Source: an uncultured Gammaproteobacteria bacterium (GTDB lineage: Bacteria > Pseudomonadota > Gammaproteobacteria > JAURND01). From it: a stretch of 64,000 nucleotides of DNA. The stretch's first letter is position 1, and each line of letters opens with the position of its first letter. The stretch is taken from positions 1 through 64,000 of the forward strand of contig CAVQQD010000002.1 of the NCBI GenBank assembly GCA_963714975.1. Direction: 5' to 3'. Made by a program: the position numbers and the translations under genes. Below the pieces are notes generated by a model that was given only the letters and a program-made list of their open reading frames with translations, was not told the origin of the DNA and made no database searches. Of this stretch, positions 1 to 64,000 are shown one piece after another.

Positions 1-848
1 CTGGCCGAGCAGCTGTTGTGTGGCGACATTCCACAGGCGCACGGTTCTATCGCCACTAGCAGAGGCCAGCCAACAGCCATCGGGGCTGAAGGAGACACTC
101 TCCACGCTATCCGAATGCCCGCTGAGCGGCTGACCTATTGGCTTTTGAGTGGCCACCTCCCATAGGTGCACGGTTTTATCACTGCTACCAGAGGCGAGCC
201 ATCGGCCCTCGGGGCTAAAGGCGACACTGTTCACTCCCTGCGAATGCCCTTTGGTTTCACCCACCAGTCTTGTGTGGCTACATCCCACAGCCGCACGGTT
301 TTGTCAGTGCTGCCGGAGGCGAGCAGCTGGCCATCGTGGTTGAAGGCGACACTCGTCACGCAACTTAAATGCCCAGTGAGCTGACCCGTACCCATTTGTG
401 TGGTGGTATCCCACAGGCGCACGGTGTGACCCCAACTGCCAGAGGCGAGCCAACGGCCATCGGGGCTGAAGGCGACACTCGTCACCAACAACTGATGCCC
501 TTCGAGCGGCTGACCAATCGGTTGACCAGTGTTGCTGTCCCATAACTTAATCGTGTTCCATTGCGATACAGCCAGCCAGGGTTGGCGGGGATGCCAGGCG
601 ATAGCATAGGCTGCATAAGTCAATGGCAACCAAGGATGCTCCCCACAGTGGATTTCCCTTAGATCAGCATCCTTTAGATTGGCGCGATAGAGGATCGTAT
701 GCTGCAGGGTGGCGCCGCGCAGATTGGCTTCTCGTAAATCGGTATGCGCGAGTAACCCGTAACTAAAAATCCGCCCCGGGCAGTTGTGCGCCACGCCAAT
801 CGCACCCGCTAAAGTTGATCTGGTAGGCATTGAGCACTGTGGCGGCAT
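1..848 (-). pseudogene. Pentapeptide and WD40 repeat fragment of the decayed gene
   Basis: TDLREANLRGATLQHTILYRANLKDADL followed by repeated GH...VTSVAFSPDG..LASGS.D.TVRLWD units; further frameshifted WD40 units in 1-230. Confidence 0.85.
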
Positions 849-889
849 TGCTAGAAGCTATGGCGAGGATCGGCTCCTTTTTGCTACGC

Positions 890-1249
890 TCAATCAGGGC
901 AAATAGGGCTTTCTGCAAGGTGGGTTAGTGCTGACTCGATCGACCAGAAAACGCACTTGTTCCGATGCCGGGGTGCTCGATTCAGTAAATTAACTGCCTG
1001 CGTTTGATTGAAGTGGAAAAGTGAATCTACGTCCGTGGAGGTAGGATCAGCTACTAGCTGCTCCGCCACCGCGGTAGTCATAAAATAATCCCCAAGGGAA
1101 GCATGAAGAAAACGCCAGCTGTGATCGTGGCTTTCCTGCAAGGGACAACCCTGGCGCAAGCGGGCGCCATCAAGTAGCTGATCACCCAGTAAGTGTTGTA
1201 CTGAATCTTCTTCCAGGCTGGAAGAAGTGGGATCGTGGCGCAAGCTCAC
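890..1249 (-). pseudogene. Post-NACHT fragment of the decayed gene
   Basis: WRFLHASLGDYF motif typical of the region after NACHT domains; joins the 2972-4523 fragment in frame when the IS is removed. Confidence 0.8.
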
Positions 1250-1254
1250 TTGAT

Positions 1255-2966
1255 CCTAAAAACGGCAGTTGAAGGACTTCCTAACCGATAAAACTCTGAT
1301 CAAATATCTTCCAACAAAGTACCTTTTTTTCAATTTTATGTGGGTGCTGATAAACCAAGTGGTGGCTGCAGCGACTTTCCATTTAAATATTTTCCTACTG
1401 CTTGGCTCAAAATTCGATACCAACATTGATCATGTGTTAACTGCTCCGCATCTTTTTTTAATCCTTTAAAAAATTTCACCACGCGGCTTAATAACATTTG
1501 AACTTTATTAATATTTCCATGCGTGCTGCTGATAACAATGTGTGTTTGTCTTGCATGGACAGTTTGTTTTGCCATAGCATGCAATAATAAGGGACGACTC
1601 GTAATAGCTTCTAAATGTTTGTCAGGTTCTGCCAGGCGAGCAAATATATTCCACCAATTATAAATAAGAGCAACCACGCGCGACATAAAGCGGCAACGCT
1701 TCATGTCTTGGGTTGTAAACCCGCTCCAACCCCATTGATTTTTCAATTCATCAAATATATTTTCACTGTCCGCACGATCGCGATAATGTTGCGCAATAGT
1801 CAGTATTTCATCCGGTAATGAAGTAACTAATACAGCGTATTCATAAACATAGGTTTTATCATCAACCTCACCAAAACATATCTCTAATTGTTTTGTTCCT
1901 GCATGTTGTGAAATAAGCATTAAATTTTTTTGTATTTTTTTTCTCAACACGATGACTCGACGCGATCTTTCCCAACCATCTAATTTCAATAAGGCATCAG
2001 TCCCTTCCCAGCCCTGATCAGCAAAATACCAATCTTGACGAACCATTTTTACTTCTTCTATTAAACGCTTTACATTCTTCGTTGATTTCAATTTAAATAA
2101 ATAGGGTATTTGCTTTTCTTCAGCAATTTTCATCACACCATCTGTACCAAAAGCACAATCACCTCGCAAAAATTGAGGCCACTGTGCACGCGGAATACGA
2201 TCTAATAATTCCCATAAATCAGGCGCCGAATAACTGGATGCCATTTGATTACCAGGCTGTACTTCAACATCCAGTACTAAACGTAAATTGGCGATAAAAT
2301 AGGAATGATAGGTATGAGAAGGGCGGCCAGGTTTTGTTGGATTATAACCCAATACAGCTCCTTCCTGTTTTCCATAAAGTACTTTAACTGTGGTATCAAC
2401 ATCTAATATCCATGGCACACTCAGCAATGGCACATAACATTTATTTAAATGTTTTTGTAGCCATACTATTCCAGCTTCTTCTTCCATTTTTACAAAAGCA
2501 CGCCGGAGTGAATCTTCACTCACTATTTTTTTCATACCCAATAAATCTGGATTTACTCCATCACAACGCAATGTAGTGATATGAGCATAGCGACTATGAC
2601 CTGCTAAAACAGCTAATAACAGCGTACCTAAAATGTCACGATTTGAAGGAGCGTTGGGACTTACTAATTGCAATGGACAATCTTCAACCCAAGGGTCAAA
2701 TAAATTTCCAATCTTTAAAAATTCAATAAAAAATGCCAATTGTCCTAGCGGAGTTACAGCAGCTTGAGGATCCCATTCCACATAGATGCGACCACCAAAA
2801 GTATCTAGGGCTAATGAGACATTTTTGGCTAATAAATTTTCTTCTTTTAAGTCTTCTGGCAGTTCACCCGTTGGGTGAAGAGGAGCCGGAGGTAGTTTCA
2901 TGCGATTTCCCCTGTAATTTTGTTATAAGGGTCGCATTATCTCATAGTTCAACTGCTTTTTTTAGG
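1255..2966 (-). mobile_element. IS1380-family insertion sequence, 1712 bp
   Basis: Terminal inverted repeats cctaaaaacggcagttgaa (1255-1273) and ttcaactgctttttttagg (2948-2966), 17/19 matching; 5-bp target duplication TTGAT at 1250-1254 and 2967-2971. Confidence 0.92.
1336..2901 (-). CDS. IS1380-family DDE transposase
   Basis: 521 aa with LDVDTT, LRGDCAF and YRDRADSENIFDELKNQWGW motifs; fills the IR-bounded element. Confidence 0.88.
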   Translation of the reverse strand: MKLPPAPLHPTGELPEDLKEENLLAKNVSLALDTFGGRIYVEWDPQAAVTPLGQLAFFIEFLKIGNLFDPWVEDCPLQLVSPNAPSNRDILGTLLLAVLAGHSRYAHITTLRCDGVNPDLLGMKKIVSEDSLRRAFVKMEEEAGIVWLQKHLNKCYVPLLSVPWILDVDTTVKVLYGKQEGAVLGYNPTKPGRPSHTYHSYFIANLRLVLDVEVQPGNQMASSYSAPDLWELLDRIPRAQWPQFLRGDCAFGTDGVMKIAEEKQIPYLFKLKSTKNVKRLIEEVKMVRQDWYFADQGWEGTDALLKLDGWERSRRVIVLRKKIQKNLMLISQHAGTKQLEICFGEVDDKTYVYEYAVLVTSLPDEILTIAQHYRDRADSENIFDELKNQWGWSGFTTQDMKRCRFMSRVVALIYNWWNIFARLAEPDKHLEAITSRPLLLHAMAKQTVHARQTHIVISSTHGNINKVQMLLSRVVKFFKGLKKDAEQLTHDQCWYRILSQAVGKYLNGKSLQPPLGLSAPT

Positions 2967-2971
2967 TTGAT

Positions 2972-4523
2972 TGGTTGATACCAGGCATTGGGCAAAACTA
3001 ATACAAAACGCTCGATAGGCGGCTTTGAGCCAATACACTTGCACATCATCGCCGTCTTTCACCATCTGTTCCTTAAGTGCCTGCATCGTTGATTTGCCAA
3101 GAATAGCCGTCGGATTTTGCAGGAAATTGCGCTGCTGCCAGGCTTTTCGAGCTTGGCGGGTAAACCACAAGTCCATAAATCGATCGTATAGTGTGGCACG
3201 AGTAATGGGCGCAGAGTCCAGGGGGAGCGACTTCAACGTTTTACTTTCTTTTTGGTCTCCCTTATCTTTGGTTTCAGACGGGGTTTTCTTCTGATTTGGT
3301 ACTTGGGTCAAGGTGGGTAAAATGGATAAGCTCATCCACAGCATAAATGGGGTATCGATTAAGGTGGACAGTTCTGGAATGGTGGCGAAGCTTCGTTGGT
3401 AGCGCTCCTTATCCCAGTCTTTGGGGCGATCAGGATCGTGCTGGTGTTGAGTCACATACTTAGCAATATAATCTTGGGTTTGTTCGGACGTGAATGGCGA
3501 GAGATGGCGCATCCGGTAATGCGACCAGTTCGGTGCTCCCCCATTGGTGTGTGGGACTAAACTGTCGGCCTCGTTGAGCGCCTGTACCCGCTGACTGCGA
3601 CAGCCAATGATCAGCTTCACCCGCCCCTCGGTCTCATACAAATGATTGGCATCATATAAATTGAGGGTGGCGTGTCCTGGGATTTCATCGTAACCATCGG
3701 CAATCCACAGGGTTCGATACTCGCCTTGTAACTCCCGAATTTCATCGCGGGTGAAGCCGCCAATCTCGGGAAGACTACGATAATAATCCCACAGCTGGTG
3801 GGGATTGACTTGAGCAGAAGACAACGGAATAAACAGCGGCATTAACGCTTTAGGCGCCGGGTCCCCCGGACGATAAGCCTGCCAGGCGGGGTCTTGCCAC
3901 AGCGCTCTAAGCAAATGGCGATTAAACGTGCTTTTGCCCGCGCCGCCCACCCCTTGCAGCACCAACATTTGCGCAGGGCCTTGTAAGAATTCTTTTGCTA
4001 CCCAGGGATATAAGGGATCGCAGGGTTGTCCCACCCCGGCCTGGGATTGACCGTTGGGGGCAATATAGATTGACAGTTCTTGGCTGAGGTGGGGGTCGGT
4101 TACTACAGCGTGGCGTAGCTGCTGAATTTTAACGCCTACGGTATAGCGCGCCGACTGTTTATTCAGCCAGGAGGGGATGTGGCTTTTGACTGGCAAGAGT
4201 TTAAATTCAGTGTCTGAGGTGTCCGAATGGAGAGAGGGGATTGGTTCGTCTTGTTTACTTTCTTTGGGTTGGAAAGATATGGAAGGGGGCAAAGTCGGTT
4301 GCTCGGCTGAGATTGCTTGTTGCCATAACCCTTCCAAGACTTGCGCCACGGCACGGATATCAGGACGTTGCTTGGGTGTTCTGGTCAACAAGCATAAATC
4401 ACTTCCTCTAAAGGGGGCGGACAATCCGAGGGTAAAACATCGCGCTGGCCTTTTTGGATATCCGGTGCACGTGTTTTGAGAAAAGCATAATCTGCTTGAC
4501 GACGTAGAGCAACTTCCCAGCAC
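2972..4523 (-). pseudogene. NACHT NTPase fragment
   Basis: Walker A GVGGAGKST, Walker B LWIADGYDEI, IIGCR and TPFML motifs; truncated by the IS. Confidence 0.85.
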
Positions 4524-5164
4524 ACGACGCCAAAGCTATACACATCAGCAGCGGTAGAAGGGGCACGCCCCCTGCATCACTTCAGGGGCAATGTGAGAGG
4601 GAGTGCCATTAAAACCCCACTTGCTGTGCGGCCAAGCTCAGGATCGAGGTCCCAAAATCACCGAGTTTAGCCCGCCCTAGTCATCCACTAAAATATTGGC
4701 GCTCTTTAAATCCCGATGCAGTAACTCATGCTGATGTAATACAGCCAATCCCAATGCGGCATCCCGTAATAACCGATAGCGCCAGGCCCAAGGCAGTTTA
4801 GCGATGAGAGTCCGTCAGCAGCTTTATTAAACTATGAGGTAATAACTCCATCACCAGTAACGGCGGTGCTAATGATAGCCCCCACACGCGCACTAGAAAG
4901 TCGGAATGTAATCGGCCATGATCGCCGCTTCTTTTTTTAACTGCAGTTTATCACGCGGCGGATAGTTTGGCTTCTTTAAAATGCTTCACCGCTACAGAAT
5001 GATCGCCATAGGTGCTGCGCACACTTGGCCGGAAGTGCCTTCGCCCACGATATTTTTTTGGTTTCGGCGGTGTTTTTTTCCTGACAAAATCGATCAGTGT
5101 CTTCAGGGGTAATCGCTAAATCTGAAGTGGGCATCACAACTACATGAGGAGGAGTGGTCTTCAA
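4480..5164 (-). pseudogene. Frameshifted Ser/Thr protein kinase domain
   Basis: Manual minus-strand translation gives LLHRDLKSANILVDD* at about 4680-4730, then AKLGDFG in a shifted frame, and ADVYSFG near 4530-4550. Confidence 0.8.
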
Positions 5165-5448
5165 GGCCTCACAGCCAGTCGCTCCCGATAACAGCCTTCC
5201 CAGGCGCTGATGTCAAATTGGAGCAGTGATGTAACGGCATAACGCATGGTAATAAATGCCCCTGTGCATCGTGTGGCATTAAATAAGTGCTCTCTTCCAG
5301 CTTATAGGCGGCGCTGGAGTGCTATGTAATAGCAACCGAGTGCGTCCGGCTGCTCGGTACAATTCATTCAGCTTCATACAGATTGCAAGGACTTGTCAGT
5401 GTATCAGCGCCCTGGACCAGCCAAAATAACGCATAGTGACTCTGTAAT

Positions 5449-6661
5449 TCATGCCACTCGGCTTCGGTAAAATCGCGTTACTGTGGGTGGCTGATGGCGA
5501 TGGATAAATAGGGGCGAAGTTCCTTTTTGGAGGGCTACTTGCAGGGGTAGCCAAGTGCTAGGGGGTGGATCCCCCGGACGGAATGCTTGCCATTCGGGGG
5601 CTTGCCATAAACCTCGTGCGGTTTCTGTCAATGGCGCACTCGGATCTTCTTCATCCTTACCGAGCCACAACAACACTTCAATTCGAGAATGGAACAGGGT
5701 TTGTTGAATGGCCTTTTGCAATCCAAGTACCGCTTTGGATTCGGATTGTGCTTGAAAATGATCGCGCAATTGACACAGTTTCACCCCCACTCCATAGCGC
5801 GGATCAGACGGATTGAGCCACCCCACGCTTTGATCGTCAGTCAATAACAAGACACCCCCTAAAGAACTCGTTCTCAGCGTGGTATTCACCAGAGAAGCGG
5901 TAATTGTCAGGGATTCACTCATTTCTGGCTTGGGCGAGGGCGTGGATACAGACACTTCATATTTTTTCTCTTTTTCTTCGGAGAAGGGCACCCCCTCCGG
6001 CCCCTTCACCCGGCCCGTTGCCAGCAGGCATCTAGCCCTTTGGCCAGAGTTTTTAACGAAGGACGAGCCGAGGCCACCGGATCCGTGGCGGTTTTCAGGA
6101 ACACGACTAAGTCCGGTGGACAGGTGGGCGGCAGCCCGCTCCTTTCTGCCACTCTTTGGCCACAGTGGAGGAGCCACTCGCGATGTGCCAAATCAACTGC
6201 CCGAGCTTCTCCACCTCTTCGGCTTCCGTCATGGGCGTCTCTTGTACCAAGGGCAGCAGTTGGGCTCGACCTTGAGCATCGAGGTATAAGTCCTGGCAAT
6301 CCCAACCGAGGTGGGTTGCGCCCAGGGCACGGCGTTGGTATAAACCCACCGCCACATCCCGCAACAGGCGACAGCGATTGACCCAAGACTCACTGGCGGA
6401 GGATTTCAGAAACTGATCAAAGCGCATTTCAGGTAAAGCCGCTAGGACTAAGGAAGTGGTATCGGTCCCCTGACAAATCCCTTTAACCGGTAACCAAAAG
6501 GGCAGGGCGCTTTGGGCAAAAGCTTGCAGGGACTTTTGCTGTAGTGGGGAAGCAGGCAACAGCTGCACCGTCACCGCTTCTCCTTGATAAGTCCCCCGGA
6601 ACAAGGTAGTGGATTTTCCTTCGAGGGGCTTACCCTGTTGCAGCGCTTCGGCAGAAAGCAT
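5449..6661 (-). pseudogene. Degenerate kinase-like domain followed by a degenerate copy of the NACHT N-terminal region
   Basis: FRGTYQGEAVTV and RCRLLRDVAVGL kinase scaffold without HRD or DFG; RYGVGVKL and LWQAPEWQAFRPGDPPP parallel RYTVGVKI and LWQDPAWQAYRPGDPAP of the NACHT fragment. Confidence 0.65.
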
Positions 6662-6912
6662 GGGCCAGGAAGCGGAAGTTTTGCTTCCCTGATTCGAACT
6701 CGGGTGGGGGATCTGATGTGAGTAGTGATTCCTGCATGGGCGACTCCTACGAAATAAAATGATTATTTTTTATAGCAGTGTATTTTCATTATTTCATGGC
6801 CAGTAGTAGACCACGAATTTAATTTCTGAAACACCCTTTCGGTGCATAGATTGAAAAATATTTCTTCGCACAAGATTAAAAATAGTTGGGAATATCAAAA
6901 TTCAAAAACAAT

Positions 6913-6952
6913 TACGAAAACTGTTGACGAAATACGAAAATAGCTTAAGCTA
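6913..6952 (+). promoter_or_regulatory. Putative sigma70 promoter with operator-like boxes upstream of the structured leader and recombinase
   Basis: TTGACG (6924-6929), 16 nt, TAAGCT (6946-6951); TACGAAAA direct repeats at 6913 and 6933; perfect palindrome TAGCTTAAGCTA at 6941-6952. Confidence 0.5.
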
Positions 6953-6959
6953 AGGCCCA

Positions 6960-7485
6960 GGGTCATTTTCTGTTTGGACTGTAACTAACAGAGCAAAAGC
7001 CAGTGCGTAGAGATGAAACTCTGGCCATTACCGCAAGGTAATTCTCTACAATGCCGTACTGTGGTACTGCGTTTGTCTTGAAGTATTTCAATGAACTTAA
7101 AGTCGACTAAGTTCCTATTCTCCAGTGGTTTTTATTTCTATTTTCTTGGAAATATTCTTCATGGATTCCGTGCAGGTTTTTTACGAGCTGTCTTCGTAAG
7201 GCACTGCTATTTTAAATTCCCATCGGTTGAACGTTTTCATCCAGCCGGCGAGAAAAATAGTAATCATACCCAGGCAAGTGTCACTTGCTTTTCTACGACA
7301 TCTCGTTAGATGTCTTTTCATCCACTCAAACGTAATAGGAGGTCAATTTGCTCACAGAACTGTAGTGCTTGTAGTACCCGGTCGGTCATGCTGTTAAGTT
7401 CGTAGCGTCCCTCCGACTGAAAGTCTCGTAGCCATTCGTAGGATGGCAATCGGTTTGTTATTTCAGCAAGTCGATTGAGACTAAA
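6960..7485 (+). ncRNA. Putative large structured non-coding RNA or 5' leader of the tyrosine recombinase
   Basis: More than 12 near-contiguous hairpins found by hand, including a GCAA tetraloop stem (7027-7042), multibranch closures and many G-U pairs on the + strand; no convincing ORF. Confidence 0.65.
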
Positions 7486-7525
7486 CACTAAACTGACTTG
7501 AAACAATGAACATTTTGCTGAGATT

Positions 7526-8392
7526 ATGAGTGTCAAATCGCAATTAAAACGCTCGTTATACCAATGCTTAAAACGCGACCGCTGCGGTTCTTTTGCTACA
7601 CGCTGGGATCGTCGCGGAATTTTACAGCAGGCTTTAGAGCAAGTGGTAGACTTAGGGTACAAAATTGCAACAGTCGAACAAATCAAGCCTAAGCATATTC
7701 AGGCCTTGGTGAGATTTTGGCAACAGAAAAAATTAGCCGTGGGGACGATCAAAAATCGTTTAGCGGCTTTACGTTATTTAGCCGACGTTTTGCAAAAGCC
7801 CGAGCTGGTCGCCTGCAATAAAACCTTGCAAGTGGGTTCACGCATCCCCTCAACGCGCACAAACAAAGCCTGTGTGCATCCTGATCTTTCTAAAATTACC
7901 GATCCTTATGTTAAAGCCTCGGTAGAATTACAGCGCGTCTTTGGCTTGCGGCGCGAAGAATCACTCAAAATCAAACCGCATCTGGCCGATCAGGGAAATA
8001 AATTATCGTTGCTAGGTTCCTGGTGTAAGGGTAATCGCAGTCGCGAAATTCCGATTCGTACCGAAGAACAACGTCGATGTTTGGATCAAGCCAAAGGCTT
8101 GCTACCCACGCCCAATCAATCGTTAATTCCCGAAGTTAAAAGTTATATTCAACATCGCTATGTCTACGATAAGCAATTACAACGCGCGGGCATAAAATCT
8201 CATGGATTACGTCATGCGTATGCGCAACAACGGTATTTTGAACTCACCGGTTGGCTCGCCCCGATTGCCGGTGGTCCAAAATTTCGCGACATGAACTATA
8301 CGGAACAAAATCAGGATATTCGTGCTAGGATGATACTGACCGAGGAGCTGGGACATTCGCGCCTGTCAATTTTACAAAATTACTTATTATGA
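7526..8392 (+). CDS. Tyrosine recombinase resembling the Integrase_1 type with an N-terminal SAM-like domain
   Basis: Full catalytic set: FGLRREE (R), KGNRSR (K), HGLRHAYAQQRY (HxxR), ELGHSR (H), QNYLL (Y). Confidence 0.9.
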   Translation: MSVKSQLKRSLYQCLKRDRCGSFATRWDRRGILQQALEQVVDLGYKIATVEQIKPKHIQALVRFWQQKKLAVGTIKNRLAALRYLADVLQKPELVACNKTLQVGSRIPSTRTNKACVHPDLSKITDPYVKASVELQRVFGLRREESLKIKPHLADQGNKLSLLGSWCKGNRSREIPIRTEEQRRCLDQAKGLLPTPNQSLIPEVKSYIQHRYVYDKQLQRAGIKSHGLRHAYAQQRYFELTGWLAPIAGGPKFRDMNYTEQNQDIRARMILTEELGHSRLSILQNYLL

Positions 8393-8689
8393 AAAGTTGT
8401 CATGTAAAGTTACTGGAAAATAATCTTACAAACTCCCTAAAATTTCTATACTTTTCTTGACATGATGATACAGAAGTGACACGGAATTTTTTATACCACA
8501 ATGTGTTTTTGTTGCTCAAATACACTGCGATGCAATTTTTTGATCACCTAATTTTTTTCTAGATTGAGGTTTACTTAAACTATCTCGATTGATATGCTAC
8601 TTTCCTTGCGTTTCATTCTTAATCCCCAGATTAGCTATTCGCTGCGGCTCCAATCCAATGAACACGATAACAAAAAAGGAGAGCACCCT

Positions 8690-10486
8690 ATGTCATCACA
8701 AACTAAACTGGAAACCAAACCCAAATCACCGACCCAGCTGATTCGACCGGATGGTGCTACAACAGTATTCCTTAACATTCCCTACAGCGAGTTATCTTTT
8801 GATGACAAAGACAAGCCTTTAGGCAAAGGTGTTCATGGCAAAGTATATAAAGGAACGTGGGATTATAATCCTGTAGCTATTAAGGAATATGACACACAAG
8901 ATTTTTCTGAGAAAACCCAAAGGGAAATTCGTACAGAAGCAACTGTAATGGTGCAAGCCAGCACCCAATCCGATTATTTAGTGCGGTTAAAAGGCATGAG
9001 TTTAGAGAAACCACATTATTGTTTAGTGATGGAGTACATGCCTGGTGGTGATTTATACCATTACCTACACAGCGATCAGGATATTTCCTGGAACATCCGG
9101 TATCGCATTGGTTTGGATATCAGCATTGGCTTGCATCATTTACACAGTAGAGGAATTTTGCATCGTGATTTAAAAAGTTTTAATGTCCTACTCGATAGCA
9201 ATGGTCGTGCTAAGTTAGCGGATTTTGGCTCAGCGACCATTAAAACTTGTTCTTCAGGAAGTACAAGCTTTAAAGGCACCATATTGTGGGCTGCTCCTGA
9301 AACTTTCACAGATGAACCCACCCAAAAATCAGATGTCTACAGTGCTGGCATGATATTGTGGGAACTGGCTAGTCGTGAAATTCCTTACAAGAAAGCGGGA
9401 AGTATGGCGGGGATGTGGATTATGCAAGGAAAAAGGGAAACTTTTCCACCAGATACTCCTACAGAATTTCAGGCCATAGCTGAAGATTGCTGGCAAGCCC
9501 CTGAAAAACGTCCTGAGGCTAAGGTATTAGCCAAACAACTCGATCAATTATGGCAAGCTGCTCAAAAGAGTGAAATAAAAGAAAAAGCGGCGCCACCTAG
9601 TACTAGCCCCAGCTCTTCTGTTGGAAAAAAACTAAATGATGGTAGCCAATTTGCCCCTACTCAACCCATCGACATTAAGACACCTAAAAAAACAGAAGAA
9701 AAAGAAAAGAGCAGCTTGATGACGCAATCTCACTTGGTTACTCAGCAACCCACGGTTACTGCATCACAATCATCCAGTACCATTACACCTTCCATATATG
9801 CCAGTCAACCCGCCTTCTTTGCTGCAGGCAGTAATTCTTCTAGTACCACATCGAGTGAAGCCAAAACTAATGTGGCTCCCCTAGATGGGAAAAGACACCA
9901 ACAATTGATGTCAGTACAAAATGAATTAATTATAGCCTGTGAAAACGGCAGCTTAATCAAAGCTAAAGAGGCTATTTCCAAAGGTGCTTTAGTAGACTTA
10001 CCTGATGAGCAAGGAAAAAATCCTCTGTATTGCGCTATATATGGCATGAATCCTGAGGTAGTGAACTACGTCATTGCACAGCGTGGCGAAAATACCCCTG
10101 CCAGCAGCTGGAGTACCTGTGAAGAACACAATAAAAAGCATTACGGACAAATCTTTTTAAACGTGAAGTTCGCGCCTGTCTACCACAAAGATTGGTATGA
10201 TTTACTCGTGAAAATTGAGTCCAATGAATTTTTGGTGGGGTATCACCTCGCTCAGGTTCAGAAAGGTACTAAGAATGCGGCATTCTGTCTAGCATTTCCA
10301 TTGCTAAAAGCGACTGTCTTTTGTTGGCGTGGGCTGGATGTGTTAAGTGCTTGGGATATTCCGTTTTCTCTGTGTAGAGGTGTAGCGTGGTACACAGAAG
10401 AGGGATATGAGCGTTATAGAAATCAAATTAAGCAGGTGATAGAGGAGTCACAGCTGGTGCAAGTTAATGAGTCAATGAACCTCTGA
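8690..10486 (+). CDS. Eukaryote-like (TKL-type) protein kinase with S/T-rich linker and ankyrin repeat; probable secreted effector
   Basis: GKGVHGKV, VAIK, HRDLKSFN, DFG, APE and DVYS motifs; ankyrin GKNPLYCA; AGGAG RBS before ATG 8690 (the ORF track starts at 8594). Confidence 0.88.
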   Translation: MSSQTKLETKPKSPTQLIRPDGATTVFLNIPYSELSFDDKDKPLGKGVHGKVYKGTWDYNPVAIKEYDTQDFSEKTQREIRTEATVMVQASTQSDYLVRLKGMSLEKPHYCLVMEYMPGGDLYHYLHSDQDISWNIRYRIGLDISIGLHHLHSRGILHRDLKSFNVLLDSNGRAKLADFGSATIKTCSSGSTSFKGTILWAAPETFTDEPTQKSDVYSAGMILWELASREIPYKKAGSMAGMWIMQGKRETFPPDTPTEFQAIAEDCWQAPEKRPEAKVLAKQLDQLWQAAQKSEIKEKAAPPSTSPSSSVGKKLNDGSQFAPTQPIDIKTPKKTEEKEKSSLMTQSHLVTQQPTVTASQSSSTITPSIYASQPAFFAAGSNSSSTTSSEAKTNVAPLDGKRHQQLMSVQNELIIACENGSLIKAKEAISKGALVDLPDEQGKNPLYCAIYGMNPEVVNYVIAQRGENTPASSWSTCEEHNKKHYGQIFLNVKFAPVYHKDWYDLLVKIESNEFLVGYHLAQVQKGTKNAAFCLAFPLLKATVFCWRGLDVLSAWDIPFSLCRGVAWYTEEGYERYRNQIKQVIEESQLVQVNESMNL

Positions 10487-10596
10487 ATTGGAGGGGTGCG
10501 GATTAAACAACGATGTAAATAGTGAATTAATTGTCGTGGGTAATCCGTGAGTAGCCTATAAAATCACGTAATCCTGCCCTGCGCCAAAGCTTAAAT

Positions 10597-10926
10597 TTGA
10601 CTACATTGGATACTCAAAATTATCCTAGACACTACGGACAAATTTTTTTAATTATGAAATTTGCGCCAGATTATCCCAATGATTGGCAGGATTTACTAAA
10701 GAAGATTGAACCCAATGAGTTTTTAGCGGGGTATCATCTCGAACAGGTACATTTTTATTACGAAAATCGTGAGTGGAACTTCGATTTTGCCGCGTTGAAG
10801 AACTGCGATTTGAATAAGGAGTTGTCCGCATATTGCCGAAGTCGAGAGGGACTCGTCTTTTGCTCTTTGAACTCGAAAATATGCTTTTTACTCTTCCCAA
10901 AACCGCATCCCTTCCGGCCAGGATAA
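10597..10926 (+). pseudogene. Orphan partial copy of the kinase C-terminal module
   Basis: HYGQIFLIMKFAPDYPNDWQDLLKKIEPNEFLAGYHLEQV matches HYGQIFLNVKFAPVYHKDWYDLLVKIESNEFLVGYHLAQV of the upstream gene; no good start. Confidence 0.75.
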
Positions 10927-11325
10927 GCCCAGTTCGCTAACCCCATGATGGATACAGCCGCGCAGTGCCTGCTCCCAATCGTCACTGTAAGCAGGGTAAC
11001 CCACGTCGCGCATCAAATCACTACTGCAGGCGGCCAAACTGACCACGGCAGAAGCCAGAGCCTTAATTTGCTTGGGGTGTTGGTAAAACGGTTGATAGCG
11101 CCACCAGCGGTTGAGTAGAGTTTTAACTGGCCGTAGTAATTCTTGTTGGACTAATACTACGGTGCTACTCAAGCCCACCAGCGTATTTAAATCCCGAATA
11201 AAATCCTGTGCTGAAGCGGTTTCGACTTGTTCCGGGTGATTCATATAAAATCCCAAGGCTGCTGCGAAGAAATGGGTGAGGGCACGTAATTCACGCGAGG
11301 TCCAAGGCTTGTCGAGTCGTCTCAT
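10888..11325 (-). CDS. Hypothetical protein, last gene of the CDPS-kinase-receiver operon
   Basis: GGAGG RBS and ATG at 11325, 2 bp after the receiver stop codon; no recognised domain. Confidence 0.6.
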   Translation of the reverse strand: MRRLDKPWTSRELRALTHFFAAALGFYMNHPEQVETASAQDFIRDLNTLVGLSSTVVLVQQELLRPVKTLLNRWWRYQPFYQHPKQIKALASAVVSLAACSSDLMRDVGYPAYSDDWEQALRGCIHHGVSELGLSWPEGMRFWEE

Positions 11326-11327
11326 TT

Positions 11328-11723
11328 TTAACCCTCCAGGAAATAATGGGGGGCTGCGGCTGATAATACTAAATCGTCGATCATCTGCCGGCATAATTCT
11401 TTCGTCAGGGGCTTCAGTAAAAACCCCTTGACTCCTAACTCATAGGCTTGCACTTTTTGCTGCACATCTTCGTGGGTGGTGACGATGACTATCGGTGTCT
11501 TACTATTGGGCCCTTTGCTTTGCCGCAAGTGGCGCGCGATCGTAAGGCCATTTAAGTCTGGCAGATCCAAGGTTACCACCACTAACCGGTAAGCTTGATG
11601 CAGCTTTTCTAAAGCGGCTAGTCCCCCATTGACCACGTTGACGCAGCAATGCAAGCTTTCAAAAAATCGGCGGGTGGTGTAGGCAATCATCGGATCAGGT
11701 TCAATGAGTAATACATTTTTCAT
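11328..11723 (-). CDS. Single-domain response regulator with an atypical receiver
   Basis: REC fold motifs VLLIE, PIVIVT and LLKP; overlaps the kinase stop; Thr at the expected phospho-Asp position. Confidence 0.85.
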   Translation of the reverse strand: MKNVLLIEPDPMIAYTTRRFFESLHCCVNVVNGGLAALEKLHQAYRLVVVTLDLPDLNGLTIARHLRQSKGPNSKTPIVIVTTHEDVQQKVQAYELGVKGFLLKPLTKELCRQMIDDLVLSAAAPHYFLEG

Positions 11724-13117
11724 GGGTAAGTTTCCTGTGGTTGGAAGGGAATGAACAGAGTGAAGGTGCTGCCTTGATTAAGTGTGCTTGCTACCTGAAT
11801 TTCACCGCCTAATTCGGTTAAAAATTGTTTGACTAGGCTCAATCCCAGCCCCTTGCCTTCATACTGCGCTTGATAGGAAGGAGTGAGGCGATGAAAGGGT
11901 TCAAAGATTTTTTCGCGTTGCTCTGCAGGAATCCCGATGCCGCTGTCGCTTACGGTGAAGCGAATTAACCACTGGTGTTCACGTTCAGACTCAACCGCGG
12001 TTTGTAGGCGCACAAACCCTTTGGGCGTGAATTTGATCGCATTGGCGAGAACATGTAGCAAAATTTGCTGGGTGCGCAGCCGATCACCACGAACGCTGGT
12101 CGGCAAAGACTGGGTCACTTCCCAAGTAAAATGTAATTGCTTGGCTTGGGCGGCCGGCGCTAGCATCGCATAGGTGGTTTGCACCAGGGCCGGTAAATCA
12201 AAAGCCACTTGGCTCACCGGGGTGCCGGCTGTGGAGCGTACATAGTCTAAAATTTCATTGAGGTGAGTGAGTAAGGCCTCAGCTGAATCCATGATGCATT
12301 GCAGTCCCATTTTCCGTTCTGGATTTTCTTCATTTAACGCCAGGGTTTCGGTCATGGTCACCAGACCACAAAACGGCGTCCGTAAATCGTGGCTGATGTT
12401 GTGCAGAAAATCGTCTTTGGCTTGCAGGGCTTGCAACAACGCCTTTTCGGCTTCGATACGGGCGGTAATATCAATTGAAACGCCCGCCATTCCCACAATT
12501 TGACCGCGACGACGCAGTGGCACTTTGTGAGAAAGAAAAATCGCTGTGCGGCCATTCGGCAACACCGCCGGTTCTTCGACAATCTGCGCTTCGCCAGTGC
12601 GCATAATGGTTTGATTGAGCGCATCTAAAGTTTCAGGTAATTGCCCGGCATTGATATTCCAGGGCAAATCGCTATTACGTTTACCCACAATGTCTTCACG
12701 CGAAGCCAGGCCTGCGGATTCGGCTTGCTGATTATTACAGCCTAAATATCGCCCTTCACGATCGATCCAATATAAATGTTCTGGCATGATGGCTAATAAA
12801 TTATCGAGTAATTCGTATTGCTCCTGCAGCGAAGCAGGAGGCGGACGCTGTCGATATAAAATAATGCCTACAACCACCGCGCCACAGGTGAGCATACTGA
12901 GGGTATACCCCCACACCAATAGCTCATCCCTCTCCAAAAAACCGTGCCAAACAATGGTCGCTTGAATTAGCCAAAAGCCGACAAAGGTCAGCAAGGAAAC
13001 TTCCTGGGCAGTTTTTTCTTTGAGGATTTTGATAAATTGCGGAATAAACAGCAGGGCGTTGATAAAAAGCGCGCTGCTCAATAACAGATTAGAAAGGGTA
13101 GGGAAGTTGAGTAGCAT
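11720..13117 (-). CDS. Sensor histidine kinase: PQ-loop (SemiSWEET-like) 3-TM domain - PAS - HisKA - HATPase
   Basis: FIPQFIKILKEKTAQEVSL PQ-loop, YWIDREGRYLGCN PAS, SHDLRTP, NAIKFT, DSGIGI, GLGLS. Confidence 0.9.
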   Translation of the reverse strand: MLLNFPTLSNLLLSSALFINALLFIPQFIKILKEKTAQEVSLLTFVGFWLIQATIVWHGFLERDELLVWGYTLSMLTCGAVVVGIILYRQRPPPASLQEQYELLDNLLAIMPEHLYWIDREGRYLGCNNQQAESAGLASREDIVGKRNSDLPWNINAGQLPETLDALNQTIMRTGEAQIVEEPAVLPNGRTAIFLSHKVPLRRRGQIVGMAGVSIDITARIEAEKALLQALQAKDDFLHNISHDLRTPFCGLVTMTETLALNEENPERKMGLQCIMDSAEALLTHLNEILDYVRSTAGTPVSQVAFDLPALVQTTYAMLAPAAQAKQLHFTWEVTQSLPTSVRGDRLRTQQILLHVLANAIKFTPKGFVRLQTAVESEREHQWLIRFTVSDSGIGIPAEQREKIFEPFHRLTPSYQAQYEGKGLGLSLVKQFLTELGGEIQVASTLNQGSTFTLFIPFQPQETYP

Positions 13118-13130
13118 CGAAGTGACTCCT

Positions 13131-13883
13131 CTAAGTTAGCTTGGATTCAATGGGAGGTAAGGACATAAAGCGCTGTGGCTTGAATTGTTTGCGCTGCTTA
13201 AACTTAATCGCGATCGGGTGTAATAAATCGGGATAGCGTGGAAGTAAGAATTGTTGATGAGTATAGGTCATCGCCGCATTGCGTGGGCTGGGGTAGACCT
13301 CATAATGGCACTGCAATTCCGGCCATAAACACAGCGCGGTGCATTCTTCCAGGACATAATCTCGACATAATTCCTGGGCACGGACGTAGTTAAATTGCCT
13401 CAGCATTTCAGGAGATAAACGTGGGGTGTAGCGCTGTAAAAAAGCGCGGACGGTGCTATGTATAGCCTGTTGGTAAGCCGGGTATTGGCTCACTAAATAG
13501 TTGACGCGTCGAAAAGTGGCTGGATAACGCGGATGAGTTAACCAATAATCCCACCGGACTATTTTAAGCTGCGGTAACTGTTCATAAACAATTTGATTGC
13601 GCGCTAACCACGCTTCGCCTTCTTGCTGTGCACTGGTTAAAAAATCCTCCGCTTTGAGTTCAGGGTTTGGTAATGCCAGAGTATGGCGCTGTAAAGTATC
13701 ATCAATTAGCAAAGTGCAGCGTGCAAACTGTTGGCGTACTAAAGCTACGGTCGTCGCAAATGGCTCGCCTTCGTGCACTTCTTGACCGACGCTAATCGTC
13801 AGTAAACAATGTGCCTGATCAAACGGAATGGGCGCGTGAGTTGCGTCGTATTTGAAAACGGGTTTGATTTTATTCGGATTCAT
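13131..13883 (-). CDS. tRNA-dependent cyclodipeptide synthase-like protein (XYP type)
   Basis: About 250 aa with ISVGQEVHEG, DDTLQRH, YVLEE and EVYP motifs, matching the catalytic Ser, YxxxE and YP layout of XYP CDPSs. Confidence 0.75.
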   Translation of the reverse strand: MNPNKIKPVFKYDATHAPIPFDQAHCLLTISVGQEVHEGEPFATTVALVRQQFARCTLLIDDTLQRHTLALPNPELKAEDFLTSAQQEGEAWLARNQIVYEQLPQLKIVRWDYWLTHPRYPATFRRVNYLVSQYPAYQQAIHSTVRAFLQRYTPRLSPEMLRQFNYVRAQELCRDYVLEECTALCLWPELQCHYEVYPSPRNAAMTYTHQQFLLPRYPDLLHPIAIKFKQRKQFKPQRFMSLPPIESKLT

Positions 13884-13991
13884 CGGCGCGTTCCTGGGTT
13901 GATGCAAAAAAAAGCATCGAACCAGGGTAGGCAAGCAGAAGATTTTAGGATGGCGAGGCGATATAAATCACCCCGCCATACCGTTCCTCTC

Positions 13992-14216
13992 TTACTTGCC
14001 TACCCCTCTTTGCATCGATGTTGGCCACCAAAAAACCCGTACACTTGCACCCCAGGCCCATAACCCGCCGAAGACAGTCGAGGAAATTCCATGGGGTGAA
14101 AGTGGCTTCAGCCAGGCGCGAATAACCCCCCTGAATGAACTCGGGTGAAAAAATGTAGCCCACATCAAAAAAAGAGTTTTGCAGGAACCTGCAATGCAGT
14201 AAGCTAGACTTACCAT
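13992..14216 (-). CDS. Possible leader ORF upstream of the CDPS gene
   Basis: Strong AGGAGG RBS before ATG 14216; its stop lies inside an inverted repeat; no recognised homology. Confidence 0.35.
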   Translation of the reverse strand: MVSLAYCIAGSCKTLFLMWATFFHPSSFRGVIRAWLKPLSPHGISSTVFGGLWAWGASVRVFWWPTSMQRGVGK

Positions 14217-14541
14217 TTCGGCTAACCTCCTAACAAGGTTGGTTTGTTATGGGAGTGCCTCAAGAATGCGGTAAACATTCTTTTTGGCGCGGCCTCGGAG
14301 GCGCAAGCCCCCGAGGCTTTTCTATTATTCATTGACTTTGACTGAAATGCAAATTTTTCTTAAGGGCGGCTTATCTTAGGCTTTAACTTCAGTCAACTGA
14401 TCTATTCTGAGTGGCCTATCACATCTCTGCTTTCGATTTCCGCTTCTTTTATAAATCTTTTGCTACACTTGTTAATTTTTCCTTAAGCTAGTAGACTGTG
14501 CCCGTGGTTGGGTAGTATCGCAAGTGCGACAGACCAACCCA

Positions 14542-14709
14542 TTGTTATTCTGAGCGAACCGAAGGGCCTCCTAGTAAGCGTCGTCCTGGCGTGGATGTCA
14601 GGATTCACCCACAGGGATGTGAAAATTTCGCTTCCTACCTTGGATTATTGCTTCCTGCAGGGATTAGGAGGCCAGGGGGGGAGGTCTTTCGCTTCGCTTA
14701 GAATGACAA
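14542..14709. repeat. REP-like palindromic element with a long structured spacer
   Basis: Imperfect ~30-bp arms ttgttattctgagcgaaccgaagggcctcc / ggaggtctttcgcttcgcttagaatgacaa, related to the elements at 56337 and 62040. Confidence 0.7.
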
Positions 14710-14771
14710 ATTTGTTAGGAATTTATTGAGGAGGGAATTTAAAAACCCAAACGTGAAGTTATTGCAGTCCT

Positions 14772-17700
14772 ATGGCCCCTAATATTTTCACTTGTTTTAT
14801 CATTGGAGAGGATAATCTCCATTTGGAATGTGCCAAAATTATCCAACAACAAGGACAGCAAATAATAGGCATTATCTCTGCGTATGAAGCCGCAGAACTC
14901 TGGGCTTTGCAACAGGGAATTCCCCACTACGCCTCGCTAGCAGCCGCGCAAGAAGCACTTAACAAGACTCCCTTTGATTATTTATTTAGTATTGTTAATT
15001 CACAGATTTTGCCTGCGGCGATACTCAATCTGCCTCGGCAATTGGCGATTAATTTTCATGATGCGCCTTTACCGCGTTACGCGGGAGTTCACGCCACTTC
15101 TTGGGCGATCTTAAATCAAGAAAAGACCCATGGCATCACTTGGCATGTGGCCATTGAAACCGTCGATGCCGGTGATATTTTGCAGCAAGTGATGGTGCCG
15201 ATTACTGAAGATGAAACCGCGTTGAGTTTAAACCTCAAATGCTATGAAGGCGCACTGCAAAGCTTCCCTGAGTTAGTGAAATCCTTAGTGAATCATAGTT
15301 ATCAGCGCCAACCCCAAGATTTAAGTCAACGTACCTATTTTGGTTTTCATCAAAAACCTGCTGGTGATGGCTGGATTGATTGGAATGCCAGTGCTGAAGC
15401 TATTGAGCGATTATTTCGGGCTACTCAATTTGGCTCTTATCCTAATCGTTTTACTTGTCCGAAATTTAGACTGTCATCCCAGCAGCGCGAACCGTCATCC
15501 CAGCAGGGAAGCTGGGAAGAATTTATTGTCACTAAATTAGCATTATTACCCGAGCCATCGATTGCAGCTCCTGGAACAATCGTTGCTGCTACTGCGGATT
15601 ATTGGCGCATTGCAACTGCTAGTTATGACATCGCCATTCGGCAGATTTGTACCTTAGAAGGTGATGTAGTTACTCTGGAAGTCGGAGCAGAAATTCCCCC
15701 TTTGTCCTTCGAGACGCTTCGCTCCTCAGGACGAATGGGGGGCAGGGGGGATTTAAACAGCGGAGGAGGCGATGAAGCCCACTGGGTTTCCCAATGGCAA
15801 ACTATCGAGCCCGCCAAAATACCTTTCCTGAATTTTAATCACCGCGAAAATAAGTCCTCATTCCTTCTCCCCTTGTGGGAGAAGGTGGCCGAAGGCCGGA
15901 TAAGGGGAGAACCCTCAGAACCCATCCCTCGTCCGCCAGCCTACCCTGAGCCTGTCGAAGGGGCACTTTCTCCCACAAGGGGAGAAGGAATAATGCCGGA
16001 GATGTATGAGAGGGGGTACTATCACCTACAACAATGGACTCCCCCCGAACCTTTGCAAAAATTATTACAACACCATTTCCCCGCCCACGATTTCAACACC
16101 CTGCTATTAGCCCTCTGGCTGGTCTATCTCTATCGCCTCGGCAACCAACCCAAAGTAGGGGTGCTGCTGCAATTAGCTTATCATAATGCTTCACATCCGA
16201 GTGATCTGGATCCTGGCATCTATGCCAGGACGAGTTTAGAACTACCGTATTTCACTGCCTTACAAGACGGGTTACACTTCGGCCAAGTTGTGACCCAATT
16301 ACAAGCTGAGCTACTTGCTATGCAACAAAAAGGCGGTTATTTACGCGATATATTTTATCGTTACCCGAATTTAATCGAGGTCAAACACGCCGTGTTTACT
16401 GCTGTCGTGATTGGAGAAATCGATCAGCTACAAAAATCTCGTGCTGCTTTAGTGTTGATGATATCCGCCAAAGATGGCAGTGTATCTTGGCACGTCGATC
16501 AAAAATGCTTAGCGCAAGAACCCTATTTAAAAACCATCCTGCAACAAATGCCTGGTCATTTAGAAACCTTGCTAACCGCCATTACCATGCAACCTGAAAC
16601 TCCTATCGCTGATTTAGCGCTACTCACGCCACAAGAACAGCAGCAAATCTTAATCGATTGGAATCAAACTGAGACCGACTATCCACGCGACAAAACTATT
16701 CCACAATTATTCGAAGAACAAGTCAAAAAACACCCCAACAAAATCGCTGTGTGCTTTGAGAATCAATCCCTCAGCTATCGCGAACTCAATCAAAAGGCCA
16801 ATCAACTTGCGCATTACTTACGTCAGCAAGGGGTGGTAGCTGAAACTTTAGTCGCAATTTGCATGGAACGCAGTATCGAAATGATTGTTGGGATTTTGGG
16901 GATTTTAAAGTCGGGCGGTGCTTATGTACCGATTGATCCTGAGTATCCAAGAGCGAGAATAAAGTTTATTTTCGAGGATTGTCGAGCTATGTTTGTGATT
17001 ACTCAATTTCGTCTTGCTAAGAAAATACATACTATTACAGATGGCGCTGTTATCACGGTTGATAAAATTAAAAATATCAAAATTCATAACAAAGAATCTA
17101 TTAGCTTAAATTTTGACTCTTCTCAATTGGCTTATGTCATTTATACCTCAGGTACTACGGGGAAACCCAAAGGGGTTCTTATTAAACACCAGGGAGTAGT
17201 GAATACGGTCTTGGCAAAGCTACGAAAATTTGCCATTAATCACTCTGATAGAATCTTAAATTTTTCCACCCTTAGTTTTGATGCTTCTGTGTGGGAGATA
17301 TTTCCTTGTCTATTTGCAGGAGCAACCTTATATTTGGCCAGGAAAGAAAATTTGTTACCAGGCAGTAAACTTACGAATTTTTTAGAACAAAATAAAATTA
17401 CTATTGCTACTTTAGTGCCTTCTATACTAGCGATAACTCCACCACCTTCTACCTCCCATTTGCGGATAATTATTTCAGCGGGTGAATCATGCTCGAAGGC
17501 GGTAGTAAAGCAATGGGAAAACGTCCCTGTTTTTGTTAATGCTTATGGACCCACTGAATTTACAATTTGTGCTGCTATGGCAATCGTAGGTAAAGATGCA
17601 AAGAAAATAACTATTGGTAGACCGATCCCGAATACTAAAATTTTTATTTTAGATGATAACATGCAACCTTTACCAATGGGTATAACTGGAGAGTTGTACG

Positions 17701-20700
17701 TCACAGGACATGGTTTGGCAAAAGGATACTTAAATCGAGATGCACTGACCAAAAGTAAGTTTATACCTTGGGCTTTGGAGCATGGAACCAATGAGGTATC
17801 TCAAATAGTGTATAAAACGGGTGACTTGGCTCGTTGGTTGCCTGATGGTAACCTAGAATATATGGGCCGAGTGGATGAACAAATTAAAATTTTAGGCTGT
17901 CGGGCAGAGTTAGGTGAGCTGGAAGAAATAGCAGTAACGTATCCTAATATTTTACAAGCTGCGGCTTGCCTAGATACAACAGCCGAGAAAAACCAAATTA
18001 ACCTCTTTTTTATCAAGAAAAGTAACCGCAATGCAATTGATATTGCAAAGTTTAATCGCTTTCTAAAAAAACAGGTTCCTCGTTACACTGTTCCTTCAAA
18101 AATAATTGAAATTGCTCGATTTCCAAGAACTGTTAATGGAAAAATTGATAAAAATTTACTGCTCAAAAAACCATCTCTCATTAATGAACAAGCAGTTGAA
18201 GGACCTATGTCAGTCAAAGAAACATTACTCTTAAAAATTTTTCAAAAGCTACTCGGGATAGATTCACTTAATTTAGAGGACAACTTCTTTTTTTTGGGAG
18301 GTGATTCGATTCTGGCAATGCACCTGATTTCTAAAATTAATGCATTAGGCTTTCAATGTTCAGTGCGAGATGTATTTGAAGCACCCACCATAAAAAAATT
18401 GGTTAAAAAATTACATGAAAAAACCGCCATAAAACCAACTGAGCCATTAGCCAAAGATTTTACTTTAACACCAATTCAGCACTGGTTCTTTGAACAATCC
18501 TTCACTCATCCGCAGCAATTTGTTCAGACTTGTTGGTTAGAGTTTCAAAAAACTGTTGATGCAGAATTACTGCTTTGCTGTTTGCGAGAAATTATTGAAT
18601 GGCATGAAATTTTTCGACTTCGATTTAAAAAGGAGCAAGGAAATTGGCAGCAATATTATGCCGATAAGGTTAATGAATTATGTGCTAATTTTTCAGTCAT
18701 TGATGACCCTGCGCTTGTAGTTCAGAATTTTGCAAGTGAATGGGCGATGAATGTGGCCCAGGATTTTGATTTTGAGACGGGCTATCTACTCAAAGTGGCC
18801 TTAGTGCGCCAGCAAGGGCAAATTACCCATTTACTTTTGGTGGCGCATCATTTGATTATGGATGGAGTTTCTTGGCAAATTTTCTTGGATGAATTGCAAA
18901 GTTTATATGTAGGATCGAAAGAGGAGGAGAGTGCTAACTGGCAGAAATTTGCTAATAGTACTTCCTATCAGCAGTGGGTTTACGCATTAGATAACTACGT
19001 AGCTTCCAATTCATTTAAGCAAGAACAAGGCTATTGGCAAGGCATTGGTCCATTTACGCCCATTCCTATCGATCATCAACGCGGGATCAACACAGAATTT
19101 TTTGCCGACAGTGTTACTATAAAATTAACAGCAGGAAAAACTTATCAGTTATTGCGCACGCTAGCTAGAACGCATCACTTGAATGTTGAGGAAATTTTGA
19201 TTGCTTTATTGGTTAAGACCCTTATACATTGGTGCCAAACAGACTACATTACGTTGGATATAGAACGCCATGGCCGCGAAGAATTAACAAAAGCAATTAA
19301 TTTATCTGGCACTTTAGGTTGGTTTACTAGTGTGGTCTCCCTGCAGTTAAGCTGTAATATAGGTTTATCGCTGTTAGAGATAGTTCAGATGGTTCAGGAA
19401 CAATTAAAAACACTACCATACCATGGCATTGGTTATGGTTTGCGGCAGTATAGTGAAAAAAAATCTTTTAAGCAGCAAGCACAAATCGCTTTTAATTATT
19501 GGGGACAATTGGATCAAGCTTTTGCGCAAAATTTCTTCAGCTTGGGCGAGTTAAAATTGTTATCACACCCCGAGAATAAGCGTCCTTATTTAATCACTAT
19601 AGATGCTGTGATTAAAAATAAGCAGCTTGAACTCAGTTGGATTTATAGCCGTAACTACCATCGTCGTGAAACGATAGAAAAATTGACCCAATATTTTTTG
19701 GCTGATTTAAAAGATTTATTATCAGCTAAATTCTTAACGGAACATTTTCCCACCACGATATCCTCTTTTCCTGAAGTCAGTGCTCAAGCCCTCGAGCAAA
19801 TTGCTCAAACTTATGCTAAGTCGGAAATTAAAAATATTTATCCGCTTGCTCCTTTACAAAAAGGCTTATTATTTCACGCTCTAGAATCACCGACTTCGGA
19901 AGCTTATGCGGTGCAGCTGGTATGGAAAAGTGAAGCAAACAAGCTGCTGTCTATTGAGCGCTTACAGAAAGCGTTTGATTTTGTGGTCAATCGTCATGAT
20001 GCATTAAGAACCAGTTTTATTTGGGAACATATTGAGCAACCGCTGCAAATTGTGTGGGAAAAAGTACAGACTCCTTGGACTCATTATGATTGGTCTGCTG
20101 TTCATTTGGGAGAGGAGCAACAGCAGCGTTTGGAGGTGTTTTTACGAGCGGAGCGGCAATCCGGTTTTGACTTTCACAGCAGTGGTTTGCTACGTGGCAC
20201 GGTTTTCAACCTACCGGAGCATCGTCATTACATAGTGATTACACTGCACCATATTTTAATAGATGGTTGGTCTTTGCCTTTAATGTTGCAGGAAGTGTCG
20301 CACCATTACGAGGCTTTAGAACAGTTAAACTTCATCCCTGCAAAACAATATGGGGATTATATTCAGTGGTTACAGCAGCAAGATTCCGCAAAAGCTAAAG
20401 TCTTTTGGACTGAGTATTTACGGGGTTTTTCCAGTCCTACGGTTTTAGAACCCTTGATGAAATCTCATGGCCCGAAAGCTGGTAGTGTAGTAGACATCCA
20501 GGAACATCGCTGGAACTTGGAAGAAGTGTTGATGTGGCAGATAACCCGTTTCGTACAAGAAAATCATCTGACCCTCAGCGTGTTTTTCCAAGGAATTTGG
20601 GGGTTGTTACTACAGCACTACAGCCAAAGTGATGATGTGGTGTTTGGTGTCACCGTCACGACTCGTGATCCTACTATGACACAGGCAGAGCAAATCGTGG

Positions 20701-29834: not shown

Positions 29835-30189
29835 TGAAAAACTATAATAATAGGATAATAATGCATTCTGCTAATAATTATTTATCACTAGTGGAGTACG
29901 AAATGATCCAAAATGTAGCCTAATTGTGTGTCCTAAAAAGTGTTTACACATCAGTTAGCATAGGATTATTACGCCTAGGACTATATTTCATTTTCGGGAA
30001 CAATTATACTTTAGTTAAAACTGAAAAAATTTGTTGACATCTTCTTCATTCATACTCTAAATTAATTTCAGGTTTATAGTCTTTTACTAATTTTCGATTT
30101 CGCATAGTATTTTTTCTTGCCGTCAGTTCCATGAGCTCTTTGTAGCGATCCAGCTGATTTAGCGTTCGAATAACAATGAGGAAACTTTA

Positions 30190-33100
30190 ATGGCAGAATC
30201 TAAAAATTTGCACTTGAATGATTTAGAAGAAATCGAGGAGCATAAAAAATTTTTTCCTCAAACTGAAGAACATCCTGAGATTCCAAAATCAGAACTGTCA
30301 ACACTCAACACTAATAACCCCAAAGAGAAAAAAATACTAGTATCAGACAGATTTACTCTATCCCAGGGCCAGCTAGTTCCTGATTATCCTATTTCGGTGG
30401 CATCTCAAAGTTTATTACCACTCTCGCAATTTAACGACTATTCATTGTTCTCATTTTTTCAAGGGGACCTCGATGAAAAACCGAAAACTTCAACATCAAG
30501 CAACCTTAATCTTTCAGATTTTATTTCCGATCCAGATGGGCCTATCGCTATACACGAGCACAAATTAGATACCAATAAAGAGCATAAAAATGAGAAACAA
30601 TCCTCAGGTTACATGCCGCCCCTTTTGACTGAACTCTTGCAGGAATTAGCGGCTGAATTGAAAGTAGAAAAACCAAAGCCAGAAACCTTAAATGCCTCTT
30701 TTACCCTGTTGTATCAGCACTGCACTCGGTTGTCGATCGAGGGCTGGCAGCAGTTTTTGCCTTTAGTGCACGCCTACATGCAGCAATGCTTGCCGGAGCG
30801 TAATACTTTGTATGGCTATTACCAACAAAAAACGCATTCTGAAATTTTACAGCAAGCTCAATGCCTCTTGTGGCAGTATGAGCAAATTGGGGTGTATGCG
30901 CAGCAGAGTTTAAATCACTTGGTGGTGCATGAGTTTTATCGGCAAGGGGCTATTCACTTAGTTCAAAAAGGTTGCCACTATCCTGAGCAATGGCTTGGAG
31001 AACCCCAACTTCTTGGCATAACGATCACCAAGCCAGTAGAAAAAATTGCTTTTGATGAGGCTAAAGCCCAAAGGCGCTGTCAAAATAATCCTAAACTAAA
31101 AAATTACTACGAGGAATTTGTGCGGCATCTGGCGGCATGCTTATGTGCAGCCATCATTATTTCTTCGGAGCGTGTTGATCCTTCTCAAGGATTTACACAG
31201 ACCATTACCGCAGCACTCATCGAAAAGCTTATTCCTGATATCTTACACCTGACTCCTCTCGCAGGCGGAAAGATCAGTGCGGTTGCTAAAATAATTCAAA
31301 CCGTGTCTGATTTTGCCTTTAAGCTACGGGCACAGCGTGATGCTAGGCGCGTCTGCGCTTGGTCGTTAACCGCTTATGAGAGCGGTCGATTAGCTCGATC
31401 ACTCGGGTTACGTTTGGCTTTATTACGCGAACCCACTCTAGTGTCTACTTTGGCTCCCTCTGAGATTTCAACCCAATCCTCAGGTATCGATAAACTCAAA
31501 GAAATCAAAGAGTATGCCATTACTCAAGTAGAGGCGTTTACCGATCAAGCAAGGGTTAGTCTTCAAGAACTGAAAGAAAGCAAAAATTTTGATTCCGCGG
31601 GAGCGCTGGCTTTAAAAGACAGTGATATGATGTTGGATTTGCTGCAACAACACACCCCAAATACCCAGCATTGGGGAGGTTCAGATGATTGGCTCAATGC
31701 GAATGCGGGATTTTTAGCAGACCAATTTCAAAAGCAGTTAAATCAGAAAACTGTGTTCAATTCATTTTTCTCAATACCGCAAAGTACTGTCTCCATAGAA
31801 AGTTCTTGCCAATTAACAGTACCCAGCACCTCTTTTCCGTCTGCCCGATTTTATCAAGGGAGTTATCAACCATTGACTGAAACGATCTGGTTGCAGCATA
31901 AGCAGACTGCTGATGCGCGAATGTGGCGTAAGGAGCATGAGCAGCAGTGGAATTTGCTTGATAAAACCAATTTGGATGAATTGCTGAAGTTTCAAGAACA
32001 AATTCTGGAAGATTTACAGCTGTCTTTGGGATGGAGTGATAAAGAACGCCCAGAAATTTTAGTCCACTATGTGCGGCCGCTATGGGCTCAGGACCTGGGA
32101 ATTAAAGTACTTACCCAAGCGATTCAGAGTGCTGCTCATCAATCCTGGTCGTTCTGGGAACCCCGCCATCAACAGCTACAAAGAGCACTAGAGCGTCTGC
32201 GCTCTCAAGACAGCGAATTAGCTGAAATCGTGGGTCGTTGCTATTTTCGTGCTCTGGCCGAATGGCAATTGCAAGTAGCAGCGGCGAGTGAACGGCAAGC
32301 GCAAGAACTGGAAAAATTAACCTTAGAACAAAAGCTGTGGGAAAACCGTGCTGAAACTTGGAAGAACGATTTTCACGCTAAGGTCAAAGAATTAGGGATA
32401 GATTTGAGTGCTCCGACACCCGGTGTACCACCTCTGACTGAAGAGCAGCGTACTATTTATGCGAATCCTGAACAATTCCGTCAACTTGCTATCGCAATTT
32501 GGGGAAGTGGTCAGGATTTTAGTATATTAGAGCCCCATAGTCATTACTGGGAGTCCAACTGGAAAAGTGCCCGCAATCAGAACCGACCGGAAGCCAACCC
32601 GATGCATTTGGCGTTAAGTTGTGCTTATCGAGAAGCCCAGCACGCCGTTGAGGATGCCGCTGCCGGCAAACACCATGTGCTCCACGCGCGCCGAGAATCC
32701 TTGAAACAGCAACTGATGCAAAGCAAAACGACAGCAGAGGCACTGACTAAAATACTCCAGGCTCAAAGAGTAACAGAACACAAATTTCGCGGACATGTGC
32801 AACCCACTATACTTTCCCAACTGCCTAGTGTGGTGAGGGTGCCGGATCAAAAATCTTCCTCTCTTAAAAAATCCTTCCAAGAGCGGGTCACAGAATTTTG
32901 GCAACGGGCGGCCCAAGAAGCGAGTGAGTTAGAACGCCAACTGGGTAATCCCCCCTGCGGCTTTAGTGTCTTAGCCTGGCCAGTCGATGGTCCCCAGATA
33001 TTGCAAGGAATTTGGCGCTGTGGTTTTTTTCTCACCGAGCCTGCTAAGGTGGACCATCTCTATTGGCGCCGGTATTATTGGTTCCTGCAAGAACGTTTGA

Positions 33101-36100
33101 AGACCTTAACCCAGCTTTTAGTCTTACCCATGCAATGGGCAGAACTCACTCAGGCCCAAGAGTATCAAGTCGACTCCCTAGATGTAATTCCTTATCGTCA
33201 TATGGCTTGTTGTTTGAGGGTCAGCGAGACTGAAGCGCAGCAAGCACAGAATTTATGGCCAAGTTATCAAGAGCGCAGCCAGGCCAGGCTTGCTGAAGCC
33301 ACTTTACCAGAACACAAAATGCCTCTCTCACGTGCCTTAGCGCAGCAAGATATGAAGGCTACACTTACTCCTGTGCCTGCTGCGATGAAACAAACAGTCG
33401 TAAAGCATCCAGTATGTGACCCCATGGCTACGTTACTGCGTCCTTTGCAATTATGGTTACGGGATGCCGCCAGCTTTTATGGCCTGGCTCCAGAGACACC
33501 AGAAAATTTGTTGAATGCACTGCAAACCCAGGAGCTTCTCCACCCGGATTTTATTACCGATTTGCGTGCAGCTTACACCTGGGCATTGGCTCACAGTGAA
33601 GCGTTGCAGGATGCCTGGATACATGAAGAGCCACCAGTCGGCCTTAATCTTGGGCAAGCCATTTTGCTTGCGGATAATGAGGCAGTACCCGAGCAATACC
33701 ATAGCGCTTTTTATTTATCCGCTCGACACTATCGACAGCACTGCCGTTACACCTTAGAAGTACTGCGACAAACTTATAGGGCGACGTATGCGCGTTGGTG
33801 CCACCAGGAAGCAATTCCTAAGGCCTTTAATCCTGTGGCCTTTCAGGCTAAATATTTATTAGAGCAAGCGGCCAAGTCAGAGTTGACGGATCGACAAGCC
33901 TTTAGGGTTTTAGACTCTGTTATTGAAGCGATCTCCCATCACCCCTCACTGCGAAAATCAGCGGATTGGCAACTCTCTAATTTTTTACAATTAAGCAAAG
34001 CGCGGCAATTGTATTATGTAGAACATCTTGCTCCTTATTTAACCTATGAGGAGCAAGACGCCCCTGAGGGGCTTATGCAGCAGCTTCTGAATGTCCCAGA
34101 ATTGAGTGGTCGACGCCTACGTTGGGTCAAGGAACAAAGGGAATGGCAGGAGCGACTACTCCCTATGCTTTGGGCAGAAGACAAGACGACGACTACTACA
34201 GGATTACCCCCTACTCAGAGTTCTGAAGCGTCGACTTCTTCAACAAACATAGAGCACGATACTTCAATCCAACCTCCTATCCGGGAGGAAAAAGACCAGG
34301 TAACGCCTAATGAAATAAAGGCGACGGTACCACCCATTCAGATGAGTGTGGTACGGCAAATCCAAAGCAATGGTGAATTAATTTGGCAAGTCCAGACACA
34401 CTTACTCAAACCCGAGGTAGCTAAGAAACTTTTTGACTCTACAGGACAATGGCTTCCAAAGGATCCCAAAGTTCCGGGGAACCATCGCGTTTTCCCCATC
34501 AAAATCGACAATCAACGATTCTGGATCAAGGCTTATCCCGAGCAACCCGCTATAGAATGGATTGTTCACCAATTGGATCGCCGCTTGGGAGTATTTGGTA
34601 CCCCGCGTTTTGAAGTGGTGAAATTTCATCACGGGGGTCAAACTTCTTGTGCATTACTTAGTGAGCATGTCATGGGTTCTACATTGAAAAAGGTTACTCA
34701 AAAGAAACCTAAAAGACTCGCCAAGTTGGATTTTATTTCATTCGCTCGCACTTTATTGCGCGTTTTGCTGATTAATCCTGAGGATGATAAAGATGATGAT
34801 TACTTGCTTGAAATTCAGCCAAACGGTCAACTGCATTTAAAACGAATTGATAACGATCGCGCATTTTTTGAACCCTTTACAGCAGAGGGCAATTACTTTT
34901 TTAGCAAGGCGACTTTGCAAGTCAAAAGTGTGGTGTATTGCTTGGAACAAATGCGTCAAAACTGGCCTTGTGAGCCTAGGATGCAAAGCCTTTTGGAAGA
35001 GTGGCGGCGGATACAACCCCTGACCTTGATGCAAGATTTATTAGATCAGGCTACGAAACAACAGCTGGCGTGGAAAGAATTGTTTTCACAAACTGAGGTT
35101 GAGGATCATTTTAAGTTGCCTGACCCTGATAAATGTTTAGCCGTGATGTTTTTCCCCCCCGGAGTCACCAAGGAAGTTATCAACCGATTGACTTTGATGC
35201 AAAATTCGCTTCGCGTAGCGGCCCAAAAACTTGCTGAAGCTAAAACCCCTCATATTAGCTCAGAGCCCAAAAAACCTAGTTTTTACCCACTGAATGGATT
35301 GACTTTGCTGTACGATACTCAGCCGAAACTAGGGCGGTATTATGCTAAATCCCATGGGGAGCATGTCAGTTCACAGGGCGAAGAACCTAAGCAGAGTGCT
35401 GAAATTACGTGTGATCATAGTCAAGTAGACCATCGCTTTTCCCAAGCAGTGGGTCCTTGGTATAAAAAAAATACTCAAGGGGAGATGACAACTAACATAT
35501 CGAGTTTCAAAGCTTTCCAAGTGAGTCTTCGGTTACAAAAACCTTTAAAAATTGAGCAATTAAGCAATATGTGGCTCGGACAAGAATTCAGTCCTCAGCA
35601 AGAATTAAGTGGGTTAAAAGAGTGGCGGATGACGCGTTTACGCCATTTAGAACAACGAATGTTAGCGCCTAAGTCCACTGTGTTAGCTGAATCAAAAATA
35701 TTACCCCAAAATGCAAGTCTTACCTCTCAAAATGAAGAAAAACTTTGGCAAAACCATCACGCACATGCAGCAGAGGAATTTCGGGCCTTACCACAGCCCC
35801 AACGCGAGAAAATATGGAATAATTTTTATTTAAAACTGCGGCGTCAACAGCTGAATGATCCGCAGCAATTAATTATACTCCATGCCATGATCGGAGCTGG
35901 TTGGCGAGAACTGGATTTGAGTGTATTTAATCCTGAATTAATTACCGACGAAAAGGTAACGGCATTACTGAGAGGGACACAGACAGCCTTACCTGTCATA
36001 CCGTTGCTTAAACTTAATCTGAATGGTTGTTATTGCTTATCGGAAAATATTTTAGATATAATTCAGCGTTACAGCTATGAAACCCTTGAGCGCTTATACT

Positions 36101-37812
36101 GTAATCGCCTGCTTTGGCAAAACATTGCTCTAGAGAATTGGGATCGATTGCTTTATTTTGAAGGTATAGGCACTAAAGTTTCGCAGTTCGTCATGAATAG
36201 GGTGCCTAAATTAAAGCAATTAAACTTATCTAAAACAACTCTGGTAACGCTCAGTGGGACTGCGCCAGAATTAGCTTATGTAAATGTGGATGGCTGCCAC
36301 CAGTTACGGCATATTGGTAAGCCAGGAGTAATTACGGGTCAGCCCTTGAATGCCCCGCAGTTAAAAGTGTTAAATATCGCCAAGTGTGTCAATTTGGAAT
36401 ATCTGTCTTTACCCAAAACACTTTTTTATGAAGCCATTATTTCACAACTACCCGAGTATCCTAAATTACAGGCGATCGAGTTACAAATCGATCAAGGTTT
36501 TATTTCTATACCGAGCTACGCTATCCCTCCGCTGATTGCGCAAAGTAAGACTTTAGATTGTGACGGAGCAGGATTGTCTTCGTCACAAATTATTAAATTA
36601 ACTGCTTATTTGGCGCATGATCAATTTTTCAATCATGTAGACTTGAGCAATAACCGTTTAATTTGGGATTTGCCTGGATGGGAACAGGAAGCATTGCTTG
36701 CCTTAGGCAAGGCATTGGCGAGCAATAAAACCATTACCCATCTCAATATAAGTCGCCATGTGGTGAATATAGGGGATAGATGGCGTGGTATGGAGGAAAT
36801 ACCACTACGTACTTGCCAATTGTTTTGCGATATGATTGAACATAGCTCACTGATTAGTCTGGACATGTGGGGTGTTTGGGTGCATCCCTATGCAATTAAA
36901 AGGATCAGCGCAGCTGCGCGAGCGAATCCAACATTCCAAGAACTGAGGCATCATTATATCCACCATGTGGTCTCGGTATGGAATAAGAGGGGGGCAAAAA
37001 AACAATGGGTAAAAAAAGATGACTGTATCCAAAAGGTACAGCAATTAACTGAAGCAAAAACTCCTATAACCGGTAAGCTCGAAAATTTCTCCTCTGCAAT
37101 GCCTGGTGAAGCAGAACTTTTGCAACAGGTCTCAAGTAGTAATTCCCTATTTGAAAGTCCAGTGGTATTTTTTTCTACTCCTGATTCAAAGCAGACTAGC
37201 GCAATGGGTGTGCACAAAACAGTCACACCCACCTTTATCCGATGCCAAAACCAATTAATCAAAGAATGTGAACAAGGTAATTTGGCTGGTGTCATGAAAT
37301 GGATTGCTAAAGGTGCTCAAGTGAATGAATCGAATGCGGAGGGGAAAAAACCTTTATATTCAGCCGTATATGGCCTGAATTTTCGGATAGTACAATATTT
37401 AATACAACAGCATAAAAAAGGGATGGAATCTATTAGTTGGAAAGGTTGTGAGGGGCACAATAAAAAACATTACGGCAAAACATTTCTTATGGAAAAGCGT
37501 ATTGTCGAGACTAATGAGGATTGGTGTCATTTAATGGAAACGACTCAAGAGAGTGAATTTTTGGACGGTTACCTGTTAAGTAAATATCCAAACACACATA
37601 AGTGGCAGTTTGCGAGGTTGGACGTTGCTTGTTACCAACATGAAAAGGTTGATGGTGGGGTTGCAAAGCCTCTTACTCAAGACATGATGGTGTGGTGGAT
37701 AAAAACAGCTGAAGGGTTGGAAGTACTGAAAGAGCAAATTATACGTGAATTGCAGCAGCAGGAGTGCTCCAGCCATAGTAAAAGTACCATGACATCTACA
37801 TCCTGGCTTTGA
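30190..37812 (+). CDS. 2540-aa multidomain putative effector: helical regions, atypical PI3/4K-like kinase, LRRs, ankyrin and shared C-terminal module
   Basis: WIKAYPE...INPEDDKDDDYLL...RIDNDRAF kinase-like motifs; LKQLNLS, LKVLNIAKC and VDLSNN LRRs; GKKPLYSA ankyrin; GAGGA RBS. Confidence 0.8.
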   Translation: MAESKNLHLNDLEEIEEHKKFFPQTEEHPEIPKSELSTLNTNNPKEKKILVSDRFTLSQGQLVPDYPISVASQSLLPLSQFNDYSLFSFFQGDLDEKPKTSTSSNLNLSDFISDPDGPIAIHEHKLDTNKEHKNEKQSSGYMPPLLTELLQELAAELKVEKPKPETLNASFTLLYQHCTRLSIEGWQQFLPLVHAYMQQCLPERNTLYGYYQQKTHSEILQQAQCLLWQYEQIGVYAQQSLNHLVVHEFYRQGAIHLVQKGCHYPEQWLGEPQLLGITITKPVEKIAFDEAKAQRRCQNNPKLKNYYEEFVRHLAACLCAAIIISSERVDPSQGFTQTITAALIEKLIPDILHLTPLAGGKISAVAKIIQTVSDFAFKLRAQRDARRVCAWSLTAYESGRLARSLGLRLALLREPTLVSTLAPSEISTQSSGIDKLKEIKEYAITQVEAFTDQARVSLQELKESKNFDSAGALALKDSDMMLDLLQQHTPNTQHWGGSDDWLNANAGFLADQFQKQLNQKTVFNSFFSIPQSTVSIESSCQLTVPSTSFPSARFYQGSYQPLTETIWLQHKQTADARMWRKEHEQQWNLLDKTNLDELLKFQEQILEDLQLSLGWSDKERPEILVHYVRPLWAQDLGIKVLTQAIQSAAHQSWSFWEPRHQQLQRALERLRSQDSELAEIVGRCYFRALAEWQLQVAAASERQAQELEKLTLEQKLWENRAETWKNDFHAKVKELGIDLSAPTPGVPPLTEEQRTIYANPEQFRQLAIAIWGSGQDFSILEPHSHYWESNWKSARNQNRPEANPMHLALSCAYREAQHAVEDAAAGKHHVLHARRESLKQQLMQSKTTAEALTKILQAQRVTEHKFRGHVQPTILSQLPSVVRVPDQKSSSLKKSFQERVTEFWQRAAQEASELERQLGNPPCGFSVLAWPVDGPQILQGIWRCGFFLTEPAKVDHLYWRRYYWFLQERLKTLTQLLVLPMQWAELTQAQEYQVDSLDVIPYRHMACCLRVSETEAQQAQNLWPSYQERSQARLAEATLPEHKMPLSRALAQQDMKATLTPVPAAMKQTVVKHPVCDPMATLLRPLQLWLRDAASFYGLAPETPENLLNALQTQELLHPDFITDLRAAYTWALAHSEALQDAWIHEEPPVGLNLGQAILLADNEAVPEQYHSAFYLSARHYRQHCRYTLEVLRQTYRATYARWCHQEAIPKAFNPVAFQAKYLLEQAAKSELTDRQAFRVLDSVIEAISHHPSLRKSADWQLSNFLQLSKARQLYYVEHLAPYLTYEEQDAPEGLMQQLLNVPELSGRRLRWVKEQREWQERLLPMLWAEDKTTTTTGLPPTQSSEASTSSTNIEHDTSIQPPIREEKDQVTPNEIKATVPPIQMSVVRQIQSNGELIWQVQTHLLKPEVAKKLFDSTGQWLPKDPKVPGNHRVFPIKIDNQRFWIKAYPEQPAIEWIVHQLDRRLGVFGTPRFEVVKFHHGGQTSCALLSEHVMGSTLKKVTQKKPKRLAKLDFISFARTLLRVLLINPEDDKDDDYLLEIQPNGQLHLKRIDNDRAFFEPFTAEGNYFFSKATLQVKSVVYCLEQMRQNWPCEPRMQSLLEEWRRIQPLTLMQDLLDQATKQQLAWKELFSQTEVEDHFKLPDPDKCLAVMFFPPGVTKEVINRLTLMQNSLRVAAQKLAEAKTPHISSEPKKPSFYPLNGLTLLYDTQPKLGRYYAKSHGEHVSSQGEEPKQSAEITCDHSQVDHRFSQAVGPWYKKNTQGEMTTNISSFKAFQVSLRLQKPLKIEQLSNMWLGQEFSPQQELSGLKEWRMTRLRHLEQRMLAPKSTVLAESKILPQNASLTSQNEEKLWQNHHAHAAEEFRALPQPQREKIWNNFYLKLRRQQLNDPQQLIILHAMIGAGWRELDLSVFNPELITDEKVTALLRGTQTALPVIPLLKLNLNGCYCLSENILDIIQRYSYETLERLYCNRLLWQNIALENWDRLLYFEGIGTKVSQFVMNRVPKLKQLNLSKTTLVTLSGTAPELAYVNVDGCHQLRHIGKPGVITGQPLNAPQLKVLNIAKCVNLEYLSLPKTLFYEAIISQLPEYPKLQAIELQIDQGFISIPSYAIPPLIAQSKTLDCDGAGLSSSQIIKLTAYLAHDQFFNHVDLSNNRLIWDLPGWEQEALLALGKALASNKTITHLNISRHVVNIGDRWRGMEEIPLRTCQLFCDMIEHSSLISLDMWGVWVHPYAIKRISAAARANPTFQELRHHYIHHVVSVWNKRGAKKQWVKKDDCIQKVQQLTEAKTPITGKLENFSSAMPGEAELLQQVSSSNSLFESPVVFFSTPDSKQTSAMGVHKTVTPTFIRCQNQLIKECEQGNLAGVMKWIAKGAQVNESNAEGKKPLYSAVYGLNFRIVQYLIQQHKKGMESISWKGCEGHNKKHYGKTFLMEKRIVETNEDWCHLMETTQESEFLDGYLLSKYPNTHKWQFARLDVACYQHEKVDGGVAKPLTQDMMVWWIKTAEGLEVLKEQIIRELQQQECSSHSKSTMTSTSWL

Positions 37813-38406
37813 AAATCACAAAGCTTTTAATAATTTTTTAAGCATTTTCACGTAGTGTTTTGCGATTTTTTAGAGGGTTGCATTATATAGGGAAATAAAA
37901 TAACTTATGCGGTACATTCAAGGCTGTGTTAGCCAATAGGCTGACGTGGCCCACTTGCGGTACAGGGAGTCCAGTCCTCATTCTAAGAACTTACAGAATG
38001 AGGTTTGAATTTCGAAGAAACGCACAGTAGTGTGCTGAATCGCCTGAAAAAAGTGAGGGTATTGCTAGTCCTATAACATTTTGTTGGGTGCACAAAGTAG
38101 GTGGGGGGGGTGCGCTACATAAAAACCTACCCAATGAACCATTATCGAAATAGCCAGAATTTAGTTATTTCCGATAGGGGCTAAGATTTTTAATAAGAAC
38201 TGGTTTTAAAAGCTATCCGCAAATAAAACAGAATGGAATTTTGCTTGTAACTGATTACCTGTAGTTCCCCAAAGTTAGCGAGCAATCAGGAAAATATATG
38301 ATTTTTCCTCCCTACAGAGGACAAGGAATTTATTTTAAACGTACTTCATAATTCCTTAATAAGTCTCATGTACTATAAATTTACTTTATTTTTTTAAGAG
38401 GATTTT

Positions 38407-39591
38407 ATGCAGGACACTCCGATACCTTTTGAAATTTTCCAGCAATGCTATGACGATTTGCACAATATATTTGAGAAAGAACGGAGTCTAACTAGTTTTG
38501 ATTCATGCGTTTTGATGCAGGATGCAGAGATGGAAGAAGCTTTGTCGAGTCTTTTTGAAGGGGCAAACTCAGTAGAAAGGATAGAAACATTTTACAAGTC
38601 AGCCCAAAGAATGGCAGGTTTATTAAAATCTCATAATAGGTTGCCTGATGAATCGCCGGGTAAAAAGAGCTTTGATGCTTGCGAGAAAGTGTGTTTGGAA
38701 TATTCAGGGCGGGAAACAGGGTTGGTTTTCTTGGGTGCCCGGAAGGATAAACCGATTTTGGATACAGAGGAATGGCTTAAGGTTCCAGAGCATAAGGCGG
38801 CCTATGACGACTATGCAAAACGGCACCATGAACACTTTCTCGAAAAATATAAAACACAACTAGAGTTTGAAGAACAAAATAAAATTTGTACTAGATTTAG
38901 TAATTTCTGGAAAGATAATCCTAAATTAGCTACTAGAATACCTCATTTATTTTGGCCAATCCCTGTGTCAATAGGTCTCACTTATCTGGCGAGTCTAGTT
39001 TATGATGTCTGTTATCATGCATCGAGTATCGATGCAGTAAATAAATTTTTTAGTTCTAGGTTGCGGGATGCTTCTTCCTTTGAGATGTTAAAAACTCCTG
39101 GGGCTATATATGGATTGGCAACTTTACTAGCTGTAGCCGTTTGTGTTAGTGCTTGTTATTGGTGCAGCAAAAAACAACCAAAAGAACAAAAATACATCCC
39201 GCAGCAAAAGCTTAATGAAAAAAATGAAATTTGTTCTAGGTTTAGTAATTTCCGAAAAGATAATCCTAAATTAGTTGCAAGAATACCTCATTTGTTTTGG
39301 CCAATCCCCGTGTCAATAGGTCTCACTTATCTCGCAAGCCTAGTTTATGACGTCTGTTATCATGCATCGAGTATCGATACAGTAAATAAATTTTTTAATT
39401 CCAGGCTGCGGGATGCTTCTTCCTTTGAGATGTTAAAGACTCCTGGGGCTATATATGGATTGGCAACTTTACTAGCCGTTGCCGTTTGTGTTAGCGCTTG
39501 TTGTTGGTGCAGCAAAAAACAACCAAAGGAACAAAAATACACCCCGATTCTAGATAACCGGATTGTGGGGGGAACTTCACACAACAAATAG
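38407..39591 (+). CDS. Hypothetical membrane protein with a duplicated two-TM module
   Basis: GAGGA RBS; two near-identical ~108-aa units at a 345-bp period. Confidence 0.8.
   Translation: MQDTPIPFEIFQQCYDDLHNIFEKERSLTSFDSCVLMQDAEMEEALSSLFEGANSVERIETFYKSAQRMAGLLKSHNRLPDESPGKKSFDACEKVCLEYSGRETGLVFLGARKDKPILDTEEWLKVPEHKAAYDDYAKRHHEHFLEKYKTQLEFEEQNKICTRFSNFWKDNPKLATRIPHLFWPIPVSIGLTYLASLVYDVCYHASSIDAVNKFFSSRLRDASSFEMLKTPGAIYGLATLLAVAVCVSACYWCSKKQPKEQKYIPQQKLNEKNEICSRFSNFRKDNPKLVARIPHLFWPIPVSIGLTYLASLVYDVCYHASSIDTVNKFFNSRLRDASSFEMLKTPGAIYGLATLLAVAVCVSACCWCSKKQPKEQKYTPILDNRIVGGTSHNK
38877..39546 (+). repeat. Intragenic tandem duplication, 345-bp period
   Basis: 38877-39201 and 39222-39546 align with few substitutions. 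Confidence 0.9.
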
Positions 39592-40034
39592 ATGATTTGT
39601 TGCCCAGGGTTTAAAACAAATAGAAATTGTCCAGTGCTTAGAGCGTTTGCATTGCAAGTAAGAGTGATACATCTCAATTACTGATTGATGCCTAAAACCA
39701 CATAGATAACCACTGAATGAGCAGGCTGAGCGTATTTTGTTTAGTCGGGATGACAGCTCTGTGTGTGGTCGTTAGCTAGGTGAAAAACTGTGGATCAGGG
39801 TTTTGTCTGTATAAAGTTTATAATTATTCTTGCTTCAATTTTGCGCGGTTCGGCGCTGCTCTATTGTGTTTTACTATGCATTCGCAGGGAAATACCCGCC
39901 TAATAAAAATTTTTAAAATCCATGGGTTACGACACAACTCCCTGATTGTTAATCAATTGATCTTCTAGTTTAAGTTAAAATTTCCAAAAAAAAAGAATTT
40001 TGCTCAGGGGGCAAATTAATTTATAAATAGAAAA

Positions 40035-41069
40035 TTAATAAAATTTATGTTCTTGGATAATTTCATCAATGTTCTTACGGTTTTTTTCGTAGAAACTTAC
40101 TTCAACTGCGAATCCATCACTACAAGCATACGCTAGCATTCGTAATAATTTATCATTACTATTCAAATGGTTTCTTCCATTTAAACGACTACTTAAAAAT
40201 CTTGCATATTTTTTATCATTTTCTAAAAAGCAAAATATTAAAGTATTTTTTTTGTTATGATCTAGCAAAGTCATATAAGTTATCCACGGCATATAATGGT
40301 ACCCTAATATCTTCAGTTTAAAGAAATCAGCTCTTGGGCTCAACATAGGAGTCGATCGACCGCAAAAAATGAGATTATATGAATCTAAAGACATTTCTAA
40401 AAATTCGGTTTCTTCATAATTATCGGATTTGATCATTTGTTCAATTTGTTTCTTCCTATCTTCATGCTCATTTAAACAAAACTCTAGCTGTTTTTCCCAA
40501 ACACCACTCCCCAAATGTTTTGCTAATTTTTCCTCTTTCTCGATTAAATCTCCAATATAATTTTGCCTAGATAGATGTTGGATCCTTAATATTTGAATCC
40601 TAATGTGGTAGATGCCATAACATATATTTCTGTAATGAATGAGGCTAGCTTTTTTCTTGTCGATTTTCCCATCAAATAAATCTATCGATTCAAATAAGCT
40701 GTTGTCATGAACTGCACAAAAACCTTTAAAAGTTGTAAATTTTTTCTTATCAATTTCTTTAATCAGTTTTTGATTTTCTTTTTTGATTATTTTTGAAAAA
40801 TTAGTTTGAAAAGTCCGAATTTTCTTTAAATCACTATTTAATTTAAAGAGATAATGTTCAGGTATTGTGTGTGATGATATTGGTTTGTTTTGGCAAGGTG
40901 CATAGAAACATTTTTTATTACTATATCGGATATTCCCGGTTTCCGATATTAGTTTTTCAATAGGCATGAACTCTTTATTCATTTTTTTACTCAATTCGTA
41001 TCTACCTGACGTAGATACGGAATGCAATTTCGATAAAGTAGCAACTAAATTGGGTAAATTATTGACCAC
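40035..41069 (-). CDS. AT-rich hypothetical protein with a Cys/His zinc-binding, HNH-like motif set
   Basis: CFYAPC...ISSHTIP and FKGFCAVHDNSLFESID; visibly lower GC than its neighbours; start uncertain. Confidence 0.65.
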   Translation of the reverse strand: MVNNLPNLVATLSKLHSVSTSGRYELSKKMNKEFMPIEKLISETGNIRYSNKKCFYAPCQNKPISSHTIPEHYLFKLNSDLKKIRTFQTNFSKIIKKENQKLIKEIDKKKFTTFKGFCAVHDNSLFESIDLFDGKIDKKKASLIHYRNICYGIYHIRIQILRIQHLSRQNYIGDLIEKEEKLAKHLGSGVWEKQLEFCLNEHEDRKKQIEQMIKSDNYEETEFLEMSLDSYNLIFCGRSTPMLSPRADFFKLKILGYHYMPWITYMTLLDHNKKNTLIFCFLENDKKYARFLSSRLNGRNHLNSNDKLLRMLAYACSDGFAVEVSFYEKNRKNIDEIIQEHKFY

Positions 41070-41499
41070 TTTGCTGGAATCAAGTTACTAATGGAATACA
41101 AGGATATCAGATAGACGGCTTGCTGCGCCAGGGTTTTAGATAAACAGAGATTGCCCAGCAGTTAAGGGCGTTCTGCATTACAGATATGCATTTGAAGCTT
41201 AGCACATATCTCAGCTGATAAGGATGCATGGAATGTTTCGAGACTCATTCTAGTCGAAGCAAAGAAAATTTCCCTCAATGCTAAAGAAAATTGACCCATC
41301 ATATAAGCTATCCGATGCACATATTCGGTCAGCAATTTCCGCTAAAGCCTTATTACCGGTCAATGAAATCAATACAAAAAGCAGCAATTGTAAGTCACCA
41401 CTTGTTCTCGCTGCTCCGTCATTAGACCGGCGGGTGACAAATTCGTCAGGAACGAATTTGGACGCGCGAAGCGACCCCAGAAGGGTAAAGCCAAGGATA

Positions 41500-41560
41500 A
41501 CGGACGGGAGTTGGCTGCCTGGTTAGGCTTAGTGCCGAGACAATGCTCCATTGGTCGGAT
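41500..41560 (+). pseudogene. IS110-family transposase remnant
   Basis: Translates as NGRELAAWLGLVPRQCSIG, the conserved IS110 C-terminal domain motif. Confidence 0.65.
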
Positions 41561-41699
41561 ACTAAGTTAAATTATTCTGCGTTGATTTTTTGTCTCAGGT
41601 GGGGTGGCCGATATCAATTATAGTAGGTGGCTGCTTTCGATTGTATTAGGCCGGCCAGAATCAATTGTATTGGGTGGTCAGATTGCATTGCATTATGCA

Positions 41700-41880
41700 T
41701 AGGCCTACGTCACTGCTCGATTGATGATTTAATATGCGCTTCAAAGCATAACCTGGAATAACCAAACTCTCCCCTACCGTAATAATGGTACGGCGCAAAT
41801 CATGCATCGTAAATTTTTTACCAGTCTGTTCGATAATCTTGGAATTTTTTTCCGCGGCTCAATTAAAAAACCTTGCTGGC
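41700..41880 (-). pseudogene. Tyrosine integrase C-terminal remnant
   Basis: Manual translation: IIEQTGKKFTMHDLRRTIITVGESLVIPGYALKRILNHQSSSDV. Confidence 0.8.
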
Positions 41881-41987
41881 CTATTATACGACAGTTGACG
41901 CCGAACACCATCAAAATCGAATTATATACTCAGAGTGTATTTATGGGTGAATCTCACTGTCTGGATTACAGTCAATTGTTATTTCTT

Positions 41988-42098
41988 GGGACAAATAGGG
42001 ACAAAGTGATTTTTTCCATTTGTCCCCCATTTTTTTCGTATAGGTTGTTGATTTTGAAGTGAGGATTTCCTCTGGGACATGTGGGACAATCAGGACAA
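41988..42098. repeat. Cluster of GGGACA repeats; candidate replication origin of the satellite-like element
   Basis: gggacaaatagggacaaa, an inverted tttgtcccc, and gggacatgtgggacaatcaggacaa directly downstream of the primase-helicase gene. Confidence 0.55.
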
Positions 42099-42124
42099 GC
42101 TTTTTTTGTATCCTACAATATGAA

Positions 42125-44506
42125 TTATTCTTCCCACATATTTTTTGTAAAAACATAGCACCTAGATCGACCTATAGTAGGCAAATACTCCCGACGATAA
42201 GGTTTGCCTTGCTGATCAGGTTCGATCCATCTTTCTGCCATTAAGCAATGACTGACACTCCGATAATCCAAACCCATGCAAATTTCTTGGCGAAAAATTT
42301 CAGGGAACACATAAAATTTTAGGGTACCTTCTTGAATTTTTTTGAATCCTGCTCGATTAATCGTATGTGAATTTTCTGCTTCCCAATGACTAAAGCGTGA
42401 TTCCCCATGCGCCTCAAAAAACGCTTTGACTTGGGCTAAAATATGCATTCTTTCTTGATTACCATGCCCACCGCGGTGTGCTAACCACGCCTTAAAGCAG
42501 GTACTGGCTGCTAGGTTAGATTCACCGGATGACCAGCCTGTGATACCAAAATCAGTCGCTAATTCTCCGGCTGCGGCAATTAAACCAAAGCGTTCACACA
42601 CTCGAAATACTTGTCCACTACTATTAGGGGGTAAATTTTTATTGAGAAATTGATCAATGAGGATTTTGATTGTTTGGGGCAAAAGTAGGAAGTAATTGGC
42701 TACCGTAATTTTTTGTAAAAAAGCAATGGCTGCTGTGCCATAGTATTGGGCACTGCCCTGAATTAAAGCTTTACTCAGCTTGACGGCTGAAGTAAAGCCA
42801 TGTAATTCTTCAAAAATTCCCATACAATGCTCTGTATCGCTCGGGATATCCACAAGTCGCACTTCTTGGCCCGCTTTAATTTTTTTACCTACCTCTAACA
42901 TATGTTGTGCCAGTCCTACTTCGCCCGCTGATAAAAATAATAATCGCCATTCATGTCGGCTACGTGCAGCTCCATTTTTATCTGCTCTTGTTTTGCCACT
43001 ACCATTGGCTAACATATAAGCGATTTCCCCTGCTTCCCTGGCATCTACTTGGGCTAATTCATCTAAAATCAAAAGGGTATCGGAACGGAGTGCAGCTAGT
43101 GCTTCTATGCCATTCGTAGTGCCACGCCAACGGTTAACATAATTGCTCCCTCCAAATACAGAGGCAGCTACTTTTAATGCCGTGGTTTTGCCACTGCTGG
43201 ATTCACCCACAAAGTGAATACCGCCTGATTCCATATTGGCTGGATACAACAGCATGGCGGCAAAAGCGCAGGAAAGAGCTAATACGAGACGTGAATTACT
43301 GACGCAAAGCGCTGCAACATGCTGTTGCCAATTTTCCAAACTGCCGTTTTGTTGGTAATCTTTGGGTTGTGTTTCTGCTTGATAAATTAAGCGTTCAATA
43401 GATGAGCCAAAAGTCTGCTGGGGTAAGACAAAAAAATTATCATACCATCCCGTACGACTGACACAGCGTGCACGTTGTGTAGGTTTGCTGGTCATGATAT
43501 AAGCGAGTAATAAATTGCGTGCTTTATTACCAGCAGCAATATCCAAGCCTAAACGCAATAATTCACCACGAACTTCTTCGCCGCTGCCTTTGAGCATTTC
43601 CATCGGCATTGCCCAAGTGTGTAAATGCTTATCACTATCATAAAACTCTAACAGTCTACCCCAATTTTCAGAGGCTTTGTCACGTAGTAGAGCTTTAATT
43701 TCCAATTGTGAACATATCCACAACACTTCTTCTTCTCTTAAATAAAAAACTCCTTTTTCATTGGCTTTAAAACAACCGGCATCGGCATTAAAATACGATC
43801 CTTTCACTTCTACGTTTTTAGATAAATTAGAGGGAGAACTCGATTGCCCCTGGGATGATGCCGGTTTGATCAGTGGTAATGCCACGATATCTTGTGTTGT
43901 GGCATCTGGATTTTGCTCCAACCAATTAATACAATCTCCTTTGACCGGCAAATTTAATAGTGCCACATTAATCCATTGGGTTTCGCAATGGTAGGAAGCT
44001 AATTTTGTAGTCACATGAGTTGCATAATTCAACCCCGCTTCATCGTTATCAGGCCAGATAATGACTTGACGCTTAGCAAGTGGCCCCCAATCGGTAGTTT
44101 CAACACTATCCACGCCTCCAGATGTGGTGGCGGTTATACCCAATTTTCGTAAATAGTCAACACACAACTCACCTTCAACCAGCCAAACTGTAGCTGAAAT
44201 ATTCTGAGATAATGTGGGCAGTTGATACAGTGGTTTTCCTTGGATGAAGTGTGGTTCTTTGAGAAAAAAACGTCCTGATGAATCGCAAGATAAGGGGCGA
44301 ATCCATTTTTTACCGGTCACAGGATGCTTTAAACGAATCCGCCAATAAAGAGGTTGGCCTTCCTCATCTTGATAAACATGGAGGGCTTGTTTTTTAAACC
44401 CTTGCGCTAGCATTTTTTGAGTAAAACGTTGTGCAGCACTTTGTTCTGGCGCAATTTTTTGGGTAGGATGCTTGGTGTGAGCAGCTAATGTTGCTGTAGT
44501 TATCAT
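42125..44506 (-). CDS. TOPRIM primase / DUF927 helicase replication protein
   Basis: LVEGE and IWPDNDEAG TOPRIM motifs, VSRTGW, Walker A GESSSGKTT, LDEL. Confidence 0.88.
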   Translation of the reverse strand: MITTATLAAHTKHPTQKIAPEQSAAQRFTQKMLAQGFKKQALHVYQDEEGQPLYWRIRLKHPVTGKKWIRPLSCDSSGRFFLKEPHFIQGKPLYQLPTLSQNISATVWLVEGELCVDYLRKLGITATTSGGVDSVETTDWGPLAKRQVIIWPDNDEAGLNYATHVTTKLASYHCETQWINVALLNLPVKGDCINWLEQNPDATTQDIVALPLIKPASSQGQSSSPSNLSKNVEVKGSYFNADAGCFKANEKGVFYLREEEVLWICSQLEIKALLRDKASENWGRLLEFYDSDKHLHTWAMPMEMLKGSGEEVRGELLRLGLDIAAGNKARNLLLAYIMTSKPTQRARCVSRTGWYDNFFVLPQQTFGSSIERLIYQAETQPKDYQQNGSLENWQQHVAALCVSNSRLVLALSCAFAAMLLYPANMESGGIHFVGESSSGKTTALKVAASVFGGSNYVNRWRGTTNGIEALAALRSDTLLILDELAQVDAREAGEIAYMLANGSGKTRADKNGAARSRHEWRLLFLSAGEVGLAQHMLEVGKKIKAGQEVRLVDIPSDTEHCMGIFEELHGFTSAVKLSKALIQGSAQYYGTAAIAFLQKITVANYFLLLPQTIKILIDQFLNKNLPPNSSGQVFRVCERFGLIAAAGELATDFGITGWSSGESNLAASTCFKAWLAHRGGHGNQERMHILAQVKAFFEAHGESRFSHWEAENSHTINRAGFKKIQEGTLKFYVFPEIFRQEICMGLDYRSVSHCLMAERWIEPDQQGKPYRREYLPTIGRSRCYVFTKNMWEE

Positions 44507-44871
44507 GGCTGGAGCTGGCCTCCATTTTTATTTCCTAAGGCTTCTACCGCTTCGCGGAAAGATTGATGGTAATGCTGACATTGAAAGGCAATAATATTAC
44601 CGCCGCGAGCACCACAAGAAAAACAACGAAAAGCGCCCGTTACTACATTGAGGCGTAAACTAGGAGTTTTGTCCTCATGAAAGCAGCAATTCACGCTAAC
44701 CCAATCCTTATTTACTTGTTTTAAATTAGGGAATTCTTGCTGATAATAGACTCTGGGCTCAGGAAACAAGCCAGTATAAAAAATAAAAGTATTCAATTTA
44801 TGATAGTAATTACGCATAAGTTGATCCTCAGATAGATTGTTGAGTGATGGTACGTTGTTTGATGAAAGCAT
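44503..44871 (-). CDS. CHC2 zinc-finger protein (primase zinc-binding domain)
   Basis: CCFHEDKTPSL...FRCFSCGARGG. Confidence 0.85.
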   Translation of the reverse strand: MLSSNNVPSLNNLSEDQLMRNYYHKLNTFIFYTGLFPEPRVYYQQEFPNLKQVNKDWVSVNCCFHEDKTPSLRLNVVTGAFRCFSCGARGGNIIAFQCQHYHQSFREAVEALGNKNGGQLQP

Positions 44872-45073
44872 CTAAATCAGCTTGTCTATATTTAGCGAGT
44901 CGTCCCATTTTGACATAAGGTAATCCATAGCGTTTTTCACAAGCCCAAACAGCCAGTGTGCTTTCAGTGACGCCAAGATATAAGGCGGCTTCTTTGCGGG
45001 TTAATAAATTGGTGGATGTTTTACTTTCCGTTGAAAAAAGATTTGCAAAAGTAGTTTGATTCGACATAGTCAT
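44828..45073 (-). CDS. Helix-turn-helix excisionase-like DNA-binding protein
   Basis: LLTRKEAALYLGV...LPYVKMGRLAKYRQADLDAFI. Confidence 0.85.
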   Translation of the reverse strand: MTMSNQTTFANLFSTESKTSTNLLTRKEAALYLGVTESTLAVWACEKRYGLPYVKMGRLAKYRQADLDAFIKQRTITQQSI

Positions 45074-45330
45074 ACCTCGTGAATAGTGATGAAAGGAGGT
45101 CGAATATTAAACGAGTAAAATAAGCTGGATAATGGTTGATGTTTTTTCATTTTTATTACCAGAAATAAAAATGAACCATTTTATTCCGGTAATAAATTTT
45201 ATTTTTTTCTTTCCAGGTGGACGCAAACAGCTGAGGGTGTTTATAGAAGAATAAAAAAGTGAAGTAAAGGTATTTAGTACATTGAGTTAATGGGTTAGTG
45301 TTAGGAAGTTTGAAGATTTTAATTAATTTT

Positions 45331-46233
45331 TTAAGGTATAATTATCCTATATTTTGTTTGTATTTGATTCATATTTTCAAGGTAGGAATCCAAATCTAAG
45401 GATTTTCCTTTTTCATGCTTTAATTGGGCAACCATTGCATAGAGACAAGAATTATTCATTACTATTCTAGCCGTACTTTCTGTTGTTTTGCGAACTCGAT
45501 CTACCTTATCACCTTGTATGCGACTGGGAAATAAAGTATCACCCATCATCCAATGTGGAATTTGGACTTTAGTTAACCTTGCCCAAGACATGAGATCGAG
45601 ATAGGGTAAGACTTGATTGACAGCCCACCGACTTAAAACAGTCTTAGAAATGTGGCGCACCTTGGATTTGCTGCGCTTTGTTTTTAACCATTGTTTAAAC
45701 GCCGCAATTAAAGTGACATCTGGCGCAGCCAAATCTATACTCGCTAATCCACCGACTAGAAAAGGAGGCATGGGTGCGCATAATGGGGTTTGGCTATCTA
45801 TAACGCCTTTTTCTTCCTGATGGTTCAGCCAATTGATTAAGTTGATATCGGAATTTTCATCGGAATTTTTTCGGAAAAAAATATTAAATAGAGAAGGGGA
45901 ATTCCATACGTTTGAGGGAATATCTAGAAGAACTTTTACTAATTCTGTCACAGTCAAAGCTTCTCGCTTAGTCATATCTTGTACAGGCGCTACAGTAAGG
46001 GTTGATTTTTTCTCTGGAATCCTATAGTCGTCCACTACTCCGGTGAATACCCACGGGAGATAAAAATCCTGAGCTATCCGCCGTAAATGCAGTTGAACAA
46101 TCCAACCTTCTAAATCTAACTGATAGGCACTGCGATAGTTTTGTAAATCAAACCAATGGGGCAATGACTTAACGAAAGGGAAGTGATTTTTCTTTTTTTC
46201 GGTGGATAACGTAGGTGTTTTTGTTATGGTCAT
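45331..46233 (-). CDS. DUF6387-like protein of integrative elements
   Basis: LPHWFDLQNY, IDLAAPDVTLIAAFKQWL and VLPYLDL motifs; lies between integrase remnant and excisionase. Confidence 0.7.
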   Translation of the reverse strand: MTITKTPTLSTEKKKNHFPFVKSLPHWFDLQNYRSAYQLDLEGWIVQLHLRRIAQDFYLPWVFTGVVDDYRIPEKKSTLTVAPVQDMTKREALTVTELVKVLLDIPSNVWNSPSLFNIFFRKNSDENSDINLINWLNHQEEKGVIDSQTPLCAPMPPFLVGGLASIDLAAPDVTLIAAFKQWLKTKRSKSKVRHISKTVLSRWAVNQVLPYLDLMSWARLTKVQIPHWMMGDTLFPSRIQGDKVDRVRKTTESTARIVMNNSCLYAMVAQLKHEKGKSLDLDSYLENMNQIQTKYRIIIP

Positions 46234-46275
46234 GTCGACTTCCTTTGAATAACATCAGGTAATGAGGGTGGAATA

Positions 46276-46440
46276 TTACGAGGTTTCAGCCTCTTTTACC
46301 ATAGTGTCGAGGCTCTTGATACCGGCGGCTGTTAGCATCGCATTTGTGGCTTTATCGACAGAAGAACGAACAGGATCTAAATCAAGGCGTGCATAGATGG
46401 CTGTTGCTTGAGGTAATTTGTGATTTAAGGATTTACCGAT
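46276..46440 (-). pseudogene. Tyrosine integrase C-terminal remnant
   Basis: Manual translation: IGKSLNHKLPQATAIYARLDLDPVRSSVDKATNAML...ETS*; the rest of the gene is missing. Confidence 0.82.
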
Positions 46441-46909
46441 GGCGACTCGTTCTTTTCTATGGTTTTAATCTCAGCTGCCTCTTTTTTAGGGTCGGCCAAA
46501 TGCCCACCGGAAGGACACGATATAAAATTGTGATTTTTCCTGCAGCTGGACAGTAATATACAATTATTGTGTTACTGATGCACGGTTGGGTATTCGTAAT
46601 CTAAATGCCCTTATTACAGTTATTTTCTCTGCAATTTTAAACGCATTTAAGTTTAACCGTTTCTCTGTTTGTTCAGCCAGTTGCCTGACCATAGCTTGTA
46701 AACAGGCATCGGTCAGATGTTGAAGAAAGGGGGGGGCAATCCATCAACGAAAATCCCTAAGTAGGTGATTCAAGCTCTCAGATGATCTTATGATGTTTTA
46801 TGAATGTTTACCAGGATTGACGAAGATAAATTACTTGGTTTAGTAGCGCCACGGTAGCACTGGGAAGATAATGTGTTAGCTTGAAACTCGTCTAACTCTT
46901 TGATTTAAC

Positions 46910-46985
46910 TGGTGGGCCGTCCGCGACTCGAACGCGGGACCAACGGATTAAAAGTCCGCTGCTCTACCAACTGAGCTAACGGCCC
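46910..46985 (-). tRNA. tRNA-Lys (UUU)
   Basis: GGGCCGTTAGCTCAGTTGGTAGAGCAGCGGACTTTTAATCCGTTGGTCCCGCGTTCGAGTCGCGGACGGCCCACCA; 76-nt cloverleaf ending in CCA. Confidence 0.97.
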
Positions 46986-47063
46986 ATGCTTTGTAGTTGG
47001 CATGAAAGTTTAAAATGATACCGTTTTGTTGTGAAATAACAAGTAATTTATCTTGGAACGTTC

Positions 47064-47705
47064 TTACTTCCCAGGTAAGTTGCCCCAGATGTATTTATGA
47101 AGCTGTACTTGAAACCTGACGGGTAATCGGTCAGCAATTATCCAATCCGCTAGAGATTGGTTAGCTAATTCCTCATGGCTTGGGGAGAATAATACCTCGC
47201 AAAGTTGTGTTAAGCGATAGGTACTCATAAAATTTCGTGCCCATTCATAGTCTTTTCGATTACAAATCACAAATTTCACTGCATCTTGTGCTGATAGGTA
47301 GGGGATGTTTTCCAAGCAATTGCGGTGGACTTCTCCAGAGCCCGGGGTCTTAAAATCCACTATTTTAATCACTCGGGGGTCTACGGCAGAGATATCAAGT
47401 GCGCCACTGGTTTCCAATGAAACTGCGTAGCCTTGGTCACAGAGTGTTTGTAGCAATGATAAGCAGGCCTTTTGTGCTAAAGGTTCACCTCCGGTGACAG
47501 TGACGTAATGAGTTTGATAATGGCTAATTTGCTGCAGAATATCGTCTAAGCTCATAAATTGTCCCCCATGAAAAGCGTAGGCAGTATCGCAATAGCCACA
47601 GCGTAGGGGACATCCGGTTAAACGAATAAATGCCGTCAGGAGCCCGGTGGTACGAGTTTCGCCTTGCAGAGAAAGGAAGATTTCAGAAATGCGTAATTGG
47701 CTCAC
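47064..47705 (-). CDS. queE: 7-carboxy-7-deazaguanine synthase (radical SAM)
   Basis: EIFLSLQGE, CPLRCGYCDT, TGGEPL and QLHK; usual position after cpoB. Confidence 0.95.
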   Translation of the reverse strand: MSQLRISEIFLSLQGETRTTGLLTAFIRLTGCPLRCGYCDTAYAFHGGQFMSLDDILQQISHYQTHYVTVTGGEPLAQKACLSLLQTLCDQGYAVSLETSGALDISAVDPRVIKIVDFKTPGSGEVHRNCLENIPYLSAQDAVKFVICNRKDYEWARNFMSTYRLTQLCEVLFSPSHEELANQSLADWIIADRLPVRFQVQLHKYIWGNLPGK

Positions 47706-47716
47706 AATTAAAAGGT

Positions 47717-48619
47717 CTACGTAGGCGCTTGAGTTTCTTTTAGTCGCTTTTGTGCTAATCGGGCTGCTGCAGAATTGGGGTAGCGAGTTACTATTTTTTG
47801 CAGTTCTTGTTGTGCTTGTGCGGGTTGCCCTGCCTCAGCGTGGATGATAGCAAGCTTGAGCATGACATCAGGGACTTTGCGATAACTGGGGAATTTTTGG
47901 ATTAAAGTGGTAAATTGCTCAGTCGCTAAATCATTTTTATGTTCATTGGCATAGAGCTCGCCTAACCAATAATGGGCATTAGGAGCATGAGTACCTTTGG
48001 GATAAGTTTTCAAAAAAGCTTGGAATGCGGCGAGTGCTTGGGCATTTTTTTTGTTGGCTAACAAATTGAAAGCGGCTTTATAGGCATTTTCTTCTGATCC
48101 GGCTGGCGCCACTTCTGAGGCTGCGGGGGCTTTTTGTGTGCTCGGTGCATTGCGTGTCACATTGGCTTCAGCTTGGGCAATTTTACTGGCTATCTCAGTC
48201 TCTGCGCTAGTTGGGGTTGGAGCATTGACTGCGGCTGCAGGAGGGTTAGCTGTGGATTGAGTTTTTGCTGCTTGTAAGGTCTGAATATCATGCCCTAGGA
48301 CTTCGATTTGACCAGTAATTTGCTGCAGCTGTTGCTGCAAGCTATCAATTTTTCCTGGCAAATTCATTTGCGTTAGGTTTGAGATTTGTTGCTCTAGTAA
48401 GCGCATACGCTCTTCTGCTGAGAGTGCTCGCCGAGGAGAAACAGTAGGGGATTGGTCTGAATCAGGATAGAGGGGTGAAGCAGCAGCGTTATTCATCTCT
48501 TGGTCTACTTGATTTAGGTCAATGACCGGTGCTGCTGCCCAAATTGGTTGAAGTATGCCCCCCACAATACCCAGCATGGAACAAAGAGTTAATTTGCACA
48601 GAGGGCGCATCATAATCAT
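47717..48619 (-). CDS. cpoB: Tol-Pal associated TPR protein CpoB/YbgF
   Basis: Signal peptide, coiled coil, NAHYWLGE TPR; follows pal. Confidence 0.9.
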   Translation of the reverse strand: MIMMRPLCKLTLCSMLGIVGGILQPIWAAAPVIDLNQVDQEMNNAAASPLYPDSDQSPTVSPRRALSAEERMRLLEQQISNLTQMNLPGKIDSLQQQLQQITGQIEVLGHDIQTLQAAKTQSTANPPAAAVNAPTPTSAETEIASKIAQAEANVTRNAPSTQKAPAASEVAPAGSEENAYKAAFNLLANKKNAQALAAFQAFLKTYPKGTHAPNAHYWLGELYANEHKNDLATEQFTTLIQKFPSYRKVPDVMLKLAIIHAEAGQPAQAQQELQKIVTRYPNSAAARLAQKRLKETQAPT

Positions 48620-48628
48620 AAGCTAGAC

Positions 48629-49144
48629 CTATTCTTGGACATCAACCCGACGGTTGCATTGATAGTCTTCTTCCGATTGACCATAGGCAATCGGTTTTTC
48701 TGCACCATTGCTTTCTGTTTGTATCTGGCTCGCGCCATTTTGTCGCAATATGGAAGCCACGGAATTAGCACGACGCCAGCCCAAGGCAACATTATATTCG
48801 CGACTACCGCGGTCGTCGGTATTACCGACTAACTTCACTTTTTGGTGAGTGGAAACTAAATTTTGCCCTAGGCTTTGTAGGCGACTTTGATCTTCCGCAT
48901 GTACCGTGCTTTGATCAAAAGCAAAAAACACGGCATTAGAATTAGTCGGTACATTGCAACTTGTTGCCGGCTGAAAGCCACCCTCGCCCCCTAAACCCTG
49001 GGCATAGGCGCCGCCATTAGCCCCCCCCGCGCCGCCATCTATCCCTGCAGCTCCTGCGCCGCGATGTTTAGTTGAAGAACAAGCGACTAATGCCAAACCA
49101 CATGCACTGATTGTTATTATTTTTATTAGCTGGACTGTTTTCAT
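48629..49144 (-). CDS. pal: Peptidoglycan-associated lipoprotein
   Basis: Lipobox LVAC; GNTDDRGSREYNVALGWRRA and NRRV OmpA-like motifs. Confidence 0.93.
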   Translation of the reverse strand: MKTVQLIKIITISACGLALVACSSTKHRGAGAAGIDGGAGGANGGAYAQGLGGEGGFQPATSCNVPTNSNAVFFAFDQSTVHAEDQSRLQSLGQNLVSTHQKVKLVGNTDDRGSREYNVALGWRRANSVASILRQNGASQIQTESNGAEKPIAYGQSEEDYQCNRRVDVQE

Positions 49145-49162
49145 TGATTTCCTCTTGAGTGT

Positions 49163-50488
49163 TTAAGTAGAAAAAGGTGACCACGCAGGTTCTCTGACAT
49201 CCCCCTCGCGTGCCGGTAAAATTAACTTCACGCGTCCATCGGTTGACACCATGCCTAACACACCATGGCCTCCGGATTGTGTAGCATAAATTATCATCTT
49301 ACCATTGGGCGCTAAACTAGGTGATTGATCATTCCCTGATCGCGTTAAGACAGAATAGCGTCCGGAACTTAAGTCTTGAACCGCAATATTAAACTGATTA
49401 TTTCCTCCGTTCAATACCGCAAGAGCTTTGCCGTCGGGAGCAAGAGATGGGCTAGCGTTATAGTTGCCTTGGAAGGTGACACGCTGCACATTTCCAGAGG
49501 CGATGTTAACGCGGTAGACTTGTGGGCCACCACTACGGCTGGAAGTAAATACTAAGTAGCTGCCATCGCTTGACCAGGTAGGCTCAGTATCGATGGAATC
49601 GCCTTGTGTGAGCTGGGTGGTTTGTTTGGAATGTAAATCCATGATAAAAATTTTGGGATAACCGCTGCGGGTTAATACTAAAGCTAGCTTGCGTCCATCG
49701 GGCGACCAGGTAGGGGCGCTATTGAGCCCGGGGAAATTGCTGACAAGCTGTCGGCTTCCGGTTTGGATATGTTGCACATAGACCATGCCTCGTCCTTGTT
49801 CGAAAGAAACGTAGGCAATTTGCTTCCCGTCCGGTGACCAAGCGGGGGACATGATCGGCTCACGAGATTGCAACAAGGATTTCGGATTATAGCCATCCAT
49901 ATCAGCAACTTCTAAGGCATATTGAATGGAGCCACGACCCAGTTGTTGGGCCAAAACATAGGCGATACGCGTAGAAAACACACCTCGATCGCCTGTAAGT
50001 TTTTCATAAACTAAATCGCTGATGTGATGCGCTAAGGAGCGTAATTGCTGGCTATTGACGGTGAACGATTGGCTGAGTAGGACAGCATTTTTAGCAGCAG
50101 AAGAGGCAGCATAGGTGTCGAGTAATTGGAATTGTACTTGATAGCGACCACCGCCAACGGGTTGGACTTGCCCTACCACAATATTGTTCATGCGGTGTTT
50201 TTGCCAATAATTAAAATCTACCTGATCAACGCGATTGGGGGTTTGTTCCATGTCGGATTTATCCATCACACGAAATCTTCCACTGTTCTGGAGATCAGAC
50301 GTCACGACGCCCACGACATTATCAGGGGCGCGGTCTTGGCTGGGTTGACCCGCAAAAGGCACAATAGCAATGGGAATAGCGCCTTGCAGACCTTGAGTTA
50401 ATTCAAGATCGACTACAGCATGGCTAGGAGCAGTGGCGAACAGTAAAAGGAGCAAGCTGCGTTTAAGTTTTTTTATTGTTGTTATCAT
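49163..50488 (-). CDS. tolB: Tol-Pal beta-propeller protein
   Basis: [15 protein letters not shown] and repeated P.WSPDG units. Confidence 0.96.
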
Positions 50489-50754
50489 TGCGAAGTTCCT
50501 ATGTCGAAAGTTGAGGGTTTCATTGCAGGGTTACAACAGACTTGCTCTTCAAGCTCTGGTGGTCCGCCGCAGGAAATGCGAATAGCTATATTTAGTACTA
50601 GGAATCCCACCAGCCCTAGGACAATACCGCTGATGGTTAGTCTATTTATGATGATGGAATCAAGATTACTTTGGGGAGCTATTATCGCCAGCCCTAATCC
50701 AGCCAGACAAACCAGAGTTGAGGTCCCAGCGACTAGGTGTCTAATGGTTGCCAT
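50485..50754 (-). CDS. Small two-TM hypothetical protein between tolA and tolB
   Basis: GGAG RBS, two hydrophobic helices, 4-bp overlap with the tolB start. Confidence 0.65.
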
Positions 50755-50841
50755 AACGATCTCTCCGCAAAAAAGTTTAGATGATTTTAGCTTTATAAAA
50801 ACGAATTTTCAATAATTTTCCTGCCCTGCTGCTGCCTTGAG

Positions 50842-51777
50842 TTAGTTTTGACCGGTTATTTGTTCTGGCTTTACAGTTAAACGCATTTCCCGAAATTGAG
50901 CAGCGAGTTCAGGGGCATCAGGTGTGGGAAGCGGGGAAGCTTTAAAAACTGCGCTGCGGGCTGAGTTATCGAGCCCAATATCACCGCTACTCCGCGAAAT
51001 TTGCACATTCAGCACTTTGCCGCCAGGCCCAACCTGGATCAATAAGGTGCAGGATAAGTCAGGATTAGCGCCCCCCGGGACGACCCAATGTTGACTAATG
51101 GCGTGTTCAATCAGCGCCTTGTATTTGTCAATTTCACTTTGTTGGTCCTTTGTTTTTGCAGCTTCTATTTCGGTTTTTTCAGCAGCAATTTGCGCTTCTA
51201 ACTCTTTTTCTTGCGCCAATTTAAGTTGTTTTGCTGCTGCTTTTCGATGCTCAGCTTTTTCTTCATTAATCGCTTTGGCTAATTCATCTTCAGTGGTCAG
51301 GGCTTTTTCTGGTTTGCTCGGTTTAGGTTTTGGAGGAGTGGGCTCTTGGTATATTGGGGTTGGAATTGGAGTGGGTTGGGGTGGCTGTGGTTTGGTTGCA
51401 ACCGCTGGTACTTTCTTTGCAGGTTCTATGGATTTTAATTCAGGCGCTTTAATCGGCTTTTTGGGCTCTGCGTGTTGTTGGCGCAACAAGGCTGATTGCG
51501 CCTGTTCAATTTTTTTTTCAGGAAATTTTTGTTCTGCCCGAGGTGGTTCTTTTGGTGGTTCCTGAACTTTTGGCGTTGCGGGTTTACTAGGGAGTGGATG
51601 GGCTGCTTTAGGGGATGGTGGGCTCACTGCCACCGCTTTAATAATAGCGACCTCAGGTTGTACGGGTAATTGCTGCAATTCTGAAGAAGATAGGCGCCAG
51701 AAAAGTAAAATGAATAATACGACATGTAAGCTAATCGCTAAAATAACTGGTGTTCGGTAGGATGATTTGTTTTGCAT
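50842..51777 (-). CDS. tolA: TolA
   Basis: N-terminal TM with SLH motif, P/K/E/A-rich linker, SSGD..LD.SA..AV.KASPLP C-terminal domain. Confidence 0.92.
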   Translation of the reverse strand: MQNKSSYRTPVILAISLHVVLFILLFWRLSSSELQQLPVQPEVAIIKAVAVSPPSPKAAHPLPSKPATPKVQEPPKEPPRAEQKFPEKKIEQAQSALLRQQHAEPKKPIKAPELKSIEPAKKVPAVATKPQPPQPTPIPTPIYQEPTPPKPKPSKPEKALTTEDELAKAINEEKAEHRKAAAKQLKLAQEKELEAQIAAEKTEIEAAKTKDQQSEIDKYKALIEHAISQHWVVPGGANPDLSCTLLIQVGPGGKVLNVQISRSSGDIGLDNSARSAVFKASPLPTPDAPELAAQFREMRLTVKPEQITGQN

Positions 51778-51814
51778 ATTATTTCTCGAAATCCCTTCAA
51801 GCGGGAGAGGGGAT

Positions 51815-52282
51815 TTAGTTTGTGCTCTCACCAGAAAGCGGCAGAGGGGACTTGGTAATTAAACCTACACTAGGCGCTCCGGCCTGTTGTAGTAACACCA
51901 TGGCTTGCATCACTTTACCGTAATCCACATTTTGATCGCCTTTCACTAACACCGGGCGCGTTTTATTGTGTTGTTTATCCTGAGTTAAAGCAGCAGCGAC
52001 TTGTTCCATTAAGGGTTGCCCGGCAATCTCTTGTTCTGGGGTGCTCGAGATATTTAAATAATAATGTCCCGCAGCGTCGACGCTAACAATGATCGGTTCC
52101 TTTTCTTGTTGAGTAAGGGGTTGTGCGCTGGCTTGTGGTAGATCCACTTGCACGCCTTGCGATAACAGGGGAGCGGTAATCATAAAAATGACTAACAATA
52201 CCAGCATCACATCAATATAGGGAACGACATTAATTTCTGCCATCGGTGAGCGGCGTTTGTAGCGCGAGTTAGTTTTCATCAA
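51815..52282 (-). CDS. tolR: TolR
   Basis: AEINVVPYIDVMLVLLVIFMITAP. Confidence 0.96.
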   Translation of the reverse strand: MMKTNSRYKRRSPMAEINVVPYIDVMLVLLVIFMITAPLLSQGVQVDLPQASAQPLTQQEKEPIIVSVDAAGHYYLNISSTPEQEIAGQPLMEQVAAALTQDKQHNKTRPVLVKGDQNVDYGKVMQAMVLLQQAGAPSVGLITKSPLPLSGESTN

Positions 52283-52982
52283 GCAGTTCCTCAGCTAAGT
52301 GGCGGCTGGGTTGTAAATGTGCTTGGCGATATAAAATCCCTGAAAATTCTTCTTGAAAGGTGTCGTAAGTGTTAATCAGGCGCTCGACATCATTGCTAAA
52401 ACGATTATAGGCAATGACAGCGGGAATAGCGGCAAACAAGCCCATCGCCGTGGCAATCAGCGCTTCAGAAATACCTGGCGCAACCATGGCGATCGTCGAT
52501 TGTTGCGAACCAATTAGACCCTGAAATGAGGTCATAATGCCCCAGACCGTCCCAAACAACCCCACATAGGGGCTAGTGGAACCCACGGTCGCTAAAAAGG
52601 CGAGGTGTCGCTCTAGCTTATCGATTTCTCGTGCCTTGGCTGCGCGCATGGCACGCTCTACCCCTTCCATTAATACCTCAGCGTTAATCCCTGGCCGTTG
52701 GTGAAGACGACTGTATTCGCGAAATCCAGCATGAAAAATATGTTCTAAACCTTGCAGCTCTGCATTTCGTTTGACTAAACCTTCGTAGAGCTTATTCAAA
52801 TCTTTGCCTGACCAAAATTGATCTTCAAAATCGATCACCGCACGACGCATCGCTTTCAGGAATAAGCTACGCTGAAAAATAAAGGTCCAAGAAACGACAG
52901 AGGCTGCAGCAAGAATAAGCATTACACACTTCACTACCGGCCCGGCGTTGGCAATGAAGCTCCATAAGGAAGGGTTAGTCAT
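52269..52982 (-). CDS. tolQ: TolQ
   Basis: LATVGSTSPYVGLFGTVWGIM and VAPGISEALIATAMGLFAAIPA. Confidence 0.96.
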   Translation of the reverse strand: MTNPSLWSFIANAGPVVKCVMLILAAASVVSWTFIFQRSLFLKAMRRAVIDFEDQFWSGKDLNKLYEGLVKRNAELQGLEHIFHAGFREYSRLHQRPGINAEVLMEGVERAMRAAKAREIDKLERHLAFLATVGSTSPYVGLFGTVWGIMTSFQGLIGSQQSTIAMVAPGISEALIATAMGLFAAIPAVIAYNRFSNDVERLINTYDTFQEEFSGILYRQAHLQPSRHLAEELLDEN

Positions 52983-53254
52983 TGCTTGCCCCACATGCAA
53001 AGGTTCAGTTTCGGAACAACGCTATTAATCTTTTTTGCAAGCAAGGCTCCGGTTAGGGCTGCGATAGATGCAAGAAATAGTATGATCCCGCTGCTGAATA
53101 ATTTTTCGTCTAGGCTATTAAAATGCAAAGGAAACACTTCTTCCGGGAATTGACACCCGGCAATACGCCCCCCTAACCCTAGTCCCACGGCAGTAAATAG
53201 GCTTAGAAAAGCCATAGTGTTTAAAGCACAGGGCAAGCCTTGGATTATTGACAT
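52979..53254 (-). CDS. Small two-TM protein, paralog 4
   Basis: HFNSLDEKLFSSG loop motif between two TMs; overlaps the tolQ start. Confidence 0.7.
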   Translation of the reverse strand: MSIIQGLPCALNTMAFLSLFTAVGLGLGGRIAGCQFPEEVFPLHFNSLDEKLFSSGIILFLASIAALTGALLAKKINSVVPKLNLCMWGKQ

Positions 53255-53266
53255 AATCGTTAATCC

Positions 53267-53557
53267 TTAGTCGAAAGAGGAGAAGGAATAGGAATGGTCA
53301 ATCGGCAGCTCTTCAGTTTTTGCATTGGGTTCAAAGGTGAGAATAAAAGCTGCAAGAGCTGCTGTCGTGACTAAGAACAAGAAAAGAGTACTGTGAAGTA
53401 ATTTTTCAGAGGTGGTATCAAAGTGAAAAGTTTTTGGCCAGTCGTTGGCAGACATAACACCCCCTATAAAACAACCCCAGGTGGCAAGCCCGCCTAAAAC
53501 AGCAATAGAAATAGAAAAAGAAGACACCGCATGCTTTAGTTTTTGATTATTTGACAT
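53267..53557 (-). CDS. Small two-TM protein, paralog 3
   Basis: WPKTFHFDTTSEKLLHS motif. Confidence 0.72.
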   Translation of the reverse strand: MSNNQKLKHAVSSFSISIAVLGGLATWGCFIGGVMSANDWPKTFHFDTTSEKLLHSTLFLFLVTTAALAAFILTFEPNAKTEELPIDHSYSFSSFD

Positions 53558-53645
53558 ATTTTTACCCCATTTAGTTGATGATCTCATTGCGTAGGTGAAG
53601 TTTACTTTTTAAGCCCAAAATATTCAAGAATTTCCTTATAAGGGC

Positions 53646-53945
53646 TTAATTTTGCTCTATGCTAGGTCCTTGATAGGGGTGTTTCTCTGGTTCAACCTTA
53701 TGCTTTACCGCCCAAGCCACCACTAGAGCTGCTAAAGCTACCGCGAATAGGAGCATACTGATGCTAAATAATTTCTCACTTACAGTGTCACAATCTCGGA
53801 TAGGAGTTATTATTCCTTCAGCAGGAAGTTGATTGGGAACGAATAATGCATAAATAGGCGTTGCAATTACAAGGCCGAAGGCGCCAACCAGGCTGGTCGC
53901 AGCGATACCGACAGAAACATTAAATAAATTTTTCATTTTTGACAT
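53646..53945 (-). CDS. Small two-TM protein, paralog 2
   Basis: CDTVSEKLFSIS motif. Confidence 0.7.
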   Translation of the reverse strand: MSKMKNLFNVSVGIAATSLVGAFGLVIATPIYALFVPNQLPAEGIITPIRDCDTVSEKLFSISMLLFAVALAALVVAWAVKHKVEPEKHPYQGPSIEQN

Positions 53946-54226
53946 AGTGTATTTTCCTGGTTGTTGTTGGCTGATATTGTTTCTGGATTTGATGTTTGGT
54001 TTGATGAATTCGTTTTACGAATATTGTAAAAACCAATTAATAGCAGCACTAGCATTGTTGCAAGCAAAACAATACCACTGTCGATTAATTTTTCGGATGG
54101 GGTTTCAAAATGAAAAAGTTTTGGCCATTCCTTTGCAGAGGCGGCACCTCCTATGAGACAGCTCCATGTAGCCCACCCGCATAACACAGCCATAACCCGA
54201 GCCGCTTTAGCCGTATCTATTGACAT
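53933..54226 (-). CDS. Small two-TM protein, paralog 1
   Basis: AAGGAG RBS; WPKLFHFETPSEKLIDSG motif. Confidence 0.72.
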   Translation of the reverse strand: MSIDTAKAARVMAVLCGWATWSCLIGGAASAKEWPKLFHFETPSEKLIDSGIVLLATMLVLLLIGFYNIRKTNSSNQTSNPETISANNNQENTLCQK

Positions 54227-54303
54227 ACACTAGCTCCTTAGCAGTTGATAGTTTTATAAGTTGCGTGGATTTTACTGGTAAATGACAAAATTTTCAATCT
54301 TGG

Positions 54304-56121
54304 CTATTTCATTTGTCGTGCTATTGCTTGCTCTGCTGCAATTACTTTGCCTTCTTCGAGCTTTTGTCTGGTCCCAAGGCGGTAGCCAATACCTAAACTC
54401 ACCGCTGATGCAACGAAACACGCAATTAGGCTGATAATTATTGTAATGTCCACTCCCTTAAGATGAGATAAATCCGGTATTTTTAAAAATAATGGAGCTA
54501 AATCCTGCTCATGTGCCAATGCGCGTGCGGCAAAAGTAGTTCCCCAGCCGATGGAAGCGGTAAAGCCTAAGCTACTAAGTCCATAAGCCAGCTTTTTTTG
54601 TTTGCGATAAATGGATGTGCTTTCCTGATAAAACGTTAGCCTCTTAGCAGAAGCTAATTGATTCTGCTGGGTAAGATCAAAGAGTTTCTGCTCATAGACC
54701 AAAACCTTTCCTTGAGTCATATAGTCTCTTCCCTCGTCGTATTTACCAAATGCTTGATCTAAAGAATACACGCCTTTTGCCACAGTCTCTGGGGTGGGAG
54801 AGTGATGCCCACCCACGAAGCGTATTTGATAGCTCTTGTCCTGGGGAACCTCAATCATATGCAAATTAAGCGCAAGAATATCCTGTAAATTATGGGCGAC
54901 TGGATCTTTGCCTCTTGCTTCGCAGCCATAAAGCAGTGGGTTTAGCTTGGCTACTCCTACTAGGAAATCTTCGATAAATTGTTTTCTTTGGTTTCCGCTC
55001 AACTGAGAAGCTTTTACTTCTGCAGGGTAACCATCCTCTAGATGATTTGCGGCCGTCCAAAGGTCTTGGTTATAATCTCTGATGAAGTTGTCTTGATTGT
55101 TGATCGCCTCATCCTGAAATTGTTGCCGAAACTTTGAATTAATTTCGTTTATGGTGTGCATTAACTCTGCAGCGGTTTTATCGCTAAAGGGAACACCAAA
55201 GCCTTTGGCGTAAAAACGAATAGCTTCTATACCCACCTTACCATGTAGATAAATATCTAGGCGATCTTTCTGCGCTTTCGAGTCAGCTGGAAGAAAACTA
55301 TAGTCGATGAGCTGCAGCCGAGATTTATACCTCGCAATCAAATTCCGAAATTCTGTTTCAGTAATAAGATCTTCTTTTAAAGCTTGCATAAGTCGTTTAC
55401 TAGATGCAAAAGAATTGCCAGGATTTGTGTGATGATGAAAGTATTCCAGCATCTTCGCTTTGAGTGACCCTGGTTTTTCCTCTGTATCAGCGCGTTGCGC
55501 TAGTTGATAGATAGATAGCAAGTATAATTCATGGTTGCCAACAATAAGCTTTAGCCTTAATTCATCGGGAAAATTTTGTTGCAATTGCTCTTCAAGATGA
55601 TCCATTAACCAAAAAGTATATAAATCACTAGCACCTCGATCGCCAATAGTGTCGCCCAGAAACCGTAGCAAAACTTTGACGCTTGCTTTATTTACCTCCA
55701 AGTTCTTTAATATTTCTTTAAACCTTTGATGGCGTGCTAGTAACTGCTCACGCTCTTCGTGAGTCAATGTACCCTTATTGGGTGATCTTAGCTCTTCCTC
55801 GTACAGTTCCCATAATGCTTGAAAGCAGCTATCTTGTGCCGAGGGGTCTTTAAATCGTAGCATCCCTGCGCGCAGTAAATGCCACACCGCTAGCAGGGTA
55901 TTGCCGTGCAAATCACCCACGGTATATTCCCAAATTTTGTTGCCCGCATTTTCTTTGTTATCTTGGATAATTGGCTGTGAGCCTACCGACGCGGAAGCCC
56001 AGCTAGCGACGGCAGGAGCTTTACTTAAGTCTGCAGCATCGACACTGAAAAAAATGTCTTGAGGGATAGTTTCTTTCGGTGATACTTCACCCTTCAATTC
56101 TTGCTTAATTTCTGACATCAA
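54304..56121 (-). CDS. Metallophosphoesterase resembling Legionella WipA/WipB phosphatase effectors, with two C-terminal TMs
   Basis: GDLHGN, GDTIGDRG, GNHE, LHG and GHH motifs. Confidence 0.78.
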   Translation of the reverse strand: MMSEIKQELKGEVSPKETIPQDIFFSVDAADLSKAPAVASWASASVGSQPIIQDNKENAGNKIWEYTVGDLHGNTLLAVWHLLRAGMLRFKDPSAQDSCFQALWELYEEELRSPNKGTLTHEEREQLLARHQRFKEILKNLEVNKASVKVLLRFLGDTIGDRGASDLYTFWLMDHLEEQLQQNFPDELRLKLIVGNHELYLLSIYQLAQRADTEEKPGSLKAKMLEYFHHHTNPGNSFASSKRLMQALKEDLITETEFRNLIARYKSRLQLIDYSFLPADSKAQKDRLDIYLHGKVGIEAIRFYAKGFGVPFSDKTAAELMHTINEINSKFRQQFQDEAINNQDNFIRDYNQDLWTAANHLEDGYPAEVKASQLSGNQRKQFIEDFLVGVAKLNPLLYGCEARGKDPVAHNLQDILALNLHMIEVPQDKSYQIRFVGGHHSPTPETVAKGVYSLDQAFGKYDEGRDYMTQGKVLVYEQKLFDLTQQNQLASAKRLTFYQESTSIYRKQKKLAYGLSSLGFTASIGWGTTFAARALAHEQDLAPLFLKIPDLSHLKGVDITIIISLIACFVASAVSLGIGYRLGTRQKLEEGKVIAAEQAIARQMK

Positions 56122-56236
56122 TTTACTCTACTGGTTGTTTAGGCACGCGAACCCTGAATTATTGCAAGGTTTTTTGTAAATATTTTGCCATGGTATCCGA
56201 TTTTTAACTAAATTTATATATTCACTTAGGGCTCAT

Positions 56237-57598
56237 ATGAAAAAAATCGTCACTCCCCAGCTGTCATCCCAAGAGGTGTCATCCCAAGAGGTGTTATCCC
56301 GCGAGGTGTCATCCCAAGAGGTGTTATCCCGCGAGGTGTCATCCCGAGCGAAGCGAGGGATCTCGCTGTTCAAAGGAGTCTCATACAGATTTTTTACCGT
56401 ATGCTTTGCCACATTCATGAGATCCCTCGCTTCGCTCGGGATGACACTTCGCGGGATGACAGCTGGAGCTCTATTCTTTTTTACCCTGTTCTCTCACGCT
56501 GTGATCAATGCCGCAACGTCGCCTACACTAAAAGAAAAAATTGGACAAATGTTGTTGGTTGGATTTCCAGGCGATGCCGTACAGGCCAACGATAGCGTTG
56601 TGCAAGCCATTTTAACTCATCAGCTTGGTGGGGTGATTTTATACAATAAGGATTTTCAAACTAAAGGTCCGCGCAATATCACCAATCCGCAACAACTTAA
56701 GCAACTGACGCAAGATTTACAACGATACGCCCGGCAAGCTGCAGGTGAAAATCATCGAGACGATTACCCCTTACTGATTGGTATTGATTATGAGGGCGGC
56801 AAGGTCAATAACCTCCCGCCCGAAAAAGGTTTTCCTGAGACTAGCAGCGCGGCACAAATCGGCACTGCTTCAATAGCAGAGGCCAATAAGGCAGCTCAGA
56901 GCATGGCCAAAACCTTGCAAACCCTCGGGATCAACCTGGATTTTGCACCGGTTGTCGATGTCAACATCAATCCCCAAAATCCGATTATTGCTAAATACGG
57001 GCGCAGTTTTTCTGAAGATCCTAGTAAAGTGGTTACTTATGCGCAAATCTATGCTAAGGCATTTCACGATCATGGCATCTTGTGTACCTATAAACATTTT
57101 CCGGGTCACGGCAGCGCAACGGGTGATACTCATAAAAATTTCGTCGATGTGACGCAAACCTGGACCAAAACGGAATTGATACCCTATCAAAAACTGATGC
57201 ATCAGCCTGATAGTTGCCCGCTGATCATGACTGCCCATATTACCAACCGCAAATTGGATCTAGCTGGTTATCCTGCCAGTCTTTCTCAGGCAATGACTAC
57301 GAATCTGCTGCGCAATCAGCTGCACTTTAGGGGACTAGTGATCACTGATGACTTGCAAATGAAAGCGATCGCGGACCACTACGATTTAGCGAGCATTGTG
57401 CGACTCGCTATTAATGCAGGCGCGGATTTATTAATGTTTTCCAATCAATTGGCTAAAACCCCAGTGATGCCGGATGAAATAATCGATGCTATTTATACTC
57501 AGGTTCAATCTGGAAAAATCGCCAGGGAGCGCATTGATCAAGCCTATGGGCGGATTGTTGCTTTGAAGAGGGCGATGGCCGCTTCTCATAAATCCTAG
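56237..57598 (+). CDS. Glycoside hydrolase family 3 (NagZ-like beta-N-acetylhexosaminidase) with a repeat insertion in the signal region
   Basis: IDYEGG, APVVD, KHFPGHG, IMTAH and ITDDLQM motifs. Confidence 0.9.
   Translation: MKKIVTPQLSSQEVSSQEVLSREVSSQEVLSREVSSRAKRGISLFKGVSYRFFTVCFATFMRSLASLGMTLRGMTAGALFFFTLFSHAVINAATSPTLKEKIGQMLLVGFPGDAVQANDSVVQAILTHQLGGVILYNKDFQTKGPRNITNPQQLKQLTQDLQRYARQAAGENHRDDYPLLIGIDYEGGKVNNLPPEKGFPETSSAAQIGTASIAEANKAAQSMAKTLQTLGINLDFAPVVDVNINPQNPIIAKYGRSFSEDPSKVVTYAQIYAKAFHDHGILCTYKHFPGHGSATGDTHKNFVDVTQTWTKTELIPYQKLMHQPDSCPLIMTAHITNRKLDLAGYPASLSQAMTTNLLRNQLHFRGLVITDDLQMKAIADHYDLASIVRLAINAGADLLMFSNQLAKTPVMPDEIIDAIYTQVQSGKIARERIDQAYGRIVALKRAMAASHKS
56257..56466. repeat. 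210-bp in-frame palindromic element with five 15-bp tandem terminal units
   Basis: Perfect 28-bp arms 56337-56364 / 56419-56446; 15-mers tgt(c/t)atccc(aa/gc)gagg over 56262-56336. Confidence 0.9.
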
Positions 57599-57602
57599 AC
57601 AT

Positions 57603-57710
57603 TATCCCTTCTCCCCCAAGCTATCCGATGCACATAATTCGGTCAGCAATTCCCGCTCTACCGTCATTTGAGCGACGGGTGACGGATAGCTTTTTCAAAG
57701 GGGGGATTTT
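57603..57710. repeat. Composite repeat: C/G-run palindrome enclosing an AGCTATCCG...CGGATAGCT element also found at 41306
   Basis: agctatccgatgcacata(a)ttcggtcagcaatt(c/t)ccgct is shared with 41306-41343. Confidence 0.7.
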
Positions 57711-57785
57711 TTTAAGAACTACGGTATTGCTGTAAAGTAACAATTTTTATAATGTGAGCTACCTTCACTAAATAAAAAGGCTCAC

Positions 57786-58649
57786 ATGAAATTATCACAA
57801 TTCTTTCAGCCGCCGGCGACGCTGATTGGCTTAGAATTTAGTTCACAGTCCATTCAATGGGTGGAATTAAGTTTCATGGCTAACTCGCTGCAGCTGTTGT
57901 CCCATGCGTGCATCCCTATCGAAAAAACCAGCACTACGCATTCATCTGTAGCAATTGCTACCGCGTTAAAACAGGCGCGCCATAGGCTCAAACCAAAGAC
58001 GCGTCATGTGGCACTTTGTATCGATTTTTCCTCAGTCTTATTCAAAACTATCGAGATTGATAAAACTCTCACGATGGGAGAAATTTATCAATATCTTCAA
58101 CAGCAAGCTCGAAAACATTTGGCTACTTCGCCTGATGATTTAATGCTAGATTTCAAAATTCTAGGTCCTTCTCCCAATCAACTGGAATTAATGAAAGTAC
58201 AATGGGTAGCAGCACGCCACCGGGATCTTAGAGCACTTTTAGCGGGGATCACTCAAGCAGGATTGAAACCGGTGATAGCAGATATAAATTCCTATGCGTT
58301 ACAGCGGGCCGCCACCTATACACTCGAAAATCAATTGGCAAATAGGTTAATAGCTGCCATTCATCTGAACGAGCAATCCTTATTGCTGGTGATTTTTGAT
58401 CAAGAAAAACAACTAGCGGTTCGCAATGCAGTATGTACTTCAAATGATAATATTGTGGAGCTGCTGGGTGAGCATATTCATGGCATTTCCCACATTTTGT
58501 TATCGGGCACAGCGGTTACTAATGAATTAATTCATACTATACACCAAGAAACTGGGATCGAAACAGCCCTGACTACGCCTTTCCCAGAAATTCCGCAAGG
58601 CCAGCAATTTGCCATCAGTCTTGGTCTTGCGATGAGGATTCAGTCATGA
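57786..58649 (+). CDS. pilM: Type IV pilus/competence assembly protein PilM-like
   Basis: LIGLEFS..SIQWVELS, AGLKPVIADINSYAL and ISLGLAMR; first gene of the operon. Confidence 0.8.
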   Translation: MKLSQFFQPPATLIGLEFSSQSIQWVELSFMANSLQLLSHACIPIEKTSTTHSSVAIATALKQARHRLKPKTRHVALCIDFSSVLFKTIEIDKTLTMGEIYQYLQQQARKHLATSPDDLMLDFKILGPSPNQLELMKVQWVAARHRDLRALLAGITQAGLKPVIADINSYALQRAATYTLENQLANRLIAAIHLNEQSLLLVIFDQEKQLAVRNAVCTSNDNIVELLGEHIHGISHILLSGTAVTNELIHTIHQETGIETALTTPFPEIPQGQQFAISLGLAMRIQS

Positions 58650-59173
58650 ATGTTAATTTATTACCCTGGCGGGAAAGCCAGAATAAAAAACAACGACGCT
58701 TTTTGCTAAGTTGTCTGTTATTTTCTACTTTCGCAACCATTATCACTTGTGCTTATTTGCACATTCAAAATAGCTTGGTTATTCATCAGCAAGATCGGAC
58801 ACTCTCACAGCTTGAGAGGAAGATCAGCCAGAACAATATTCTTCACCAAAAAAATGTCAGCACGAATTTAAGAACGCTAGAACAACAGAAACTTGCTAGC
58901 TTTGTGGTGGAGCAAATTAGCTTGCATCACCAATTATGTCAATTTTTGTTCAATCTTGCCAATACACTTCCCACAAGTATTTATTTAACTAGCATAGAAC
59001 GAAAAGATCGCCGCTTAAAGTTTTCCGGCAAGGCGGATTCTCATATTAGCCTGGCGATGTTTTTAAAAGCACTCAATGAAAGCTTAAAGACACACCAAGC
59101 TGAGCTATCCGAAACTCATGATTCGCATAATCACAACGATGAAATGGATTTTCAAATGGCCTACACGTTATGA
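58646..59173 (+). CDS. pilN: PilN-like protein
   Basis: MNVNLLPWRE N-terminus, TM and LPTSIYLTSI. Confidence 0.85.
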   Translation: MNVNLLPWRESQNKKQRRFLLSCLLFSTFATIITCAYLHIQNSLVIHQQDRTLSQLERKISQNNILHQKNVSTNLRTLEQQKLASFVVEQISLHHQLCQFLFNLANTLPTSIYLTSIERKDRRLKFSGKADSHISLAMFLKALNESLKTHQAELSETHDSHNHNDEMDFQMAYTL

Positions 59174-59691
59174 ATAAGTTGAACCTGCAATCACCATTAA
59201 CCGTCCGCATCCTTCTCTTGATTGGCATCAACATTATCATCTTCGCTATTTTTGATTGGCTATGGCTGCAACCTACCGAAAAGTTGATCGAGGCAAACCA
59301 ATATAAGATAGCCCAACTAAAAGGAAAAAGGCGACTCAAGTTACCGCCCCAAATTCCATTAGAAACCGATGCCAAGTTATTTCGCTCTTTAAAGCCCTTC
59401 CAGCTTGCGGATATCGTTGCTGAAATTAGCCAAATAAATGAAAAAAACCATCTTGCACTTGAGTCTATCCAACCTCTTGCTAGTCAAACACGGACCGACA
59501 TTACTATCCAACCGGTGAAAATAAGTACTATTGGGCCATACCAGGCTATTTTTCAATTTATCTCGCAGTTACCGCAGTCATCATATCCTATGGTCCTGGG
59601 AGATTTTATCCTGCACACAATAAACTTTGATAATCCCGCTGATGATTTTCTAAAACTCACAACAACTCTTTACGTATATGCTAAAACATGA
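59170..59691 (+). CDS. pilO: PilO-like protein
   Basis: N-terminal TM, GPYQAIFQFISQL; operon position. Confidence 0.7.
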   Translation: MNKLNLQSPLTVRILLLIGINIIIFAIFDWLWLQPTEKLIEANQYKIAQLKGKRRLKLPPQIPLETDAKLFRSLKPFQLADIVAEISQINEKNHLALESIQPLASQTRTDITIQPVKISTIGPYQAIFQFISQLPQSSYPMVLGDFILHTINFDNPADDFLKLTTTLYVYAKT

Positions 59692-60665
59692 AAAAACTAC
59701 TCGCCATTATTCTTTTATTTCTATACACCAACATCGTAGCAAATACGATTCGAGATCCTTTTATTCCACAACCAGACTCGCAAAATACCGTGACTACTCA
59801 GTCTGTCGTTTTACATTATGCCAAGGCCAGTGATTTAATCGCTTTATTACAAAATAAAAATCATCATTTGCTATCAAGCCAAGGCAGTGCCACTGCGGAT
59901 CCCCATGCCAATGTTTTATGGCTCACGGACCGTGCGGCGCGTCTGTCCCAGGTGACGGAGTTTTTGCGTAGCATCGACCAACCGGTAAAACAAGTAACTA
60001 TTGCGGCCCGTGTGGTCAATATCGACGAGGACTCGCTGGAAGAGCTGGGAATTAGTTTTCATACTCATACCGTGCCTAGCGGCGGTGACAAACTGCACAT
60101 GGACCTACCGCTCGCCATTGCCAACACTGGGCATTTTACTTTGGCACTTGCTCAGCTAGGAGATGGAATGCTGTTAGACCTGGAGTTAGCCGCACTGGAA
60201 CGTGAGGGTCGCGCTCATATTATCTCCAGCCCCAAATTAACCACGCTTGATCGGCAAGTGGCGGTCATTGAATCTGGGGAAGAAATTCCTTATCAAGAAC
60301 AAACTGCAAATGGCGGAACCAATGTTTCTTTTAAGAAAGCTGTGCTTAGCTTAAAGGTCAAACCTGAGATTACTGCTGAGGATAAAATATTATTAAATTT
60401 AGCCGTGAATCAAGACAAAGTCAGCACCTTATCCGTCAATGGCGCCCCCGCCATTAGCACTCAACAATTACAAACCCAAGTCTTGGTAGCGGATGGGCAA
60501 ACCATTGTGCTCGGAGGTATTTATGAAGAGTCCAATAATCATGTAGTGGAAAAAATCCCCTTATGGAGTTCGATTCCTGGGTTAGGAGGATTATTTCGTA
60601 ACAAATATGTTCGCACGGAACGCAAGCAATTATTAATTTTTGTGACGCCGCATATTGTGCGATAG
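59688..60665 (+). CDS. pilQ: Short PilQ/HofQ-type secretin
   Basis: IDQPVKQVTIAARVV, ISSPKL, GQTIVLGGIYE and LLIFVTP secretin motifs; only 325 aa. Confidence 0.85.
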   Translation: MKKLLAIILLFLYTNIVANTIRDPFIPQPDSQNTVTTQSVVLHYAKASDLIALLQNKNHHLLSSQGSATADPHANVLWLTDRAARLSQVTEFLRSIDQPVKQVTIAARVVNIDEDSLEELGISFHTHTVPSGGDKLHMDLPLAIANTGHFTLALAQLGDGMLLDLELAALEREGRAHIISSPKLTTLDRQVAVIESGEEIPYQEQTANGGTNVSFKKAVLSLKVKPEITAEDKILLNLAVNQDKVSTLSVNGAPAISTQQLQTQVLVADGQTIVLGGIYEESNNHVVEKIPLWSSIPGLGGLFRNKYVRTERKQLLIFVTPHIVR

Positions 60666-60674
60666 ATGTAGTTC

Positions 60675-60746
60675 CCGCGAACAAGTCGCGGGACGACAGG
60701 ACAGGGCGTCGCGGGACGACAGGGCAGGGCGTTGCGGACGACAGGG
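60675..60746. repeat. Palindrome end followed by three tandem gtcgcgggacgacagg-like units
   Basis: Units at about 60685, 60708 and 60731 (23-bp period). Confidence 0.7.
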
Positions 60747-60807
60747 CTAGCGATAGACAAAGCTAAATACCAATGCTAGGATGCGGGCAAATATGCAAGG
60801 AGACATT

Positions 60808-61506
60808 ATGTCAAATAACAAAATTTCTATTCCCGGCCCAGAAAGTCAAAATTTCACCGGTTATTTTGCTCCAGCCAAATCAGGGATAGGCCCCGGGATC
60901 GTGATGATCCAAGAAATTTTTGGCGTCAATCAAAGTATGCGCAACATCGCTGATCGCTTTGCAGACGAAGGCTATACCGTGTTAGTCCCTGATTTATTCT
61001 GGCGGCTTAAGCCTAATGTCGACTTAGGGTATGAAGGCGCTGATTTACAACAAGCATTTGAGTATTACCATACCTTCGATGTAGCTCAAGGGGTGCAAGA
61101 TCTGATTACTGCAGCCAATTTATTGCGGAGCCACAGTGCGTGCAAAACGAAAATCGCTACGTTAGGTTTTTGCTTAGGAGGTAAGCTTGCTTACTTGACT
61201 GCTGCACAGCATAGCATTGATGCTGCTGTTTGTTTCTATGGCGGGGGCATTGCTGATCACCTCGACGAGGCTCGAAATATTCATTGCCCCATTTTAATGC
61301 ATTTTGGCGAAGCCGATGAAATGATTCCCTCCAATCAAGTTGAAGATATCAAAGCTGCCTTCCAAGGGCGCGACGATGTCGAGATTTATGTTTACCCCGG
61401 AGTAGGTCATGCATTTTTTAATCATTGCCGGAAATCCTATGATCCTAAGGCAGCTAGCTTGGCGGAAAAACGCAGTTTGGACTTTTTAAAGCGTTCATTA
61501 AAATGA
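60808..61506 (+). CDS. Dienelactone hydrolase family protein
   Basis: QEIFGVN, GFCLGG and HAF motifs; AGGAG RBS before ATG 60808. Confidence 0.92.
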   Translation: MSNNKISIPGPESQNFTGYFAPAKSGIGPGIVMIQEIFGVNQSMRNIADRFADEGYTVLVPDLFWRLKPNVDLGYEGADLQQAFEYYHTFDVAQGVQDLITAANLLRSHSACKTKIATLGFCLGGKLAYLTAAQHSIDAAVCFYGGGIADHLDEARNIHCPILMHFGEADEMIPSNQVEDIKAAFQGRDDVEIYVYPGVGHAFFNHCRKSYDPKAASLAEKRSLDFLKRSLK

Positions 61507-62000
61507 CCTTCTCGACCATACTGGGCATTGACCCGGGGTCACGCCTGACAGGTTATGGAATTATTAGTAGTGATGGTCAAAAGTTGCAGCATGTGGCACA
61601 TGGGGTTATCCCAGTGCAAGGCGCTAATTTGGCGGAGCAGCTTGCTATAATTTTTCAACAGATTTCAGCGGTTATCGACGAGCATCAACCCCATGAGGCC
61701 GCTATTGAACAAGTATTTATGGCAAAAAATCCGCAAAGTGCTCTTAAACTTGGCCAAGCACGGGGTGCAGCTATTGTCGCCATGGCTAATTGCAGTTTAC
61801 CCGTTACTGAATATTCTGCCCGCTTTATTAAAAAAGCTATTGTAGGCTTTGGGGCTGCAGCTAAGGACCAAATGCAATATATGGTAAAGTTATTACTTAG
61901 TTTAAATCAGGCACCTGCAGTAGATGCTGCTGATGCGCTTGCGGTAGCCATTTGCCATGCCCAAAGTCGAAGAATGTCTAGGATTTTGCAGCAATTATGA
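61503..62000 (+). CDS. ruvC: Holliday junction resolvase
   Basis: ILGIDPGSR, LKLGQARG and DAADALAVAICH. Confidence 0.97.
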   Translation: MTFSTILGIDPGSRLTGYGIISSDGQKLQHVAHGVIPVQGANLAEQLAIIFQQISAVIDEHQPHEAAIEQVFMAKNPQSALKLGQARGAAIVAMANCSLPVTEYSARFIKKAIVGFGAAAKDQMQYMVKLLLSLNQAPAVDAADALAVAICHAQSRRMSRILQQL

Positions 62001-62005
62001 AATTG

Positions 62006-62113
62006 CGTCGTCCCGAGTTCGTCATCCCGAGGGTGCCTGTTCGTCATCCCGAGCGAAGCGAGGGATCTCCTGCAACTGGTATGGAGATCCCTCGCTTCGC
62101 TCGGGATGACGAA
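62006..62113. repeat. REP-like palindromic element with two extra partial left ends
   Basis: Perfect 31-bp arms 62040-62070 / 62083-62113; extra cgtc(g/a)tcccgag copies at 62006 and 62020. Confidence 0.88.
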
Positions 62114-62139
62114 TGGGGCTATATTATAGGAATCAACGT

Positions 62140-62736
62140 ATGATTGGTCGTTTACGAGGAATTTTACTCGAAAAATCTCCTCCGCATTTATTATTAGATG
62201 TGCATGGTGTAGGTTATGAACTCGATGCCCCTATGTTCACTTTTTACCGTCTCCCTGAGATTGGCCAAGAAGCGCTGCTATATACGCACTTTATCGTGCG
62301 TGAAGATGCACAACTGCTCTATGGTTTTGCACAAGAAGAGGAGCGCACCCTGTTTCGGCACTTACTGAAAGTGAACGCAGTGGGTCCGAAACTGGCACTG
62401 GCCATTTTATCTGGGCTGGAACCGAATCAATTTGTCGCCATGGTGAAAGATAATAATGCCGCCAGTTTAATTAAAATTCCTGGGGTTGGTAAAAAAACTG
62501 CGGAACGGCTGGTGATTGAAATGCGTGATCGCTTGCAGAATTGGCAGTGGAATGTTCAAGCCCCTGGGGTGAATCCTTCTGCAGCCTCCGCGAATTTTGT
62601 TGCTGAAGAAGCAATCCACGCCTTGATTGCTCTAGGCTACAAACCCCAAGAAGCGCGCCAAGTTATCACCCCGCTGGTCAAAGAGCATCATTCCAGTGAA
62701 GAATTGATTCGGCACGCCTTACTCAATATGCTTTAA
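62140..62736 (+). CDS. ruvA: Holliday junction branch migration protein A
   Basis: MIGRLRG, GVGYE, LYGF and [11 protein letters not shown]. Confidence 0.97.
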
Positions 62737-62753
62737 TTCCTAGCAATAAGGAA

Positions 62754-63746
62754 ATGGCGATGACAGAACGATTGATTACCGCAAATAGCCTCAGCGAAGA
62801 TTTACAATTGGATCGGGCAATGCGCCCCAAATTTCTGCGCGATTATATTGGTCAGTCTTTAGTACGCGAGCAAATGGAAATCTTCATCCAAGCCGCACGA
62901 CGACGCAATGAGGCCTTGGACCATGTGCTCATTTTCGGTCCCCCTGGGCTGGGTAAAACAACCTTAGCGCATATTATTGCCAATGAAATGGGGGTCGGTT
63001 TGAAACAAACCTCGGGTCCTGTGCTCGAAAAGCCAGGAGATTTGGCGGCTTTATTAACTCATTTGCAACCCAATGATGTGCTGTTTATTGATGAGATTCA
63101 CCGACTCAGCCCAGTCATTGAAGAAGTGCTCTATCCTGCCTTAGAAGACTACCAACTTGATATTTTGATTGGTGAAGGCCCTGCGGCACGCTCGATTAAG
63201 TTAGATCTTGCTCCTTTTACTTTAGTAGGCGCAACCACGCGCGCCGGGCTATTAACCTCGCCGCTACGTGACCGTTTTGGCATTGTGCAGAGACTCGAAT
63301 TTTATTCCGTAGAGGAGCTCACCTCCATCGTTCACCGCAGCGGACAAATCCTGGGCACCCTGATGAACACCGTGGGCGCGAACGAAATTGCCCGCCGTGC
63401 CAGAGGAACTCCTCGGATTGCAAATCGTTTGTTACGCCGTGTGCGTGATTTCGCGCAGATTAAAGCCGATGGTGAAATTAATGAAATCATCGCAGCGGCA
63501 GCCCTCGATCTGTTAAATGTTGACACCCAAGGTTTTGATACCATGGATCGCCGCTTGCTGTTGACCATCATCGACAAATTTGACGGCGGCCCAGTCGGCC
63601 TGGAAACTTTATCCGCTGCCATTGGAGAACCCACTGATACCATTGAAGAAGTACTAGAGCCCTATTTAATTCAACAAGGTTTTATCCAACGCACCCCTCG
63701 AGGTCGAGTGGCTGCTCAATCTGCTTATCTTCATTTTAAAAAATGA
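62754..63746 (+). CDS. ruvB: Holliday junction branch migration helicase B
   Basis: [19 protein letters not shown] and GATTRAG. Confidence 0.98.
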
Positions 63747-63851
63747 AATAGCTGGCAGAATTAATTACACCCAATTGGAACTGCACTATTGCTTGCTGCC
63801 GCAATTTCCCTTAGAATCACTCACCCTGAATCGATTTTACTGGAGTCTATT

Positions 63852-64000
63852 ATGTATGCGGTTATCATCACTGGCGGGAAGCAATATCATGTTGCAGAAG
63901 GTCAGGTATTAAAGTTAGAAAAATTACCCTTTGAAGTAGGGCAGGAATTTGCATTTGATCAAGTGCTTTTGGTCAGTGCGGGAGACAATGTGCAGTTGGG
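63852..64000 (+). CDS. rplU: 50S ribosomal protein L21 (partial, runs off the window)
   Basis: GGAG RBS; [25 protein letters not shown]. Confidence 0.93.

Follow-up and report, generated by a model that had tools for sequence, protein, structure and literature searches.

A predicted structured element related to RAGATH-13 in the last ~100 bases upstream of a tyrosine recombinase gene

How much of the DNA upstream of a recombinase gene belongs to a structured RNA, and what might such an RNA do there? The locus that raises this question lies in a stretch of 64,000 nt (hereafter the window) of contig CAVQQD010000002.1 (assembly GCA_963714975.1), from an uncultured Gammaproteobacteria bacterium of the lineage JAURND01. 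An earlier note had read nearly everything between a sigma70-like promoter and the recombinase start codon as one densely structured RNA of ~520 nt. When the locus is compared with its paralogues and homologues, this proposal divides: conservation and covariation are confined to 7422-7482 and its 3' flank, whereas the other ~470 nt have neither covariation nor homologues outside the genome. The conserved element, predicted to fold, is the last ~100 bases before the recombinase gene only, and it is, by its layout and gene context, a divergent member of a family partly held in Rfam as RAGATH-13 (RF02688). The central idea of the note, a structured and strand-specific element coupled to a tyrosine recombinase, thus survives and extends to the whole enzyme family, with the three-way junction as its core. 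Coordinates are given in Table 1.

Table 1. Features of the window discussed in the text, with the basis of each assignment.
Feature	Position	Strand	Basis
Promoter-like site, TTGACG, 16 nt, TAAGCT	6924-6951	+	sequence read
Remaining part of the ~520-nt RNA of the note, with numerous local hairpins	6952-7421	+	without comparative support
Simple stems	6968-6993, 7078-7091, 7093-7114, 7379-7419	+	local fold
Stem enclosing AUUACC-GCAA-GGUAAU	7007-7049	+	local fold
Multibranch domain with inner 7133-7154 and 7180-7200	7123-7206	+	local fold
Stem holding 7224-7247	7206-7261	+	local fold
Two tandem terminator-like hairpins, each followed by UUUUC	7272-7290, 7297-7314 (to 7321)	+	folds; T runs read
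RAGATH-13-like structured RNA motif (predicted)	7423-7510	+	covariance-model match
P1 5' strand AGUCUC	7422-7427	+	pairs with GAGACU 7477-7482; local fold
P2 hairpin GCCAUUC-GUA-GGAUGGC	7431-7447	+	local fold, covariation
P3 hairpin AAUCGGUUUGUU ... AGCAAGUCGAUU	7448-7476	+	local fold, covariation
P3 loop UUUCAGCAA, proposed pseudoknot 5' strand	7461-7469	+	complementary to 7515-7523; inverted repeat I11
P1 3' strand GAGACU	7477-7482	+	local fold, covariation
Invariant single-stranded AACACUAA	7484-7491	+	invariant in alignments A3, A4 and A6
Proposed pseudoknot 3' strand UUGCUGAGA	7515-7523	+	overlaps the only Shine-Dalgarno-like GAGA, a few bases from the AUG
Tyrosine recombinase, 288 aa, PF12834 + PF12835	7526-8392	+	Pfam match

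The recombinase ORF is intact and its product matches both Pfam domains above their cut-offs (PF12834, 56.1 bits against 22; PF12835, 34.5 bits against 23). The R-K-H-R-H-Y set described in the note agrees with the comparison: six homologues share, without variation, the candidate catalytic residues R142/R143, K168, H226, R229, H277 and Y286, whose roles were assigned by eye from motif position. Among the three paralogues of the gene in the source genome dN/dS is 0.07-0.08. A search of the PDB by sequence gave no relative of the recombinase. The top PDB matches of its predicted fold (mean pLDDT 79.0) are all tyrosine recombinases, with E down to 1.3e-4; the best are integron, lambda, Tn1549 and Cre recombinases, at TM-scores of only 0.31-0.42. 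As the note had stated, no phage, excisionase or conjugation gene is seen within ~7 kb, and the viral contigs searched hold no relative of the enzyme. A tblastn search of a plasmid collection returned 248 records with a recombinase match, and a family member has been reported next to mcr-4.3 (PMC9769806). Literature searches by the two Pfam accessions and the domain names found no test of the function of the family. Two minus-strand ORFs considered as possible partners, 5449-6177 and 6107-6661, have no Pfam, NCBIfam, PHROG or plasmid matches and were rejected as kinase-family paralogue fragments of the source genome.

Folded one interval at a time, every stem listed in the note forms as described, and GCCAG at 6999 and CTGGC at 7021, once proposed as a pseudoknot, are both present. 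The folding energy of the + strand of 6952-7525 beats 98 of 100 shuffles (z=-2.38, 2 of 100 as good; - strand, z=-1.51), and that of 6952-7404 is equalled by 1 of 100 (z=-2.56). The conserved part, 7405-7530, scores only z=-0.58, so folding energy is not the informative measure here. The sigma70-like promoter is weaker than the note had it: TTGACG is present, but only three of the six bases of the -10 hexamer match, and the site, identical in all three paralogues, is missing from the output of the promoter scan. Nor did a scan just upstream of the motif reveal a convincing promoter, and a look through sequencing runs listed none from RNA that contains the locus. The putative terminator-like hairpins fall between the proposed promoter and the motif, and the second of them is also listed by the scan.

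A single RNA of ~520 nt, running from this promoter to the start codon and acting as a whole, would fit the presence of all these stems, the folding energy of 6952-7404, the small difference among paralogues in 6952-7100 (0.7-6.7%) and the long ORF-poor stretches that precede homologues on plasmids and MAGs too. We nevertheless consider it highly improbable. Over 147 pairs of 6952-7421 in the three paralogues, two double changes were seen against 1.3 in shuffles (211 of 500 as good), and 18 variable pairs of the predicted fold are broken in at least one paralogue; upstream of six homologues no similarity to this stretch was detectable. Between 7101 and 7421 the paralogues differ by 11.5-15.6% plus indels, against 14-20% at third codon positions, and the high identity of 5500-7050 extends over coding sequence, which suggests gene conversion. 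Further, at least 12 relatives have a small ORF that codes for protein, rather than RNA structure, in the space just upstream of the motif; terminator-like hairpins stand mid-way in the proposed RNA, and the -10 of its promoter is weak. Judged by this comparison, 6952-7421 would be a locus-specific spacer with incidental or local hairpins, outside any one large RNA.

The conserved motif has a compact layout, a three-way junction formed by P1, P2 and P3, then the invariant single-stranded segment, then a variable 3' tail. In the window 7483-7492 reads AAACACUAAA; the AACACU within it shows no variation across all aligned loci and is also in the Rfam RAGATH-13 consensus. Most loci contain the conserved 8-mer a single time and, in the aligned loci, the invariant 7-8-mer is followed by ~10 variable nt of roughly constant length. 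Of 24 sequences, 16 cap P2 with a GNRA tetraloop, the window not among them, and several GC-rich relatives have UUCG-type loops (by eye). In the same 24 sequences G.U pairs (23 cells) exceed mismatches (8 cells), so pairing is better on the sense strand than on the complementary one. Large variable loops are absent from the motif. The window lacks an outer helix, P0 (z=-0.84 relative to shuffles), which reaches p<=0.05 in 10 of the 21 loci tested, the window included; these figures come from windowed tests with shuffles, which replaced a first helix finder that gave several spurious helices.

A covariance model of homologue upstream regions, a check put forward in the note, recovered conserved covarying structure, confined to 7422-7482 plus the 3' flank. 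The model R1, seeded from three other loci, matches the 64-kb window at 7423-7510 and nowhere else, with 22.9 bits and E=0.035 (search space 295 kb, both strands). A second model, R2, scores the window motif at 44.3 bits, the window being in its training set. In an alignment of 24 sequences (A11) 98.0% of cells are paired against 31-47% in slid controls, 17 of 17 pairs have changes on both sides (P1 5/5; P2 5/5, with 100% of cells paired; P3 7/7) and compensatory cells number 118 against 28.2 in shuffles, with 0 of 500 shuffles as high; because A11 was fitted to the model structure these pair counts are inflated, and with many loci related the cells are not independent events. Among the paralogues, copy C carries two compensatory changes in P3 (C-G to U-A and G.U to C-G) and two wobble-compatible changes; a U.G pair of its P2 has become U-A. 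The divergence of 7422-7525 among paralogues is 0-7.7%, where third codon positions in the gene diverge by 14-20%. The high identity may stem from gene conversion rather than constraint; the identity profile is mosaic.

Searches by primary sequence reached little of this. Upstream of six homologues, blastn gave only chance-level short matches (the best 19 nt inside the motif, E=0.026) and nhmmer none; 6900-7525 as DNA had just one 25-nt chance-level match in eight other genomes of the family. Alignment of 13 GC-rich loci with MAFFT and RNAalifold gave no consensus structure because subgroups were mis-aligned; hairpins in GC-rich loci were read by eye.

The motif keeps close company with the enzyme. 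In 43 of 54 metagenomic homologue loci the segment AACACTNA precedes the start codon by 37-96 nt (limit 100 nt); these are not 43 independent events, as the 54 include four exact duplicates and several near-identical GC-rich loci. The 54 are what remains of 64 metagenome loci after omitting L023, L035, L053 and L075, with no upstream DNA, and L076, L077 and L081-L084, which are partial protein matches. In the source genome R2 has exactly three matches, and each of the three full-length recombinase copies has one of them directly upstream. Starting from the RNA instead, a search of 158 other genomes gave five matches, four of them with a recombinase directly after, and the coupling of motif and enzyme persists down to ~40% protein identity. 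On these counts the predicted motif family accompanies plasmid-type PF12834/PF12835 tyrosine recombinases across Proteobacteria. The distance from motif end to start codon, read by eye, is 5 to 60 nt among relatives. The small ORF of the relatives has no counterpart in the window, as an HMM of ten such proteins found no match at E<=10 in six-frame translations of the window and two paralogues; a 72-aa ORF at 7091-7309 was rejected as a candidate, being interrupted by indels in the paralogues.

The note knew of no such RNA partner for tyrosine recombinases. This is not quite right, as two Legionella plasmid loci, close relatives of the element, match RF02688 directly upstream of recombinase genes of this type (L018, 76.1 bits; L096, 83.8 bits; gathering score 80 bits). 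The form in the window itself escapes the Rfam model. These two have an outer helix, P1, two hairpins and AACACUAAAC, and share with the window motif a P1 enclosing two hairpins, AACACUAAAC single-stranded directly 3' of P1, and a position on the sense strand upstream of a PF12834-type recombinase; loci of both kinds, the window apart, place the motif downstream of a homologous small ORF (E=6e-12 and 4e-14). With filters off, R2 finds the RAGATH-13 site of L018 at E=0.051. RF02688 itself does not match the window at E<=10, and in the source genome it leaves all three copies without a match (one 18.8-bit match elsewhere, E=0.72); it finds no match at the motif in 26 of 28 loci scanned, the exceptions being the two Legionella plasmids; Rfam scans of the whole window and two local ones returned only a tRNA and chance-level matches. 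Membership in RAGATH-13 is thus suggested by junction, invariant segment and gene context, whereas the gathering score is not reached and the window, unlike RAGATH-13, is without the closing helix P0. The AT-rich variant group also differs, with a conserved ACGG P3 loop and a downstream CCGU partner, a pseudoknot absent from the Rfam consensus. The Rfam check came out both ways, no match for the window itself and a described motif for its relatives, and since the note had itself counted such a match against its idea, the novelty is reduced.

RAGATH-13 is not known to have an assigned function and goes unmentioned in the literature searched. The series reportedly came, in a 2015 study, from the neighbourhood of genes that accompany known self-cleaving ribozymes, and Rfam types RF02688 as 'Gene; ribozyme'. 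Both points, together with the invariant single-stranded core and the position of the element between cistrons in many loci, where there is no room for a promoter, would suit a self-cleaving or processed RNA that divides the messages of the small ORF and the recombinase, or fixes the 5' end and stability of the mRNA. RAGATH-13 is not known to cleave, however, Rfam scans revealed no resemblance to a known ribozyme core, and the window lacks the upstream small ORF; we rate this role as very unlikely.

What could then be the role of the element? At the level of sequence comparison, our results establish conservation, covariation, strand bias and tight gene linkage for it. A cis-regulatory leader is the simplest and likeliest reading. 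On this proposal 7423-7510, and probably the bases onward to the start codon at 7526, would encode a structured RNA on the sense strand, transcribed as the leader of the recombinase mRNA and, in many relatives, presumably intercistronic between a small ORF of ~70 aa and the recombinase, where it would act in cis on recombinase expression. The P3 loop is likely to form a pseudoknot with 7515-7523, given nine pairs in the window (z=2.72, 1.5% of shuffles as good), one of which is kept as G.U by an A-to-G change in paralogue C. In the alignment, with four rows shifted one column, 74% of the cells in the pseudoknot columns are paired and there is no covariation, the segments being conserved in sequence. 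Pairing at 7515-7523 would hide the ribosome site; since the pseudoknot would cover it in the window, translation would depend on folding or on a bound factor, which might be the recombinase itself. Such occlusion is not a general feature, as the motif-to-start distance varies among relatives, and a test for an alternative switch pairing showed no enrichment (2 of 21 loci; mean z, 0.25). A sense-strand structured RNA at 7423-7510 that serves as a cis-acting leader of the recombinase, with a pseudoknot over the ribosome site and the rest as spacer, seems to us about evenly balanced between true and false.

Covariation alone cannot separate RNA from folded single-stranded DNA, a difficulty met also with attC sites, which one RNA motif of Weinberg et al. 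2017 turned out to be (PMC5737381). The element might instead serve as a recombination, transfer-origin or priming site, recognised by the recombinase as a folded single strand in the course of replication or conjugation, much as integron integrases recognise attC. The order of hairpins and then a conserved 8-mer would suit a site of this sort, and the family is plasmid-borne, near ssb and DUF932 genes on Legionella plasmids and directly before a type IV coupling protein gene on two plasmids. The top match of the predicted fold is moreover an integron integrase with DNA (2a3v, E=1.3e-4), although the TM-score is low (0.37) and other recombinases are similar. The structure itself speaks for RNA: the GNRA tetraloops and the UUCG-type loops, by the argument made for STAXI that UUCG stabilises RNA and TTCG does not particularly stabilise DNA (Weinberg et al. 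2010, PMC2864571), and a three-way junction with outer helix and pseudoknot, which is typical of RNA. The three copies in the source genome are chromosomal, with no transfer genes nearby, and still keep the element with compensatory changes. A folded DNA site is, on balance, unlikely.

We hold it equally unlikely that the folded RNA is a partner acting in trans, which would scaffold, activate or help target recombination as a ribonucleoprotein. Such a role would agree with the coupling to one enzyme family down to ~40% identity, with the invariant 7-8-mer and its following variable stretch of near-constant length, and with the limited generality of ribosome-site occlusion. Tyrosine recombinases, however, recognise DNA via protein contacts. 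The motif also offers no large variable loops and, in most loci, a single copy of the conserved 8-mer. Nine-mers of the variable stretch matched the flanks 11 times against 7.0 in shuffles, at positions that were not constant; with none of these matches in the window (1-6 kb of flank per locus), the loop-match check gave the RNA-guided idea of the note no help. There is precedent in the motif series, as RAGATH-18-derived RNAs guide IS607 TnpB (PMC11061315). The stronger form, in which the RAGATH-13-type RNA would be an obligatory subunit, its folded junction bound by the enzyme, and AACACU plus the variable ~10 nt would help to select or activate the DNA site, is slightly less probable again.

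The recombinase family is common on proteobacterial plasmids, and nearly all members examined have this structured element before the gene, which makes it integral to the expression or the working of these enzymes. An orphan Rfam motif is hereby widened well beyond the reach of the current RF02688 model and gains a defined genetic context, small ORF, motif and recombinase in that order. Were the RNA a cofactor, RNA-assisted DNA recombination would extend to tyrosine recombinases; were it an obligatory subunit, this would be the first RNA-dependent family of these enzymes, present on many proteobacterial plasmids.

Among known systems, the IS110 bridge RNA and the IscB omega RNA are likewise encoded next to a mobile-element enzyme. 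The integron pair of attC and IntI also couples a tyrosine recombinase to an element whose structure is better conserved than its sequence. Each attC site at the end of a cassette is one imperfect hairpin in single-stranded DNA, whereas here we find a three-way junction, RNA-type tetraloops and one copy per gene, always upstream and on the sense strand. RAGATH-18, at first an orphan motif too and now the source of the guides of IS607 TnpB (PMC11061315), is alike in being a conserved structured RNA encoded beside the gene of a mobile-element DNA enzyme; the variable guide of such RNAs matches DNA targets, whereas no such match was found for this motif, and its enzyme belongs to the tyrosine recombinases and not to the nucleases or DEDD recombinases. 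STAXI (RF01728), for which the question of RNA versus single-stranded DNA was also raised (PMC2864571), and PAGEV (RF03037) are similar as orphan structured motifs of plasmids and integrase neighbourhoods, and occur upstream of homologues of this recombinase (two STAXI copies at L099, PAGEV at L020), but with other structures and sequences and further upstream, and neither matches the window. Finally, autoregulatory or translational leader RNAs differ in that alternative pairing was not enriched across loci of this motif, for which no ligand, protein partner or alternative fold emerged, and resemble it in their place directly before the start codon on the sense strand, where in the window the proposed pairing overlaps the ribosome site.

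Homologues of the recombinase were collected from six genome loci, in MAGs of uncultured Gammaproteobacteria and Coxiellaceae (58-64% protein identity), and from 64 metagenome loci (38-70% identity over the best-matching segment). Alignment of the last 300 nt before the gene shows a conserved block, the three-way junction (helices P1, P2 and P3) that the earlier note had placed within a ~520-nt structured RNA, followed by an invariant AACACUAA; the stems keep their pairing between loci despite differing sequence. A covariance model seeded with three loci, the window excluded (R1), detected the element ahead of the recombinase at 23 more loci (E ≤ 0.11) and matched the window once, at 7423-7510 on the forward strand (22.9 bits, E = 0.035 in 295 kb). 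Against the six genome loci, the 864 nt upstream in the window show no significant similarity in DNA beyond one short match inside this motif. In an alignment of 24 sequences, 98.0% of 395 cells are paired, 17 of 17 pairs show changes on both sides, and compensatory cells number 118, where shuffles give 28.2 ± 5.2 (none of 500 reaching 118), in an alignment fitted to the model structure and with related sequences inflating the cell counts; sliding the 3' partners as a control lowers pairing to 31-47%. A second model built from this alignment (R2) has exactly three matches in the genome of origin, each directly before a full-length recombinase copy. Searching with the RNA first gave matches in 2 of 8 genomes of the order and in 2 of 150 of the class; for four of the five matches a recombinase homologue comes directly next downstream, and the fifth, at locus L091, is an orphan. 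Of the 54 metagenome loci with usable upstream sequence, not all of them independent, 43 carry the conserved 8-mer AACACTNA 37-96 nt upstream of the inferred start codon. Three further metagenome loci carry the 8-mer or a one-mismatch form 169-256 nt upstream, and eight show no 8-mer nearby, several of these having short or uncertain upstream sequence.

The larger RNA fared differently. All its listed stems form when each interval is folded, and the forward strand of 6952-7525 folds somewhat better than its shuffles (z = -2.38, 2 of 100 as good), the reverse strand less so (z = -1.51). When the fold of 6952-7421 was mapped on the three copies present in this genome, 2 of its 147 pairs were changed on both sides against 1.3 in shuffles (211 of 500 shuffles reach as many) and 18 were broken in at least one copy, so that the first ~470 nt are without comparative support, three sequences being weak evidence of absence. 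Upstream of the homologues, the three-way junction is conserved and covaries; these ~470 nt show no detectable similarity in the six genome loci. Two hairpins followed by T runs, at 7272-7290 and 7297-7314, are terminator-like and lie inside the proposed RNA, and the promoter suggested at 6924-6951 combines a good -35 with a -10 that matches at 3 of 6 positions, and was not listed by a promoter scan. A single ~520-nt RNA is thus not upheld: there is a real finding here, though a smaller and less novel one than was proposed, and the remainder of the 520 nt lacks support. Within this stretch, the inverted repeat at 7093-7114 (GAACUUA / UAAGUUC) keeps its arms in the three paralogues around a spacer of ~8, 8 and 18 nt, and may be either a protein site or a hairpin whose loop is free. 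The 14 nt at 7109-7122 are similar to an arm of the Flp target site of yeast, probably by chance.

The genome (2.56 Mb, three contigs) carries the recombinase with its upstream region three times, at C2:6740-8389 on the contig whose start is the window, at C2:1233746-1235397 (minus strand) and at C3:792362-794018; a fourth copy (C2:382599-383210, residues 83-286, 94% identity) is 5'-truncated and has neither upstream region nor motif. The copies sit in a segmental repeat that exceeds 15 kb (window 10-15834, C2:1225570-1240444, C3:788448-804313 and C2:382591-395844; three to four copies, 72-93% identity). Contig C2 starts and ends with inverted repeat copies, which could reflect inversion, recombination between copies or an assembly break. 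Comparison of the paralogues shows purifying selection on the recombinase (dN/dS 0.07-0.08, dS 0.27-0.37). The identity profile is mosaic and its high-identity block at 5500-7050 includes coding sequence, so gene conversion is not separable from constraint in the differences tabulated below. One paralogue carries two compensatory changes in P3 and a U.G to U-A change in P2.

Features of the window and of related loci (window coordinates unless a locus is named), with differences among the three paralogues
Feature	Location	Strand	Details
Insertion sequence	1242-2972		neighbour within ~7 kb; 521-aa ORF 1336-2901, minus strand; elsewhere in the genome six copies 99-100% identical and a seventh at 85%
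Neighbour within ~7 kb	2949-4523		protein with weak sub-threshold NACHT match
Neighbour within ~7 kb			Ser/Thr kinase with ankyrin repeats
Neighbour within ~7 kb			two-component system
Neighbour within ~7 kb			3030-aa ORF
Two overlapping ORFs, differing frames	5449-6661	-	94-100% identical across three copies
Recombinase ORF	7526-8392	+	288 aa; PF12834 (Phage_int_SAM_2) 56.1 bits, PF12835 (Integrase_1) 34.5 bits
Weak tRNA-dependent cyclodipeptide synthase match	13131-13934	-	21.1 bits, cut-off 45; adjoins a histidine kinase and response regulator pair
tRNA gene	46913-46985	-	sole Rfam match above gathering score within the window
Paralogue differences	third codon positions of recombinase gene		14-20%
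Paralogue differences	7422-7525		0-7.7%
Paralogue differences	6952-7100		0.7-6.7%
Paralogue differences	7101-7421		11.5-15.6%, plus indels
Orphan motif	L091 1501-1588	-	62.7 bits; no recombinase within 1.5 kb downstream
RF02688 match	L018 1551-1645 (Legionella plasmid)		76.1 bits, gathering score 80
RF02688 match	L096 545-636 (Legionella plasmid)		83.8 bits, gathering score 80
Tandem recombinase-type genes, then ssb	L018 1672-3367; L096 666-2367		DUF932 gene also on L018
Recombinase, then type IV coupling protein gene	L094 1477-3837 (Pleionea plasmid)		directly after recombinase
Recombinase, small hypothetical gene, type IV coupling protein gene	L020 1934-4819 (Vibrio plasmid pSIO1)		small gene between the other two
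PAGEV motif	L020 348-565		122 bits; further upstream of recombinase homologue
STAXI motif, two copies	L099 527-662 and 784-926		72.5 and 34.6 bits; further upstream of recombinase homologue

Within ~7 kb of the recombinase there was no sign of a phage, excisionase or transfer gene, in agreement with the earlier note, and the nearest upstream ORF of at least 100 aa is on the minus strand and ends at 6661. It belongs to the overlapping pair at 5449-6661, whose first ORF resembles a kinase, with 25% identity to the one encoded at 8594-10486, and whose second is similar to part of the ORF with the weak NACHT match; the pair is possibly one frameshifted paralogue. As for the enzyme itself, the candidate catalytic residues R-K-H-R-H-Y proved invariant in six homologues, and solved tyrosine recombinases match its AlphaFold model (mean pLDDT 79) with low TM-scores, the integron integrase 2a3v first, then Brujita, lambda, Tn1549 and Cre. 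A tblastn search of a plasmid collection matched 248 records, including plasmids of 4-10 kb; relatives were found neither in viral contigs nor, by sequence, in the PDB, and two papers that name PF12834 or PF12835 mention them as annotation only. The family is plasmid-type and uncharacterised.

In at least 12 loci the motif begins a few bases after the end of an ORF of 63-77 aa from a single family (e.g. L029:863-1066 and L018:1213-1443), which leaves no room for a promoter. The same family is found ahead of RAGATH-13 on the two Legionella plasmids as well (E = 6e-12 and 4e-14). The usual order is thus small ORF, motif, recombinase; the small ORF is absent from the window and its paralogues, and the window motif instead follows a locus-specific non-coding stretch. 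The family has no Pfam or PHROG assignment, and its protein could be a directionality or regulatory factor. Both pSIO1 and the Pleionea plasmid are typed as non-mobilizable and have no known relaxase; the recombinase may play a part in transfer.

Some features of the element bear on whether it acts as RNA or as single-stranded DNA. Of the 24 sequences, 16 close P2 with a GNRA tetraloop, several GC-rich relatives and pSIO1 show UUCG-type loops by eye, and G.U pairs (23 cells) are about three times commoner than mismatches (8 cells), so that the sense strand pairs better than its complement. For the STAXI motif, Weinberg et al. (2010, PMC2864571) preferred RNA on the same tetraloop argument; Weinberg et al. 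(2017, PMC5737381) caution that motifs of single-stranded DNA and of RNA are hard to distinguish, one of theirs having turned out to be attC sites. On the strength of the tetraloops and the G.U bias, and with the attC warning in mind, we favour RNA and keep as a rival a folded-DNA site, which we consider improbable.

Two further pairings were considered. An outer helix P0, between the 5' flank and a region ~25 nt past the 8-mer, pairs significantly better than shuffles at 10 of the 21 loci tested (mean z 1.8) and not in the window (z = -0.84). The P3 loop, in relatives usually with ACGG, is complementary to a downstream CCGU (74% paired, against 20-53% when slid), a pseudoknot without covariation because both sides are conserved. 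With other sequences, the window has nine such pairs between 7461-7469 and 7515-7523 (z = 2.72), the 3' strand overlapping the GAGA just before the AUG; the paralogue with the P3 compensatory changes has an A-to-G change in this loop that keeps the pair as G.U. Judged by its position, strand, co-transcription geometry and this pseudoknot, which in the window would overlap the ribosome site, the motif is most simply read as a putative cis-regulatory leader, a reading whose chances we see as roughly even. Occlusion of the ribosome site does not appear to be general, the motif-to-start distance varying from about 5 to 60 nt, and an alternative-pairing test across loci was negative. An RNA cofactor of the recombinase seems unlikely to us; the guide-like role suggested in the earlier note found no support in the flanks examined.

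Several plasmids have a stretch without annotated gene upstream of their recombinase homologues. Other orphan Rfam motifs, PAGEV and STAXI, were observed further upstream of such homologues (see table). The RAGATH-13 sites (Rfam RF02688) on the two Legionella plasmids lie upstream of two tandem recombinase-type genes, in a neighbourhood that resembles a plasmid leading region. RF02688 detects neither the window motif nor the motif in the other 26 loci scanned. With filters off, R2 finds the L018 site at E = 0.051 and places its best match as expected in most GC-rich or plasmid loci (among them L095, L098, L094 and L097 at E 0.01-0.05). The RAGATH-13 consensus and our motif share a common plan, with an outer helix, P1, two hairpins and then ucAACACUAAAC, although the window lacks a significant P0. 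Given this common plan and the R2 match, and with RF02688 missing the window, the ~100 nt are a divergent variant of the RAGATH-13 kind, a structured element that is conserved by comparative evidence and linked to this recombinase family.

Follow-up and report, generated by a model that had tools for sequence, protein, structure and literature searches.

Conserved gene order and natural fusions of the genes show that a cyclodipeptide synthase (CDPS) and a histidine kinase encoded in one operon of the analysed DNA are functionally coupled, as far as comparison of sequences can establish this. The DNA (the window) is 64,000 nucleotides long and comes from an uncultured Gammaproteobacteria bacterium. 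The cassette has, in our judgement, an even chance of being a modular cyclodipeptide signalling system consisting of the CDPS, a PAS receptor and a SemiSWEET-like accessory facilitator. The occurrence of the CDPS-kinase pairing across many host-associated bacteria points to an undescribed chemical signalling circuit.

Gene order and the cyclodipeptide synthase

The cassette is located on the reverse strand and consists of an XYP-type CDPS of 250 amino acids (13131-13883), a histidine kinase with the domain order PQ-loop-PAS-HisKA-HATPase (11720-13117), a receiver-only response regulator of 131 amino acids (11328-11723) and a hypothetical protein of 145 amino acids (10888-11325). The gaps were recomputed as 13 bp, -4 bp and 2 bp, the values on which the initial annotation had based a tight operon; the receiver gene overlaps the kinase stop by 4 bp. 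The CDPS start (ATG at 13883) agrees with the N-termini of homologues. AGGAG is found 8 nt upstream of the kinase ATG, and GGAGGG precedes the ATG of the hypothetical gene (11325), which lies within a longer ORF (10888-11394). Tailoring enzymes had been described as absent. This holds within the operon, but an NRPS of 3030 amino acids with a formyltransferase domain (14772-23864, forward strand) is transcribed divergently from the CDPS across an intergenic region of 888 bp (13884-14771). Tailoring genes are few in related loci, with a methyltransferase-type ORF in two of the 20 genome loci with ORFs listed (adjoining the CDPS in L012 by Pfam scan; a similar ORF in L028 by ORF listing).

The CDPS was compared with the PDB using phmmer. 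The best match was 5ocd (E = 2.2e-54 over residues 7-230), followed by 5mlq and 9i5m (E = 9e-33) and 5mlp (E = 1.4e-7). Residues S31, Y176, E180, Y197 and P198 are invariant in all 19 homologues aligned. The catalytic Ser is S31 in the motif ISVGQ, position Ser+3 is Q34 and not Asn, and the X-Y-P signature is formed by Q34, Y197 and P198. A catalytic Ser, a conserved Tyr/Glu/Tyr set and X-Y-P in place of N-Y-H are the features described for the XYP subfamily (PMC7613923). Although the protein remains below the cutoff of NCBIfam TIGR04539 (21.3 bits versus 45), the 5ocd match and the invariant catalytic residues show by homology that it belongs to the XYP enzyme family, as had been proposed in the initial annotation. 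No CDPS model was found in the Pfam scan at E <= 0.1, and the outcome was no different for the CDPS parts of loci L025 and L064; curated CDPS HMMs seem to miss this clade. Three of the 184 CDPS homologues retrieved are labelled cyclodipeptide synthase by their sources. The dN/dS of the CDPS is 0.11-0.17 among three intact paralogues.

The characterized CDPS relatives from Legionellaceae make small polar products, cyclo(Gly-Gly) and cyclo(Gly-Glu): Fdum-CDPS (5ocd; Fluoribacter dumoffii) uses two Gly-tRNAs (PMC12945691), and the XYP CDPS of L. lansingensis produces cGE, cyclo(Gly-Glu) (PMC5816076). Both are homologous to the window CDPS over nearly its full length, with the same catalytic Ser/Tyr/Glu/Tyr, X-Y-P signature and size and no added domain. 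In the available parts of these publications they appear as stand-alone enzymes without mention of a partner kinase.

For the hypothetical protein (10888-11325), no Pfam or NCBIfam family and no usable Atlas match was found. Paralogues at 24-45% identity are present elsewhere in the same genome, and no homologue was found in loci L009-L061. Judged by these searches, the protein is lineage-specific and outside the conserved module.

Conservation of the synthase-kinase pair and domains of the kinase

Related CDPS loci were taken from genome and metagenome contigs (53 loci; CDPS 34-54% identical to the window CDPS). A PQ-loop piece and/or a PAS kinase is located within 1.5 kb of the CDPS in 47 of these, or in 42 of 47 after the removal of six near-duplicate loci. 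A PQ-loop was matched in 35 loci, a PAS domain in 41 and both in 29; in all six loci with the PQ-loop only, the contig breaks off at the locus. By their record titles, the loci range over Legionella, Tatlockia, Coxiellaceae and Rickettsiaceae. The longer CDPS relatives (592-1007 amino acids) are CDPS-PAS(-PAS)-kinase(-REC) fusions in 16 of 16 cases, the PAS beginning 5-20 residues past the end of the CDPS match and ISVGQ being kept throughout; the fusion in L025 was confirmed as a single ORF of 767 amino acids. The co-occurrence that the initial annotation had suggested examining is strongly conserved, and it is far above chance.

Mean pairwise distances among 16 sequences were 0.44 for the PAS, 0.44 for the PQ-loop, 0.49 for the CDPS and 0.67 for the kinase core. 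With the core controlled, CDPS distances correlated with those of the PAS (partial Mantel r = 0.40, p = 0.003) and of the PQ-loop (r = 0.31, p = 0.03) over 16 related sequences; this evidence of co-variation is weak because the sequences are kin.

A parallel module was observed in Legionella genomes, in which the place of the CDPS is taken by a protein of about 425 amino acids whose fold is confidently predicted and matches nothing in the PDB. This hints at a second signal synthase on the same transporter/receiver chassis. In the module L062 of genome G002, a PQ-loop gene and a PAS kinase are present with no synthase-like gene between them, which counts against the signalling reading proposed below.

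Pfam matches on the kinase were PQ-loop, PAS, HisKA and HATPase_c together with a weak 7TMR-DISM match; no receiver, Hpt, SLC5 or STAC domain was found with Pfam. The best partial NCBIfam matches were ArcB, BarA and TorS. Residues 226-465 (11720-12442) form the core (HisKA 233-298, HATPase_c 344-459), with the His of the SHDLRTP motif as phospho-acceptor, as read from the translation. The identity of the core across related loci is 22-63%, mostly 23-47%. The receiver protein (Response_reg, E = 1.7e-19) carries the Asp of TLDLPD and the Lys of LLKP, also read from the translation. HisKA, HATPase_c and Response_reg all score above their Pfam cutoffs, as in a HisKA-type two-component system. Response_reg is the only Pfam domain of the receiver protein, with no output domain found, and no regulon can therefore be named.

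Residues 96-225 of the kinase (12443-12832) form a cytoplasmic PAS domain, the proposed ligand-binding part (PAS_4, E = 1.7e-11), for which the BvgS PAS domain was the sole PDB sequence match (E = 8e-4). Its identity across related loci is 23-62%, with best matches mostly at 45-62%. Of the kinase domains, it is under the tightest constraint among paralogues (dN/dS 0.02-0.07) and the PQ-loop under the weakest (0.11-0.25).

Residues 1-95 (12833-13117) form a three-helix transmembrane (3-TM) unit (helices 5-34, 42-61 and 65-88; PQ motif P26-Q27). Pfam PQ-loop was matched at residues 8-46 with 23.1 bits (cutoff 22); among relatives PQ-loop was matched in 14 of 14 and MtN3_slv in six of 14. An AF2 model gave three helices with a pLDDT of 89.6. 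The top 11 Foldseek rows were all SemiSWEET chains (from 4rng, 9kax, 4x5n, 5uhs, 4qnc and 4qnd), with a probability of 1.00 but E values of 8e-3 to 8e-2. TM-scores against SemiSWEETs were 0.60-0.74 (query-normalized) and 0.65-0.85 (target-normalized), and a profile of the unit matched 4x5m in the PDB (E = 3.4e-9). The SemiSWEET-like nature of the kinase N-terminus, as initially annotated, is borne out by these results.

N20, Q27, Q52 and S74 are the invariant polar residues inside the helices of the family. Opposite the Trp and Asn of 4x5m and 4rng, which we take to be sugar-binding residues, the window kinase has I55 and Y71 in the alignment, so that a substrate other than sugar is plausible for the unit. 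The window unit shares the three-helix fold, sequence homology and the PQ motif with the bacterial SemiSWEET sugar uniporters (4qnc, 4qnd, 4x5m, 4rng and 9kax). It differs from them in the Ile/Tyr pair, in its frequent fusion to a PAS kinase and in its genomic partner, which is a CDPS instead of sugar metabolism.

Of 1040 relatives of the unit, the best 150 include 97 stand-alone proteins (<=160 amino acids), seven two-repeat proteins of 204-254 amino acids and 38 proteins of more than 300 amino acids, 36 of the last group also matching the window PAS. The two-repeat proteins would be compatible with the assembly of two units. The unit is modular, to judge from its distribution. In the window and in eight of 20 genome loci it shares one reading frame with the kinase, and it is a separate gene of about 100 amino acids in at least five loci; stand-alone PQ-loop genes remain adjacent to the CDPS. 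Twelve of the 53 loci keep the PAS kinase and gave no PQ-loop match, and the unit is absent from all 16 CDPS-PAS-kinase fusions.

This distribution bears on the site of sensing. The initial annotation had suggested that a pocket rebuilt from SemiSWEET units could sense or move the cyclodipeptide. With this pocket as the sensor, the kinase dimer would join two units into a ligand pocket, and binding or passage of periplasmic cyclodipeptide would signal through the PAS. The solid SemiSWEET fold and homology, the in-frame fusions, the many long relatives that also match the PAS and the family's own invariant intrahelical polar residues argue for it, and the transporter-fused, substrate-sensing kinases CbrA and CrbS are on record. 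We nevertheless consider it decidedly unlikely: the unit occurs as a separate gene, is unmatched or absent where the PAS kinase or fusion is kept and is less constrained than the PAS among paralogues, which is a poorer fit than a PAS receptor. The modularity of the PQ-loop unit, taken with a PAS that is near-universal and most constrained, leads us to see in the PAS the likely receptor of the cyclodipeptide, with the SemiSWEET-like unit in the accessory role of a conduit.

Proposed circuit and genome context

With the PAS as receptor, the circuit would run as follows. The XYP CDPS would make a small cyclodipeptide from two aminoacyl-tRNAs, and the adjacent histidine kinase would be its dedicated receptor, with the cytoplasmic PAS as the most likely binding site. 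Histidine kinases are dimers, and the SemiSWEET-like units, paired via the kinase dimer, may serve as an accessory facilitator by which the polar diketopiperazine crosses the inner membrane. Given such passage, its cytoplasmic level would mirror and report the level outside the cell or in a host vacuole, allowing quorum or confinement sensing. Phosphoryl groups would then pass from the kinase to the receiver-only regulator and on to some output. The wider proposal that host-associated bacteria, among them Legionellales and some Rickettsiales, have in common a dedicated diketopiperazine signalling system with three interchangeable parts (a CDPS, a cyclodipeptide-specialized SemiSWEET-type uniporter and a cytoplasmic PAS kinase receptor) is put forward tentatively, with a little less than an even chance.

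In the fusions and in the 12 of 53 loci without a PQ-loop match, a self-made ligand would act in cis unless exported, an arrangement no less compatible with metabolic than with quorum sensing. The CDPS could convert the charged-tRNA pool into a second messenger, the PAS reading the amino-acid or translation status of the same cell and not cell density. The 16 fully cytoplasmic fusions without a transporter domain and the loci lacking a PQ-loop match are in keeping with this, as is the use of aminoacyl-tRNAs as CDPS substrates (PMC5816076). The SemiSWEET-like unit in 35 of 53 loci, which implies membrane passage, and the stand-alone PQ-loop genes kept beside the CDPS weigh against it, and we regard it as improbable.

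The cassette lies in a duplicated island of about 23 kb beside the NRPS (blastn within the genome), and cassette and NRPS were duplicated together as one island. At least seven copies of the cassette are present and that in the window alone is fully intact, so its function may be redundant or decaying in this genome. The NRPS contains formyltransferase, two AMP-binding, two condensation, two PP-binding and thioesterase domains (Pfam). A soluble hybrid kinase (PAS-PAS-HisKA-HATPase-REC; 23851-25935, forward strand) overlaps its stop, and within the genome no PAS domains are closer to that of the cassette than those of this kinase (37 and 34% identity; blastp). An element of about 400 bp (about 13974-14378) in the CDPS/NRPS intergenic region recurs upstream of orphan receiver genes (blastn), receiver ORFs being found downstream of seven other copies. 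A similar CDPS-kinase/NRPS neighbourhood is present on the renieramycin plasmid MK748464.1. The flanking DNA of the 53 other loci yielded no homologue of the window NRPS (tblastn, E <= 1e-10).

The cassette may control the neighbouring NRPS in this genome. Two other readings of this neighbourhood were weighed. Firstly, the PAS kinase could sense an unrelated cue (oxygen, redox or a host factor) and control cyclodipeptide formation, the PQ-loop unit exporting the product, which would act on host or competitors. Bioactive natural products are the classical output of CDPSs, an NRPS adjoins the cassette both here and on MK748464.1, a methyltransferase or similar ORF accompanies the CDPS in L012 and L028, and Aravind's group suggested that intracellular bacteria use CDPS products to manipulate their hosts (PMC2922099). 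We consider this reading unlikely. A receiver-only regulator is unable by itself to switch transcription, conservation is higher in the input domains than in the kinase core and their distances track those of the CDPS, the 16 direct CDPS-PAS fusions are simpler to explain if the PAS reads the CDPS product, and the flanks of the other 53 loci yielded no NRPS. Secondly, the cyclodipeptide could be a building block or co-product of the NRPS pathway, with the two-component genes as ordinary cluster regulators. The co-duplication here and the proximity on the plasmid would suit such a link, but CDPS and kinase stay paired in the other loci, where the flanks gave no NRPS homologue, and we give this reading hardly any credence.

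Significance and comparison with known systems

The standing of diketopiperazines as true bacterial signals is a matter of old dispute, largely because, to our knowledge, no dedicated synthase-receptor pair is known. If the proposed circuit is correct, the cassette would be the first genetically defined pair of this kind for a cyclodipeptide signal. Its membrane unit would be the first non-sugar SemiSWEET, extending SemiSWEET biology beyond sugars, and the system would be a likely switch for nearby secondary-metabolite genes, for example the NRPS in this genome and those for renieramycin on MK748464.1. The cassette is a testable candidate, with a small enzyme, a PAS domain of 130 residues and a membrane unit of 95 residues, and the natural fusions and fissions are built-in controls. 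It would open a way to study how bacteria living inside cells perceive crowding or vacuole enclosure and time secondary-metabolite production.

The circuit had initially not been recognized as one already described. This stands for its central parts, since no description of a CDPS-kinase fusion or a SemiSWEET-kinase was found in a literature search. It does not stand for the general idea: PAS domains were reported to rank with the most frequent non-biosynthetic domains in CDPS neighbourhoods, and the products were suggested to be possible quorum-sensing metabolites (Skinnider et al., 2018; PMC5767969). Histidine kinases, PQ-loop/SemiSWEET units, fusions and the taxa concerned go unmentioned in the available part of that article.

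The SLC5-STAC kinases CbrA and CrbS carry a solute-transporter domain N-terminal to the histidine kinase (PMC7096432, PMC13022988 and PMC5715377), as does the window kinase. Their transporter part is a 13-TM SLC5 domain followed by STAC, whereas the window kinase has a 3-TM PQ-loop unit that would need pairing and no STAC; unlike in CbrA/CrbS, the transporter unit here often has a gene of its own and has a synthase as genomic partner. The cassette would add a second class of transporter-fused kinase alongside them.

In Legionella Lqs and Vibrio Cqs, an autoinducer synthase is combined with a membrane sensor kinase and a receiver protein. The logic is the same here, in that the gene of a synthase for a small molecule lies together with those of a sensor kinase and a receiver-type regulator, and the synthase is conserved beside the sensor kinase (47 of 53 loci, and 16 fusions). 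The likeness is one of working and not of membership, and no Lqs model was present among the NCBIfam matches listed (25 of 86). The parts are probably unrelated: the Lqs/Cqs synthase is of the PLP-dependent acyl-transferase type and the window CDPS is tRNA-dependent, the kinase input here is a SemiSWEET-like unit plus PAS, unlike that of Lqs/Cqs, and the signal, an α-hydroxyketone in those systems, would here be a diketopiperazine.

Layout of the cassette and identity of the synthase

Re-derivation of the ORFs gave four minus-strand genes: a cyclodipeptide synthase (CDPS)-like gene (13131-13883, 250 aa), a histidine kinase (11720-13117, 465 aa), a receiver (11328-11723, 131 aa) and a hypothetical gene (10888-11325, 145 aa), with gaps of 13, -4 and 2 bp, so that the coordinates and spacing in the initial annotation were correct. 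Shine-Dalgarno-like motifs precede the second start, that of the kinase (AGGAG), and the fourth, that of the hypothetical gene (GGAGGG). Co-transcription was inferred from the gene spacing only. Promoter matches were found at consensus level only and terminators at chance level. The sole Rfam match in 10000-15000, a tfoR RNA inside the kinase ORF, scored 22 bits against a threshold of 70 and was rejected. The hypothetical gene had no Pfam or NCBIfam match and no usable Atlas match, and no homologue of it was found next to the cassette in other genomes; it was therefore left out of the core module.

The proposal that the first gene encodes a CDPS was borne out by a phmmer search of PDB chains and by invariant residues, but not by the curated models. 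The search matched 5ocd (E = 2.2e-54, residues 7-230) and further 5mlq and 9i5m (E = 9e-33) and 5mlp (E = 1.4e-7), all annotated as cyclodipeptide synthases. 5ocd is Fdum-CDPS from Fluoribacter dumoffii, described in the available excerpt of PMC12945691 as an XYP enzyme using two Gly-tRNAs; cGE is given as the product of the Legionella lansingensis XYP enzyme in that of PMC5816076. An alignment of 19 homologues shows no variation at S31 (in ISVGQ), Y176, E180, Y197 or P198 and has Gln at Ser+3; this Gln and Y197-P198 fit the X-Y-P signature as set out in the part of PMC7613923 available to us. The window CDPS scored 21.3 bits with the NCBIfam model (curated cutoff 45) and the Pfam CDPS model gave no match; clear relatives also score so, and the weak scores were therefore read as poor coverage of the clade. 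The clade includes 184 near-length relatives, three of which carry the source name cyclodipeptide synthase. Judged from its sequence, the window enzyme belongs to the XYP CDPSs.

Linkage of synthase and kinase

The linkage sample consisted of 20 genome loci and 33 metagenome loci encoding relatives of the window CDPS, on which kinase pieces were placed by tblastn; the search patterns were built from conserved motifs of the window-CDPS clade, and the sample describes that clade, not all XYP CDPSs. A PQ-loop piece and/or PAS kinase lay within 1.5 kb of the CDPS in 47 of the 53 loci (PQ-loop in 35, PAS in 41, both in 29), and in 42 of 47 after removal of six near-duplicates (L037, L038, L050, L053, L058 and L059). 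The misses were a locus with a kinase-core remnant only (L011), loci with flanks of 17 bp (L026) and 401 bp (L054), a truncated CDPS (L057), a fragment (L059) and one real miss with a flank of 3.4 kb (L052). All six loci with a PQ-loop piece but no PAS kinase stop at a contig edge, and in three loci the kinase is on the strand opposite to the CDPS. Legionella maceachernii, Tatlockia, Legionellales, Coxiellaceae and a Rickettsiaceae MAG are among the record titles.

The longer CDPS relatives (16 proteins of 592-1007 aa) were without exception CDPS-PAS(-PAS)-kinase(-REC) fusions, one being a single 767-aa ORF in L025. The PAS domain begins 5-20 residues past the end of the CDPS match, and ISVGQ is kept in all 16. 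Fusions of this kind are classical Rosetta-stone evidence for joint action of CDPS and PAS kinase. The association of the CDPS with a PQ-loop kinase, first noted in the window, thus recurs in the clade, and the coupling of CDPS and kinase is conserved.

Two or three CDPS paralogues adjoin one PQ-loop-PAS kinase in L027, L034, L041 and L044, which points to more than one product for each receptor or to use of the paralogues as heteromers. At one locus the CDPS is directly adjoined by a class-I SAM methyltransferase of 308 aa (L012:1943-2866), and the N-terminus of a 308-aa ORF at another (L028:5059-5985) is similar to it, the likeness being read from the N-terminus alone. Methylation may tailor the product of a minority of the cassettes.

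A parallel module was observed at three further loci, L062 (G002:C31:41000-53000), L063 (G009:C28:102500-112500) and L064 (G005:C1:1261000-1276000). Besides a stand-alone PQ-loop gene (90-130 aa) and a PAS(-PAS) kinase, it comprises a protein of ~425 aa in the position of the CDPS and either a receiver or a 334-aa REC-like protein. The ~425-aa protein, not present in the window's genome, belongs to no Pfam family; its AlphaFold2 model has a pLDDT of 92 and a pTM of 0.91, and among its 101 homologues every one that carries a name belongs to Legionella, Tatlockia or a gammaproteobacterial MAG. Gondry 2018 (PMC5816076), in the part available, remarks on Legionellaceae CDPSs that contain insertions and an additional domain at the C-terminus, and a divergent CDPS was therefore considered; it was rejected for now (hhalign probability 0.5%; no PDB sequence or fold match). 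The protein is a candidate signal synthase.

Input domains of the kinase

Pfam assigned a PQ-loop (residues 8-46; 23.1 bits, cutoff 22), PAS_4, HisKA and HATPase_c to the window kinase. The marginal PQ-loop call was strengthened by the N-terminal units of related loci, which gave PQ-loop in 14 of 14 (best E = 4e-9) and MtN3_slv in six of 14, and by an AlphaFold2 model of the unit with three helices (pLDDT 89.6). The first 11 Foldseek matches to the unit were all SemiSWEET chains (4rng, 9kax, 4x5n, 5uhs, 4x5m, 4qnc and 4qnd), with TM-scores of 0.60-0.85 and probability 1.00, yet, with so short a query, E values no better than 8e-3 to 8e-2. A profile built from the 14 units also matched the SemiSWEET sequences 4x5m (3.4e-9), 4rng (2.4e-8) and 9kax (3.5e-8). 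The N-terminal unit, residues 1-95, is thus a member of the PQ-loop/SemiSWEET superfamily. The sugar-binding pair of solved SemiSWEETs, a Trp and an Asn, is missing from it: profile alignments place I55 and Y71 at those positions, and the family has its own invariant polar residues N20, Q27, Q52 and S74. From the charge distribution, the C-terminus of helix 3, and hence the PAS domain and kinase core, is probably cytoplasmic. A predicted complex of two PQ-loop units scored 0.29 against a mark of 0.42, with no controls, and was given no weight in either direction.

The PQ-loop unit occurs in modular fashion: it forms part of the kinase in the window and in eight of the 20 genome loci, is a separate ORF of 96-113 aa in L020, L021 (L021:718-1011), L024, L027 (L027:5658-5975) and L028, and lies upstream of the CDPS in L021, L027, L029, L040 and L060. 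It was not detected in 12 loci in which the PAS kinase is retained, and is missing from all 16 fusions. Here a rival reading may be placed, purely intracellular sensing of charged-tRNA status, which we regard as improbable. The unit has 1040 relatives; of the best 150, 97 have at most 160 aa, seven have two repeats (204-254 aa) and 38 exceed 300 aa. Of these 38, 36 match the window PAS domain, and the six scanned that BLAST did not match to the core of the kinase each carry HATPase_c.

The PAS domain, which spans residues 96-225 and is present in every fusion, is the most constrained part of the kinase: dN/dS between in-genome paralogues was 0.02-0.07 for PAS, 0.06-0.17 for the kinase core and 0.11-0.25 for the PQ-loop part. 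Distances were compared for 16 sets, the window and the 15 of 47 loci with all four parts at full length, and showed the input domains, with a mean of 0.44, to be far better conserved than the core, with 0.67. With the core controlled, partial Mantel correlations with CDPS divergence were 0.40 for PAS (p = 0.003) and 0.31 for the PQ-loop unit (p = 0.03), among sequences that are kin and genes that are neighbours; they hint that CDPS divergence follows PAS somewhat better.

The initial annotation had interpreted the kinase as a transceptor, in which the SemiSWEET pocket of the dimer senses or moves the cyclodipeptide within a synthase-receptor quorum-sensing circuit. The linkage and the SemiSWEET homology support this in part, but the modularity of the unit and the constraint on PAS led us to refine it, and the transceptor itself now appears rather unlikely.

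Genomic island and proposed circuit

The window opens contig C2 of a 2.56 Mb genome in three contigs, from a GTDB order represented by just nine species genomes; the CDPS is present in three of the nine. The cassette lies within a ~23-kb island (about 2967-26208) for which Pfam identified a NACHT-like NTPase, a phage-type integrase (7526-8392), a eukaryote-like Ser/Thr kinase with ankyrin repeats (8594-10486, 630 aa), a divergent 3030-aa NRPS (14772-23864, plus strand), a soluble PAS-PAS hybrid kinase (23851-25935, plus strand) and a UvrD/ankyrin protein. The island is segmentally duplicated at 85-91% DNA identity at C3:789778-814429 and, in the opposite orientation to the window, at the other end of C2 (C2:1215914-1239205), with partial copies elsewhere. 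All four cassette genes are intact in the window (copy A). Copy B (C2:389k) retains the CDPS and kinase only, copy C (C2:1228k) has an N-terminally cut receiver and a frameshifted hypothetical gene, copy D (C3:800k) a frameshifted CDPS, and copy E (C2:1178k) a CDPS split by a 1712-bp IS and a frameshifted kinase; in copies F (C2:961k) and G (C2:615k) deletions fuse the first CDPS codons to the receiver. Intact copies are under purifying selection (dS 0.24-0.41).

The IS that interrupts copy E is also found at 1255-2966 (DDE_Tnp_1_4 transposase, 1336-2901), with at least seven copies at 99-100% identity. The Ser/Thr kinase region (8594-10486) has several diverged copies in the genome, and a 109-aa ORF after it (10597-10926) repeats its C-terminal region, as read from the translations. 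Upstream of the CDPS, a ~400-bp element (13974-14378) has copies of 66-85% identity (C2:318698, C2:904420, C3:63356, C3:175570, C3:293450, C3:424540 and C1:263797) that precede at least seven orphan receiver-only genes. The orphan receivers are 39-51% identical to the cassette receiver, and three begin with a short peptide that resembles the start of the CDPS; they appear to be what is left of old cassettes after loss of the CDPS and kinase by deletion, as happened in copies F and G. A 2540-aa ORF (30190-37812), whose only Pfam match is one ankyrin repeat near the C-terminus, may encode a giant host-interaction protein.

The NRPS beside the cassette has a counterpart on the renieramycin plasmid MK748464.1 of Candidatus Endohaliclona renieramycinifaciens, where a CDPS/PQ-loop-PAS-PAS-kinase/receiver cassette (7938-10980) adjoins the Ren NRPS genes (renA-D); its CDPS is annotated as a hypothetical protein, and the receiver ORF after the kinase is absent from the gene table (PLSDB tables are incomplete). 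Control of the neighbouring NRPS by the cassette is a reasonable guess for these two cases. No NRPS was found in the flanks of the 53 other loci, so that an NRPS link was rejected as a general feature, and a mere biosynthetic link as the explanation of the cassette is very improbable.

With the enzyme family and domain identities established, the following mechanism is proposed. The CDPS would produce a small polar diketopiperazine, for which cGG, cGE and cAE are the first candidates. It would come to equilibrium across the inner membrane through SemiSWEET-like units that pair within the kinase dimer or form free homodimers. Its binding by the PAS domain in the cytoplasm would set kinase activity, and phosphate would pass to the receiver-only protein; the output may be a phosphorelay, since the path of the phosphate at other loci leads to fused REC and Hpt domains (L013, L019, L023 and L064). 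In vacuole-dwelling bacteria such a circuit would report crowding or confinement. For the mechanism as a whole, from CDPS product and SemiSWEET-like passage to PAS receptor and phosphotransfer, our confidence is evenly balanced. In the available part of Iyer/Aravind 2010 (PMC2922099), intracellular bacteria are suggested to manipulate the host by means of CDPS products; the corresponding reading, regulated production and export of an effector, is somewhat unlikely.

PAS domains near CDPSs were noted, and quorum sensing suggested, in the available passage of Skinnider et al. 2018 (PMC5767969). Apart from that passage, a targeted literature search, with most subscription papers and all supplements outside its scope, returned no description of CDPS-kinase fusions or SemiSWEET-kinases; such CDPS neighbourhoods may be listed in the PMC5767969 and PMC5816076 supplements, which limits this negative. 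We interpret the cassette as a synthase-plus-sensor signalling circuit of predicted function, assembled from parts previously unconnected. It makes an old question, whether diketopiperazines serve as dedicated bacterial signals, directly testable. The circuit would resemble the Lqs/Cqs synthase-kinase systems in its working but is not known to share parts with them. CbrA/CrbS, in the descriptions available to us, likewise have a transporter fused to a kinase, whereas the transporter unit of the cassette kinase has a different fold, and the kinase has no STAC domain.
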